Translations under genes and position numbers: made by a program
Origin: Camelus dromedarius
Taxonomy: Eukaryota
Reading direction: 5' to 3'
Assembly: GCF_036321535.1 (NCBI RefSeq)
Contig: NC_087436.1
Coordinates: 53,570,001 to 53,634,000 of the forward strand
Length of the DNA stretch: 64,000 nt
Shown here: positions 1-64,000 of the stretch, piece by piece
How positions within the stretch are numbered: the first letter of the stretch is position 1
Layout of the letters: each line of letters begins with the position of its first letter
The notes under the pieces: generated by a model
What the model was told of the DNA's origin: nothing
Seen by the model: only the letters and a program-made list of their open reading frames with translations
The model's database searches: none

Positions 1-98
1 AGGATTTTGAACTTTCAAAATTGTTGGTAATTAATTTATTTTAGGTAAGATAAAGAGTAAACTTTGGGAAATTTTCAGAATAGAAAATGTCATGCTTC

Positions 99-391
99 TC
101 ACAGACAAAATATGAACTTATGGTTAACAAAGGGGAAGGGGGGAGCACTGTAGGGATAAATTAGGAGTTTGGGATTAGCATTTACAAACTCCTATATACA
201 AAGTAAAAGAACAAGGTCCTACTGTATAGCACAGGGAACTATATTCAATAGCTTGTAATAACCTATAATGAAATAAATATGAAAAAGAATGCATATGTAT
301 AACGGAATCACTATCCTGTGCACCAGAAACTCACACAACACTGGAAATCAACTATACTTCAATTTATAAAAAAAAGGGGGGGGGGGGCGGG
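99..391 (+). mobile_element. 5'-truncated L1 3' end
   Basis: Artiodactyl-type L1 3'UTR (acaaggtcctactgtatagcacagggaactatattcaat) with A tail; TSD aaatgtcatgcttc at 85-98 and 392-405. Confidence 0.85.
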
Positions 392-1570
392 AAATGTCAT
401 GCTTCCTAAAGAGAAAAAGATACCCAGGAGATGTGACCATAAAGTATGAGAATTCTGAGGTTTGGGAGAAATCCTAGTGGCAAGAGATGGTACTGATGGG
501 CAAGGTGAAAAGCAGAAGTGAGAGGTCCCAGGTCACAAAAGGACTAGAGAAAACCAAAACAAACATTACTAGTGGACACACCACAGGTCTGATCACCATA
601 TGAACTTCATCTTAAAATATTTCAACACAATCTTTGAGGAACTGATTCCCAAGGCACAGAGCATGAGTGTGCAGAGTGGAGCGTGGTGAAGAGGGGACCC
701 CAAGAAACAAATGGAAGTTATCTGACACACCTTCCATCCCATTTACTTCCCTCCTATATCACAGATGAACTCTCCACACATCTGTAGAGCCAGGATACTG
801 GTTAAATAAGTTTTGTTTCATCTAAAAAATGGAATAATTTTCAGTCAATGAAAAGAATGAAGCAGTTCTAAACACAGTATACTTATATGGAGGTGTCTCC
901 TATAAATATTGTGTGGAAAAAAGTATAATGTGAAAAAAATATACACACTCATGAAAGTATGTTACTATATTATATATACCGCTGTTTATTATATATATTC
1001 AAAAATCTATACACATCCCCAAATGAGTATACCTATACTCAAAAGTAAGTGGTAGTCCAGAGATAAGATTGCTGTAGGTGCTTGCAGGGAACTCATCAGC
1101 TCAACACTAAAGGCTGCAAATTCTCCCATTTCTCTACATTCCTACATTTCTCCCCCCAATATTGGCTACCTCCTAAAGCTTGTTCTCTTGTGGTCACAAG
1201 ATGGCTACAGCCATTTAAGCACTTACATGCACACACAACTTCCAGAAGGAAAAAGACTCTTCTTGAGTTCACTTTCCTAGGAGTGAGGAAATCTTCCTAG
1301 AAGCCCCCTAGTGGATAAGTCTTAATGCCACATTGGCCAGGTTGGCCCAATCCTAAACATAACACTGGAAAATAAATAGCTTAAACCAGTGGTTCTCAAT
1401 CTGGGGTCATTTTGCCCTCCAGTGGGCATTTGGCACTATCTGGAGGCATTTTAGTCACAACTTTGGAGAAGGATGCTACTGGCATCTAGTGGATAGAAGA
1501 AAGGGGCACTGCTAAACATCCTAGAACAAGCTGAACAGCCCTTCACAACCAAGAATTATCTGATCCCAAC

Positions 1571-2748
1571 CCTTGTGCATGCGCTATTGGTGAGAACGTA
1601 AATAGGTACAGTCAAAATGGAAAACAGGATGGAGGTTCCTCAAAAAATTAAAAATAGATGCAGCAATTCTACTTCTGGATATATGTCTGAAGGAAATAAA
1701 TCACTATGTTGAAAGATATCTGCAGCCCCATGTTGATAGCAGCATTGTTTACAGTAATCAAGACACGGAAACAACTTAAGTGCCCATCAACAGATGAGTG
1801 GGTAAAGATTTTAACAAAAAGAAGGAAATCCTGCCGTTTACAACAACATAGATGGACCTTGGGGGTATTATGCTAAGTGAAATAAAAGAGAAAGACAAAT
1901 TCTGTATGATCTCACTTATATGTAGAATCTAAAACAAACAAACCAAAAAACACCAAAACTCATAGAAAAAGAGGTCCGATTTGTGGTTACTAGAGGTGAG
2001 GGGTTAGGGGATGGAAACTGGAGGAAGGTGGTCAAAGGTACAAACTTCCAGCTGTAAGATGAAGTACTTGGAATGTACTATAGAACATTGTGACTACAGT
2101 TAACACTGCTATATTTGAAAGTTGTTAAGAAAGTACATCCTAAACATTCTCATTGTGGGGCCAACTGACATCCTTCAAAGTACAACGAACCCCATTCCTG
2201 GGCTCTCTGATGCCTGCCTTCGATCCCTCAACAGATAAAGTACATTCTTTACTGGGCGTGTTTCCCCTAACACACTAATAGCCCTCATAATGCCTAATTT
2301 CACAATAGTTCAGGCCACCTTATCAGAGTCATAAACCCCACAGACCCCAAACCTCTTATCTCACCTACAACCAATCAGACCTGATTGGCACCTTGTGACC
2401 CTACCTTATAAAAGACCCCAACAACCAGCCCTCAGTGCTCACACGGGCATCTCACAGGCATCTCACATCTGTGCGGCCTGCTGCTGTCTATGGCAGCGTA
2501 ACCTAATAAACTCCTTTTCTATTCTCATCTTTGCCTTTGGTAAATTCTTTAACGACCCACAACACCAGCCCTCCTTGTCCCCTGACACTCATTTCAAGGA
2601 ATAAGTTTTTTATAACTATATGAGGTGATGGATGTTAACTAAACTTATCGTGGTAGTCATTTCACAGTATATGGTGTGATATTATGCTGTACATCTTAAA
2701 TTTATACAGAACTGTATGTCAATTATAGCTCCATAAAACTGAAAAAAA
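1571..2748 (+). mobile_element. L1 3' fragment (ORF2 end/3'UTR), interrupted by a solo LTR
   Basis: L1 hallmarks (ggaggttcctcaaaaaattaaaaataga, ttatgctaagtgaaataa, A tail) with TSD inside MER20. Confidence 0.85.
2154..2587 (+). mobile_element. Solo LTR (434 bp)
   Basis: TG...CA termini, 5-bp TSD CTCAT (2149-2153/2588-2592), TATAAAA ~2408, AATAAA ~2505. Confidence 0.85.
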
Positions 2749-2950
2749 TTATCTGACCCCAAATGTCAGTAGTATAGAGACTGACTGACTTAGACTAATT
2801 ATTTGGGGAAGGACCACTGTTGGATAGTCATTTACCATGACTACTATAACCACCTCGACTTGCATAAGGTTAAGTTTCTGAGCACATCCTTTCAGTTATA
2901 CCTCCCCTTCTAACTTCCTACTCTGGGACATATGCCTCCACTTGTGGTTG

Positions 2951-3993
2951 TGTTAAAGCAGGCAGGTAGCTAGATACGAGCAGAGAAAGGGGGACATGGG
3001 CAAATGGCAGAAAACCACACATCTTGTGAAAAACGGGGGTCCTTGGAGAGATGGTCCTTTCGATCATTATTGTTACCAGGAAAAGGAAAACAAGAATCAC
3101 CTCAATTTTTAGTCACCCGAAAAAAAGATTTTTGACGAGAGACAGAAAGCATGATATAAGCAAAATTTTTATTAGTGAAGTAAAAACAAGTAAAAGATAG
3201 TACGCTCCCAAGAATTGGGAGTGGGCCAATCCAAGAGAGGGAAAATGGCGCCGTTCCTTCGTTTTTCCTGTTTTTATATTCTGGTTTTGTGATTGATTGA
3301 TTGACTGATTGATTGACAACTCAGATTCCCTGTGCTCTGGTTAATTGACAGCTCAGGTTCCTTGTGCTCTGGATTGTTCCTTTCCCCATCCTCTCCCCCT
3401 GCCCAGTGCCCATTTCTATCTAAACTACCTAACATTATGACCTCCATCCAAATGTAACCTTTTGCTTATGATATCCCCATCTGAATGTAACCTTTTGTTC
3501 ATTATGACCTCATCCAACTTCCAGAACAAGACTAAATAAGGACAAAAAATCCCTCCTCCCCACTTTGGACGGTGGAGCTGGGATAAAGATTCCACCTACC
3601 CTCCACCCAGGTTGTCTTTCCTGATCATCCCAGCTCCACCTTCCCAGGTGGGGAGGAGGGATTTTTCCTCCCTATTTAGTCTTGATCGGGAAGTTGGATG
3701 AGGTCCTAAAAAGGTTACATTCAGAGGGGGATATCATAAGCAAAAGGTTACATTTGGATGGAGGTCATAATGATCGAAAGGTTACATTTGGATGGTGGGG
3801 ATTCCCGTCCTGTCCCACCCTTCTGCCTCCAGGACACTTATCAACCCAAAAGGTATGGTTTTTTATCAGTCCAGAGGATCCCATTTTTCTTGTCTGTCCA
3901 AGGACCCCTGTTGTTCACAAGATGTATGATTTTCTGCCATTTGCCCATGTCCCCCTTTCTCTGCTCAGATCTAGCTACCTGCCTGCTCTAACA
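2951..3993. mobile_element. Fold-back element of two inverted ERV1-type LTR 5' portions
   Basis: TGTTAAAGCAGGCAGGTAGCTAGAT... and ...ATCTAGCTACCTGCCTGCTCTAACA; TSD GTTG (2947-2950/3994-3997). Confidence 0.8.
3071..3434 (-). mobile_element. Solo ERV1 LTR (364 bp) nested in the fold-back element
   Basis: TG...CA termini, TSD TTAT (3067-3070/3435-3438); minus-strand TATAAAA ~3272-3278 then AATAAA ~3168-3173. Confidence 0.85.
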
Positions 3994-4132
3994 GTTGGAG
4001 TAGGGGGATCTATGACAGAGACCCCAGGAGGACTACATGGTTAGAGTGGGAGAGGAGTAGGTCACCGAAAGAAGACAATTGCTGTCATGAGAAGAAGGAG
4101 AAAGCTGAGCTATATGTTTATAGACCTAAAGA

Positions 4133-4262
4133 CATGCACAAGGTCCTGGGTTCAATCCCTGGTACCCCCATTAAAAATAATAAACAAACAAACAAACGAA
4201 CAAACAAACAAATCTAATTACCTCCTCCCACCAAAACAATAAAATAAAAAAATTTTAAAAAG
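4133..4262 (+). mobile_element. 5'-truncated tRNA-Ala-derived SINE (vic-1-like)
   Basis: catgcacaaggtcctgggttcaatccc...acctaattacc-like tail, A-rich end. Confidence 0.75.
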
Positions 4263-7200
4263 AATTGTTAATACCTGATGATTTTCTAGATGTGGAAAAT
4301 GGGAGAGACTGTCATTGGAGAGATGATCAGATTTGTAGAAAAAGAGTGACTGGAAGATGATTTTATCATTAACTAGTACGAAGAATTCAGGAAAAGAAAG
4401 ATGTTCAGTGAGGAAGGGGGATTAGTACTGTTTTAGACTCCAATTGCCTTCATAAGCGTTCGTCTGGAAGCAATTATCAGGATTAATTTTACAGGGCTGT
4501 TTGTGAGCGTTATAACCTATTCAGTAACATGTGTCAGCAGTTTTGTTCATCTGATACAGGGTGGTTCTTGGCCTGTAAGTCAGCTACCATATTGTGTTCC
4601 AGGGCTCTGAATATACAGGCAACACCCAATCAAATTTATCTCTCTGGATTTGCTTTTAAAGATGACAGAGAGACCACCACCAACTCCTTCTCCTTTGTTA
4701 TAGTGCAGTTGCTATTCAGGCAGAATATATTGCAACCACTTGGTTTAAGTTTCGTGGTTAAAATCACAATCTAACTGTGCTTCTCTAAAATTATACATAA
4801 GTCATCTTTATAGATTTTGGTAATTTTTACTCAGTATTAGGGGAGTAGGCTCTGTTTTGGCATTTCCCCTTGAATTATTAAAAAGCCTAGGGATATTGTC
4901 AGTTCAAGGAGACCTGTTCTAATTCCAAACTTCTTAGCTGCTGAAGTAAAATGAAAGAAGTGGTCCAGCTCATTAACAACCCTTGTTCTAGGTTATGATT
5001 GTGTCTATTAATGCAACAATGATAGTCTTGCTGGTCCAAATGGGGCCTAAGTCACAATAGGTTTAGACCCTAAAGCTATAGCCTTGAACTTATATTTGGG
5101 AACACACCCTCCAAGACAAATAAGATGTGAGGTGGGGAGGGGGAGAGCTTCCTGGTGAGCCACATGCTGTGCCATGTAGGGTCTGGTCCCTATTCCCAGA
5201 TGCCCCCTTTCTTCATGGCTAATTCCAGGTGCCTTTGGTGCCCTTTACTGCCAGAGGGCATCAGTTGGGACCATCTCAACCAATTAAATAGATTATAATA
5301 AATTGGAATATCAAAAGAGATGAGGTCAAGGTCTCCATTCCCTTCTACTTAGGAAGCTCCTTGTTTTCCAAGAAAATTTCCATATCAAGAGGCCTTAGGA
5401 AGGGCAGTCTTTGTCAGGCCAAAAAATAAAGGGTAAGGAGTGCCTATGTTCTTACATTTACATAACTAAGGGCACGCCAGTGATTCTTCTCAGAAAAAAA
5501 GATCTGCTCTAAAGGGAAATTCTGTCTCCATGTAGAGCAGCAGCTGGCCAATTTTCAAATCTGTTAAAAAGAAAGAAAAAAAAAAGTCAAGTTCTGCCTA
5601 ACCAAGCAACAACACATTACACTTCCTCATTCCATTCTCACTGGGGAAGCTTACTCATCACTTTGTATCATTCTTTGCTTTTAGCTCTTTGAACCACTTA
5701 AATTTACCTGCCACCCCATTTTTGTTACTATGTTTTAAATTACTGGTTACAAGTCTATCTCAACAACCTAGGCCTTAGAAATATTTGAACTAGTCTTAAC
5801 AAACTTTTTCTTGCCTCATATTCCTCTCATTACTTAGTTTTCTTTCTTACCTATCTAGTCTCCAAAGCACTCTGTGACCTCCTACCAGTATCTTACCAAT
5901 TTCATCAGCTCGGATTTTACTTCTTTTGCAGACATTCTTCTCCCAGGGAGTAAAAATTTATTTATTTTTTTCGTTTCAAATCTACAGGACCAATTTCTGT
6001 TACGTTCTGTAGATACTGCTTATTTTTCATCACACGTGACACCTGTTATTTTCTGAGTATATAACATTCCCCTATTTCTGTTGCTTAAAAGACTTTTAAG
6101 AAATCTTGGTTCTTCTATTTTTGCCATTTCTTCACAAGCTTTGGTACACTACAAATATAGTTATAGATATAAAAAATTTCAAACACTAGAAGTGTAGAAA
6201 GTGAAGTCCCCCAATAATCCCTTTCTCCTGCGCATTCCCCAGAGATGACCATTGGTAACATTTTGATATCCTCTGGATATTTTCAAATGACCATTCTTTC
6301 AAAATATGCTTTAGTTTTCACTCTATTGTTAGAGATTACACATCCTATAATGTCTAGGTTGGACAATCTGGTTACTTAGTCATCTTTGTATGCTATTGAG
6401 CTCTCGTCTTGGTTTTTCTTCTATACTAAACTCTCACTTCTTGGTAGCACATCACTCCTCCTTCTCTGTAATCTGCTCTTCCCTCTCCTCCAACTCTCTG
6501 ACTCACACAGAGTCACTACATTGTTACAAATACTACCCCTTTCCCAGGCAGAGTTGCCTGGTCCAAGGGTGAGTTTATAACCCAAGTAAGGCCAATCATA
6601 ACACCAATTGCTGCTGGACCTTGTTGATTGGTCTATGTGTGAGCACCTGACTTAGAACCCTTCCTTCCCGGGGATTACTTCAACATAGGATCATGAGAGC
6701 TAGTGCCATAATAGTGGCAAAGCCTATAATGTCAGTGAGGTTTAGATTTGGGGCAGCCATGTTTTCCTAGAATTTGGAGAAAGCAAGTGTCAATGAAAGA
6801 TTAATCAGTCAATCTAAGAAAGAAATGGAAATTTTTATTCAAGCCAGATTGAGGATTATAACCTGGGAACAGCATCTCAGAAAACTCAGAGAACTATTCC
6901 ACCCATAAGAAGCCAAAACACAGTTACATAAGTTTTCTAAGACAGAGAGCTATACATTAGATGATGTATTATTGATAGTTTACACAATCCAAATTTGCAA
7001 GTACAAAGTGATGGCCATTGTGACCCCTTACAATATCAAGAAGAAATGATATTTTTTGAGGAGTTGTCTTGCTGATGCTAGGAGAATGTTGCTCTTGCAA
7101 GTATAAAGATGTGGTGTGCATATATATATATATAAATATATATATGTATACATATATATATAAAATATATGTATACATATATATAAAAAATACACACACA

Positions 7201-7270
7201 CATACAATGGAATATTACTCAGCCATGAAAAAGAATGAAATGATGCCATTTGCAGCAATATGGATGGATC

Positions 7271-8423
7271 TGATACCAATAGGACCCTGCAGGCCCCACT
7301 GCCTTATCCCTGCCCCTTGTGTATAGAAAACCTGAAGTCTCTCAGGCCTCCCTAAGTCATAAAAGAGCAGGCTCAAGCAGTTGATGATTAGGACAAATCT
7401 TCACACAGTGGGGGATGGCGACAACTCTGACTGCCTATCTCAATGATCAACTGAGATTACTTCCCTGTTTCCCTTTAAAACTGTCATGGCTAAGCAGAAT
7501 CTTCAGAGATGGTTTTTAGCGGGCACTGGGTCCACCAGATTGCTGGCATTCTGATTAAAAGCAACTTTCCTTTTTGTTACCAAAGCTGTTGCCACCAGGA
7601 TAATACCCTTGCCCCTACTCAAATAGAAACAAATTACCCTTATTTAAGTCTCAGGAGGCAACTGCAAAGAGAAGGAACAAGAACTGGTTAGAAACTGTGA
7701 AACCCAAGATGGTGGAGGATTGGACTTCCAGTGGACCTTGAGCCTCATTATAAGCTCATTGTAATGTATTAGTATGCTAAATGACACACCCACCAAAACC
7801 ATGACAGTAGAAATTGCCATAATAACAACTGGAAAAACCCATACAAGGAAGGGAGAAAAAAAGGTGATTGGCTGCAGCACACCTGGAAGGAGCTCATGAT
7901 GTCAGAGGCTTCTAATAAATCCATGTGGCCTGACCTGGAGCTGGAGCTGTCTTGGCTGATGACTCCCCACTCAAGCACTTACTTCCTTTCTCCTCTTTTT
8001 GAGCAATAAAGCAGCTTTTTGCTTTGTTTCTCTGCCTCTGTTGGTGAATTCTTTCACAGCCAGCGGCAAGGATTTTGGTGGGCTTCCTAATTTAGGGGTC
8101 TCACTGTAGTAGAGAATAACCTTTGTTTTCTTGGATGTACAGGGACACCGTGACCTAGCCTACGAGGATGGCTGCAAGAACAAAGAATGCCTGCAGCAAG
8201 AAGATTACAACAATCAACCACACCCCCTCCCTTGTGTTTTTGTATAAAAGGAGCCTATATTCTGACTAGAGCAGGATGGTTCTCCAAGACTTTAGTCTGC
8301 CATCCTCTAGGTCTGCCAGATTTCCAAATAAAGTCACTATTCCTTGTCCCAACACCTCGTCTCCCAATTTATTGGCCTGTCTTGCAGCAAGTTTGGACTC
8401 AGCAACATCACTATCCCCTAACA
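7271..8423 (+). mobile_element. Composite LTR block inserted in L1
   Basis: TG...CA termini, TSD GATC/GATG, several internal poly(A) signals. Confidence 0.7.
8105..8407 (+). mobile_element. Solo ERV1 LTR nested in the previous block
   Basis: TGTAG...GCAACA, TSD TCAC (8101-8104/8408-8411), TATAAAA and AATAAA. Confidence 0.8.
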
Positions 8424-8706
8424 GATGTAGAGATTATCATTCTAAGTGAAGTTAAGTCTGACAGAGAAAGACAAATATCACATGATACCATTTATATGTG
8501 GAATCTAAAAAATGATACAAATGAACTTATTTACAAAACAAACAGACTCACAGACATAGAAAACAGACTTACAGTTACCAAAGGGGAAAATGGGCAGGGA
8601 TAAATTAGGAGATTGGGATTAGCAGATACAGAGTATTATATTTTCAATAACAAGGGAGCTGTATTCAATAACTTGTAATTACCTATAATGGAAAAGAATC
8701 TGAAAA

Positions 8707-8708
<2 letters not shown>

Positions 8709-8784
<76 letters not shown>
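8709..8784. repeat. Compound microsatellite (AT)n(GT)n
   Basis: Perfect AT run then GT run inside the L1 3'UTR. Confidence 0.95.
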
Positions 8785-9971
8785 AACTGAATCACTTTCT
8801 GTACACTAGAAACTAACAAAACCTTGTAAGTCAACTATTTCAATTAAAAACAAATTCATCATATCATTTTTCTTGCTGACAAACTTTGAAACAGGAATAA
8901 TAAGGTCTTATTGGGTTCCTAGTAAACAGGTACAATAAAAGTACTATACCTAAACTGATGACTCTAAAGACATATCTGTATTAATTAAACCAACAAGCTT
9001 AGGCTAACTCTAATACCAGATATTAATTCAATATTGTCTGTTTCCCAGATCATGTGAATATGAAATTCATTCTGGCCAATTTCTTTTATATTCGTAAGTA
9101 TTTATATAAGTGTTTAGTTTCTTTTAAGTCAATCAAGTAGAGCTCTTTTACAAATTAATCTTGGCGATACCACACATCTACAACACATATATAGATGCAT
9201 GCGAACACACAGACATAGTTTGTTCCAAATCACAGTTCCCATTCCAAAATGTCAGCCAGGAATTAAGTGCAACAATAACCCAACAGTTACAAAAGAGGTT
9301 GGATTCCAGTTGGTTTTCTAGCAGATGGAACATTTCAAGATCATCTGCCTAGACGGCTAAACTGTTTTACTAATATTTATGGAGAAGATATTTAAGATTT
9401 CTGTTTGTCTTTGACAAGTCAAGTTCCAAATTACCCCCTTCCTGAAATTTGTATTTTTAAAAAATGGCAGAGGTAAGCGTTCCTAGAGAAGACCAAGTAG
9501 AATATTTGTATCTCAAAAGCATAGGAGGAGAAAGGAAAATTCCTTCTAGGAGGATTTTGTTCCCTTACGGCCAGATATTTTTTTTTTCTCTCACTACTTA
9601 CAAGCCTCTTAAGATAAACGGAGGTTTTAAGAGAGATAAAAGGATTGGTGGACTCTGGACTATTTCTGGAGCCACAGTTCTGGTCCTGTAAAGACTAAAT
9701 TTGTGAAATAAAGACAGTTGTTCTTTTCCTCAAAGAATTCGGTGGCCACCTCAATGATTTAACAGGACTGACACATCCATTCACCTATGTTGGAATGCTT
9801 TAATTTTCCCTCATTGAGCTTAGGGGAGAAGGCCCCCGACAAAATTTCCATCAGGATCCAAATATCAGCTATGGTCAGTCTAGTCAGACTGATTGCCTCC
9901 CATCTTGGTAATCCATTTATAAACACTTTTGAGGATCCTCCTGGGGGTCAAAAAATTCTTTAACTATAGAA

Positions 9972-10085
9972 AGGAAGGGTATAGCTCAGTGGTAGAGCAA
10001 ATGCTTAGCATGCACAAGATCCTGGGTTCAATGCCCATTACCTCCATTAAAATAAAGAAATAAACCTAATTTATGCACCCCCCCA
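9972..10085 (+). mobile_element. vic-1-like SINE
   Basis: A box tagctcagtgg, B box ggttcaatgcc; TSD aaaaattctttaactat. Confidence 0.85.
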
Positions 10086-11400
10086 AAAAATTCTTTAACT
10101 ATGGCCCTCAGTTCTTTCTATGATCTGAAAAGGCTTGCCTTCAGCCTAGCATGGTCCCATTTCTAAAGGTACCTATTTAATTGTGTTTTCTGAGTGGAAA
10201 GGCAATTCAGAGAGATTACTAGAATGAGTACTCAAAGAAGGATAGAAGGGAGTAGTAGTCTACATTTCAGGTATGCTTTTTATCATTAACCTTTCATTAG
10301 TCTTCTATAACAAATTTTTCAATAAGGCTGTTTTGGAATTTTGAAGCCTCTTGGGGCTTCTGGATTCCTATTAAGATAGGTACCATAGTTTAAGATGAGA
10401 GTTCTCTAAAATTTTAGCAATTTAGAAGTTTCTCCAATTCCAAGGATCCAAGGAGCTAGCCCTACAAATATTTTCCCCCACTAATCTAATTTTAGAAAAG
10501 AGAAAAACTCTTAACCACTGTTGTTTCCCGTAGACCCTGCAAGCACAGATCCAGAAGACTGCCAGCTTTAACTGCTTGCTTAAAATCCATTTTTGGAGTG
10601 CCAAAAGAACCCCATCATGGCCATTTCAGTGCCCAGTTTCCTTTAGTTCCCAATAAAGTACTTGTAAGCGTACATAAACCCAGCTAGTATTTCCATAAGT
10701 GGCTGTTTGCATGGGAGCTGTTTGGCATTTAAGGCACAATTTCTCAGTATTAATTTCATAGCCTAATTCAGGTATGTCATGAGATATGATCTGAACAACT
10801 TTTGAGGACAGTGTGGTAGATGCATGTGAGCTGCTTCTGAGTCTAGCTCTGCAAGGAGTTATCCTTGGGTCAGTTTGACTCTTTTATGTGACTTGGTTTC
10901 TCTCTGTGACAGTCTAAAACCACCAAGGGTTCTCAGAGTGCTAATTATCAGCCTCTGTTGTGCACCCCCAGATGAGCAGTATTTACTTAATGGTTGTAAT
11001 GGGTCTCCCCTATTCTTCAGAGCTGAATAGTTCAGTCTTTCATTTCACTAGTAAAAGTTTTCTTCAGACCATCTATCAACTCTTTTTTTTTTTCAATTTA
11101 AACCAAATGTAACAAAAACCCTGCCAATTATGTTTCCCTGGACCACTTGCCCAGACCCTGACTAGGTCCTTCCTAGGAAATATACCAGTGCCCCTTAAGA
11201 CTCCAAGTCTTAAGTGAAAAGAGCTTGAAGAAAATTTTCAGGATCATCACTCAAACAACGAGATCTGGGTATCAGGAGAACTCACCAGACCACCTGAGTA
11301 GTTCTGAGACGCTGGTGGGGCTCAATGGGCCAGTGCTTGGTATCAAGTGCCAGTTCCCAGTAGACCCCAAGTGTCCCCTGGTGGGTATCTCTGGTGGATA

Positions 11401-11418
11401 GTCTTGCCAACTATGCCA
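11401..11418 (-). promoter_or_regulatory. Retroviral primer-binding site, tRNA-Ser
   Basis: Minus strand TGGCATAGTTGGCAAGAC versus Ser PBS TGGCGTAGTCGGCAGGAT (14/18; two differences are CpG transitions), 4 nt from the LTR end. Confidence 0.7.
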
Positions 11419-11949
11419 TCCATGTCAACAAAGAATTAATCAGTCAATCTAAGAGAAAAGCGGAAATTTTTATTCATGCCTAATTAAGGATTATAACCTG
11501 GGAACAGCATCTCAGAAAACTCAGAGAACTATTTCTCATGCTAGAAGCCAAAACACAGTTATATACACTTTATGAGACAGAGAGCTGTACCTTAGATGAT
11601 GTATTATTGACAGTTTATACAATCCACATCTGCAAGTACAAAGTGATGACTGTTGTGACCCCTTACAATATCAAGAAGAAATGTTATCTTCTAAGGAGTT
11701 GTCTTGCTGATGCTAGGAGAATTTGCGCTTTATGGTTCAGCAGGTATTTCTGCAGGTGGGGAGGTTTGGTTGATGCATAATGCAAATACACAATGTACAG
11801 TGAAGGGAGAGAGGAGGCTGAAGTGCAGAGAAAATTTTTTATGTTTAAATTTTTTTTGTCTTGTCATAAAATATAAATTTTATTTCACACAAGTTTCTAA
11901 GGAGAGAGAATGAAGCAAACATGTAGAGAGCAAATAAGAGAAAATAATT

Positions 11950-12350
11950 TTTTAATTCTTATTTTTTATTGAAGTATAGTCAATTTACAGTGTTAGTTTC
12001 GGGTGTACAGAAAATTGATTCAGTTATGCATATACATACATGTCTATTCTTTTTCAGATTCTTTTCCATTATAGGTTATTACACGATAATAAATATAGTT
12101 CCTTGTGCTATAGAGTAGGTCCTTGTTGTTTATCTATTTTATATATAGTAATATATATCTGTTAATCCCAAACTCCTGATCTATCCCTTCCCCTCTTTTC
12201 CCCCTTGGTAACCATAGTTTGTTTTTTATGTCTGTGAGTCTATTTCTGGTTTATAAATAAAAATTGTTGTTTTTTTTTCAAGATTCCACATGTAAGTGAC
12301 ATTGTATAATATTTGTCTTTTTCTGTCTGTCTTACTTCACTTAATATAAT
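11950..12350 (-). mobile_element. L1 3' end
   Basis: Reverse-complement L1 3'UTR (ttattgaagtatagt...aatatagttccttgtgctata...agattccacatgtaagtga). Confidence 0.85.
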
Positions 12351-13070
12351 AAAGGAGACAGAGAAAGTTTTTAATTCATTCCAGTTCCCTGTTCCTGAGA
12401 ATTAATTGCATTCTTGTTTTTTTTTCAAGTTCTTCCAATTAAAAGATATTCACAAGTAATTCCCCTCTTTTTGCTTATACTAAGTCCCCAAATGACAGAT
12501 CCTCTTTAGTTTTAGAAAACTCTTATTTCATTCCTCCCACCTCTGAGACTTTGCTTGGTTTTGTTTTGTTTTTTGTCCCTCACCCCCACCCCCCGCCTTT
12601 TTTTTTTAAAGGTGAGGCTATGGAGGCACAGAAGGGTTGAGTAATTGGCAAAGGTCACACAACTAGTAAGTGGCAGACTGGAACTGGAGCTGTAGCAATT
12701 TGACTGTAGTGTTTCTCAACACTAGCTACATATTTGAATCACCTACAGACCTTTTAAGTAATACAGATGTCTGAGACATTGCTTTGTTTAGGTAATGATA
12801 AAACATTCTGAGGGATGTCATTAATATTATACAGGCTGTTCTGAACTTTATTTTCACTAATAGGATCCTCAAAAGTTGTAAATATAACATGCTATTTCTT
12901 CAGGGAGTACAATCAACTAGATCAGACAACCAATACTTTTTCCTTGTTACCAGTGCACGAATGGCAACGTGCACAAGCAGATACACAATCAGGATCATGC
13001 CGTGTTCTTTGGGCTGAAAATCACCAAGACTGATTTAAGAAAGTGTCATACAAACAGATTTCCTCTTCTT

Positions 13071-13254
13071 TTTTATTTTTTTAAATTAAAATTTTTTTTT
13101 TTATTTTAGGGGAGGTGATTAGGTTTATTTTTTTTTTAATGGAGGTACTGGAGGTTGAACCCAGGACCACAAGCATGCTAGGTACTGGAGGTTGAACCCA
13201 GGACCACAAGCATGCTAGGTATGTGCTCTACCACTGAGATATACCCTCCCCACT
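13071..13254 (-). mobile_element. vic-1-like SINE with internal 37-bp tandem duplication
   Basis: TSD cagatttcctcttctt (13055-13070/13255-13270). Confidence 0.85.
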
Positions 13255-13477
13255 CAGATTTCCTCTTCTTATACAACTATAATTTTCATAAATTAAAGCA
13301 CATCTTTCATCAGTTCCATTCAAAATCTCTTTATGAATTACATATTGTATTAATTACTAGTATCCAAACTAGTAATTCCATTGGCATGTTCTAACCAAGT
13401 ACCATAACGTTAATTTCTTGAAAATTTTCTTGGAGCTGACAAACAGTAATCATTTTAAATCAGAAAGATTACTAACC

Positions 13478-13601
13478 TTTTTTTTTTAAAGGTGAATATT
13501 GATTTATTACTGTTATTATTTTTTTGATGGAGGACTGGGGATTGAACCCAGGACCTTCTGCATGCTAAGCAAGCGCTCTGCTGCTGAGCTATACCCACCT
13601 G
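13478..13601 (-). mobile_element. vic-1-like SINE
   Basis: ggggattgaacccaggacc...catgctaagc...ctgagctatacc. Confidence 0.8.
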
Positions 13602-13876
13602 CCTACTAACCCTTGTAAGCTAAATATGACAACAATATATAAAAATATTTTTAAAGGTCCAATATTTAGGAAGAATGTTTTGGGATTGTGGGGGGAGGTT
13701 GGAGGGGGGTATGGTCTAGGAGGAATACAAAAGGGGTTGCTACAACATTTGCAACAATTTACTTGTTTAATAAATATAACATCTGTGTTTGGAGGAGATT
13801 TGTTGAGCAAGAGTCTAACTCTACCCTAAGCTGGTTAGTCCCAGATATTATTTTTGGATGGCTATTCTAGTGTCAC

Positions 13877-14420
13877 TGGGATGATTAATTTTATCTGTCA
13901 ACTTGACTAGGCTAAGGGATTCCCAGATAGCTGGTAGGACATTACTTCTGGAAGTGTCTGTGAGGGTGTTCCTGGGTAGCATTTGAATGGTATACTAAGT
14001 AAGATAGCTTCATTGGTGTGGATGGGCATCATCCAATCTGCTGAGGGGCTGAATAGAACCAAAAGATGGAGGAAGGGTGAATTTGATCTTTACTTGCTCT
14101 GGGACATTCCTATTCTGTCCTTGGACATAGGAGACCTGGTTCCCCAGCCTTTGGACTAGGACCAGGACTTAAACTATCAGCCTTCTGATTCTTGGGCCTT
14201 TGGACTCAAAATTGGACACACGTTTGCTCCTCTGGTTCTCAGGCCTTCAGACTCGGACTGAATTATACCACTGGCTTCCCTAGTTCTCCAGCTTGTAGAC
14301 CACAGATTGTGGGTCTTTCTGGCCTCCATAACTGTGTGAGCCAATTCCTATAAGGCACATATATATTCCTATTTAAGTCTCCTGTTGGTTTTGTTTCTCT
14401 GGAAAACCCTGACTAATACA
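13877..14420 (+). mobile_element. MLT2 (ERVL) solo LTR
   Basis: Typical MLT2 ends (gattaattttatctgtcaacttgact... / gtttctctggaaaaccctgactaataca); 5-bp TSD GTCAC/ATCAC. Confidence 0.85.
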
Positions 14421-15039
14421 ATCACATAATGTGACTTAGTGGGGAGGTCTTGCCCTAGTAGCCAGGGGATAGAATTAGGAGGTGGAGATTGGAAACTATA
14501 GGGTCAATTTTTCTGAATGCTGAATTTTTACCTGTTTTCAATCCAAGCAAAAATAGTAGGGACATTAGGAATAACATTTCAGTATTTGGTCATTTCTAAA
14601 TATAGAAACAAGTAAGCTATCCATCTAAGTATAAAAACATTCAGCCGCATTCTCAAACTGCATGATCCTAAATGACAATAATAATCCTTGGAGTCATGAC
14701 ATATGAATTATTTACATAACAATTTAGAAAAAATATGGAAATTACAGCTTAAGTTGCCAGACGAGTCCCATTGCAACTTAATACTTTTCACTCTTTGATT
14801 TCCATATTCAGTTTAATATATGTACTCAGGGTTTTATGACATATTATGCCATTATATATTTTCTAATTTATTCATAAATTATAATTTAATGATAAACTTC
14901 TCCAAATCAATTCAAATGCTGGTACATATTTTTTAAAATATTTCTTTAAAAATATACTAAATATAGGCCTTCTTCTATACCTATGTATCAAACTATAACT
15001 ATTCAAAATTTTTAACTATTATCAATGTATATTGATTGT

Positions 15040-18000
15040 TGCTGGTTGGGCTTCCTGTGAAGTAGACCCTGACACGGGGCTTGGAGCAACAAGCCCTTCT
15101 TTAAAGGTGAATTTTGGTGGCTCACCATTGTGTTGATCACAGTTTACCCCTTCTACTGCTCAGATCCACTTTTTCATGTATATTCTGGAACACTTCATCC
15201 TAAATCCAGTAGACCTATTTTCCAGGGGAAATTTAGAAGTAGAAGATGAGTGAGAGGAACAGCAGCTGTAGTCAGCGCTGAGACTGAGCTCATCATATCC
15301 CTACTCTACCACATCATCCACTCAAGATTCTTCTCACCCTCAGAGAACACCTTTGCTAGTTTTGGTAGTTTGCCCCATGGTTTGGCCCAGGGCCTTATCC
15401 TATAGGTCTGATTTCCAGGGTGTCATGCCCTTCTTTGGTACATAATAGTTTATGTACATGTCCATTTGCCATGAAAATTGGGCAGAAAGTATCAAGAGGC
15501 ACCCAAATGGATCTCCTGAGCACCAAGTATATATTCCCTTCCTGGCTGGTCATTAAAGGTCAATTTCTCCTGACAGAGTGATGATTCCTCTCTTTGTCTG
15601 CTAAGTTGGAGTTTGCCATTGGCAGTAGCTGGATCAGCCTTGCTAAGTGAAATTCATCTTTTTGGGCCTATACGCAGACTCTTTTCCATCTTACCATGGG
15701 TATTCTATTCATGCACCCATTGTTCAGGCACTGAGGTAACTGATGACAGGGGCTGGCTAACATCAAATGCCCAAGTTATTTTTTTTTTCTTGCTTGTTTA
15801 TGTCTTTTCCATGATGGATGCACTCTGATGGACATTAACATGGGATACAAAGATCCTCATACTTTGTGTTGGCTTTCATATGTTTATCCACATACTGTAT
15901 CCCAGACCCACTTGACTTTAATCTTCTACACTTCCTTCAGGTTCCTGTTCAGCTAATCAGGCCATTCACCATTGATGTGAGTTTATATATATTCTAATCC
16001 TGGGCCACTCATCTTTCCACACAAAGTGGAGGACCCAGGGCACAATGTACCCTTTGGAAGGAATTTCACTCATCAGTGTTTTTTAAGGTCACACCCATGT
16101 GGGCCTGTAGTGACTTTAATTTTCAGCTTGCATCCACATATTGATTTAACCCAGTCATGATTCAAGCTGGAGTTTTCCTCCTCCATCTGCTAATCATGAG
16201 GAATTTCCCATATAGCCATAACGTGAGTTGAAGGAAGGGAATTGATGCAAACTTCTTGCGCCTTCTGGTCCTGCTTATGCAGGATCCCAGATATACCATT
16301 TTCACCTCATAATGAACCATTGCTAGGCTGCCTAACCTTGTGACTTGGTGGAATAGGTCTGACAGAACCCAGCTTATCATGGGTAGTTAAAACCATACGG
16401 TCACTTGATATCCCTGATCAAGTACTTTTCTTCTACCAAGGTCTAATAGCATGCCAGAAATTGTTTTTCAAAAGGAGTAAAATTCTCTGCTGCCAACGTG
16501 TGGTCTTGCTCTAGAACTCCAGAGGACTGCATTATGATTATCCCACTGGGACTTGACAAAAATTTCACATGGAATCTTTTACCACCATTGATACCTCTAA
16601 CATCATAGATCTTCCAGGTCATATGGCCAAAGAGGCAGACTGTACCACAATCTGATCCTACTTCAAAACACTTTCTCTTCTGGGCCCTACTCAAAGTTAG
16701 CAGCCTTTCTTATCACTTGATCCCAGATGTAGAATATACTGATTTCAGAACCTGAAGAAGCATGTCTGATGTTGTATTTCCTTTCCCATTGTGGAAGATG
16801 TGAGATGTCATAGTTGGTCCTTTAGTTTGGATGGGACATCCTGGCATGCCCTTGACTATCAGACCCCTAAAAATTGTATTGTCATGGCAGGCTCATGAAT
16901 CTTGTGCACGTATGTCTTGCCAAATTCTCCAATGTGCTAGCCCTTTTTTGATCATCCTATTTGATTAGAATGATGTCATTGATAGTGGGTCGATGTGATG
17001 CTTTGCAAGATATCCAGACATTCAAAACCTCATTGGACGATATTATGACAGAAAATACAATATACTGCATTATAACATAGCCCAAGGGCAAAATTATAAA
17101 TGTACACTGTTCTGTCCATGAAAATGCAAAGTATTTCTAATCCCCATTTTGGTAGGGATGGAAAAGAATTGTCACCAAGTCAGTGTATATATACACACCA
17201 TGTACTAAGGCCATATTAATCTGCTACAGCAAAGATACTATGCCTGGCACAGCAACAGCAATTCGGGCTTCCACTTGATTGAGTTTCAGCAGTCTAATGT
17301 CAAGTTTTGGGATCTATCCAGTTTTTGCATGGACCAGACTTGTGAATTAAATCAGGGTATGATGGGGACCATCATCCCTAGATCCTTTTGAATTTTAGAA
17401 ATAGTACTAATTATTACCATCCTTTCCAGAAATATATATATACTACTTTTGTTTTATCATTTTAACTGGAATCAGGTGGGGAGGGGGAACAGTTTTAGAA
17501 GTTTTCACTTGGCCTTCCCCACTATGATAGCTCTTCACCTAAGGGCCAAGGTTCCAACTGCCAAGTATGTCTATTCTAGTTACATATGTGAGGAATGGTA
17601 AAATAACCACCAGCAGGTTGCTGGATACAGTGGACTCACTGTGAGTTTGACCTTGACCAGGATTCCATTTATTACCTGAAACCCATATGCCGTCATTCTA
17701 AGAGGGGAGCTAGGATGCTGAGTCCAACAATGTTAGAAATCTTTGGGTATTCCCTTTTTCAAAGTACACATTTACTCAAATAAATGAACAGAGATTCATT
17801 TGGAGAAGGCCTGGGGAAATCATTTCCCCATAACTGGCCATGGTTCCTTTCTCCTAGGCACCCAACTCCTGCAGTTGATGAATTTTGAGCCTGAAAACTG
17901 ATTTAGATACAGGAATTGGGCAAAAGATTGTGATGTATTTTGGTACACCTGCTTTCAGCCTCCTTATCGTCCATTATTGATTTTTTGATGGTATAATTAG

Positions 18001-18110
18001 GAAAGTACTCTTATTGGCTGGGTATCTCTTCTGCAGCTAGAGACTTCATGTCTTATTAACTATTTCCATAATTCTGAGGGACAGGCTGCCATTGGCTGCT
18101 ACACACTTTT
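15040..18110 (-). mobile_element. Decayed ERVL internal region (ERV3-16A3/LTR16-like) with pol remnants
   Basis: Minus-strand remnants AAENFTPFEKQFLACY* (ERVL pol AAENYTPFEKQLLACY motif) and MISWVLSD; many stops and frameshifts. Confidence 0.75.
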
Positions 18111-18779
18111 CAATTATCATGAATATTCTTATAAATCCTCACTTATTCAAATATTAACAACTAGAGAATCTAGATGAAAGGTTTACAGTGTTTATTGTAC
18201 TGTTTCAACATTGTGTAGATTTAAACATTTCCAAAATAAAAGTAGAGGAACAAAGGTAAAGGCTATGAATAAATAAATATAAAAACTAGTGATAAAAATC
18301 ATCAACTATATATATATATATATTTGGGGGGTAGGGGGAAGAAATTAGGCTTTTTATTTATTTTTTAAGTGGCAGTACATGCATTCTACCACTGAGCTAT
18401 ACCCTCTCCCCCCACCCCCCAACAGTATATTCTTTTAATTCCTTTAAAGGCAAAATACTTATAAGTTTGTTGTGACCTGTTAGGTTGACATAACACTTTT
18501 GGAGAGCAGTGCGAATGCCAACAGAAATAAAAAGTGAAAATTTTGTTTGTATTCTACAAACTATTTAGTTCCATTGTTGAAAACCTATCCTGAAGGAATC
18601 ATGTAAAATATGAAAACAAATTTCTCATGAGTGTATGTATTGGAGCATTATTCATAATAGGAAAAAACTGGAAATAACCTGACTATGTACATAAGAATAT
18701 GTATTCCCATGGGAAATTAGGTAAGAGAATTGTAATATATTGACTCGGTGGAATATCCTGAAGCCACTAATGTTACCAA

Positions 18780-19400
18780 TGTTGATATGATGCACTAGGA
18801 CAGACATAATATTACTTCTGTAGCATTTCTGCCAAAAATACGTAAGTCCAAAAGTGTATCAACATAACAAGGTCACAGTAACTCTATCAGCATTTAGTGT
18901 TAAACTATCATAAGGAAACAATCAGCTAAATAAAATTAAGGGATATTCTTCAAAACAACTGTCCCTCACTCCTCAGAGTGTCAGTGTCTCAAAAAAACAA
19001 AGAAAAACTGAGGAGCTGTTTCTTAAATTGAGGAGACATGACAACAAATACAATGCATGATCCTAGATTGGAAACAAAATTCTATAAAAGTAATTATTGG
19101 AAAAATTGGCAAAATTTGAATGTTGATTGGATGATTATATTTCAGATAAAGGTATTGAATCAGAATTACATTTCCTGATTTAATTGGATTATGGCTCTTT
19201 ATACTTAGGAGAAACAAGTTGAAGTGTTTAGAGGTTATCGTGTCTGCAACTTGCTCTCATATGACTCAGAAATTATGAGAGAAAGATTGAGAGAGACAAG
19301 GCAATGTGTTAACTATTGGTTAGTTTAGAAGAATTTGTGGAAATAATTACTGCAGCTATTCTGTAAGTCTGATAATTTTTCAAAGTAAAATGTTTAAAAA
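18780..19400 (+). mobile_element. Old L1M 3' end fragment
   Basis: gagacatgacaacaaatacaatgcatgatcctagattgg...attggcaaaatttgaat, L1MC-like. Confidence 0.55.
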
Positions 19401-22400
19401 GTATTATCCAGTCTATAAACAGTGTCCAAAATATTTGTAATAATGTATCATGTGAAAAATGCAGAGTTCAAAATTGTATGTATAATTGTAAAAGCATAAA
19501 ATGTTGGCATATGGATATATTAGGGTAGTAGGGGAGATTTTCCTTTAAAAAAAGTTTCTTTAATGATGTTTGTTATACTGTGTTTAAAATAAAACCATTA
19601 TTAAATTAAATGCATTTAAATAACCTCCAAGGGGAAGAATAGTAAAAATAAGAATAATAAAATAATTTTTAAAATTCCAATTCTGCTCCAATGTTCCTTA
19701 ACCAGTTTGAAAAACAAAAGTTTTTCAACCAGTTTAAGCTGTTTTCCCATCACCAAAGTGAAACCATATGCTAAAGTCCAGTTGCAAGTTAAAAAGCAAA
19801 TAAATAAATAATAAACCAACTTCCCTCTGAGTGTGGGTGTGATTTTTTTTTTAATAGAGCTAAGCACCAGGCTTTTAAGTAATCTTATCCTCTATCAGAT
19901 ATCTGATTTAATCTCCCAAAATAGCATAATTCCGAGTTTATTTACGAGTACTTTAAATACCTTTACCTCACCCCCCAATCAGGTTCAGAAAATACCGTGA
20001 ATTTTCTATATTTAACATTCCCTTTTAAAGCTTTTTGAAAAAAAAGTTTTTTGGGTACAGTTGACATACAATGTAACTTTCTTTTTTAAGACCAAAAAAA
20101 ACCCCCAAAATAATAAGCTAAAATACTTAAATACTTAAATGTTTTTACTCAAGTACTGTTGATTGATCTGCCTTTCAAGTCTAAATTACATTTAGCTAAT
20201 TTTTTTGTAACTAACAAAACAATAATTTCCCCTTGGTTTTTCAATTTCAATAATGACCACTGATATTTTCCTATATATTTCCAAAATCTCTTTCAGAATG
20301 TAAAAATTAAACTCTAGTAAAGGGATAAGATTGTGTTTACTTATCTTGCCATCTCATTTTGTTGTAAAATGAAATAGTTTTCCCATTTAACTCCCATGTG
20401 AATATATTCTCTTACCTTCCACAGGGAAAAGCATATAAGCATATAAGGAAAAACTTTAAAGAAAGGTCAGATTATTTTTTTTAAGGTGCCATTTCCATAA
20501 ATCATCTGGCAATTAAACTAACAACTTGTTTCATAAATCCGCCCAGCCTGGTATTTTTTCATTTCCCAGAAGCCAGTTTTTTTATAAGCTAAATACATCC
20601 AGTCTGCTAACATGCATATCTGGATCAAACCCTTTCCCCCTTCTTAAAACCTGATCATCTCAGTACTGATAGGATCAAGTATGGCCCTTGTTTCCTAACT
20701 TTCTATTTCCAAGTTCTGCATGTTGTGGGTCAATTTGTACTAAATTTATCCACCAAATTGACAAAAGTTCTCTCCAAATAGCCATCTTTAATAGTGATTT
20801 CTCGTTTTTTTAAAAAATATATAACTGGCTCTCTTGGAGTATTATTAAAATTATTTTATTATTTATTTTTACAAAACAATAATCATGGTTCTCCATTAGC
20901 TGCATGAAACACACAGGGTCATATCTGAGATTTTTAGTACGGTCCATGTTTTTAAGCAATGTCCTGAATGAGGATTGGTATCTCTCCAACTCTGAAGTTA
21001 AAATTAGAATTTAGAAGCATGTGAGTGAGAAATTTCTAATTCCCATGTCTCCAAATATGGAATAGAAAGGCACAAGGCAAGTCCTGGGGAAAGCTGATTA
21101 GCCATCCAGATAATTCCTTTAGGTTGGCCATTTCCTCAGAGAATCATCACATTGTGAGGACACGCAGAAAATCCAGTCATGGTGGGTAAGCCACCAAAGA
21201 CGTAGCTTTCTTTTGGTAAAGCTCATAGAGGTAAAACAAACTAAAAAACTTAGTGCCATTTACTCTGAACAATATTACTATTGTGGTCTAGATATTCAGG
21301 TATCCATATCAGTGCTACATACATATAAATCAATACTGGAAGATATGTTTATCATATGGTTGCTTGGTGAACCTGGAATCAAAACAAGGCAAATTAATTG
21401 TATGGGTGGTGTCCCCAAGAAACCATTACTAATGAGGGCCAGTGGACCAGAGATCCATATTTTTGTGCCAGGGCACTCTGTTCCCAGAACAACGCTAGAG
21501 CTAGATCATCAAATATTGTCATTCTAAATTCCCCTTTTATAAATGGCCAAGTCCCATTAACACATTTCTTTCTTTAGATATTTTATTTCTCATTATATTT
21601 CTTTCAATGTATTGTTACATATATGTAACAATGAAAAGCCAGTCATTCCTCCCTAAAGTTCCACCCAAATCTCTGAATTATGGGTATTTACATCCTTTGA
21701 GCTATTTTCTAAAGACTATTGATCTCATCCCATATATTTTCATTTTTTCCTAATTTCAATTTTAAAAGGTAAATTAAGTTTATTTATAGTACTTATTGTT
21801 GGCCCAGGATACTACTTACATGAATTTTTCACATTTCACTCTTTACAGATTATTCATTTCTTATTATTTCAGACAATTATCTTTTTTATAAAGTAGTCCA
21901 ATTACAATCTAGTCAATATTATATAGTGTTAAGAGCCCTGAAGATAGAGCTGTGTTCTTAGGAAAGTTATTTAACCTCAGTTACCTCATCTAGCTCAGAA
22001 TGTTGTTTGGAAGATAAAATGAGGTATTACCATTGCATATAAACTGCTTAACATGATGCCTGGCATACGTAGTTTTCCGATTACATTATTAGTCCTTAAG
22101 CTACACTTTTGCGAAGTTTTTAAAGTTAGATTTGGGTTTTTCCCAAATATTTGTTAGCAATCTACCTACAAAGTCATCAAGGAGCTAGTATTTTACTAGT
22201 GGAGATTTAACCAACAATTAAATAATGTTTAATATAATACTGGGTTTAGAGCTAGAGTTAAGAAGTGATCTGAGGAAAAATAAGGTAGGGTAAGGGGATA
22301 AAGAGTAATGAGCATGCTAATTTAGATAGGGTGGTCCAGGAATCCTTCCCTCAGGAGACAGAGGAACAGAGATCTGAATGAAAGGAAGGAAGAAATGAAG

Positions 22401-23831
22401 TGAGTGTGTCAATCATCTGGTGAATGAGTGCTTGTTATGATGCTTGTTAGCTGCACTCTTTTGGTTCTTAGTCACACATCTTTATATGGGTGGTGAACTA
22501 TTTATACTCATAGGACTTAGGATGCCAAGCAGATTTTACAGTCCAGAAAGAATGTGCCTGGGCTTCCCATGTCCTCTAAATATCCTTCAACAATTACATA
22601 TTTCCAATGATTAACTTAGTACTTCTTGAACTGTCAGTTTCATGAATGAACTTATTGTTAGAAGTATCAGAAACAGGCATTTGGAAGACCCTATCGGAGA
22701 AAACAGTTGTGGTACGGAGGAAAGAATCTTGGAGTAAAGAGAATTGGGATTGAATTCTGGCTCACCACTGGCTATGTGGCCTTGCCTGTGTCCCCTAACT
22801 TTACTGAGTCTGTTTCTTTAAAGAATAGGGGTGATAATGTTTAATTCACATATTTGTTACAAAGGTCAAAGGAATTAATCAGTATGAAAAATCCTTGGTA
22901 TGTTATAAGAAATCAGTAAAGGTTGCTTGGCTCTGAAAGCTTAGAATATCCTAAAAATAATGGGCAGAAGTTGGTTCTCTGCATAGAAGATTTCTTAAAC
23001 CTATTACACTATACTGAAAAATACAAATAAATTTATGTTAATAGAATATTACATCATGGTAACTAGAGTTAACATTGAGTGCTTACTATGTTCTAAGAAC
23101 TACTGCAAGCATGTTACATGAATTAACTCATTTCTCACAGTAACATACAAGGTAAATGCTATTATTGTGCCCATCTAACTCATGACAAAAATGAGGCACA
23201 AAGAGGCTAAATAATCTGTGTACGGTCACACGGTAAATGGTAGAATTGGGATTATGAGCCAAAATAATTTGACATCAGAGTTCATGTTCTCAAATACTAA
23301 ACTATGTAATTGTAATTTAAAAGATAATTTATCCTGTGAGAAGCCAAAATTTTAGGTCTTTCCTAAAGGAATATCACTGTAGAAAATGACTAACAATGAA
23401 AATATACATAGATATAGATATAGATATATAAAGTAGTATAACCAAGTTTAAAAAGAGAGTGAAAAAGGTTTAAAAAATGTTAATGTTAACTAGAGGTTGG
23501 TTTAGATTATATCTAAAGTTAATATCCAACATTAAATATTAGGGATCATTATATAAAAATATATAATTTCATATTATCAGTCTCAAAACTGACTCATTTT
23601 AAGAAAAATGGTTGCCTACTACTAATCAGAGACTCAAAAAGGCATCAGATATAAATAAAATGTCTGAAATTCCAAGGCCTGTTTTTTTAAAAAAAAAAGT
23701 CTTAAACAATGTAGCAGTAATATTTTGAGGGACTGATCACAGTAATTTTTTTGAGAGACTGATCAGTTTGAACCATAGTTGAACAATGCCTAGCAAAACA
23801 ATGACTTCGGCTATCTAGAAAACCTAAATGA

Positions 23832-24002
23832 GGGGGAGGGTACAGTTCAGTGGTAGAGTACCTGCCTAGCATGCACAAGGTCCTGGGTTCAATATCCAAT
23901 AGCTCCATTAAAAATAAATAAATAAACATAATTACCCTCACCCTACCAAGACAAACAAACAAACGAAACAAAAAAAAAGGAAAGAAAAAAAAAAAAAGGA
24001 AA
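23832..24002 (+). mobile_element. vic-1-like SINE
   Basis: Full head ggggagggtacagttcagtggtagag, A tail; TSD gaaaacctaaatga. Confidence 0.88.
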
Positions 24003-24926
24003 GAAAACCTAAATGAAATTCCAATGACAAAATACATGATAAAAATGTGTTTTTATTATGATGTATTCTATTAAATTACTTAAAGTCTTTTTAGCATGAG
24101 TTAAATCTATAAAGACTAGTAATATATGAGCTTCAGGAATATGTTATGTAAAGAAAAGACCATGACTAATTACAGATGCTAAATGATAACCAACAATTCC
24201 AGGCTTATAAATAACTGTTACCATGATACTATGCTGGGCCCCTAGTTATGTATTAACTAGATAAGTCAATCAAGTAGAGTATAAATATTGAAATAAGTAT
24301 TTCAATACCATATCCCATTTCAAATATCCTTTTATTATCCTTTCTTTAATACAGGCACAAATAAGGTAGTGATGTAACAAATGTATTTTTTGTGGATTAA
24401 CAGATTAATAAAGTATAAAATTTCTGCTCTGTATATTTCAGATTGGTCAAAATAAAACAATCATCTACCCACAGAGATATATCTAATCACTAAATCTTTG
24501 ACATGATAGAATCTAATGATAATATTAGACAGACACATGAATGTGCTATAAAACACATGCGACAAAGTGTATCCAAAATGGAAAGAAATTAAGCTGTAGA
24601 GAATAGGAGCATACAGATGTATTGTAGAAGTCCTAGGGTGACTGACAAAAATGAAGTGTTTTCTGATCAAGAGAAAAGTTCATAAAATGGAAGGTACCAT
24701 TAAAAAATTTTTTAGGAACATCAGTGGTTTTCAGTTCTTCACGGGGATTGAAATCTCTTTAAAATTTAAATCTCTTTGCTCTATTGTCTAGCAGCATCAG
24801 GAAGATAATACATCTATACTGTCTCCCCAAAGAAAATAACCAGATACTACTTTTAACCAACAGAGAATATCACTGTGACAGAGTATAATTACTTTGGATA
24901 GTTTAATTTAGAGTAGATAGTCTCTG

Positions 24927-25085
24927 AGATAAACAACAAGGTCTTACTTTATAGCACAGGAAACTATATTCAATTTCTTGTAATAACCTATAATGAAAAA
25001 GAATATATATATAACTAAATCACTATGCTATACACCAGGAACTAACACATTGCAAGTAAACCATACTTCAATAAAAAAAAAAAAA
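24927..25085 (+). mobile_element. Short L1 3' end
   Basis: aacaacaaggtcttac...poly(A); TSD agagtag(a/g)tagtctctg. Confidence 0.85.
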
Positions 25086-25829
25086 AGAGTAGGTAGTCTC
25101 TGTAAATAGAAATCCATTTATTTATTTATTTCATTTCATTTTTTAGAATTCTATTTAAACCTCCTACAGCTAAGCTGACTGGACAAAAGCTTTCATTAAT
25201 CATCTCTGACATCCAGGTGAATCAAAGTATATGAACAGGCAATGGTTTTGAGTTCTTATTACAACCTCAATTATGGGTTAGTCAACTCAAGCAACCATTA
25301 TGTACTCAATAATAGGTATGACACAGCTCTGGACATCAGCAACACTATAAGCAGGCAAGCACAGGTGGCCTGTTCATACTGATTTTTCTGGTGTTGACAT
25401 CCTTAAGAAGTATGGGAAATAGTGATACAATGTCTTCATCATTAAAACCTTATAGCAGCTCTCTACTAGATTTCGTTACCTCTGTTTTTTGTATTAGTAA
25501 CCAGATTGTGCAGAAAAACACTGGCTTGAGAAATGACACCACAGTCTCTTAAAGAGAAAGGAAATGTAGAATGCCACTGCAGGGATAAATTTCTAGCTGC
25601 CAGTGATTGTTGTGAATATAACAATATTTTCTTAAATATTAAAGCCTCTACAGAGAGTAGCTACAGTTACAAAGAACAAAATTGTCTTGAAACTTTAAAA
25701 TTGCATTGGTATACATGATAATATAACAAAGTACACAAAAGAAAAATTTTAAATATTGTTTTTAAAAAAACAGCAGGGGAAGCAGCTGATCCTTAGAAAG
25801 GCACGAGGTTGCTTATTATGAAGCATTTA

Positions 25830-26030
25830 TAGAGTACGATGCATTTTCAAAGCTGATTACAGTCATTACCACAGCACACCCTTGTGAGGTAAGTGTATTA
25901 CCATCCGTGGTTCATAAATGAAAAAGCTGAGGCACTGAAAGATTAAGTCACTAGCTTAAGGAAAATGAGTCAACGTCAAGAGTCATAGTTGACCCGGCCT
26001 AACGACTCCTGACGGTCAGTCCAGGGCTTA
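25830..26030 (-). mobile_element. MIR-like SINE remnant upstream of the promoter
   Basis: cccttgtgaggtaagtgtattaccatcc...gctgaggcactgaaagattaagtcact core. Confidence 0.55.
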
Positions 26031-26641
26031 GTCAGCGGGGGCCGGAGTGGCTTCCCTGGCTGGCACCTGGACTTGGGCTATTTCCGTTCACGTTAAAACA
26101 GACAGTGGAAGCGAGAGGACAGAACGTTTAAATAATTTTTACTTCCACGCAAGATTTAGGCTCTGAGGTCTTAATCTCAGGATTTGGAACAGGAAAAGCT
26201 GTCGCGTGCACTCCCCCTCCCCCCACCTGTGGCAAGTGGGTACTGTGGGCGGTTCCGCCACCCTTTTTCACAGCGATGGCAATGAGTGACCACCAGCGTT
26301 AGCGGAGCCGGGGGACGGGGGAGGGTTGACTGCTTAACGATTCTCCATCACCGCCTCTTTTTGAAACAGAGAAAATGGTGGGAAGTCAAAAGAAAATTAA
26401 ATAAACACACAGGCAACTTCTAGGACCTCAACTAAGCAAATGAAGCCTTATTGTGCGTGCTGAGCCTACAGTTCCCAACCTTCCGCGGAAGATGGGAGGA
26501 CAGGGTGACAGAGGGCACAGGAGGCATGCCTGGTAGTAAGTGCGACAGCAGCTATCCAGGCGGAAGAGCAGAGGACTGAAAAACCACTCTCCAGCACGCG
26601 AGTGTCCGCCGCTCCGAGAACCGCGCACCATACCCCTCGAC

Positions 26642-26647
26642 CACGTG
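26642..26647. promoter_or_regulatory. Distal E-box CACGTG (MYC/MAX/USF)
   Basis: cCACGTGacc; the EIF4E promoter is an established MYC target with two E-boxes. Confidence 0.8.
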
Positions 26648-26715
26648 ACCAGTCCTTTTTTTTTTTTTAAAACTTCTCTACTAAAAAAAAAAAAGAGCGA
26701 GAGAGAGACAGAGAG

Positions 26716-26771
26716 ACTCCACTTCCCAGAAGCCTCTCGTTACACACGCAGCCGCAGTCTTGCGCAGGCGC
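26716..26771. promoter_or_regulatory. ZNF143/SBS-like motif and NRF1-like motif
   Basis: ACTCCACTTCCCAGAAGCC (26716-26734) and TGCGCAGGCGC (26761-26771); motif match only. Confidence 0.5.
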
Positions 26772-26797
26772 CGCCAGGGCCAAACGGACACGTCCGT

Positions 26798-26803
26798 CAC
26801 GTG
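26798..26803. promoter_or_regulatory. Proximal E-box CACGTG (MYC/MAX/USF)
   Basis: gtCACGTGaac, ~90 bp upstream of the ATG; CCAAT at 26816-26820. Confidence 0.8.
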
Positions 26804-26846
26804 AACAGTAGCCGGCCAATCCGGTTTGAATCTCATTTTTTTCCTC

Positions 26847-26858
26847 TCACCCCCCCTT
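26847..26858 (+). promoter_or_regulatory. 4EBE (eIF4E basal element, hnRNP K site)
   Basis: TCACCCCCCCTT (C7) versus recalled human TTACCCCCCCTT, in a TATA-less core promoter just upstream of the short 5'UTR. Confidence 0.75.
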
Positions 26859-26890
26859 CAGGAGCGGTTGTGCGATCAGATCGATCTAAG

Positions 26891-26908
26891 ATGGCGACTG
26901 TGGAACCG
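26891..26908 (+). CDS. EIF4E: EIF4E coding exon 1 (MATVEP)
   Basis: aagATGGCGACTGTGGAACCG|gtgagt, consensus donor, phase 0. Confidence 0.98.
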
Positions 26909-29900
26909 GTGAGTATTGCCTTTGGCCCCCACCCCCACCGGTCCCCGCGCTCCGTCTCCCTTCGGACTGGGGGACCCCGCGGGACGGCGTTCCCGGCGCG
27001 CACGCTACCCCTTGCCACCCCCTCCCCCTCTTCTTGGGCCTGACTTCTCGGCGGACAACTGGGGGCGCCCCGGAGGCTGGCCGCGACGGCGTGTAGAGCA
27101 CACGTTCTGGTGGGGGCCCGAGAGCCCGGGGAGAGGGGTGGGGGAGGGGCGGCGCCTCTTGCGGAGCAGCGAGGGGTCTACAAGGGTGAAGGGTGATCCG
27201 GGGCCTGGGCTAGGTGTGTGGGAATTGTGTTTTCGGGGTAGCAGGGCGCGGGGCCGGTTCCGAGCGGGCGCCGGGATCCGCAGGCAGGGTGGGCGGCGAG
27301 CTGGCCTGGAATGAGATGGAGGAGGGAACCCCGGGGCAGCCTTTTCCTGTCCCCTTCCCTCTCTCCCTCCCGAGCTGTAAACCAGGGGCTCGGGTGCGGG
27401 GCGTGCGCCGGGCTTCCGTAGACCGGTGGGCCAGGGAGCCGGTGGGCGCGCGTTGCCAGAGGATGGGCTGGGCGGGAGTGGTGCCGCGGCACGCGCGGTG
27501 AAGCTTCGACCTCGCCGAGGGGAGCCGAGAAGGGCGAGCACATGTTACTCCAGCGCGTCCGAGAGTTGCCGGGGTTGGAAGAGAGAAAGGTTTGGTGTGG
27601 GGAGGAGAACTCCGTGTCTTGCGGTAAAGCTGAGAGTAGGATGAAGGGTGGGTGGTGGTTAGAAGGGGAATCACATTGTCCTCGCCCCTCCATGCTTGAG
27701 ACTGGGCTGTCATGGAGGAGGGAAGGGGGAGGAGCGAGGCCTACTGATCGCTGCTGCGGGTCTGGTTGCCGGCCGGACCTGCTGCATTTCACACGCGACA
27801 GTCTTCCATTCATTCATCCTTTCCGAGCAGTGCGCACGCCTCAGAGAATGCGAATAGGCCTAGAGCCATCTGTTCTATCAAGTCTTTATTATCTGGAAGA
27901 TTTCTCAGACAGTTTATTGGAAATAGAAACTTAACCTTTAAACTTAATTTTCCATTTGATTTCCTCTTTATCTGTTCTACTGACTCTACTGTTACACTCC
28001 CAATTTAGGCACCATCTTAAACTGATTTGAACTGATCCCAGAGCCCAAAGTTGATAGTTACCGCCCAAAGGAGAGAGTATCTCTGTCACAGTTTGGGTTT
28101 GCCGACACTGGCTCACCGAAACTTCTAGGCCTGTGTTGCCATTTTAGGAATGTCACATCTGAGTAATACTGTTTTGTAGGCACAATGGAGTATGTTAAGA
28201 ACCAGAAAACCGTGATAACCCTGGAACCAGTTCTAGACCTGGTTGCCAGATACTTTTGCGTATCTAATGGTAGTTTGTGGTTTTGATATGGCTTACCAGT
28301 TTGCTTTGACTTTTTAAAGACTTTTAAAAACGAGTCATGAAAAGGTCTATAGAATACAAAAATGTATTTTTGTATTTTTCATTACTTTGATGCAAACAGT
28401 CCTTACCTTATTGCCGGAATTTAGGCAGCTTTCCTTCTTGGTTACTTGTTCTTTAATTGGTACCATTTATATTTATATTCCTGGAGATTAGGTTGACTGC
28501 AAAACTGTCTCTTGAGTTGCTGATACAATTTACTGATTTTAGAATGTAATTGTTAAACAGATAAAAGATAAATACGTAAACTTTTAACTTAAAATACTTT
28601 TAGTGGGATTTGAAGTCTGCTTCTGCCTGGATAAACTTTCCTACTCATTGTTGCTAGCTAGCGTCTTTAAAAAACGTTACAACTGGTGATAGGGGCAAGG
28701 CCAAACGTCTGAACCATAAAACAATATATTCTGTGACGTTTCAGTAACATTTGGGTCCTCTGGGTTTTGCAAAGCTCTGCAGTTTTTGTTTCAGTAGTGG
28801 GGAACAAAACTACAAAGTGTTGAAGGACTGTTTTGAGTCAGTAAATATTTATAGCGCCTGGTATGTTTAGGACCTTGTACCAAGTGTTCTTTAGGATACA
28901 AAGTTATACAAAATGTGATTCTATACCTTGTTCACTGCAGCTAGGCGCTTAATTTCCAGTGATGTGGTCAGTGATACACTATAGTATTCTTTCTAGTGCT
29001 GATTCCTGGGAGATTGGAATACTGCATTTAAATTTGGGGAGTAGGGAACCTAAAAGCTTACAGAGTGTCCAAGTGGAAAGCCATGTTGAAACTATTGTAG
29101 TTTGAGGGTGCATGTAAAATAGTATTTATTCATTTTTAGTTAAAATGCAAATTTTGGGGTACTTTTAATGCACCTTTGTCTACAGGTTAGTCAATTTTTG
29201 ACAGTTTTAAATAGTGGGATTTTTTAAATTAAAGCAGCTGATTAGTATTTGTTGCAATTGAGGTATTCCCTGTAAAAGCCTACAGAAAGCATATTTGTTC
29301 ATTGCTGTTTCAACTAGCTTGTGTGTTTTTGCTTTTTCTTGCTGCTTTTTTGCTGGGCATAATTGTAAGCACCGAAAGAGTCATGAGTTTTTCCTGCTTG
29401 TTCCATCTTTGTAGGCATTCAGGGAACTTTTATTTATGGCAATTACATAAAATATCAGTCATTTCAGTTCGATAGTTGTGTGATTCTCAAGTGTTTGTAT
29501 AGTATCAGTTAAAGATGTGGCTTACAGTATTTAATTTGTTGAGAAGCTTGATAGGCAAATTAAAGGAAGCGTTTTACCTCTTAAAGTGGCAGAATTTTGA
29601 ACATTGGGATAAAGAATACTCTCCTGTTATTCTTTTGGTATTTGAATCGTGGCTAGGTCAAAATTTTGTGGTTAGATGAAAGTTAGTCTTCATGTTAGTT
29701 GGTAAAGATGGCAGGCCATCTTGCGTCCTCCAATGGGTTGTGTTTTTTGGTAGCTGTTATCTTCATTCTCCATTCTTCATTGGGCTTTTTTTTGACTTGT
29801 AGTTCTTTCAGTAGTAAGAGATTTTGGTTTCTTTAGTTAAAATGAAGATGTATAATTTTACTTGTTTTTACATTGTATCTTTTTTAGCCTGTACATTAGT

Positions 29901-32900
29901 TTCATAAGTGGAATCAACTTAGTCAACTGATCCAGTGTTTCCTTTTTTATCCTTTAGAACATGTTTTGTATTGCAAAGAGTTTATAAAAGTAATTAAGTG
30001 TTAAATACATATTGACAAATATGTCATTATATAATTCAGTGTTTTTTTGCTAACCAAAGACTATTGATTGACAAGCAGACCTTGCAAATTCATATGCTTA
30101 TTTTTGCTCTAAGAAAGAACCCAGTTTATCAAAGTTCATTTGTAAACCAAACAAATTCAGTTCTGGTGTCTACATTTTAAATTTCACTTCATTTTATACT
30201 TTTAATTTATATTATGTTTAATTATTTGAGTTAGAGAAGTCCAATTTAGAAAGAGACATAGTTTACACGTGAAAGTTTCTTGGAGAATAAAATGTTAAAT
30301 GAATTATGTAACTTCAATCCTATTTGGATAGAAAATTCTACGCAAAAACTTAAAAAAAAAGTATTGTATTTAATTTATATAAAGTTGAGAATATAGTGGA
30401 AGTACCAGCAGTCCTGGACGTAACAAGGAACCTGTGAAATAGTTGTTTTGGCAATGGTAATTTTTTCTTTTACTTCTCTGCTACTATTGGAAATTCCCTT
30501 GCTCTTCTGATAGCTGTGAGTTGCTCCATCTTTATCATAGAGAATTTTTTTTTATCAACTATTAACATTTTAATTGAAATTGTATTACATACAATTTTTC
30601 TCTTTTTCATATATATTTTTATTGAAGTACAGTTTACAATGTGTCAATTTCTGGTATACAGCATAATGCTTCAGTCATACATGAACATACCTATATTCGT
30701 TTTCATATTCTTTTTCGCCATAAGTTACTACAAGATATTGAATATAGTTCCCTGTGCTATACATTATGAACTTGTTTATCATAGAGAATTTTTTGAGAAG
30801 TGGAATCCAGCATGAATTACCGTCCAATTTTAATATCTGTATGAACTTCAAGACTGAAATTTCTAAGTCTAGCTGAAAAATGGGAATAAGAGATCTTACA
30901 GTGATTTTGATTTTCCAATGCAGTATTCACAGATGACAGTTTGTCAGTTATGAAGAACTGTAAGTTAAAGCCAATATTCTGTGAATGTGTTGCATGCAGG
31001 TATATCCATGCATAGGTATACTCACCTTTGCCACTCTTTGCTGGGAGTAACACATAGCTGACTTTTCATTATCATTACTTTGCCATTAGCAAGAAATGCA
31101 ATGCTTATGACCCAAAACCCACAAATAACTCTTTCTACTCCTAATGTAACCATAAAAATCACTAAAGTGTCTCTTTCAAAGTCCCTATTCATGTCTAGAG
31201 AAAAAAGGAAGGATCATTTTTGTCTCTTGTGCACTAAATAGTTATTTCTAGTCACTTCTAGAACCTGAGAATGTGGTTAGAAAAATAAGATTTTTTTCCC
31301 TAGTTGTAACTTTTGATACATAGTCCTTAGAAACAATGAGAAACTGTAGTTTTGGCTCACTGTGTTCTATAAGTTTCTATGGAATTATGAAATATCTTAC
31401 CAGCATTGAATTTCCAGGGATGTGGATCTAGAGTTCTAAGTAACTGACTTAATAAAAAGATCTTTTAAACACCATCTGGAGGGTCAGGGAGGGTATAGCT
31501 CGAGTGGTAGAGTGCATGCTTAGCAACACAAGGTCTGGGTTCAGTTCCCAGCACCTCCTCTAAAAATAAATAAATATATAAACCTAATTACCCCCTCTCC
31601 AAAAAAATAAAAAATCAAAAAACACACAATCTGTAACAGGATTTTTTTTTTTTATGTAGGCAGATCTTTATTTGTTAATAATAGCTAACTCATAGCACTT
31701 TACATATGTCAGGCACCACACCAAATGCTTTACATGTTAATTGATTTAATTTTTACAGCAGCCCAGTGAACTGGGGATTATTCTTATTTCACAGATGAGG
31801 AAACCAAGGTGCAGAAGAATTAACTTTGGTGACTAACTCGCCCAAGATCATACAGCTAATAAGTGTTGGGGTGGAGTTCAAACTAAAGCAGCCAAGTTCC
31901 TGAGTGTGTGTTCTTAACCTTAACACTGTCTTTCCAATAGGCGTATAATGTGCATTCCTCATGTGACTTGGAAAAATTACTTTGATAAACAATGGATATT
32001 CTGCTACAACTCTGAAAGAAAATGTGTGGACATTTATTTGTTTTTAGTTGCTGTTGTACTACAACATTTGATAACTGATAACCAAAGTACAGAATCTTAA
32101 ATAGCACCTTGATGTAATAGTTAATACTGATCATACTTCATTAACTGGTCTAGAACTTTGTGGGTAGATTTCTGAAGAAAGTAAATGATCACTTCCTTCT
32201 CCTTCCCATTTGATTTTTGGACCTTGTCAATTCAAATGATTTGCCAGTTAAAATTTTTTGCTAGTGGAAACGGTGTAGTAAATTTTTAAGAATTTGAGAA
32301 TATGGAATTTATTGTCAACTACCTTTGTACTGTTAATAATTTTGGTGAAAGGTCTGGCAAAGAGTTAAGAAGCTGTTATGAAAAAGTTTCAGTTATAATA
32401 TGTTGCTAGTCTTAAAAGTAAATTATTTGGGGAAGATAGTATTAAGACCATAAGATTTCTCTGAAACCCCATGGCTTTGCAGTAATCTTTAAAGTTAAAA
32501 TGTTTTTAGTTACATATTTTAAACTTGTTATTACAAAATGCTGTACAGAAATTATCTTTTTGTGCTGTGCTTATTATAGTGACAGTCATTAAGATTTTAG
32601 TATTTATGTGAACTAATATTAGTACTGTTAAAAAAATTCTTAATGGGGTTTTGCATGGTCATCTTAGGGCAACAGCTTATACAACCACAGAGTCTGATAA
32701 CTTCAAGTATTAACTAAGACAAATATTTTAATAGAAAGATAAAATGTCCATCTTTTTCTTGTAGGGTTTTTTTTTTCCCCAAATCTTAATATTTTGGGAT
32801 AAATACTTATGAGTGAGAAACTAAAACTTAACCAAAACTATTAAAAGCCCAGCTCTTTACCTTCAGTAAAATTCTTACCTTAAGGATAAAATTGATGCAT

Positions 32901-35900
32901 AAGTCATCATTAGATCTCAAAAAATAAAAAAATCATATCTGTGAAAGGATGTATCAGGTGATTTATGGGTGGTGGCATGATGGGATTAGAAGTGATACAT
33001 TTTATTTTTTTGAACTTGTACAACTTTTTAATAATGTTTAGGATTGTAAAATCTCTTCGGTTTTGGTTTAAAGTTAATGGTATTTAGCTTTTTATTTTTA
33101 ATAACTTTTTTCCTTGAGGCTGAGTAATACATGTTTATAGTCCAAAATTCAAATGGATTTTTTTAGCAATCTGGTGGCACCTGTGACCTCATTTTCAGAA
33201 TGTTTTTAAATGCCCTAAATAAATACGTTACAAAGGGAATTAATTCTATTGAAGTTCAGTAAGGATTAAATACCTTAACATGAAGTATTAAGGATGCTGC
33301 CTGGCATTGCAAAGTACTATCTTAGTGGTGTGAAAAGCCTATCTCCTATCTGTTTTCTCCAGCTACCCCTAGTTCTCCTCTCCAAAGCATGTTAACCAGT
33401 TTTTTGAGGACTCATCTAAGAAAGGACTGTCCAAGAGAACTTTCTGTGAGTTGGAAATGGTCTATATTTGTGCTGTCCAGTATGATAGCCACTAGCTGCA
33501 TGTGGCTATTGAGCACTTGAAGTAAGACTTATCCAACCAAGGAAATGAATTTTAAACTTTTTAATTTAAATGTAATTTTAATTGAAATTTAATTCCACTT
33601 ATAGCTGATAGATACCAAATTGGACACTGCATTTCTAGAATCTAGACATATCTTTGTGTTTATGAACATACATGCATGTTATAACTTTGTAAGGTACAAC
33701 TGGGTATGACCAAGACCAATTTGGTTGGTCAAGTTATTGTTTAGTTTTACTCTAGGAGAACTTATCTATTATACGTTAAACTTTCCAAGGTCATTATTTG
33801 GTCTTGTATGGACAGTTAAAATTGTCCTAAAATTTAGATTGTCCTATGGCTTTTTTTTCCCCGCTTAAAAAAAGTGTGTGTGAATAGGCAGTTGTTGACA
33901 TTGTCCAAAACTCAAATTTTGTGCAAAAGAGTGGTTTCCTCTAGCTCATCCCATTCAGGTGGATCACCTCCAGGGGCAACCAGCTGATCAGTTCACATCT
34001 TTCCATAGAGATTTATATTCAGTTGGCCCTTCTTACCACAGGTTCCCTATCTGAGGATTCAGCCAACTACAGGTCAGATTTTAGAGGGCCATCTTACTAC
34101 ACCATTTTATATAAGGAACTTGAACATCTACAGATTTTGGTATTGGGGGTCCTGGGACCCATCCCCCACAGATACTGAGGGACAGCTATATATACACAGG
34201 CAAATAATGACATACAGTTGACCCTTGAACAACATGGGTTTGAACTTCAGGACTCCACTTATAGGTGGAGTTTTTTCACTAAATGTGTACTACACAACCT
34301 GCCATTGGTTGAATTCACAGATGCTGGACAGTGGATAAGGAGGACTGACTATAAAGCTATGTGTGGATTTTTGACTGTGCAGGGTTGGGTGCCCCTAATC
34401 CCTACATTGTTCAAGGGTTAACTGTATATACTTTAAAAAATAATAATAAATTTTAGCCAGCTATATACATTATTCTGGCACAGTGTGTTTTTCACTTAAT
34501 AATGTGTCTTCTAGAGCATTGCATATCAACACATAAAGCTTTCCCTTTCTGATGGTATGTATTAGGTGATTTGGTCTTAAACATTTATTTCTATACTGAT
34601 CAATGTTAGCTGGGGTCCAATTAAGGCATATAAGTATGTTGGAGTTTGTAACATTCCTGTATTGATTATAAAGGGAATATGATTATTAATTTTGGGTAAA
34701 TTGTAGTGCCATTGTGTTTATTGGTTTGGCCATATGATCCATACCAGATAAGCCTAGGAATAGGTGATAAATTCAATAATTAGAAAGATTGGTAACCACA
34801 GTAATTATTTGAGAAAGGCAATATTGAATTGAAAGGTGTGGGAAGATTGTTAGAGTAATGCCCCCTGAAGAATCATAACCTCCCTGTATTCATACCTTTG
34901 AGTAGTCTTCTCTCCCTGCTCCCCTCCTCCCCCAGGCGTCTAACATGCTTTGGCATTCCCACCATTTGCTATTTCAGTGCTGTGATGAATAGCCCTTTCA
35001 TCTGTATCATTCCATACATGAGATAATATACCTGTAAGGTGAATGTTTTAGTAACAAATTGAAAGTGAAAAACTCTACTAGTCAAATAAAACACTTCTGC
35101 AGCTGTAGTTGGCTATCAGGCTACAGTTTTTTTTTCTAGAGCTCCCTTCCTTTCTAATTGTGAGATGTTTATATGTAGAAAAATATAAAATACATGTGTA
35201 CGTAAGTTTTAGAGTAATAAACTGAAAACCAGAGTACCTATCATATGAGACATCGGTACCTCAGTTTTGTACTCCATAATCACATTTGCATTTCTTTGGC
35301 CCTTTCCCTACTCACTATCCTGAATTTCGTGTTAATCATTCCTTTGATTTTATTCTTTTTACAGGCTAATTATCTTTAGAGTTTCTCCAGAGTGTGTATC
35401 TTTTAGTTATGTATTTTAGTTTTAAAAAAAGAATAATTTAGATGATGTGTAAGGAAAGCACAGTATTGCTGTTAGATGAAGTTTCCTAAGCTAAAATAAG
35501 CTGAACACCATTTCTGGGCTATTGTTTGGCTTCAGCTTCCTGGAATTTCTACTGCACCCCTCTTGGCAAAACCAGTCCGTCATGAACATGTTCCGAAAAA
35601 TATAGGACTCTATGGTTACGTAGTGGGTTGTGGTATGCACCAGGCAAAGAACCTTTAGTTAGGAGAGTGGTTGGTGGGAGTGATCTGTTCTGTATCTTGT
35701 TTTAAGAGTAGGTTAATTCTGGTGTGAAATTCTTAGCTGTTCCAGGTAGCAGAGCACAAAAGAATTTGGAAAAGAAGCTTTGTTATCACATATTTAAGCT
35801 GAATTATCTGTAGGCACATGGCAATCAGTGATTTTTGTTTTTTGTTTTTTTAAAAGGGTAGAATTGTAAGCATCTGGGTCATAACAGACACCAAATGAAT

Positions 35901-38900
35901 GTAGACTGAATCACATTGCTCCAGTCTGGTCTGTTGCTCTCTATATCTGGTGCACACCTGTCTTTCTTGGATCTCCTTTGACTACACTCCTGATTTGCTC
36001 TCATAGGACTTCTGTGTTGCACTCCTCTTGTTTGCTGTGTCCCTTGTCTTCCTCTTATTTGGTTACTTGTTTCACTTTGGATCACATCTTCCAGTAGTTT
36101 TTTGAGAAAAGTTACATGAGGATTAAAGATTTTTGGAGACCATACGTATTAAACTATCATATTTGTAGTTTGGTGGGGTGTAGAGTTCTTCTCTTCAGAA
36201 TTTTGAAGTTCCATTGTCATCTTCTGTTATAGCTGTTGGTAAGTAAGGAATTCTGATGACTTTTTTTTAATGTGATCAGTTCTCTTCCCACTTTCCAGAA
36301 GTTTAGACTCTCCTTGTCACTTAACAATGACATGCTTTAGTATGAGTATTGTCATTCATTGTGCTGAGTGCTCATTGGGCTTTTTAATTAATATAGCAAC
36401 TCATATCTATCATTTCTGACAGATTTATTTGTGATCCCCTTCCCCTTTTGTTCCTTGAAACAGTTATTCAGATACTGGATCTCCTGCCCTGGTTCATTCT
36501 CTTTCTCTAAATTTCTCTCTCATTTTTTCATCTCTTTTTGCTTTGTTTTTTGGGAAATTACATTTATTTTCCAACCTTTTCTGTCTTTTAAGTTTAATTT
36601 CTAGATGTTCTCTTTCTCTGGTCTTCTGCATGTTCACTTTTATAGCTTCCTGTAATTGTGTGCATGCAAAATCTTAACTTATTCTTTAGAGGATATATAT
36701 AGGTACATATTTTCAAAGGCATTTTCTATTCTCTAGCTGTTTCCTCCAAGTTGCTCATTTTCTTTTTATTTTTAAACTCATGACAACAATCCTAGTGACT
36801 TGGAGTAGGGACAGATGGAGGGATCTAGTTATTTCCCAAACAACTTTCATGGATTCTTTTAAATTTACCTCCTTCCTTCACTCCCAGTTGTAAAGGTGCT
36901 GCCAAGGAGACTTTAATAAAGTATTACATTGATCAGTGACCACTTGTCAGTCTGTATTCCAGTTGTTTTTGTTTGTTTGTTTGTTTTCTGTGCTCTCCCC
37001 CTAGTTGTGGGCTTTTTTTTTTTTTTTAACTTTTTTATTACTATAGTTTCAGAGGGATTTTGAGAAGGAACAAAATTAGAAACATTCATTTATTCAAACA
37101 TTTGAGTGCCTAGCATGTGCCAGGCACTCCTTGAGTGCTTAACCAGCTCTCCTTTAACCTTAAAGTTACTGGACTACTGAGTAGGAAAGAAATAAAGAAA
37201 TAACACTATGACATTTAAAAAGTAACTTATTGTTGCATTCGGATTACAGAATACAGTGCTACAGGTTTCCTGTAACTAGGCAAAAAGTATCAGAAGTAAT
37301 AAACCTAGCAAGTAATTTGCAGCATTCATATACCCAAATGCCAGTGCTTTCAAGTGGCCAGGAATTATAAACCCTGACTTATTAGTTTGCAGGATTCATA
37401 AATGAGAGCAATACAACTCTAATGAGAAATATGATGGAGGATTTTAATAAATGAAAAATTATAATTTGTTTTTGAAAGATTTAACATTGGTAGGATGTTA
37501 ATTTTTCCTGCATTTAATATGTAAATTGAATATAAAATGAATCAAAATGTCAAATCTTTGCCGGTGGGGTGGGAAACTGCACTTTATGCTGGGATTCACA
37601 AGCTGGCTTTAGGGCTGCATTTTTGTAGCCTGCTAGCTAAAAATGGTTTTTATATTTCAAAGGGTTGTAAAACAAAACAAAGAATAAGTGACAGGAAGAT
37701 TACCAGCTTAAAATACTTACTCTCTGGCCCTTTATAGAAAAAATATGCAAGCCCCTTGTAATGATTGTGAAGTTTATTTGAAAGAATAAACAAATGAGAA
37801 TTGACATTAAATTTTTGAAAAGGAAGAGAAAAGAGGAATGGAGAACTAGCCCTACAAGGAGAAAAAAAAATTATTGAACAGAGATAACTTTAAAAAATGT
37901 GATATTGATGCAAGTGGGGACTGACATCTCTGGAACAGATTGAGCAGTCCAGAAGTGGACTGTATATATATTTGGGCTTCAGTATAATTTTGTTATAAAT
38001 TTGGAACATTTAGATCTATATGAGGAAAATAAAAATCATCTGTGATCCCAACAAGGTGTTCTCTGGATAATATTTTGATTTACTTGTTTGTGGATTCTCT
38101 TTTTCTCACCATATCCCTCTTTGTGCCTTTTTCTTTTACTTTGCCTTTGTAGAGCAGTTTTAGATTGACTACAAAATTGAAAGGAAGGTACAGAGGGTTC
38201 TGCCTCAGTATGCATGGTCTTCCCCACTATCAACACTCATACCAGAGTGGTACATTTGTTATGCTGGATAAACCTACATTGACACATCATTATCACCTCG
38301 AGTCTGTTGTTTACATTAGCCTTCACTCTTGGTATTGTACATTCTGTAGATTCGGACACATGTATAATGACATATATTTACCATCATACAGAATAGTTTC
38401 ACTATTCTCTGCCTGTTCATTCCTTCCTCCTTCCTAACCACTGGCAAGTACTAATCTTTTTCTGTCTCCATAGTTTTGTCTTTTGCAGAATGTGAAATAG
38501 TTGTAATCGTACAGTATGTAGCCTTTTAAGTCTCCTTTCACTTAGTAATATGGATTTTAAGTTTTCTCAATGTCTTTTCATGGCTTGATAGCTCATTTCT
38601 TTTTAGTGCAGAGTAATAATTCCATTGTCTGGATGTACCACAGTTTATTTAGAGCTTATAAAATTAAAAATAAAATGCTTTTCCTCCTCCCTAAAAGTAA
38701 AGTTATCATTGTTTATTCAGTTCTGATATCTTCCTTTTTCCACATTTACGTTAGCATTTTAAAATGATTTTTCAAACATAACTTTTACTGCTTATATCAT
38801 GAACACCATGATTTATCTTACCTCATTTGCATCTTTTAATGTATATATATATAATCTCTACTTTTGCTTAATGATATAAAATATATAAAACTTTTATTGT

Positions 38901-41900
38901 CCTGACAGTTTCTTTTAAGAAATCTCTTAAAAGTATAATTACCGGGTGAAGGAATACAGATTTTTTTTTTAATATTTGGAAACTTGATAGTTCATTAACT
39001 TAAGTAAAGAATATAACCTACTCTGTAAACCTGGGGACATTTGAAGCAGTGACTATCATAAAGAAATATAGGTTGATTTCTTTTGAAAGATGACTTAATA
39101 AATGCATGGAGAAAAAAGGGCAAATTAATTTCCCTATTAAAACCTTAGTTTACATTGAAATTTTAACTTTTAACATAGAATTTTAAAAAGCCTAACACAT
39201 GGAATTTAAAAAGAATTCAACTGCTTATTTAACTGTGACGTGTAAATTTTTTTGTGACTGATTTTTTTAAACTAACATTTAATTAATGGCATTAAATTCT
39301 AGTTATGCTTTTCAAAGTTTTAAAAGGAATAAACTTTAAAAGAAGCAGCAGTTAAATTCTTTAAAATGTTTGCCTTTCAAATTGTGATTATAAAGCTTTT
39401 AAAAGTGATTGAAACAAATTACCATGTTCCTGGAACCAGTATAATTTTGTGCACTGTAAATACTTATCTTAACACATTTTAGTGTTATGATTTATTTTGA
39501 ATAAATATATTTATTTTGAATAAAAAACACTTTTTGCTTTTGTATAATGTTCAACTGTTGCAAATCTTTATATAGTTATTTTAAAAATAAGAGTCTTCTG
39601 GTAGCCTTTGGTTTAAGTAGCACTGACATTTAAATTTTATTGGTAACCTCATCATTCTAGATCACTTATGTTATTACTTGTTCCTATTACACTTTCTTTT
39701 CTGAATTTGTAAACTTGTCCTAAGCAACATAAGATATGCAGAGTAATTTTGTTGACCGATATATTGCTATTTTAAGAATTAGTTTATTTTAAATGTAACA
39801 AGATGCCTACAAGTCTTTCTTGTAGTTAAGGATATGTGCTTCCAAGTTTTAAAATTATATTCTAGAAGATCAGAAATTCAAGTATGGCCTCTACGGATTT
39901 TTTTATACTTGTAAAATGTAGTTAAGTATGGCTTGCTGTCTATTCAGAAGTAACCAGTTTTTAGATCTGGTATAGCAAATTTAACTGTTCATTTAAAAGT
40001 CTAGTGCTAGTTAGTCATCAATTTTAGTCAGGTAATTACATTATTGTTACTTAAATAAATTGAACAACTGTTAAGTTTTGCCGTGTTTTTAGGCACAACA
40101 CATTTGTACAAATGATGATAACTCTTCCCTTCTATACCTCAGGTTTCAGTATTTTTTGTTTAGATGTCATCTTACATTAGCTGAAAAGAATATTTAAAAA
40201 ACAACTGTTTTTTGAATCTGAATTCATAAATATCTCACAGTCCTTCCCATGAAAAAGTTTTCTCCATTTGAGCAAGTGCTTTAAACTTAAAAGGTTTGTA
40301 TTTTGCTAAATCTACATAGGTTGTTTTTCTACTTCAACTTTTTAGTTTATGGCACAAAGATCACCATTTTGATCCTTTGTTACAGACAAGGAAGAAGAAC
40401 TGCAAAATCCACAGGCTCACTTTTCCAGATGAGTGATGCTAGATTAACTGGTATTCCTTTACTGTAGTTATATATTTGAAAAAGAACACTCGTAACTATT
40501 GATTTAATTATTTGTTGTAATTTTCATTGTTTACACCAGATCTTTCATTCCTTACAAAGCAGGAGGTGAGACTCTGCTTTTGTGTACTAGTTAATTAATT
40601 ATACTAATTTATATATGGGCAGGTGCTGGGGGAAATGCATCTTTGCTAAAAATTAGAGACTTGTGAACTGAATGTTTGGATGCTAAAAAGAGTGAAGTGT
40701 CATGAAATCTATTTACATATACATTACTTATATTAAACAATCATCATTATAGAGCTAGTTATTTGTATCCAGGAAAGAGAGCTTTTATTTATTCTTACAT
40801 GTATTTCTAAGATATTTGATGGCATAGGCATTTATTTAGTATGCTATCTTGCATAATAAAATAAACTCATTGTAATTAATCATTGGCATTTAGTTCCTTT
40901 TTTTCCTGGTAGTGGGATTTTGTGTGTGTGTTGGAAGAGTGAGGTGTACCATTCGTGCCTTATTTTCCTAATTTGCCAGTGGAATGCACCTGGAAGATAC
41001 TGACGGTGTTGAATGAACACTAGGCTGTGATATGAAGCATAGTACATACTGTAGGGTTATGCTGCCTGGAAAGAGTACCTTGGTAATCACATATAATTTA
41101 TTATCTAATTCTGGGCACTTTTGAGAGTGAACAAGGGCTCTGCTAATAATTATGCTGAAACAACAAACAGGTAAAACTGGGACACACAGTATTTCTAGTC
41201 ATGAACTTTGACAGTCCCACAATAAAATGTAGAACACAGTTAGGAGATGTTTACCTCCCAGGGCTTAAATTTGAAGAGCAGAGAAAATAGTTGTTTCACA
41301 GTATTGTGAAAATTGAATATATTGAGATAATATATTGAGATCATGTATATAAAAATACGTAGCCCATTGTTTCTTAGTAACGGTTTAGTAAATGTTAACT
41401 GTCAAAGTAAAAACTCTTAATTTGGTTGAAGTGTGAGGGTTGGTGTTACCACTTTAAAAATCATAAAGCACCCTCATTCTTTTCTGTTCTTACTTTGCTT
41501 ACCTTTCTGTTCATCATTTCATATTTTTATTTAATGTGTGTAATGCCTTCAGTTTACTGAATTGTTGGGTTAGTAATTTGTAGAGATAATTGCAGCTGTT
41601 TTTGCCCTAATAGCATTTATATTTTTATTAAAGCCACAAATAGTCTTTGCAATTCAGCTTAAAAACTAGTGAAGGAAGGGAGAATGTAAGGAAGTGCTAC
41701 TGGAGATGAGTTACCAATAATACTGTTATCTATTTGTTACTGTGGTATTTTACCCAAAACTATATACCCGTGAATGCCAGAGCTAGGATTCCAACCTGGG
41801 TAACAGGGCTCCAGTATGTGTAATCTAAACCAGTGCTCATCCTACTCTGGTAGAAAACTAGTTTGCTTTTTGATTTGTTTTTAAACAGTTTCAATCTAAT

Positions 41901-44900
41901 GTTTTTATAAAATGATGACAGTAGGATAAAGAAGATGAAAAAATGTGTACAAAATGTAAGCCTGTATTTTTGTATTATTTATTAGTTTGAACATAGAAGT
42001 ACTGTCAAATTGTAATATTCTCTTAATGTTTACTTTCCATTTCTGTACTTAACCTGGTTGTACACTGTAACCAGCAGGAGTCTGAGGACTATATTATGAA
42101 TTACTGCTTTAAACCATTATTAGTGCCAGGAAACTATTGATTTTTGTGTACTTCCAATGAACACTTAGGTGATGTCCTAAATGGGGGGAAAAATCCTGGA
42201 AGTTCTTAGGAATAAATATTTGTTCAATGAAGTAATGGACGCAAATTGGGTGTCCTGAAGGAAAGTCTCCTTATCTTTCTGGAAGAGAGATTTTGTGAGT
42301 GTTTAGTTTTAGGATTGCTCAGGAATCTTGAATGTTCATAACCATGGAAATAGTGCACCTTGGTTTTAGAATTTAAGCAGTGTGGATTTAACATGGCTAG
42401 AAGGAAGAATCTGAACTTTTTAGACAGATTAGAGAAAACCCCACAGAAATGATGCTAGAACTGAGAAAATCTAGCTTTATAATATTAGGATTGTCCTATT
42501 ATAAGGTTAATAATTGTGCCTGATACATGTGCTGATTTTTGCAGAAAGTACTAAAAAGCTACTTGATATTTTTTGCAGCTAATTGTTAGACTTGTCCCAC
42601 TTTTGCTTGACTTTATTTCTTCCCCTTCAACTTTCTTCTGTTGCCATGACAGCTACTGAGCCCTGGGACCACTAAATTATAATTCTGTACATTTTTATTT
42701 GGATCTCATAAACTCAGCAAATCCAAAACCAGGTTTAATAATTTTTACTCAAACTGGCTATCTTTTCTATTCCCTTGTCATCTGTATTTAATCACTGACC
42801 CGTCAATTAATGGCCTCCATTGCTCACAAGCTGAAAGACACACCTTTTAAGTCTGACCTTTGAGACCTTTTACAGTCTTGTTTCAGCCTGCCAGTCTAGC
42901 TCTTTGGTTTCATGAACCCTCACTTTCAGTCTCCCTGGTTCCTTACCATCTTCTAGATAAGCACTGCACCATCTCATGACTTTGCTCTCCATTCTACCCA
43001 CCTGAAATGTGTTATACAGTGGTTTTTCATCTGCAGGTTGTCTTTTAGGTTAAAATTGTATTTGATTACTTTAAGAGTAACCATAATCTGTTAAATTAGC
43101 CTTTCCTGTTTTGTCTGGATAATTTTCAAACGAAGTCTTGGTAAAACATGGCTATTTAAGACATTATTTTCAATGAAATTTGCCTTCGGGGGAGACCACC
43201 AGCCTGAGAGAGTAGGTGGAGGGATGTTGTGGGAATTTGCAGTAAAACTTTTTGTTTTTAAACTGAATGTAAATTTAAAATTATTTTACTGTCTGCTCTA
43301 TAGGAAGCAACCATAAAAATGACAAGTTTGTACTTTTTAGTTCCCATATAGATCATGTGATAATCTTATTACTTCTTTGACAGTCATATAATGTTAAAAA
43401 ATCTGATTAGATCCACTTTTAAACATATCCCATGAAAACACCTGTTAGGGGCTTTCAGGGAGAATTTAGTGAAGTTGGTGCTACAAGGATCATAGTTCCT
43501 CTTTACCTATTTTCTGATGATCCTAAGTCTCAGATACCTAGTAGTTAACAGCCTTACAAAGAATCTTAAAAAGAGATACAATTTCAAAATAATTAAATTT
43601 TATTTCCAAATTCAATTAATATTAAAATACTTAGCAAATTAAGACAAATAATGAATAATTTTGAGATTTGTTATAGTTAATTGAGGAGTGACCTGAAAGA
43701 ATTTTTAAGTATCTTTTAAAAATGAATATATTTCTTCTTTCTTATTTGGCATATGTCCATATTTATACGTAAGTTTTCATCGAAGAATTTAGTATAGAAT
43801 GGCCATCATTCTGAACATCATTTCTCATTTTATATGTTACCATAAAATTGGAAGGTCCCTAGGAATTCGAATTTCCCCATAGAATAGATCACCTTCATAG
43901 AATTAACCTGAAAGTTTAAAATAACATCTTACTGTATTTTGCTTTATCTAAGTTGGAGATGAGAAAGAAAAAAGTATCTTGATTATTTGTATCAAAGTTA
44001 AGAAGTTTTAAACAATAAATAAAATAAGTTGAAAGAAATGAACAGAAAATGATTTTATGAGGCATGTGTCAGTCAGTAGTCTCAAACAAAAAATATTTTC
44101 CTTTGTAATAGTTTACAACATAATTGCAGAATCAAGAAGCTTACAGAATGAATGACTGATAGCAAGTTTTTTGTCTTAAATTTCTGTGATTAAGAATGGA
44201 TTGTTGACATAAATAGATGGCCATAGCAGAATATGACCTAACAGAAAATTGTGCTGAGAAAACATGCCTTTTTAACATTAATGTTTTCATAATTAATTTC
44301 TATCATGAAAATGATTTCTGAATCTTACTAGATTTGATCTGTGCCATGTAAATGAATATTTTTGTAGATTATTTGAGTATTTGGTATTCTGTCATGGAAA
44401 CAGTTGACTCTTAAAACCACTTTTGCTTTATTAAGAGGATTTGAGAAATTCAAATAAGTTTAAAAATTTGAACATCTGTTAAACTGTTAAAAGGCTAAAA
44501 ATGAAATATCAGTATTATACTTACATTTTTAAAAGTCTTCAAATACCGAAAAGATGATTGTCTATGATTAATAAGCATTTTTTCTAGAATGTTTTAGAGC
44601 ATTTGTCTTAAAATCTATCATGTTTATGTAATACTAAAAGTGAAGACTGAAAGATTTTAAATTAGCATATTTATTCACACATTCACATATTTATTTAAAG
44701 ATGAGTAACTTTTTATTTCAGTTATAGGAAAACTCCAAAATTATATATTCTTAATATAAAGACTAAAACTTCAATTAAAGTAGGACTTTTAATTCAAAGG
44801 AACACTTCCTAAGGAAGTGACCATATTTTTTTTCTGTGTCATTACCTGCTTTTAGTTCCTACATATCTAGAGACTTTTGATACCATCTAAGTCTTCCATC

Positions 44901-47900
44901 ATTCTCCTGATGGTGAGAGAGTAGAATTAAAGGAAAGAAAGTACTGAATTTTCTGATGGTGAAAGAGTAGAATAAGAGAAAAGAAAGTACTAAATGAGTT
45001 AGGAAGTGACATTTTGGACCCCAAAAAACTAGTAATTAATTCATTGTTTTCTGTGTGCTACTGAGGTAAGAGGTGTAAATAAATACTGTGGAAGTATGGT
45101 TTGTAATGAGGATTTTGAACTTATGAGTAAATTTTACTTATCATTTGTCTTTTTTTTTTTTTTCCAGAGGGGAGATAATTAGGTTTATTTACTTATTTAT
45201 TTTCAATGGAGGTACAGAATATTGAACCCAGGACCCTGTGCATGCTAAGCACACACTCTGCCACTGAGCTGCACCCTCCCCCCTCATTTGTCTTTTAATT
45301 TAGGTGGAAAAAAAAAAAGAATTTGTAGTATTAACTTTGGGAGGAAGAGTATCTTTTACTCACACATCCAACCTCACATACACATATATGCCCAGCCCTT
45401 TGGTAGAACCATCATTATTATTTTAAACTCCAAAAGGCATCATTATTATTGCTCCTTCAAATTGTTAATTAATAGTCTTTTATATATTTATCTACATATT
45501 TACCTTTTCCAGTGCTTTTCTTTCTTTTTTACACTTCCATGCTCCCAACTGGGATTTTTTTTTTCCCTCTAGCCTGAGAGTTTCCTATGGTGTTCCTCTT
45601 ACTTTGGACCTTTCTGGTATGAGTATGAGTGCGTGTCTGTCTGTCTACGCGTGTGGTGTCTGTCTGTCTGTGTGTCTTTATTTCTCTATTTCTAAAGGAT
45701 ATTTTTCTTAGGCACTGAATTCTAAGTCGACAGTTTTTTCTTTCAGCACTAAGATGTTGTTCTGTTGTTTTATGGCTTCCATAATTTTCTATTGAGAAGT
45801 TAGCAGTTACTGTTCTTGTTCTTGTGAAATAATATGTAGTTTTTTTCCCCCTTCCTAACTGCTTTTAATATTGCCGCCTTTAGTTTTCAGTAGTTTGAGT
45901 CTGATGGGCCCAGGTGTAGTTCTGTATGTATTTATACTGCTTGGATTTTCCTCAGCTTTTTGAACCTGGCTTGAGTTTCTGATGTAATTTGGTAAGTTTT
46001 GGTTATTATTTCTTTCTGCATTGCTTCTGTCCCATTCTTTCTCATCTTGTTCTTTAACTTTTTTAATCGTCTTCCACATTTCTTACCATCTATTTCCCCC
46101 TCTCTGTGTTTGAATATTTTTTATTGACCTGTCTTTCAAGTTCACCCGTCCTGTGTTCTGCTGAGTTCACTGTGTTGTTCATTCAATGAGCTCTTAATTT
46201 CAGACATTGCAGTTGGCAGTTCCATTTCTACTTGATTCTTTGAAAAAATTGATTTCAATACTGCTTTCAAATACTCCCATTTTCTCCATCTTTCCCCACC
46301 TTCTATTTTACCATAGTAATCGTAGTTATTAAGACTTTGCTAATTCTGTCATCTGGAACATGTTTGAGTGTCTTTCTATTGACAGTTTAATCTCTTGATC
46401 AACAGTTGCTTAAAAAATTTTTTTTGGATGTCTAATGTTTGATTGTTTGCTAGGTATTATAAATAATATTCATAGAGCTTCAGGATTATGTTATGTTCCT
46501 CTCAGGGGTGTAGAGTTTGGTTCTTGAAGACAGTTAATTTATAAGTAGATTGCTTTAATCCCGTCAAGGATTAGTTTTAAAATGTGTTAAGCACATGTAT
46601 TTCACCTGATTCCTAGGACATGGCCTTTCTAAGATTTCATCTGAAAGCTGAGGATTTTTAACCATCCACTCTAGCTAGGTCTGAACTCATTCTTCCTAAT
46701 GCTGTTTGACCTCTGAAGTCTTGGCTCAACTCTTCTCTGCCAGGCCACCCAGAGTTGCACTATAAACATAACAGTTTAGGAATCAGCCAAGGATTTGTGA
46801 AGGATTTTTACATAGATTTTTGACACTAATTCCTCTGCAGCTCACTCTGCCCTGGTACCCTGTCCACCAAAGTCCATCTGCCTTGTCAGTCCCTAACTGT
46901 TCCCTATTTTCTCTATCCATTCAAACTGCCTCTGTCTGGAGACCATCATTAATTTTAAGCTAGTAGAGTGAGGAATAATATTTGGTAATGATCATCTATT
47001 TGAAGATTTAAATTGTTGTGATGAGAAAATGCTGGTTAAAATTATTGCTTTTTTTTTAAGGCAGTGACTACTATATGTAAATTTTAGGGCCTTAACTACG
47101 TTTAAACTTATTCAGTTAAATGGGGAGGGTATAACTCAATGGTAGAGCACATGCTTAGCATGCCTGAAGTCCTGGGTTCAGTCCCCAGTACCTCTGTGAA
47201 AAAATAAGTAAATCTCTTCAGTTAAGTAATCAAGCCAGTAAGTTCCTATTGGGTGTAGCATTGTGATCATCGCCATTACAGTTGTGAGCAAAATCAAGAT
47301 AAAACCTCTGCCTTGAGTGAGTTTATAGGCTAGTAAAAAGTAGTTTCTGGAGGGGTCGTATTGATTTAAAAAGTGTATTTTATTTTATAAAATGAGTATC
47401 ACCTATCTGAGGTCTTTCTCTGATTTACATAATCTTGTTAATGAGAATATATATCTCTACTGTTTTGCTGGTTTGATTTAAATCTGATATACAGACCCTT
47501 GTTGCATGCTCCCCCCTTTTTTGTGTCAGCTTTTGTTTCAGCTTCTGGTGCCTTTTCTTGGCTATTCTTTTGTTTGTACCGGTTTATAACAGGATGAAGA
47601 ACTACACAGAGTAATGTGGACAATACATGTTATTCCCAGTCTCCTTTTTTTCCCTGACATTTTTAGATGACAGTGTTAATTATGTCTTTCCTAGAAGATT
47701 TATGTTCAAGCCAGTGTTCAGTTTTTTTGCTTAAGGCCAATTGAAAATGACAGCAGATACTGAACTTTAAGTTACCATATGTCATAACAGTATGACATGA
47801 AGGCAAGAACCTGTGTAGTATTGACTTGATCACTTTATAAGCTTTTTTGTCATTGTGATATAATCTTTATACTCTCCAAACTTTAGTTGTACTCTTACTC

Positions 47901-50900
47901 TTCTGCCCCCCTCATCCCACTGCCAGTACCATGCACGGTCTTTAATGGTATGTTAAGAAAGGTACCTATTTTTCCCAAACTTTGTTGCACTGTCTCTAAC
48001 AATCTTTCTGATATTAAAATGTGTAAGTGGAAGATAACAATATATAAAATTATTATTATTTTTAAATTAGAGAAACCCTTTGCTCTTGATGAAGAAATGC
48101 TAGAATGGAGAGTCCGGTGCTTTTCTTAGAGTTTGGTCTGTGTTCCGTTTTATCAAATGATTCTGCTGTAATTTCTTCTCCTTAAAAAATAATATGGACA
48201 ATATTGGTTCAAATTTAGAGTATTGTCGTAGAAATTAAGAAATTTCTTAGTGTTATTTCTTGATGTTAAGAAATTTATGTTTAATTATTTTCCACTAGGA
48301 AACCACCCCTACTCCTAATCCCCCACCTACAGAAGAAGAGAAAACAGAATCTAATCAGGAGGTTGCTAATCCAGAACACTATATTAAACATCCTTTACAG
48401 AACAGGTAAGCTTTCTGACACATAGGTTTTCTGACTTAGGCAACAAGGTAAATGGTGAATGGGACAGGTTTGGAGGGAAAGGTTAGATGAGACTAGTTTT
48501 AGATATGTTAGGTTGAGGATTCTGTTTTCACTTGGATGACCCACGCCTAGCAAGCAGCTTTTGTGTGTGAATCTTGAGCTCAGAAAGGAGAAATGTTTGA
48601 AAGATTGGTTTGAAATTCATCAGTAATGGTAATTGATGGTAATTGAAATTGCAGTAGTAAATGAGTTCTCATAAGTGAACTTGACCCATGACAGAGGCTT
48701 GGAATATTAGCACATAGGGTTTTTTTTTGAGGGAGAATGCCTATGAAAAGTATAGACATATAAACTATATAAACTAGGACAGAGTGCTGGTCATGGAAAC
48801 CAAGAAAATGATATGTTTTAAAGACAAGATGGTCAACAGTATATGTGTCACAAAAAGGTCGAATATTCATTGGATTGATTGAATGACGAGTTCTTGCTAA
48901 CATAGAGTTTGTAGGGTAGATGATAGATTTGAGACTTTGAATAGAAAGTAAACAAACGAATAGAGCAGGAATAGGCAATTTGAAGTTGGTCTGTGAAGGA
49001 GAAAAGAGAGCTATGGGATGTGGAGTCTGGAGGCTGGTTGGTTTGTATTTAAAGATAAGTTAGAATAGGAGAGTTAAGATGAGTTAAGTTTTCATACTTA
49101 TAGTGTAATAGTTTAATAGTTTAGTATATGGTTTTTCCTAACTCTGCCCTATCACTTCCCAGTATGTTTGTATTTTTACTTAATTGTCTTTCTGGTTTAT
49201 ATAATGAAGATTAACATGAATTCACTGAGAGCTGATGGTGGGAAGAAAATGGCAAACTAGAAACATTGTAAGAATGTGGAGGAAAGTAAACTGGAATTAA
49301 CTTCTGAGGATCTTTAAGTATTTTGATTCCTTTCATTCCCTCAGTCCTGGGCCTTTTACTCTTTACTTTAAAGATCCCACAAGCCTGTCTATGATTTAGT
49401 TGCATTCATCTAAATATGTTGTCATCATTTCTTCATTATCATGATAGACCTACTGAAATAAAATAGTCCAGTCACGTTTTAGTAGTGTTTTCTTAGGAGA
49501 CCTGAGGTTCAGCCTGTCCTCCAGTGAGGAACAAACCAGTTCTCTAGACAATGGGGATTATTGCCACATAGTGAGATATCAATGGTCAAATAGTCCATAA
49601 AGGATAAAAATCCATTCTGAGGATTTTTATAATAAAGTAGTAAGTTGAACAGTCTTTTAATTGCCAGTCGAATTGGTCCTAGTCTGATTTATGAAAACAA
49701 TGTCTTGTTTTAAATTTGCATTTCTTTCTTTGAAGTTTCAAAACACTTTCTGTATTGTATTGATCATTTTTATTTTCACCTGTGGGCAGTCTGTTCAGTT
49801 CTTTTGTCTATTATTTTCTTTTTGGTTCTCTTTTCAAGTCTATTTCCAAGCATTGTATATTAGGGATGATAACCCATCCAAGGAGGGGGAATAGGTTGAA
49901 AATGCATTTCCGAATCATTTGTCCTATAACATTGTTTATGGAATTTTTTTTTTAAGAGGTTTTTGATTTTCATGTAATCAAATGCCAACTTTCCTCCATG
50001 GTTTCTGGGTTTCGTGTCAGTCTTAGGAGAACTTTACTCACTCATTTATCCTATTTAATAGCTGCATAGTAGTCTCTTGCATGGATATTTTATTTAAACC
50101 AGCAGTTCTCAGACTTTCTGATCTCATGACCCCTTTACATTCTTAAAAATTACTGAGGATTCCACAGTGCTTTGATTATGTACACTTTTATTTCCATTTG
50201 TTACATTAGAAAGTAAACCTAAAAAAATGTAAAATTACATATTCACTTAAACAGCCCATAACTTGTTCATGTAAATATTTTAATGAAAAAATTTATTCAA
50301 AATAAAAAATACTTAGTGGGAAGAATAGTATTCTTGCATTTTTATAAATCCTTTCAAGTGTCTGACTTAGAAGAAGTCAGCTGGATTTTTATAGCTGCTT
50401 TCTGCATTTCAGTCTTTGGAGATGAGTTGTTTCAAAGAAACTAAGAATAAAATATGTCCTCACAGGTACATGGCTGGAAAAGGGAGTTTTTTTTTTTTTA
50501 ATTTTTTTTGGAAAAGGGAGAATTTTTAATAGCCTTTTAAAAGAATTATGGATATCTCCTTGATACTAGGTTTCTTATAGGTTAGTTGTAGTGTAGAATC
50601 TGAAACCGTATCTAAGCTTTTTCTACTTTGTTACATTAAAATCCATTGGCCTATCTTACATTTGTAATGGATCCTTCTTCACTCGTGCATGAATTTGCAC
50701 ACCACTGGTCATTTGGAAAATACTGGTTCAGTGAGTTTGCAGAGCATCCAGATATTGGCACTTTTCATTATATAGTATCAAAACAATAACATTCGTTAAT
50801 ATTAGTGTTAAACTCATCAGAAATGTCTTTAAGTTTTAATAAGTTGTCAAGCTCACAGTGACACATACAGGCTTTCCAGAATTCTGGTTTTCTCCTGAAA

Positions 50901-53900
50901 GCTCAAATTTTAACAACTGTCTCACTCTGTTCATTTTTCGAGAGATAGCCATCTGATCAGCCTTTCTTCCAAGTAAAAATGGTGTTCCATGAAAAAGTGA
51001 CTGGTTCATCTCATAATTCAGTTGCCTAAGAATTGTATTTTGGTATGCAGAAGTGTTTTTGTGTGGGAAAAAACATGTACACAGATTGAAATTTAATGAA
51101 ACCAATAATTTTTACTGCTTCATCAATGGCATTATTAACTGAAATGGACATTGTTATTACTATAAGAGTTGGTAATAATAAAGGATACAGTGACTACTAG
51201 TATGAGTTGATACCACTATATGATTCTTGCCTGCAAAACTAGTAGATTTACTAGCCATTGCTTTTGTATCATCAGTGCAGATGGCAACACAGTGAAAAAT
51301 TAAAATAATGTCTTAGCATTATTATGAAATAGTTTTTACTTACTAGCTCTCCTGAAAGAGTCTTAGGGTCCTCTAGGGGCCTGCAAACCAGATTTTGAGA
51401 ACTATGACTTAAATAATCCCTTGCTGATAGGCACATAAGATGTTTCCAAATTTTCCAAAATTAGGAACGTTCTTGTACAAACTTTTGCTTAGTCATCCAG
51501 TTACTTTCTTAGGATAAGTCTTTATATGTTTAATTGCTGAATGTGGTTTTTTTTTTAAAGACTGTATTAAATTTTATTATTTATTATTTTAAATTGAAGT
51601 ATAATTGAGTTATAACATTAGTTTCAGATATATAACATAATGATTCAGTATTTCTGTATGTTGTGAAATGATCACCACAGTAAGTATAGTTAACATCCAT
51701 CATAGTATAGATTTATAAGTTTTTTTTCTTGTGAAGAGAATTTTTAGGATTTAGTCTCTTAGTAACTTTGAAATTTATGGTGCAGTATTATGAACTATAG
51801 TCACCATGTTGTGCATCACATCCTCATGACTTTTTTTGTTTTATAACTGGAAGTTTGTACCATTTGACACCTTTCATGCATTCTTCCAACCCTGTGTCTC
51901 TGGGAACCACCAGTCTGTTATCTGTATCAGTGAGCTTAGGCAGTGGTTGTTTGTTTTTGTTTTTGTTTGTTTGCTTTGTGTTTTAAGATTCCACATATAA
52001 CTGAAATCATATGGTATTTGTTTTTCCTGTCTACTGTCTGATTTATTTCACTTAGCATGGAGTCCTCAGAGTCCATCCATGTTCTAAATGGCAAGATTTC
52101 CTTCTTTTTTTTTTAATGGCTGAATAATCCATTGACTATATATACCACATTTTCTTTTTTCATCTCTTGATGGAGATTTAGGTTGCTTCTATGTCTTGGC
52201 TACTGTAAATCTGCAGTAAACATGGGATGCATATATTTTTTAAAGTTCATGTTTGTTTTCTTCAGGTAAATGCCTAGAACTGAAATTGCTGGGTCAAATT
52301 GTAGTTCTTCTTTTAATTTTTTGAGGAAAGACTCAATTTTTAGAGTTACAGATTACAGTTCTTGACGTTGTCTGTGGGTGTGTAATAGTTTTTCTGCCTT
52401 TGCTTTTTTTCCCCTGATATTGGTTAGCAAATAGATTATAGTTTTTTTTAAGTAGGTGTTGAAATGCATCTCATTTTTATGTCTGAGATTAACAAGCATT
52501 AATCATGAAGTTATGAAATATATGTCCATTTGGAAACCTGTCTTCAGGCAACATTTTTATCAATGGGTAAATGAGATTCCCTTTAATTCAGAAAATACAA
52601 TTTTACTGAAGATGAATCGTTGGGATAACATTTAAATGTAACTTTGATGTGACGTGAGTTTATCTTCAAAGTATTAGAATAGATCTATTTTCAGCAAAAA
52701 TGTATACAGATATATATATAGAAACTAGTAATATGTTATTTTAGAATATCTGTAGTAGCATTACTCAATCAGGTCTTTTATTTTGTTATTTTTTTCCCAT
52801 TTGTGTGTTTGGGTCCCCCCTTCCTAGCACTCTGATTTCTCTCCTCTTGTTTTTCTGTAAATTCAACTTTCCTGTTCCCTACTTTCTTTTCCAGTTAAGT
52901 GTTCCTGCTTTATTTTTTTAGGTAACTTGTGCTTAATTATCTTTGTCATAGCACTTAGAACACTATAATTGTCTCTCTACAACATTTCTTTGAATCCCTT
53001 GTGGAATGAGCCTAAGTGGATCTCTTAAGGATAGCAGAGAATCTGTTACATAGTAGGTACAAAATCCATACTTTTAAAATGAAAGAAATAGAGAAAATTA
53101 CTCATTATTTGCTACTATAAATAAAATTTTAATTAACTTATTTTCACTTGTGGTGAAACACATACATAAAATTTACCATCCTAACCATTTTTTGAATGTA
53201 TAATTCAGTAGTATTAAGTATATCCACGTTGTTGTGCAAACAGTCTCCAGAACTCTTATTTTGCAGGAAAACTTACACTCTATACTTATTAAACAACAAC
53301 TCTCCATTCTCCTTCCCTTTTAGCCCCTGGCAACCACCATTCTACTTTCTCTCTTTGAATCTGACTACTCTAGGTACCTCATATAAGTGGAATTATACAG
53401 CATTTGTCTTTTTTGGTTGGCTTATTTCACGTTCTTATCTTTTTAGAGCTCTTTAGTATTCCATTGTATATTCTACACCACATTTTGTTAATTTTGTTCA
53501 TCTGTTCACCTGTCAGTGGACACTTGGGTTACTTCCCTCTTTGGCTTTTTTGAGTAATGCTGCTTTTAGCATGGATGAAAAACTACCCTTTTGTTGTTGT
53601 TGATGACACTTTCTGTTTTTAGATGGGCACTCTGGTTTTTTAAAAATGATAAAAGCAAAACTTGGCAAGCAAACCTTCGGCTGATCTCTAAGTTTGATAC
53701 TGTTGAAGACTTTTGGGCGTAAGTAACCATTTTATATTTTATGATTGTTTTATTCATTTTGTAATTTTTCATTTTATGTTTCAGCCACAAAGTGAAGGGT
53801 AAGGTGAATAGTTAACATTCACCTTTTTGTTTATCTGTCTTCTCACAACTGTTTGAACTGGTGATTATTCCTCATCAGTTTTTGAAAGCTTCTGTCTTGT

Positions 53901-56900
53901 CATCGTTCAGCTCTGCCTATTCTCTCTTCCTTGTTCTGAGATATCCTTCATTGAGAATTTTTATTGTCCTTAGAAGTTTTGACAAATTGTTGGAGCTTAT
54001 CCTCTTTCTTGGGTGCTCAGATGTATTTGTCCCATACTTGGATTTTCCAGAGCTTTGTTAGATCTCTATTTCTGCAAATTCTTTTTAGTGTGTAACATCT
54101 AGATTTCTTGTGATAGGGATTCTGAGATTTCAAAGGCTGAACTGCGTAAAATTCAGGGTTTGTTAAAGAATGTGACAGTATCTGCAATGATAGTTTATTA
54201 ATACCAATATACTTTGTGATCAACTTCAAGAAAAATAGTTGAAATATTTTTGAGATTTTGTTTCAGAGTTAGAAAAAAGTTAAAAAGTTGTTTGGCTTTC
54301 ACCAGTTTACATAATTGTGATTTTAAGTAGGCATCTAATTAGAACATGGCTCCACACTTTAGTTGTATGTAAGCAATATCATAGCTTGGTGGATTTTTAC
54401 ACCATAATTTAGTGGTAAATCCACCAGCTTTCTATAAATATCTAAGTCACTTCTTAATTTCTCACTTTTGGGGGGCAAATTTAGTGGTAAACAACCAGTT
54501 AGGGTTTTTATTTTGGATGTATCCAGTATATAATGTTAAAATTCTGTTTAATAAAAGTGCCATTATACACACTGTATGTAAACTTACTAAGAGACCTTAC
54601 AGAATGATGAAGGAGAAAGGAGGCAGCAGAAAGAAACTGATCTTTTCTACCTTGAATGCCATTGAAGGAGGTCACTTCCACACTATCCGTTAATTTTATA
54701 AAAGTGGTGGTGGTAATTCTTTAGTTCGTATCCAGGTCTCTCTTTTGCCTAGTAGAAGCTGTCAGTGATAATGTAGTTTGGGAAGAGTTACCATTAAAAA
54801 AACAACCCAACAGACCTATGCTGTCTCACCCAAATTGGATTTGAGTTTTTACACTGTGGAGTGTGATCCAAAGGATGCCAGACTCTTAAAACCCTGCTTG
54901 AAATATTCATAAACTGGCTTAAAATTACACCAAGAGAATCTTACTAAGGATAATAGCATCATTCATGGTCTGTAGTCATATAGCTAAGATCATCACTTTT
55001 GTATCTGACGTTGGAGACATTGACTCTGTTGTCAGTTTTGTAACAGTTTTGCTGTCAGGAGATCTTATGATCTAGCCTTCTCCTTTCAGGCTAGTGAAAT
55101 CTAGTCATCCTAAATGTTAATCTGTTACATTGCTATTTGGGAAATAATTTAGAAACACAGATTCTATGCTTCCCCCCTATATTTAAGGAATTAAAATCCC
55201 AAGGAGAAGAGTATGAAACTGGGGTGGATGGGTGTGTGTGTGTGTGTGTTTTAAGTTCCCCAAAAGATTATTATGCTGGCTGATTGGTAATGGTCTGTGG
55301 TGGTTAAGTGGGGAACCGTTGGTCTGTTCTACTCTTGGTTACTTTCAAGGATAATAATGTTGGTTTATTTCAATCATGCAATCCTTATAGTCAGGAAGTT
55401 TGTCTTGCTTTCTCTTGACTTTTTCTATTTTGTGTGGTTACATTTGCTCATGAGCCTCACGAATTCTTTCATCTACTTAAAGCCACCTCACACCTTTATT
55501 CTCAGTTTCTTGTGTTTACATGTGTATGTATTAAGTTAACTGATACATCAAAATATTTTTATTAGAATAAAATTATTAAAAATACTTTCTTTAAACTCAT
55601 CATATGTTGATTCTTAAAGCTGACTATTATTAAAATCTATTTGGTCCACTTCAGAGCTTGATTGCATAGAAAAAAAGTAAACATGAGCTTTTATCTTATT
55701 TTTTTCTTATTCTCTGAATGTACATATAAGCACCTAAACTCTGCATTACATATTCTGTTTATAATTGTCCTTTTCTTTTACCTAGTCTGTACAACCATAT
55801 CCAGTTGTCTAGTAATTTAATGCCTGGCTGTGACTACTCACTTTTTAAGGTATGCTTGTTAATTTCATGTATTTAGTGTAAGACTCAACCATTCAGGTAG
55901 TCATTAAAAAGCTTGCCATAAACTTAACAATGGTTAATGCTCTGATGCTTGGAGAATAATTAAATTAGTGTTACCAGGCTTTAGCATAAATATATTTTGC
56001 CCTTTTTTTGTATAAACAATTAAAATTGAGAGTCTTATTTGATGGGCACATAGTATGATTGATTTGGAGAGAGCTTTGATCCTACAGTGCAGTCTATTCT
56101 TTATTTATTTAAGTAGACTGAAGTTCAGAGTTTGCCAGGAATTCTTAACCTGAGGTAATGTGAGTCCTTGAGATATTTGTTAGTGAGTTTTGTAAGGTGG
56201 CAGTGGGTGGTATATTCATTAGCTCTCTGAAATTGCATAATTCCTATATATATTTTCTAGGTATAGAAATGTATATAGCTTCTCAGAGGTGTTACTCAGA
56301 ATGTTTTGGAGCCTCCAAATTAAGTGAAACCCAAGGTTTGATAGCTAATAAGTGCTCAGGTCAGGGATCTAATTCTGCAATCCCATGCCTCTGGCTTTAA
56401 GTCTCATGTGTTTTCTTCCCCACTACATCAGTAATGGTTTTGTGGGAATAAAGTAAAAAGCTTAACAGCGTTGTGGTTTGCTGTTTCCAGTGATGATGTC
56501 TTAAGTTAACGTAACAATAATGTAACAATCTAACAGTGTTGTCTCCTAACCTTGTAGGATGGTATTGAGCCTATGTGGGAAGATGAGAAAAACAAACGAG
56601 GAGGACGATGGCTAATTACATTGAACAAACAGCAGAGACGAAGTGACCTGGATCGCTTTTGGCTAGAGACAGTAAGGTTTTAAAATGATAAAGCTGTTTT
56701 TGAGTACTGAAAGTTAATTGACATTATTTATGTTACTTAATCAAGGAGGAAATAAGGATGCCCACTCTAGAAATGTAAGCCAGCACTTAATTTTGTTCTG
56801 TCATGTGAATCTTATTTACATTTTACCCTCCACCACATTACAAATCCAGAAAGTGATTGGCAGTGGACTCACCTTATACAATAAGCTCATCCTGGTCATT

Positions 56901-59900
56901 TCATTAATTTCAAAATTATAGAGCCTCTCACATATTTTATGATGTAAGTTTTTACAATTCTCTTAAACTATTGCTTTGTATACCAAACTTTTTAGATCAA
57001 TGAAGTAAACAGTGAAATTGTAGCTTGATATCATTCAGCTTATATGTTATGATGCAAGTTGGACCTTTTGGCTTCATACAACATTTATTATGAGTTAATA
57101 GGCATTTTCTCTAATAAGAGGTTTTAAACCCCAAGCTTTTAGGAGCTGGGGTTATAGTCTCTTTTGTATCCCTAGCACTTGGCACGTTATCTGGTTATAG
57201 TTAGCACTTATTAAGTTAATCAGTAATAAATATTCAAATGAATGACTTTTTAACAGAAGAAACTTGTTTTTGCTTTGGGGAAAGGTTATCAGTAAATATC
57301 ATTTTAGAATTCCACATTAAAAAGTCATTTCAGTTTTGTAAGGTGACGTTTCTTGAGATGGGTGGGGTGGTGGTATAATACTTAATACCATTGAACAGTA
57401 CACTTAAAAATGGTTAACATGGTAAAATTTATGTTGTATATTTACCACAATTAAAAAGAACACATTAGAAAGTGTTGATGAAAGTTATCAGGAACAAGAG
57501 ACAGTTATCTACTATGAACAGCTATCTCAGTTATTCCATTAATGTTTGTTTGCTGGCAGGTATAAGCAGCAGAGCAAATGAGTATTAATAAAATAAATCA
57601 CCTTTTATGTGCCTTGACATTATTCGCTCAATTTGCTGATACAGTTAACACAACTGTAAATGTTCTTGATATTAAACAGAGAAATAAATTAACAAGTGAA
57701 CTTTTAAAAAGCCAACACAAAGAACTATATATATATAAATGTAATTTAGACATTTAAAATATCAACTTAAAAATCTATCCAGCATCTGCTTTGAAACATA
57801 TTTTTATGTCAAAACATGGTTTTTGTTTATTGAAAATAAACAGAGTGAAATTTTGTAATAGTAAACCATTGTTCTGTTAGCCAAAAAAATAAGTGATAAA
57901 GGATGAGGATATCTAAAGCCATGAGAAGAACACAGTACTAGCAACAGACTTACCGTATCATAGTAATAATCAACAGCAAGTCACTTTATTTTCAGCTGTA
58001 CTCTAAAACACTAGTGGTTAGTTGTTCACCTGGAGCCTTCGAAGAATTTAAATTCATGTTTGGGGTTTACCTGTCTAGATAATACATTGAACAAAGACAA
58101 CATTTGAGATTTCCCTCAGCATAATTTAGAAATATAACAGAGGGCAGTAAATGCATGCACACTGAGCAATCAGCCTTGTTGAGTATTTAGATAATGTATA
58201 CAACATAATGTTGATTTTAGATTATCTACAGAAAATAAGACCCAACAGAACAATATTCAAAAGAAAGCTGTAGAAGCTGAAGATTAGCATCCTGAAGACT
58301 GGAGAGATACCTGCTCTGGCCATGCAAATCTCCATGACTACCACTTACTTATCTCTTCTCTTACTCATAGACTTGATCATTAATCCCTGCATGTTTTTCA
58401 TATACTGGCTCAGATTTTTTCATAAAGTTACAATTTTAAAAAGTCAGCTCTTGGTTTTAAAACTTTTTTTAGTTTTGTATATATATATATAAGAGACATC
58501 TGCAGTTTAATAAGCTGTTTATAATCTACTGAATGTAATTTGGGATTGGGTTTTTCTTTTAAGCTGCTGTGCCTTATTGGAGAATCTTTTGATGACTACA
58601 GTGATGATGTATGTGGAGCTGTTGTTAATGTTAGAGCTAAAGGTGATAAGATAGCAATATGGACTACTGAATGTGAAAACAGAGAAGCTGTTACACATAT
58701 AGGGTAAGTTTGCTGCTTGTATTTTTAAAATAGATAACTAAAAGCAGAAGTACTTTTTCAATAAAAGGATCAAGATCATAAATTAGATCATTATTTTCCT
58801 TGTTTTCACGGACACGTATAATCTTGAACTGCTATTGGTATTCAGTGTCTTGATCATATTTTTTTCACTTCCATAAAATTTCTTTTTTCTAGCAATGGAG
58901 TATATACTCACCAGACACTCAATGGCATGTAGCATTTTATTATTTATTAATTGAGAATATGTCTTATCTACTTTAAAATCATAGTGCTAACATGTAATAC
59001 TCAATAATTTGGTGAGTAGTATTTGTATATTTTGTGCATAAGTGCACACTATACATAAAATTTTCATTGAAATTTAAGTGGTAATACTTCGTTCATATTT
59101 AAAACCCACATGTTTAAGTTTTTTTTAACTTATTTTGATAAATATAATTACAAAAATGGCCTGTATTTTATTCCCCCACACACACATATCAGTCAGTGTT
59201 AACTAGGATTTTCTTTTTATTACAATTAAATTAGTAAAATTAAACTTCAAATTTTGTGTTAAAATTAAGTGCTGGTCATAGGCCACAATATGTTTGGTTT
59301 GTTCCTTTGTGTGTTGATTTTTCGAACATTATGAATTCTGCTATGAACATAATCCCTTTCTGGATTAAAAGGTATGGGGATTTTCGAAGTTTCATTCTCC
59401 AGAGAGTTTCTATAAGAGGAAGTTGATTGATTTGTCATCATGTTCCTAATTTGTCAGCATCAAAACTTAAATTGTGCAGGTTTCGTATTTCTTTGAAAGT
59501 GGGTTAAAGAAATTAAGTATGAATTTCTTTCCTCTGGAAATTTTTTGTCTCAATATTAAAAGTTTTTGAAATCTCATAAAACACTTGAGTTCAGTTTTTC
59601 ACAGAAAGTGAATATGAAAGATAGGCTGACAAGGTAAAATTGGGGACATCAGAGAACATCACAGGTCAAGTTAGGAATCTGATATCTGAGAAAAAAGAGC
59701 AAAATTTTAAAAATAAGCACCAAAAGGAAATAAAACTAATGGGATATACATTTTCAGGAGCTAGATTCTCCAGTATGATACTAAGGCAATTCATTCATAC
59801 TCCATGCTCCAGAAGATTTCACTAAAAGTATCTAAAAATAATCTTATCATAACTAAAATTATAACTATTATCAGATTTACATTAGGATACAATGTATTTA

Positions 59901-60494
59901 TTACCTTCAATTATACTTAATCAGTAAATATGATTGTGCAGTAATAGACAATATTTACTAAGGTTTATCTATAAAATATAATTGAAACATTTTAGATCAG
60001 AAAATTAAAATAGACATGTGTATGTAATTGATTTTGTGTAAATTGATTATACATGTGATACAGCTCCACCATATGTATTTGTGATTGTTTGTGAATAACC
60101 TAATATTCTAAACTATAAACACCATGAGCCCATGGGCTGTCCCTGCTTTCTTTAGTATTAATTTATTAATGATTATCACAGTACCTGATTCTCAAATATT
60201 AGTTAAGTGAGAAACTAAGATTGTTGTGAAAATGAAGAGTACATTTTACTAAAAGGAAAAGGGTGTACAATTTCCTATTTCTAGGTATTTTTTTTTATAT
60301 ATAAAGAATAAAAATACTGAATTTGGTGGATGTGTGTTTAAATAAAAATTAATGGCTCCTTTTCTTCCTTTTCTTTTAGGAGGGTATACAAGGAAAGGTT
60401 AGGACTTCCTCCAAAGATAGTGATTGGTTATCAGTCCCATGCAGACACAGCTACTAAGAGCGGCTCCACCACTAAAAATAGGTTTGTTGTTTAA
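26891..60494 (+). CDS. EIF4E: EIF4E gene, eukaryotic translation initiation factor 4E (cap-binding protein), 7 coding exons, 217 aa
   Basis: Joined exons (18+107+96+64+114+140+115=654 nt) translate to MATVEPETTPTPNPPPTEEEK...HPLQNRWALWFFK...DTVEDFW...GIEPMWED...KSGSTTKNRFVV*. Cap-binding W56/W102/E103, W73 and S209 are present. All introns are GT-AG. Confidence 0.99.
30551..30774 (-). mobile_element. L1 3' end in intron 1
   Basis: TSD tttatcatagagaatttttt; aagatattgaatatagttccctgtgctatac. Confidence 0.8.
31486..31622 (+). mobile_element. vic-1-like SINE
   Basis: gggagggtatagctcgagtggtagag...aaacctaattacccc, A tail. Confidence 0.85.
31675..31930 (-). mobile_element. MIR SINE
   Basis: ttcacagatgaggaaaccaagg...tcgcccaagatcatacagcta. 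Confidence 0.7.
33427..33629. mobile_element. MER3 hAT MITE
   Basis: ctgtccaagagaactttctg...tagccactagctgcatgtggctattgagcacttgaa...ttggacactg. Confidence 0.75.
34020..34188. mobile_element. MER2/Tigger-like MITE
   Basis: cagttggccct...gatactgagggacagct degenerate TIRs. Confidence 0.6.
34215..34424. mobile_element. Tigger2-like MITE
   Basis: TIRs cagttgacccttgaacaa / ttgttcaagggttaactg, TA TSD. Confidence 0.85.
38140..38650 (-). mobile_element. L1M fragment
   Basis: ttagagcagttttaga...aacctacattgacacatcattatcacc...attccattgtctggatgtaccacagttt. Confidence 0.7.
45154..45283 (-). mobile_element. vic-1-like SINE
   Basis: TSD tcatttgtctttt; ttgaacccaggaccctgtgcatgctaagc. Confidence 0.85.
47122..47216 (+). 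mobile_element. Short vic-1-like SINE
   Basis: ggggagggtataactcaatggtagagc...; TSD ttcagttaa. Confidence 0.8.
48299..48405 (+). CDS. EIF4E: EIF4E coding exon 2 (ETTPTPNPPPTEEEK...HPLQNR)
   Basis: ttttccactag|GAAACC...CAGAACAG|gtaagc, 107 nt. Confidence 0.98.
50100..51406 (-). mobile_element. Charlie1a-like hAT DNA transposon in intron 2
   Basis: TIRs cagcagttctca / tgagaactatg, degenerate 8-bp TSD atttaaac/acttaaat, recognisable Charlie1 interior. Confidence 0.75.
51575..52328 (-). mobile_element. L1 3' fragment in intron 2
   Basis: aattgaagtataattg...agattccacatataactgaaatcat...aatttttTgagg. Confidence 0.8.
53130..53565 (-). mobile_element. L1MB-like 3' fragment just upstream of exon 3
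   Basis: aaaatttaccatc...ggtacctcatataagtggaattatac...gtggacacttgggtt. Confidence 0.7.
53623..53718 (+). CDS. EIF4E: EIF4E coding exon 3 (WALWFFKNDK...DTVEDFWA)
   Basis: ctgtttttag|ATGGGCAC...TTTTGGGC|gtaagt, 96 nt. Confidence 0.98.
55786..55849 (+). CDS. EIF4E: EIF4E coding exon 4 (LYNHIQLSSNLMPGCDYSLFK)
   Basis: ttttacctag|TCTGTAC...TTTAAG|gtatgc, 64 nt. Confidence 0.98.
56558..56671 (+). CDS. EIF4E: EIF4E coding exon 5 (DGIEPMWEDEK...RFWLET)
   Basis: cctaaccttgtag|GATGGT...GAGACA|gtaagg, 114 nt; branch-like CCTAAC. Confidence 0.98.
58564..58703 (+). CDS. EIF4E: EIF4E coding exon 6 (LLCLIGESFDD...AVTHIG)
   Basis: tttctttaag|CTGCTG...ATAGG|gtaagt, 140 nt. Confidence 0.98.
60380..60494 (+). 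CDS. EIF4E: EIF4E coding exon 7 (RVYKERLGLPPK...TKNRFVV*)
   Basis: ttcttttag|GAGGGTATAC...GTTGTTTAA; stop TAA at 60492-60494. Confidence 0.98.
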
Positions 60495-62250
60495 GAAGAC
60501 ACCTTCTGAGTATTCTCATAGGAGACTGCGTCAAGCAATCGAGATTTGGGAGCTGAACCAAAGCCTCTTCAAAAGCAGAGTGGACTGCATTTAAATTTGA
60601 TTTCCATCTAAATATTGCTAAGATATAAGAGAAGTCTCATTCGCCTTTGTCTTGTACTTCTGTGTTCATTTTTTTTTTTTTTTTTTGGCTAGAGTGTCCA
60701 CTATCCCAATCAAAGAATTACAGTACACATCGTCCCCACAATCCATAAATGTGTTCCTGGCTCACTCTGTAATAGCTTAGTATAATTAACCATTACAAAC
60801 ACATTTGACCCACCCACAATATTAAAAAAAGAATTTGCATTTCTGTATCTTACAGGAGAAAGATTCTGTTTATGTTCCATTGTACGCAGGAGCATATTTT
60901 GCTGGTTTGAAAGAGTATGATGCATACAGTTTTCTAGCAATTTTCTTTGTTTCTTTTTACAGCATTGTCTGTGCTGTACTCTTGCTGATGGCTGCTAGAT
61001 TTTAATTTATTTGTTTCCCTACTTGATAACATTAGTGATTCTGATTTCAGTTTTTCATTTGTTTTGCTTTTGTTTTTTTCCTCATGTAACATTGGTGAAG
61101 GATCCAGGAATATGACACAAAGGTGGAATAAACATTAATTTTGTGCATTCTTTGGTAATATTTTTGTTTTTTGTAACTACAAAGCTTTGCTACAAATTTA
61201 TGCATTTCATTCAAATCAGTGATCTATGTTTGTGTGATTTCCTAAACATAATTGTGGATTATAAAAAATGTAACATCATAATTACATTCCTAATTAGACT
61301 TAGTATGTCTGTTTTTGTATCTTTATGCTGTATTTTAACACTTTGTATTACTTAGGTTATTTTGCTTTGGTTAAAAAAAAATGGCTCAAGTAGGAAAGCG
61401 GTCCCATTCATATTAAGACAGTGTACAAAACTGTAAATAAAATGTGTACAGTGAATTGTCTTTTAGACAACTAGATTTGTCCTTTTATTTCTCCATCTCT
61501 GTAGAAGGAATTTGTACTTCTTATTGCAGGGCAGTCTCTATTGTGTCTTCTCTTGTAGTGTCTTCCATATGAATAGTATAAGTTTTGGAGCATTAGTTTG
61601 ATTATTATGTTTATTTCAATTTTTAATAAATTGAATAGGTAGAATCATATATATGGAATTAAATTGATGTGGCTACCTTTATTTTTTTATAAAGTAAGGC
61701 ATGGTCCTTCAGTGTTAGGTAAATATTGTACTCTTAATATGTTAAAAAACTCATGAAAATTGCGACCTTGGTGCATCACCATTTGATTGATAGGTATTAC
61801 AGTTGTAAAACTTGGTTGCTGAATTGCAATATCCTTCTGTTAAGTGTCAAAATGATAGCATAAAGAAAGGGTACAAGTGGTGGGAGTGTATGCATTAAGA
61901 ATTTTGTTAGTGTTGCTGTCTAAATAGAATGGAATAAACAGGTATGAAGACTTGTATTTATAATAAATTGGTATAGTATGGTTTTATGTAAACTTAAAAA
62001 TTTGATCTACTCTTTGTAGGTTTCATTTGAAAGCACACTTGAAAACAGTTTGTAATACATAATTGTATATTTCAGATCCTGTGAAATAAAATCGGCTATA
62101 TCAGACAAAAGGGTAAGCTGAACTGTAGGTAGGATGAAAACCATTAGTTGAGAAGAAGTTTTGTCTTTAGGTGGTGATTATGAATCAGTCATTTAAAAAC
62201 TGATAAGCTTGACAAAAATCCTATATAAAATAAACATGAAATTGTATTGA
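60495..62250 (+). other. EIF4E: EIF4E 3'UTR with tandem poly(A) signals
   Basis: U-rich, with no repeat recognised by eye. AATAAA at 61127, 61436, 61625, 61933, 61962, 62085 and 62229. The distal end is approximate. Confidence 0.8.
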
Positions 62251-63039
62251 TTTCACTGAAGAATTTATAACAGTGTAAAAGGTACCACAAGCTACCATCT
62301 GAGTACTCTTAATACCACAAACACCTCTTGTTCAGTGTTCTAGAAATAGTGAATCTTTTGTATTTATAATCTTAATATACTGTACCTTGGGTGATTGGTT
62401 AAGGTGATTTATTGTCTTTGTTGATAATGTGTAGTTGTGAGCACTTCAAGAGCTTGCTTAAAAGTGACAGTGATGGTGGTGTGTTAGCAATGGGTGGCAT
62501 TGGAGGAATATATCAGAAATTAGTGCTTTAATGCTTTATTTCCTTAATTCTAAGAGGCAGTCCATTTTAGGAAGTGTCAGCTTTGGAGGTAGAGGAGGAA
62601 TAATGCATTAAATGTATGCAGTTCTAAATTTTTTTGAAAAAGTCCTAATTTATAGCATTTGGTTATCCTTATCATTACCATCTTAGAATAACAATTTTAT
62701 TTTAAGTCTTTCTCCCAGTATGGGTAGGAAGGAATGATTCTGAGTCACTTTTGGCAAATGCCAGTTGAGTATCATAGTGACTTGCAAATTTTCCAACTTT
62801 ATTAGAATCTTTTCTAAGTATAAGATTAGACTGTACATGATTTTCTCAGTTACTTTTTCCTGTCTGTCCAACAGGATATTATAAATAAATATATTTTCAT
62901 AATAGAGAATTAAAATAATCTTTAACAGATGAATAGTAGTTCACTGTAGGGATGTGCCATATTTCATTTAACCAATTTAATTGTTAATACCAATTCTACA
63001 GAAGGATTTGAGGGATAGTATGTAAGAGTCAAATTAAAA

Positions 63040-63240
63040 TCCTTACATAGTACTCATTGTATGCCAGGCAGTATTCTAGGCACTTTACATGCACTTTAAC
63101 CTGCACAATAGTCCTTTGATGTAGGTGCTGTTTTCTCTGTTTTATAGATGAAGATACAGAAGCAGTGTGGATTTAAGTCAGTTAGTGTGGATTTGAGTCC
63201 TGGTAATTTTGGTTTGAGAGACCCTGTAATCACATACTCT
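63040..63240 (-). mobile_element. MIR-like remnant
   Basis: atgccaggcagtattctaggcacttt...tttatagatgaagatacag. Confidence 0.55.
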
Positions 63241-64000
63241 CTCAATAGTGTAGAGCCTCTCTGATAGGCTATAGTAAATTACACTAGATGGTAGTCAGTT
63301 TATAGGTCAGAATATTTTATTTTATTTCCTTTGGTAGTAAAACTTAAAAGAGATGGAGAGAGTCCCTCTCGGCTCACTGTTAGCAATCAGCTCATTTGGG
63401 AGTTTTGAGAACATAACGATAAAGGTACAGGAGTTTAGAGTTGCATAGATTAAGTGAATATTTTCATATACAGTTTAAAGTGTCTACATCCTGTTATCTT
63501 CTAAGATAAATGGCAAAATAAAGCAAAATTTTCAAGTTGATAGGAGTTGAGATTCTTAAATTCTGAAGTTTTCGTTCAAAGGATAATTTTAATTTACTAA
63601 GGCAGTGTGATGTGATGTTTTACATTTTAAAATTAAAACAAGTTAATGCCAAGTCTCTGTGCTACTTTTTCTCTAATTGTTACGGGTTTTCTTCATTACT
63701 GAGTAGAGGAGAAAAACAGCTGAATTTTCTCACTCAGAATTAGACCCTCTAGGCAAATACAAGATTTTGGGTCAGGTTGACATTAAAAAAAAGAAAAACC
63801 CTAGGTCAGTACTGTCCAGTGTCTCAGTAGACCAGTATAGAAATTCAGAGTGTCTGGAAATGTCTACAGAAATTTCATACAGCTGTGGCTTTAAAGTATG
63901 TGATCATTTCTTTAGTAACTGATTTTTTAAAATATATTTTATAAAAGTATAGTTGTGACAGGGATGCAGTTTAGGGTTTAAAACTGGTCCTTCACATGTA

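What the first reader, a model, noticed from the sequence alone, without database searches (positions are those of the whole stretch)
2951..3993. Fold-back LTR dimer: two inverted LTR 5' ends inside a single 4-bp TSD
Seen: after removing the nested solo LTR (3071-3434, TSD TTAT), the remaining ~680 bp is one long imperfect palindrome. Positions 2951-~3047 pair with ~3897-3993. Positions ~3056-3070 plus 3439-3584 pair with 3627-~3781 around a ~42-nt spacer. The right arm has ~115 bp that the left arm lacks. Both outer ends are the same LTR start (TGTTA(A/G)AGCAGGCAGGTAGCTAGAT), and no U5-type end or poly(A) signal is evident. The unit is flanked by GTTG...GTTG. Known: ERV1 integrase makes 4-bp TSDs, and a normal solo LTR has one U3 end and one U5 end. 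Inference: either an aberrant U3-U3 reverse-transcription product was integrated, or this is a family of MITE-like, LTR-derived palindromic elements moved by retroviral integrase. It could also be a source of long dsRNA.
Basis: partly seen in the sequence, partly recalled or inferred. Interest (0 to 1): 0.8.

Follow-up and report, generated by a model that had tools for sequence, protein, structure and literature searches.

The report
One-off mirror-image retroviral LTR insertion
Upstream of a mammal's EIF4E gene, two mirror-image copies of the same end of a common retrovirus-derived repeat sit inside one 4-base insertion scar, and their central joint showed up at no more than single-copy level in the sequencing runs tested, so this is likely one old integration accident and not a new mobile family.

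Summary
The structure is real. Two inverted arms (18 substitutions in 256 paired bases) lie between GTTG...GTTG. A later LTR (3071-3434, TTAT duplicated) sits in the left arm only. The arm belongs to an LTR family with hundreds of copies: about 200 contigs per run leave the outer end into unrelated flanks in each of three organisms. The centre is not shared: depth 16, 0 and 0 in three DNA runs, against 1,494-17,292 in the neighbouring arm bins. A palindromic family with this joint, or a palindromic family consensus, is therefore not supported. The centre is not a plain fold-back loop. About 22 bases (3591-3612) are a patchwork of sequence 20-40 bases away (18 of 5000 shuffles as good), the pattern of synthesis-dependent end joining. 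Best reading (0.55): integrase inserted two identical LTR ends, probably U3, and host repair joined or trimmed the inner ends. Main rival (0.27): a host template switch rebuilt half of a normal solo LTR. The empty site could not be tested. One RNA-run contig covers the centre, but dsRNA is not shown. This is a curiosity that suggests a genome-wide test.

The parts
2947..2950 (+). Left copy of the 4-bp flanking direct repeat (GTTG), presumed target-site duplication
   Evidence: Sequence; chance agreement about 0.5%; empty site not seen
2951..3051 (+). Left arm, outer part; starts at the LTR terminus TG
   Evidence: 92% complementary to 3893-3993
3052..3055 (+). 4-nt filler in place of 111 nt (3782-3892 of the right arm); the joint forms a 7-nt direct repeat with 3038-3044
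3056..3070 (+). Left arm, short middle part; ends in the first TTAT
   Evidence: 100% complementary to 3767-3781
3071..3434 (-). Nested complete solo LTR of another family, TG...CA, with TATAAA at nt 157 and AATAAA at nt 262 of 364 on the minus strand; TTAT duplicated (3067-3070, 3435-3438)
   Evidence: the right arm shows the uninterrupted site
3439..3590 (+). Left arm, inner part, with two 33-bp tandem units (3444-3509). Pairing with the right arm ends at 3584; likeness to family copies to about 3590 is judged by eye
   Evidence: tables 4 and 7
3591..3612 (.). Central filler: overlapping copies of 3634-3649, overlapping by a few bases the point where family likeness of the right arm begins
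   Evidence: 21 of 26 bases of 3591-3616 covered by local words of 6 or more; 18 of 5000 shuffles and 0 of 621 real 26-mers as good. Depth 16.3/0/0 at 3580-3599 in DNA runs
3611..3993 (-). Right arm: about 380 nt of the LTR from its terminus, with three 33-bp tandem units (3693-3793); no poly(A) signal; likely U3
3994..3997 (+). Right copy of the 4-bp flanking direct repeat (GTTG)

Best explanation
This is a single old insertion in which two mirror-image copies of the same LTR end lie inside one 4-base direct repeat, likely because a retroviral integrase joined two like (probably U3) ends to one target site and host repair then likely joined or trimmed the inner ends. The two ends would have come from one template or from near-identical templates: a fold-back reverse-transcription product, or two viral DNAs held in one integration complex. 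The starting palindrome may have been longer and perfect. [quoted passage not shown] Later events were the 111-nt deletion and the nested LTR in the left arm, and point changes. With no poly(A) signal and no U5 end the unit should be immobile. Shown: anatomy, high copy number of the arm, single-copy level of the centre, templated filler. Inferred: integrase as the maker of both outer joints, U3 identity, order of events, age (about 11-25 million years at recalled rates of 1.5-2.5e-9 per site per year).
For: Both outer joints fall exactly on the family's terminus: 150, 161 and 153 contigs leave at 3993 and 49, 46 and 48 at 3994, agreement 0.34-0.37, i.e. unrelated flanks. The 4-bp repeat has about a 0.5% chance and is the gammaretroviral length (13 of 15 XMRV sites, PMC2857682 passages). 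When only one end is joined by integrase, flanking duplications are usually much larger or replaced by deletions (PMC5041404 passages), so a clean 4-mer suits two integrase joints. RSV integrase concerted-integration assays use donors with a single U3 end (PMC3579926 methods passage), so two U3 ends of separate DNAs can be paired in vitro. The arms differ by 7.0% (K2P 0.074), less than the 9.1-16.2% between the right arm and 15 long family contigs. Both arms share a letter at 3731 held by only 5-10% of family depth. [quoted passage not shown] Asymmetric centre deletions are the usual fate of inverted junctions in mice (PMC8701086 passages).
Against: The empty site was not seen: the right flank had depth 0 from 4020 on in all 4 runs. 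No in-vivo precedent for a U3-U3 insertion turned up in six searches. A host template switch gives the same end product. U3 identity rests on tandem repeats and the lack of a poly(A) signal; the direct test was not significant. The arms differ at 10 of 24 family-variable places examined, and the left arm has the family's letter at 5 of 6 places where the right arm's letter is rare; this fits later mutation but gives no support to one template. The long contigs used for comparison are biased towards divergent copies. Retroviral reverse transcriptase can also make templated fillers (recalled), so the end-joining step is not uniquely identified. The centre had no depth in 2 of 3 DNA runs, which the read filter may or may not explain.
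Confidence: 0.55

Rival explanations
1. A normal solo LTR was inserted first and made the GTTG duplication. Later, host DNA replication or repair switched template inside it, copied the first ~390 bases backwards, and returned to the original strand at the LTR's short terminal inverted repeat, so that the R-U5 half was replaced.
For: Template switching makes reverse-complement repeats, and forward interstrand switches are part of the model (PMC8794818 passages); this allows the right arm to start beyond the left arm's end. LTR ends supply a 5-nt inverted repeat as a landing site (the nested LTR has TGTTA at both ends). The filler shows polymerase switching at this spot. Three clustered changes perfect a 7-bp stem at 3651-3672. 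Earlier unchecked notes list other inverted duplications in this genome.
Against: Copying must stop within a few bases of one terminus and land within a few bases of the other, with no physical end to stop it. About 390 nt is long for the short switches of that model (recalled).
Confidence: 0.27
2. The family repeatedly makes palindromic like-end dimers, either as a mobile MITE-like subfamily with this joint or as recurrent fold-backs with different joints.
For: A 6-bp stem with a 4-nt loop lies 25-45 nt from the centre in the right arm and could be a fold-back hot spot. Only 15 of 35 joint rows and 24 of 563 loose-end rows were shown, and contigs break inside repeats, so other fold-backs could be hidden.
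Against: Centre depth 16.3, 0 and 0 against 1,494-17,292 in neighbouring arm bins; none of the 15 joints shown changes strand. No poly(A) signal or U5 end for an RNA route. Integrase is not known to excise integrated DNA (recalled). No look-alike in earlier scan notes.
Confidence: 0.08
3. Two independent insertions of the same family, facing each other, were fused by a deletion, and GTTG on both sides is chance.
For: The family has hundreds of copies and the region is LTR-rich (three LTR-type insertions within 2 kb). The arms differ at 10 of 24 family-variable places.
Against: It needs a 0.5% coincidence, both arms cut within about 20 nt of the same LTR position, a shared rare letter at 3731, and arms closer to each other than to 15 other copies.
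Confidence: 0.04
4. Assembly artefact: a chimeric fold-back read or a misjoin.
For: No listed contig spans the whole stretch, and 2 of 3 DNA runs have no depth over the centre.
Against: The arms differ by 18 substitutions, two indels and a nested LTR with its own duplication. An independent RNA-run contig covers 3573-3772 with 3 differences and bridges the filler-to-right-arm joint (37 letters on its short side), though not the left joint (18 letters). One DNA run has single-copy depth over 3560-3599.
Confidence: 0.01

Closest known systems
Solo LTR of a class I (ERV1, gamma-like) endogenous retrovirus
   Same: TG...CA termini, 4-bp flanking repeat, tandem repeats of U3 type, high copy number of the arm sequence.
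   Different: Both ends are the same LTR end; no AATAAA and no U5 end; the centre is a templated filler. The family name was not determined; a resemblance of the start to MER50-like LTRs is recalled and untested.
Aberrant retroviral integrations (ASLV with one bad end; HIV under integrase inhibitors; PMC5041404, passages read)
   Same: Integrase and host repair together make an abnormal provirus.
   Different: There one outer end is host-joined, with large duplications or deletions. Here both outer joints are exact and the host-type joint is internal.
In-vitro concerted integration of two single-U3-end donors by RSV integrase (PMC3579926, methods passage read)
   Same: Two U3 ends joined at one target site.
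   Different: A test-tube reaction; here a germline-fixed product whose inner ends are joined.
Palindromic transgene junctions stabilised by asymmetric centre deletion (PMC8701086) and SD-MMEJ complex templated insertions (PMC2943611); passages read
   Same: Off-centre joint with a filler of overlapping local copies.
   Different: Here the palindrome is bounded by LTR termini and a 4-bp repeat.
Template-switch inverted repeats (PMC8794818, passages read)
   Same: One event makes a reverse-complement copy with a short spacer.
   Different: About 390 nt long, and both far switch points would have to fall on LTR termini.
MITE
   Same: Inverted termini, flanking duplication, no coding capacity.
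   Different: Made of retroviral LTR sequence; the unit is not multi-copy; no transposase partner known.

Membership tests
ERV solo LTR | TG...CA termini | tested here: met
ERV solo LTR | Short target-site duplication (4 bp for gamma-like viruses) | tested here: inconclusive
   GTTG on both sides, about 0.5% by chance; empty site not covered
ERV solo LTR | U3-R-U5 order with a poly(A) signal and two different ends | tested here: not met
   Same end twice; no AATAAA or ATTAAA in the arms
ERV solo LTR | Arm belongs to a dispersed repeat family with a sharp terminus | tested here: met
   199, 207 and 201 contigs with loose ends at 3993-3994 in three DNA runs
ERV solo LTR | Match to a named ERV1 LTR in Dfam or Repbase | not testable with these tools
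   No repeat library available
MITE-like mobile palindromic family | Many copies sharing the internal joint, with different flanking duplications | tested here: not met
   Centre depth 16.3/0/0 against 1,494-17,292 in arm bins 3620-3659
MITE-like mobile palindromic family | Terminal inverted repeats and a flanking duplication | tested here: met
MITE-like mobile palindromic family | An enzyme that excises and reinserts the unit | not testable with these tools
   None known for retroviral integrase (recalled)
Simple self-primed fold-back (intrastrand switch) | The copied arm holds only sequence present in the template arm | tested here: not met
   Right arm follows family copies to about 3611; left arm stops about 15-20 nt earlier in LTR position (partly by eye)
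SD-MMEJ / Pol theta-type joint | Insertion templated from sequence near the joint, in overlapping pieces | tested here: met
   21 of 26 bases; 18 of 5000 shuffles; 0 of 621 real 26-mers
SD-MMEJ / Pol theta-type joint | Dependence on polymerase theta rather than reverse transcriptase | not testable with these tools
   Ancient event
Long dsRNA / ADAR substrate | One transcript through both arms, with A-to-I editing absent from the same animal's DNA | tested here: inconclusive
   One unstranded RNA-run contig, 3573-3772; one A>G assigned to it by depth arithmetic; no matched DNA

The most novel reading that the evidence does not exclude
Retroviral integrase pairs two U3 ends in the germline often enough that mammalian genomes hold a small, overlooked class of head-to-head U3 dimers inside single 4-bp duplications, each with its own end-joined centre. 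These would be fossils of fold-back or two-molecule integration, and ready-made long hairpins that are transcribed and edited.
Probability: 0.15. Interest if true: 0.62.

Novelty: new variant of a known kind. Interest (0 to 1): 0.3.

Why it matters
As a single locus it is a curiosity: an inert, old LTR remnant about 23 kb upstream of EIF4E. Its value is as a search image. Like-end LTR dimers with one clean duplication can be counted in any long-read mammalian assembly. Their number, against inverted LTR halves that end at internal points, would measure how often integrase pairs the wrong ends in vivo. I know that reaction only from test-tube assays, and my six searches found no report of it in genomes. 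Such units would also be one-step sources of long hairpin RNA.

Tried and rejected
Own-genome search and file: no genome is held for this window. An 18-mer from the terminus gave 0 hits in viral contigs and 5 loci in metagenome contigs. All 5 are chance: best matches 18-28 nt, bacterial-type CpG content (L001 read). Rfam at gathering threshold over 2000-5000: 0 matches. Earlier scan notes: no look-alike by sequence or by words. Empty-site test: the right flank had no depth from 4020 to 4130 in 4 of 4 runs; the tool filters human-like records, so this proves nothing. Zero centre depth in X2 and X6 cannot be read as absence of the element for the same reason. Only 4 of 24 listed runs and only 3560-4130 were laid. 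A first global alignment of the left half mis-spread the right arm over the nested LTR and was replaced by segment alignments. The U3-orientation test against the nested LTR was not significant. PMC8605555 (Camelus TE survey, passages read) has 0 occurrences of 'palindrom' or 'solo'; whether the window is camelid was not established. No supplements were read; Dfam, Repbase and most subscription journals could not be searched, so the element or the class may be described there.

Full report
1. Observation. The repeat finder gives inverted arms 2951-3051/3893-3993 (92%), 3502-3584/3627-3709 (89%), 3418-3496/3709-3787 (91%) and 3056-3070/3767-3781 (100%), with 42 unpaired bases in the middle. Segment alignments give 238 matches, 18 substitutions (8 transitions, 10 transversions) and one 6-nt gap: 7.0%, K2P 0.074. 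The right arm has 111 nt (3782-3892) where the left has 4. GTTG flanks both TG/CA termini; chance agreement is about 0.5%. The nested element 3071-3434 has TTAT on both sides, and the right arm preserves the uninterrupted site. It is a complete LTR on the minus strand, with TATAAA and AATAAA 105 nt apart. The inner palindrome folds far better than shuffles (z -25).

2. Copy number. No genome was held, and collection scans gave only chance hits. Public runs of three coded organisms hold 0.53-0.62 of the words of 2600-4400 (14 of 24 rows). I laid 4 of these 24 runs (three DNA, one RNA) on 3560-4130 at 80% likeness. The arm attracted 1316, 1381 and 1463 contigs in the DNA runs. At the terminus 150, 161 and 153 contigs run on into unrelated sequence at 3993, and 49, 46 and 48 at 3994. 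The arm is thus the end of a dispersed family with at least some hundreds of copies; the tool warns that summed depth is not copy number. In bin 3580-3599 depth is 16.3, 0 and 0, against 1,494-2,616, 1,555-2,498 and 10,318-17,292 in the two bins 3620-3659. Listed single contigs mostly have depth 6-13, 9-19 and 56-67. The centre is therefore present at one or two contigs' worth in one run and unseen in two. The zeros may come from the filter that also blanked the right flank in all four runs, but that filter let over 1300 arm contigs through in each DNA run, so a family sharing this joint would have shown. None of the 15 joints shown (of 35) changes strand; 20 were hidden. Family copies part from the window at about 3611-3626 (table 7; records 1, 17 and 26 carry 127 unmatched letters there; depth arithmetic). 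The palindrome is not the family's normal form.

3. The centre. The right arm's family likeness reaches about 3611; the left arm's ends at 3584-3590 (the last six bases judged by eye). The right arm therefore holds some 15-20 LTR bases that the left arm lacks, which a plain self-primed fold-back cannot give. Between them, 3591-3612 is built of words from 3634-3649: 21 of 26 bases of 3591-3616 are covered by local words of six or more, matched by 18 of 5000 shuffles and 0 of 621 real 26-mers of like GC (the other three settings gave 6-23 of 5000 and 1-2 of 621). This is the complex templated insertion described for SD-MMEJ (PMC2943611, passages). The left-arm deletion joint also creates a 7-nt direct repeat. 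Inverted transgene junctions in mice mostly carry asymmetric centre deletions (PMC8701086, passages). I infer that the centre was sealed or revised by end joining. Reverse transcriptase jumps are an alternative source (recalled).

4. One template or two. I examined the 24 family-variable places in the paired region among the 40 rows shown (of 252). The arms agree at 14 and differ at 10. At 6 places one other letter holds over 80% of family depth; the left arm has the family letter at 5 and shares the rare letter at 1 (3731; 5-10%). The arms (7.0%) are closer to each other than the right arm is to 15 long family contigs (9.1-16.2%; 9 of 24 listed DNA pieces dropped as the same contig in another run; long contigs are biased to divergent copies). 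This favours identical or near-identical arms at origin, moderately. The differences are clustered, so the age of about 11-25 million years (recalled rates) is rough.

5. Which end. The arms have 33-bp tandem units and no poly(A) signal in about 380 nt on either strand, as expected of U3. The arm start resembles the nested LTR's U3 start, but not significantly (200 of 2000 shuffles). I put U3 at about 0.85. A U5-U5 reading would change the source of the ends, not the rest.

6. Mechanism. Best (0.55): integrase joined two like ends at one site and made the 4-bp repeat; host repair sealed or trimmed the inside. A 4-bp repeat is the gammaretroviral norm (PMC2857682, passages). Host-joined outer ends usually leave large duplications or deletions (PMC5041404, passages). 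RSV integrase pairs single-U3-end donors in vitro (PMC3579926, methods passage). The near-equal arm lengths suggest a fold-back product or a longer palindrome that collapsed. Rival (0.27): a template switch in an already inserted solo LTR that returned at the terminal inverted repeat (model in PMC8794818, passages). It predicts the same sequence, but needs two landings on the termini. Unchecked notes of other inverted duplications in this genome raise its prior; I did not test them. Recurrent or mobile dimers (0.08), two fused insertions (0.04) and artefact (0.01) follow.

7. RNA. The unit lies 22.9 kb upstream of the EIF4E start codon; no gene over it was identified in the window. One RNA-run contig covers 3573-3772 with 3 differences at depth 44.3. 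One difference is A to G at 3723, a site paired in the hairpin. The run also holds 334 family contigs, may contain DNA, has no strand and no matched genome. This is a hint only. Rfam found nothing.

8. Comparison and novelty. It works like an aberrant provirus remnant, but fails the solo-LTR test (no R-U5) and the MITE test (not multi-copy). Six searches for a precedent (listings only) found no description of a like-end LTR dimer in one duplication. The library lacks most subscription journals, and Dfam and Repbase could not be consulted. A Camelus TE survey does not mention palindromes (PMC8605555, passages). Species and family name remain undetermined. No supplements were read.

9. Verdict. 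Real, old, at most single-copy in the runs tested, probably inert: a new variant of a known kind. Interest 0.3. The boldest open reading, a small genome-wide class of such dimers, has probability about 0.15 and would merit about 0.6.

Noticed in passing
window 2154-2587: Another TG...CA LTR-like insertion (434 bp, + strand, with TATA-like and AATAAA words) flanked by a 5-bp repeat CTCAT (2149-2153, 2588-2592), 360 bp left of the finding. It appears to interrupt an L1-like 3' end (recalled likeness).
   Followed up: partly
window 3651-3672: Three clustered right-arm differences (3667, 3668, 3672) perfect a 7-bp local stem that is imperfect in the left arm; looks like one short template switch.
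   Followed up: partly
window 3559-3577 and 3634-3652: The right arm has a 6-bp stem with a 4-nt loop near the centre; three clustered left-arm differences (3564, 3566, 3570) break it. The central filler is copied from this same stretch.
   Followed up: partly
both arms: Arm differences are clustered (475 of 20000 random placements as clustered) and poor in transitions (8 of 18; p 0.04 against an assumed 0.67), so they are a poor clock. Unexplained.
   Followed up: partly
window 3723: The RNA-run contig over the centre (X15, record 9, depth 44.3; the other 7 listed pieces of that run have 3.3-25.3) carries G where the window has A paired with T at 3482, assigned by depth and end-distance arithmetic. 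Editing or an allele; G is also the letter of about half of family depth; its other two differences were not shown.
   Followed up: partly
window 3644-3970 (family copies elsewhere): All 15 joints shown of 35 are internal deletions of 7-245 nt, 14 of them at about single-contig depth and most shared between organisms, so the left arm's deletion is ordinary for this family.
   Followed up: no
window 3948-3951: 67, 80 and 82 contigs in the three DNA runs share only the outermost ~45 nt and then diverge: a sister LTR subfamily with the same terminus.
   Followed up: no
window 3994: The 46-49 contigs whose loose ends start after 3994 agree slightly more (0.36-0.37) than those at 3993 (0.34); a few may share one flank, such as internal or duplicated sequence.
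   Followed up: no
window 26891-60500: EIF4E gene on the + strand: start codon 26891 in a CpG island, exon-like frames near 48389, 53693, 56561-56683 (eIF4E in PDB, E 1.6e-21), 58624 and 60429.
   Followed up: partly
window 4133-4258: Short repeat with an A-rich tail and six other matching places in the window (near 10009, 13100-13170, 13540, 23870, 31530-31620, 45200); SINE-like by eye.
   Followed up: no

Follow-up and report, generated by a model that had tools for sequence, protein, structure and literature searches.

A strong 5′ splice site lies deep in the 21.4-kb first intron of EIF4E, preceded by a usable 3′ splice site at a distance of 26 nt, and we hold with roughly even confidence that the pair outlines a cryptic (decoy) exon that is used at noise level. 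The gene was found in a window, here meaning the whole 64,000-nt stretch of Camelus dromedarius DNA that was analysed, for which a first-pass annotation had proposed a poison micro-exon acting as a tissue-regulated splicing and decay switch. The observation behind that proposal is confirmed and its sequence facts hold: an AG ends at 40539, the 26 nt occupy 40540-40565 and GTGAGA follows, with letters and coordinates as claimed, and a TACTAAT motif is present at 40602-40608. These elements may or may not form a switch, and the reading-frame logic of the proposal is right. In the account that we lean towards, an exon so short would be poorly defined and normally skipped, and its occasional use by the spliceosome would shift the frame into a stop at codon 71, within exon 3. 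The occasional inclusion message would then probably be cleared by nonsense-mediated decay (NMD), and the impact on the eIF4E level would be negligible and unregulated. Starting from signals, a frameshift and a stop geometry that can be read from the DNA, this account would add low-level use, decay and an absence of regulation.

The gene in the window is EIF4E, read from the + strand, with seven coding exons that give a 217-aa protein. The predicted protein is identical to a named bat eIF4E (P0121) at 215 of 217 residues, contains W56, W102 and E103, and has methionines at positions 1, 86 and 101. Intron 1 is 21,390 nt long and all introns together come to about 33 kb. The exon chain is as follows.

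26891-26908, + strand: EIF4E coding exon 1, encoding MATVEP, with donor GTGAGT
48299-48405, + strand: EIF4E exon 2, 107 nt, whose frame would shift upon the 26-nt insertion
53623-53718, + strand: EIF4E exon 3, 96 nt, holding W56
55786-55849, + strand: EIF4E exon 4, holding Met86
56558-56671, + strand: EIF4E exon 5
58564-58703, + strand: EIF4E exon 6
60380-stop, + strand: EIF4E exon 7

The candidate and its surroundings comprise the following elements in intron 1.

40540-40565, + strand: candidate 26-nt frameshifting micro-exon, predicted from sequence signals
40566-40571, + strand: donor GTGAGA, 10.3 bits by an approximate matrix
40386-40565, + strand: longest of the putative alternative exon outlines, 180 nt
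40485-40537, + strand: AG-free, U-rich zone before the 40540 acceptor, 53 nt
40602-40608, + strand: QKI-type, also branch-point-like, motif, starting 37 nt past the exon end

Splice sites were scored with position matrices whose frequencies are approximate, and by these the candidate has canonical AG/GT boundaries and usable signals. The donor ranks second among the 1297 GT sites of intron 1 by this approximate matrix, under which the real EIF4E donors score 5.5-12.2; the single better decoy donor (10.4 bits, exon-side base 45065) has no candidate-grade acceptor within 250 nt. The two splice sites had been described as a plausible acceptor and a strong donor, and while the donor is indeed strong, the acceptor is only ordinary. 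It scores 5.8, which equals the acceptors of exons 2 and 3, and ranks 106th of the 1286 AGs in the intron, with stronger ones upstream, and this rank favours the decoy reading. The AG-free stretch that precedes the real EIF4E exons measures 19-71 nt, and the 53 nt before the candidate fall in this range; of the 1212 AGs in 28-48 kb, just 48 follow a run of at least 50 nt. Branch-point-like adenines at 40502 and 40507 (-38 and -33 from 40540), together with the AG-free zone, favour 40540 as the first AG reached. The GC content of the candidate micro-exon is 38%, versus 25% in the preceding 100 nt.

Both boundaries of the proposed 26-nt exon are present, but this length is one of several, as six AGs can share the donor and the 5′ end of the candidate exon is not fixed. 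Longer outlines begin at 40386 (180 nt, acceptor 8.4, 22-aa frame), 40429 (137 nt, acceptor 9.9, 18-aa frame) and 40468 (98 nt, acceptor 6.0, 9-aa frame), each with its own early stop, while inner AGs would give in-frame exons of 6 nt (start 40560, score 4.3) and 3 nt (start 40563, score 5.75). The further statement that no repeats are recognisable at ~39.0-41.0 kb was borne out: 39000-40570 and 40400-40700 each have one match in the 2.31-Gb assembly, namely themselves (lower bounds, common words being skipped), and self-BLAST and a tandem-repeat scan of the window list nothing in 39-41 kb. Interspersed repeats in the EIF4E introns lie at 31487-31624, 45150-45289, 47121-47215 and 51736-52328, and comprise three members of one short SINE-like family and a longer element that is more diverged.

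Chance was assessed by counting pairs of a donor and an acceptor, each at least as good as the candidate's, that stand 3-30 nt apart. Block shuffling of 28001-48250 produced an equal pair in 23% of 300 rounds, and shuffling of all six EIF4E introns did so in 34% of 600. Elsewhere, equal pairs were found twice on the antisense strand of the window, twice in bases 1-26000 and eight times in 400 kb of control DNA taken from 20 places in the same genome. Taken by itself, the pair of splice sites is no more than chance would supply in a gene whose introns total 33 kb, and because equal or better pairs arise in this way the decoy reading is favoured. Requiring an AG-free zone of at least 28 nt, a criterion chosen post hoc, left 13% of shuffles and one of the eight control pairs; raising the requirement to at least 50 nt, likewise post hoc, left 3% of shuffles and none of the eight. 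The QKI hexamer occurs six times in the 21.4 kb of intron 1, which by simple arithmetic corresponds to about a 2% chance per 60 nt, for a motif that was picked after the fact when several other regulator motifs would have suited equally. AG-free zone and motif, both chosen post hoc, raise the candidate above a typical decoy, and it differs from the usual cryptic exon by an AG-free zone longer than in any of the eight control pairs and by a regulator motif on the activating side. These features count against the decoy reading: an AG-free zone in the range of real exons (shuffles P = 0.03, post hoc), a QKI-type motif on the activating side whose hexamer is sparse in the intron, and branch-point-like adenines before an acceptor equal to those of exons 2 and 3, in a single-copy region. 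On the other side, longer introns show more unproductive splicing, which is mostly interpreted as noise (excerpt of PMC11387194). Like the cryptic or pseudo-exons of long introns outlined there, the candidate is deep intronic, combines a strong with a middling site, faces competing acceptors and shifts the frame (excerpt of PMC11387194); it also resembles them in being absent from the proteins and retrocopies examined.

The same exon chain is found in two processed, intronless EIF4E copies at other places of the genome, which are 93-94% identical across exon 2.

G000:C37:96994966-96995069: EIF4E retrocopy L003, exon 2 match
G000:C16:55115499-55115602: EIF4E retrocopy L004, exon 2 match

Exon 1 is joined directly to exon 2 in both of them and the candidate micro-exon is skipped; retrocopies sample abundant germline mRNA only, and are hence a weak negative for a micro-exon. 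Neither 8-residue reading of the candidate exon occurs in any of 261 proteins among the matches listed, a sample that draws on 120 of 328 family matches with at most 15 members per cluster. Such protein negatives are weak, since protein databases seldom include NMD isoforms. Searches with the shifted exon-2 frame returned no candidate among proteins of 22-72 aa, and gave six matches in 50% representatives and five in proteins of 79-252 aa, none of which joins exon 1 to the candidate; lengths of 73-78 aa were covered by the search of 50% representatives only. Absence from the 261 proteins, from both retrocopies and from the shifted-frame searches favours the decoy reading. Two apparent traces were set aside. 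Bird N-termini that end in FFKQ before the exon-2 peptide resembled the candidate's in-frame reading and were judged to be probable read-through of the exon-2 acceptor, and a 5-residue match of P0040 to 40508-40522 (E 0.45) was treated as chance. A run search with 40300-40700 found the stretch in 18 of the 24 runs listed, two of the 18 recorded as RNA, which is no sign of splicing because pre-mRNA or DNA also contains intronic words. An exact 24-nt scan of metagenome contigs gave no matches and is uninformative on mammalian conservation.

Inclusion of the 26 nt had been predicted to give a 70-aa frame that ends at a TGA in exon 3, and translation confirms it.

53682-53684, + strand: premature TGA, codon 71 of the shifted frame, in exon 3

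The four junctions placed downstream of this stop do exist, at distances of 34, 98, 212 and 352 nt, but only three of them clear the 50-nt rule. Inclusion would place the stop beyond the 50-nt limit for these three (98, 212 and 352 nt), the arrangement expected of a poison exon. The expectation that this stop triggers NMD is supported by these three junctions, yet the stop is codon 71 of the frame and ends at nt 213, on the border of the start-proximal escape zone, so that NMD of the inclusion message is likely but not certain. On average NMD is weak within ~200 nt of the start, with a gene-specific boundary at ~21-100 codons that downstream AUGs do not predict, according to an excerpt of PMC12776119. 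The longer outlines of the exon would stop at codons 10-23, and so would be likelier to escape NMD. The first AUG past the premature stop, 68 nt beyond it, is Met86, which shares the eIF4E frame and has a weak context. Its product would be 132 aa long, identical at 131 of 132 residues to annotated mouse isoform 2 (P0177), and would be without W56, one of the two cap-binding tryptophans (excerpt of PMC5006505). Decay would be a likelier fate of the inclusion message than partial escape with re-initiation at Met86, which is nevertheless possible.

We consider it possible, if doubtful, that the candidate is instead a regulated poison exon, whose inclusion in muscle, heart or glia would be promoted by QKI or another factor bound downstream and would lead to NMD and less eIF4E; this grading is a rough weighing of the points below. 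The exon could measure 26 nt or, with the same donor, be longer (137 or 180 nt). The strength of the donor, the AG-free zone and branch-point-like sites that favour 40540 as the first AG, the three junctions beyond 50 nt and the single-copy region all argue for such an exon. So does the motif, as the positional rule invoked for QKI, by which downstream motifs accompany inclusion, is real (excerpt of PMC9122611); a QKI-type motif stands in the proximal downstream intron here. In this the candidate resembles the QKI-activated cassettes of NF1, CLSTN1 and MARK3, but those exons have CLIP peaks and change on differentiation, whereas the candidate offers the motif alone (excerpt of PMC9122611). Similarly, it shares with the poison exons of SRSF3 and TRA2A/B, and with those of DLG4 and GABBR1 under PTBP1, the cassette arrangement, the frameshift and a stop before the last junction (excerpts of PMC10123112 and PMC11387194). 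Those exons have measured inclusion, NMD sensitivity, a regulator and often conservation, whereas the candidate is known from its sequence, and eIF4E, unlike the SR proteins, is not a splicing factor.

Several negatives, all weak, speak against regulation. EIF4E is absent from a catalogue supplement of 5322 annotated human unproductive events (PMC10123112), which is weak evidence as the control EIF4A2 is also absent; no EIF4E event was found in the supplements of an NMD-event study (PMC7347940); and EIF4E was not found in a study of human QKI-knockout cardiomyocytes, across four supplement files and 70,675 characters (PMC7782589). Moreover, most neural and muscle microexons under tissue regulation keep the frame (0.74; excerpt of PMC7821500), and the candidate is out of frame. 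A more elaborate version, in which a conserved, QKI-activated, frameshifting micro-exon sets eIF4E dosage in muscle, heart or glia while part of the message, given a stop at the border of the escape zone and 68 nt ahead of Met86, escapes decay and re-initiates to yield the 132-aa eIF4E, strikes us as unlikely. If it were true, splicing would switch the main cap-binding factor between full-length, destroyed and truncated forms, and the last would lack both the cap-stacking W56 and the W73 surface, a binding site for eIF4G and 4E-BP. The mouse 132-aa isoform 2 is like the product expected from re-initiation after the premature stop, but the known EIF4E protein isoforms differ from the candidate in that none of those fetched carries its segment.

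The 5′ end of EIF4E is alternatively spliced, with a human isoform 2 of 248 aa and an isoform 3 of 237 aa (excerpt of PMC5006505), and the isoforms on record include mouse isoform 2, 132 aa from Met86 (P0177), and forms of 185 aa. The 185-aa forms come from annotations of rodent, bat, cat and lizard genes (P0033, P0035, P0041, P0178-P0181, P0186), and their length, together with one N-terminus, would fit in-frame skipping of the 96-nt exon 3. Retrocopy L004 keeps ~440 nt 5′ of the start codon unspliced (window 26470-26909), while the N-termini of rabbit, hare and pika isoforms map to 26492-26518 and then 26861-26908; together these suggest an upstream start and an optional 5′ intron in EIF4E. 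At the GC-rich start of intron 1, segments at 27031-27109, 27542-27589 and 27651-27844 match alternative N-termini of other mammals, of the human isoform 3 type, of a seal isoform and of an unnamed transcript in a shifted frame, and are probable alternative first exons. Five further segments of intron 1, at 28784-28837, 35525-35593, 41774-41860, 42631-42687 and 47963-48022, are homologous to exons of gene models from night monkey, fin whale, apes and colobines, bat and fox.

The donor of the candidate might instead belong to a transcript that begins inside the intron, either as its first exon or as a longer non-coding one, which upon splicing to exon 2 would leave Met86 as the first in-frame AUG. 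In annotated eIF4E isoforms of other mammals, many segments of intron 1 do serve as alternative 5′ exons, the end of one macaque model corresponds by homology to 40356-40385 (8 of 10 aa, E 0.032), and a 132-aa isoform from Met86 is on record in mouse and others. We nevertheless regard such a transcript as improbable: none of the 87 N-terminal extensions tested, which come from eIF4E-family or shifted-frame proteins, maps to 40540-40565, the donor region is AT-rich and without a GC-rich island, and the last 60 codons of the frame that enters the donor contain stops but no Met. At 40356-40400, AC rather than GT follows 40385, and the AG there is the 8.4 acceptor, which stands before a purine-rich, enhancer-like run.

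Neural microexons of the SRRM4 type are 3-27 nt long, preserve the frame and have a UGC just upstream of the acceptor, and eIF4G1 and eIF4G3 have neural microexons. The candidate has the length, at 26 nt, but 26 is not a multiple of 3 and there is no UGC in the 15 nt upstream; relative to the tissue-regulated microexons (excerpt of PMC7821500) it is likewise alike in being shorter than 30 nt, and differs in being out of frame and without the upstream UGC. A 3- or 6-nt microexon starting at 40563 or 40560, which would extend the eIF4E N-terminal tail by E or QE and turn the first 20 nt of the 26-nt stretch into a polypyrimidine tract, would leave the frame open, as regulated microexons tend to (excerpt of PMC7821500), and could use inner AGs that score close to or below the 5.8 at 40540, but it is highly improbable given that no UGC stands just upstream of the inner AGs, that the AG at 40539 is the first one downstream of the likelier branch points, and that the E or QE insert occurs in none of the 96 proteins carrying the exon-1 peptide, among the matches listed, its motifs being absent from the extensions too.

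Literature listings, searched by titles and starts of abstracts with subscription journals largely missing, describe no EIF4E intron-1 poison exon. Such an exon is not mentioned in the accessible parts of an eIF4F review (PMC12709193), a nuclear-eIF4E preprint (PMC12324239) and PMC13172548. No EIF4E event appears in the supplements of PMC4317164 other than file 1, in the supplement of PMC3446288, where one pathway name is the only hit, or in the microexon table of PMC7821500, the last being a weak negative with no 'Eif4' match at all. GENCODE, VastDB or further supplements may already list the event.

If the candidate is only a decoy, it would join the many that long introns contain and be of little interest. 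eIF4E, which binds the mRNA cap, is a drug target and a dosage-sensitive proto-oncogene; work on half-dose mice reportedly bears on this dosage sensitivity. Its control is usually described via the 4E-BPs, phosphorylation by MNK and transcription, and a regulated poison exon, if true, would add a dial at the level of splicing. It would also tie global translation in contractile or myelinating cells to QKI, and would present a target for splice-switching oligonucleotides, a purpose for which a cryptic exon with this donor could be suitable even if cells leave it unused.
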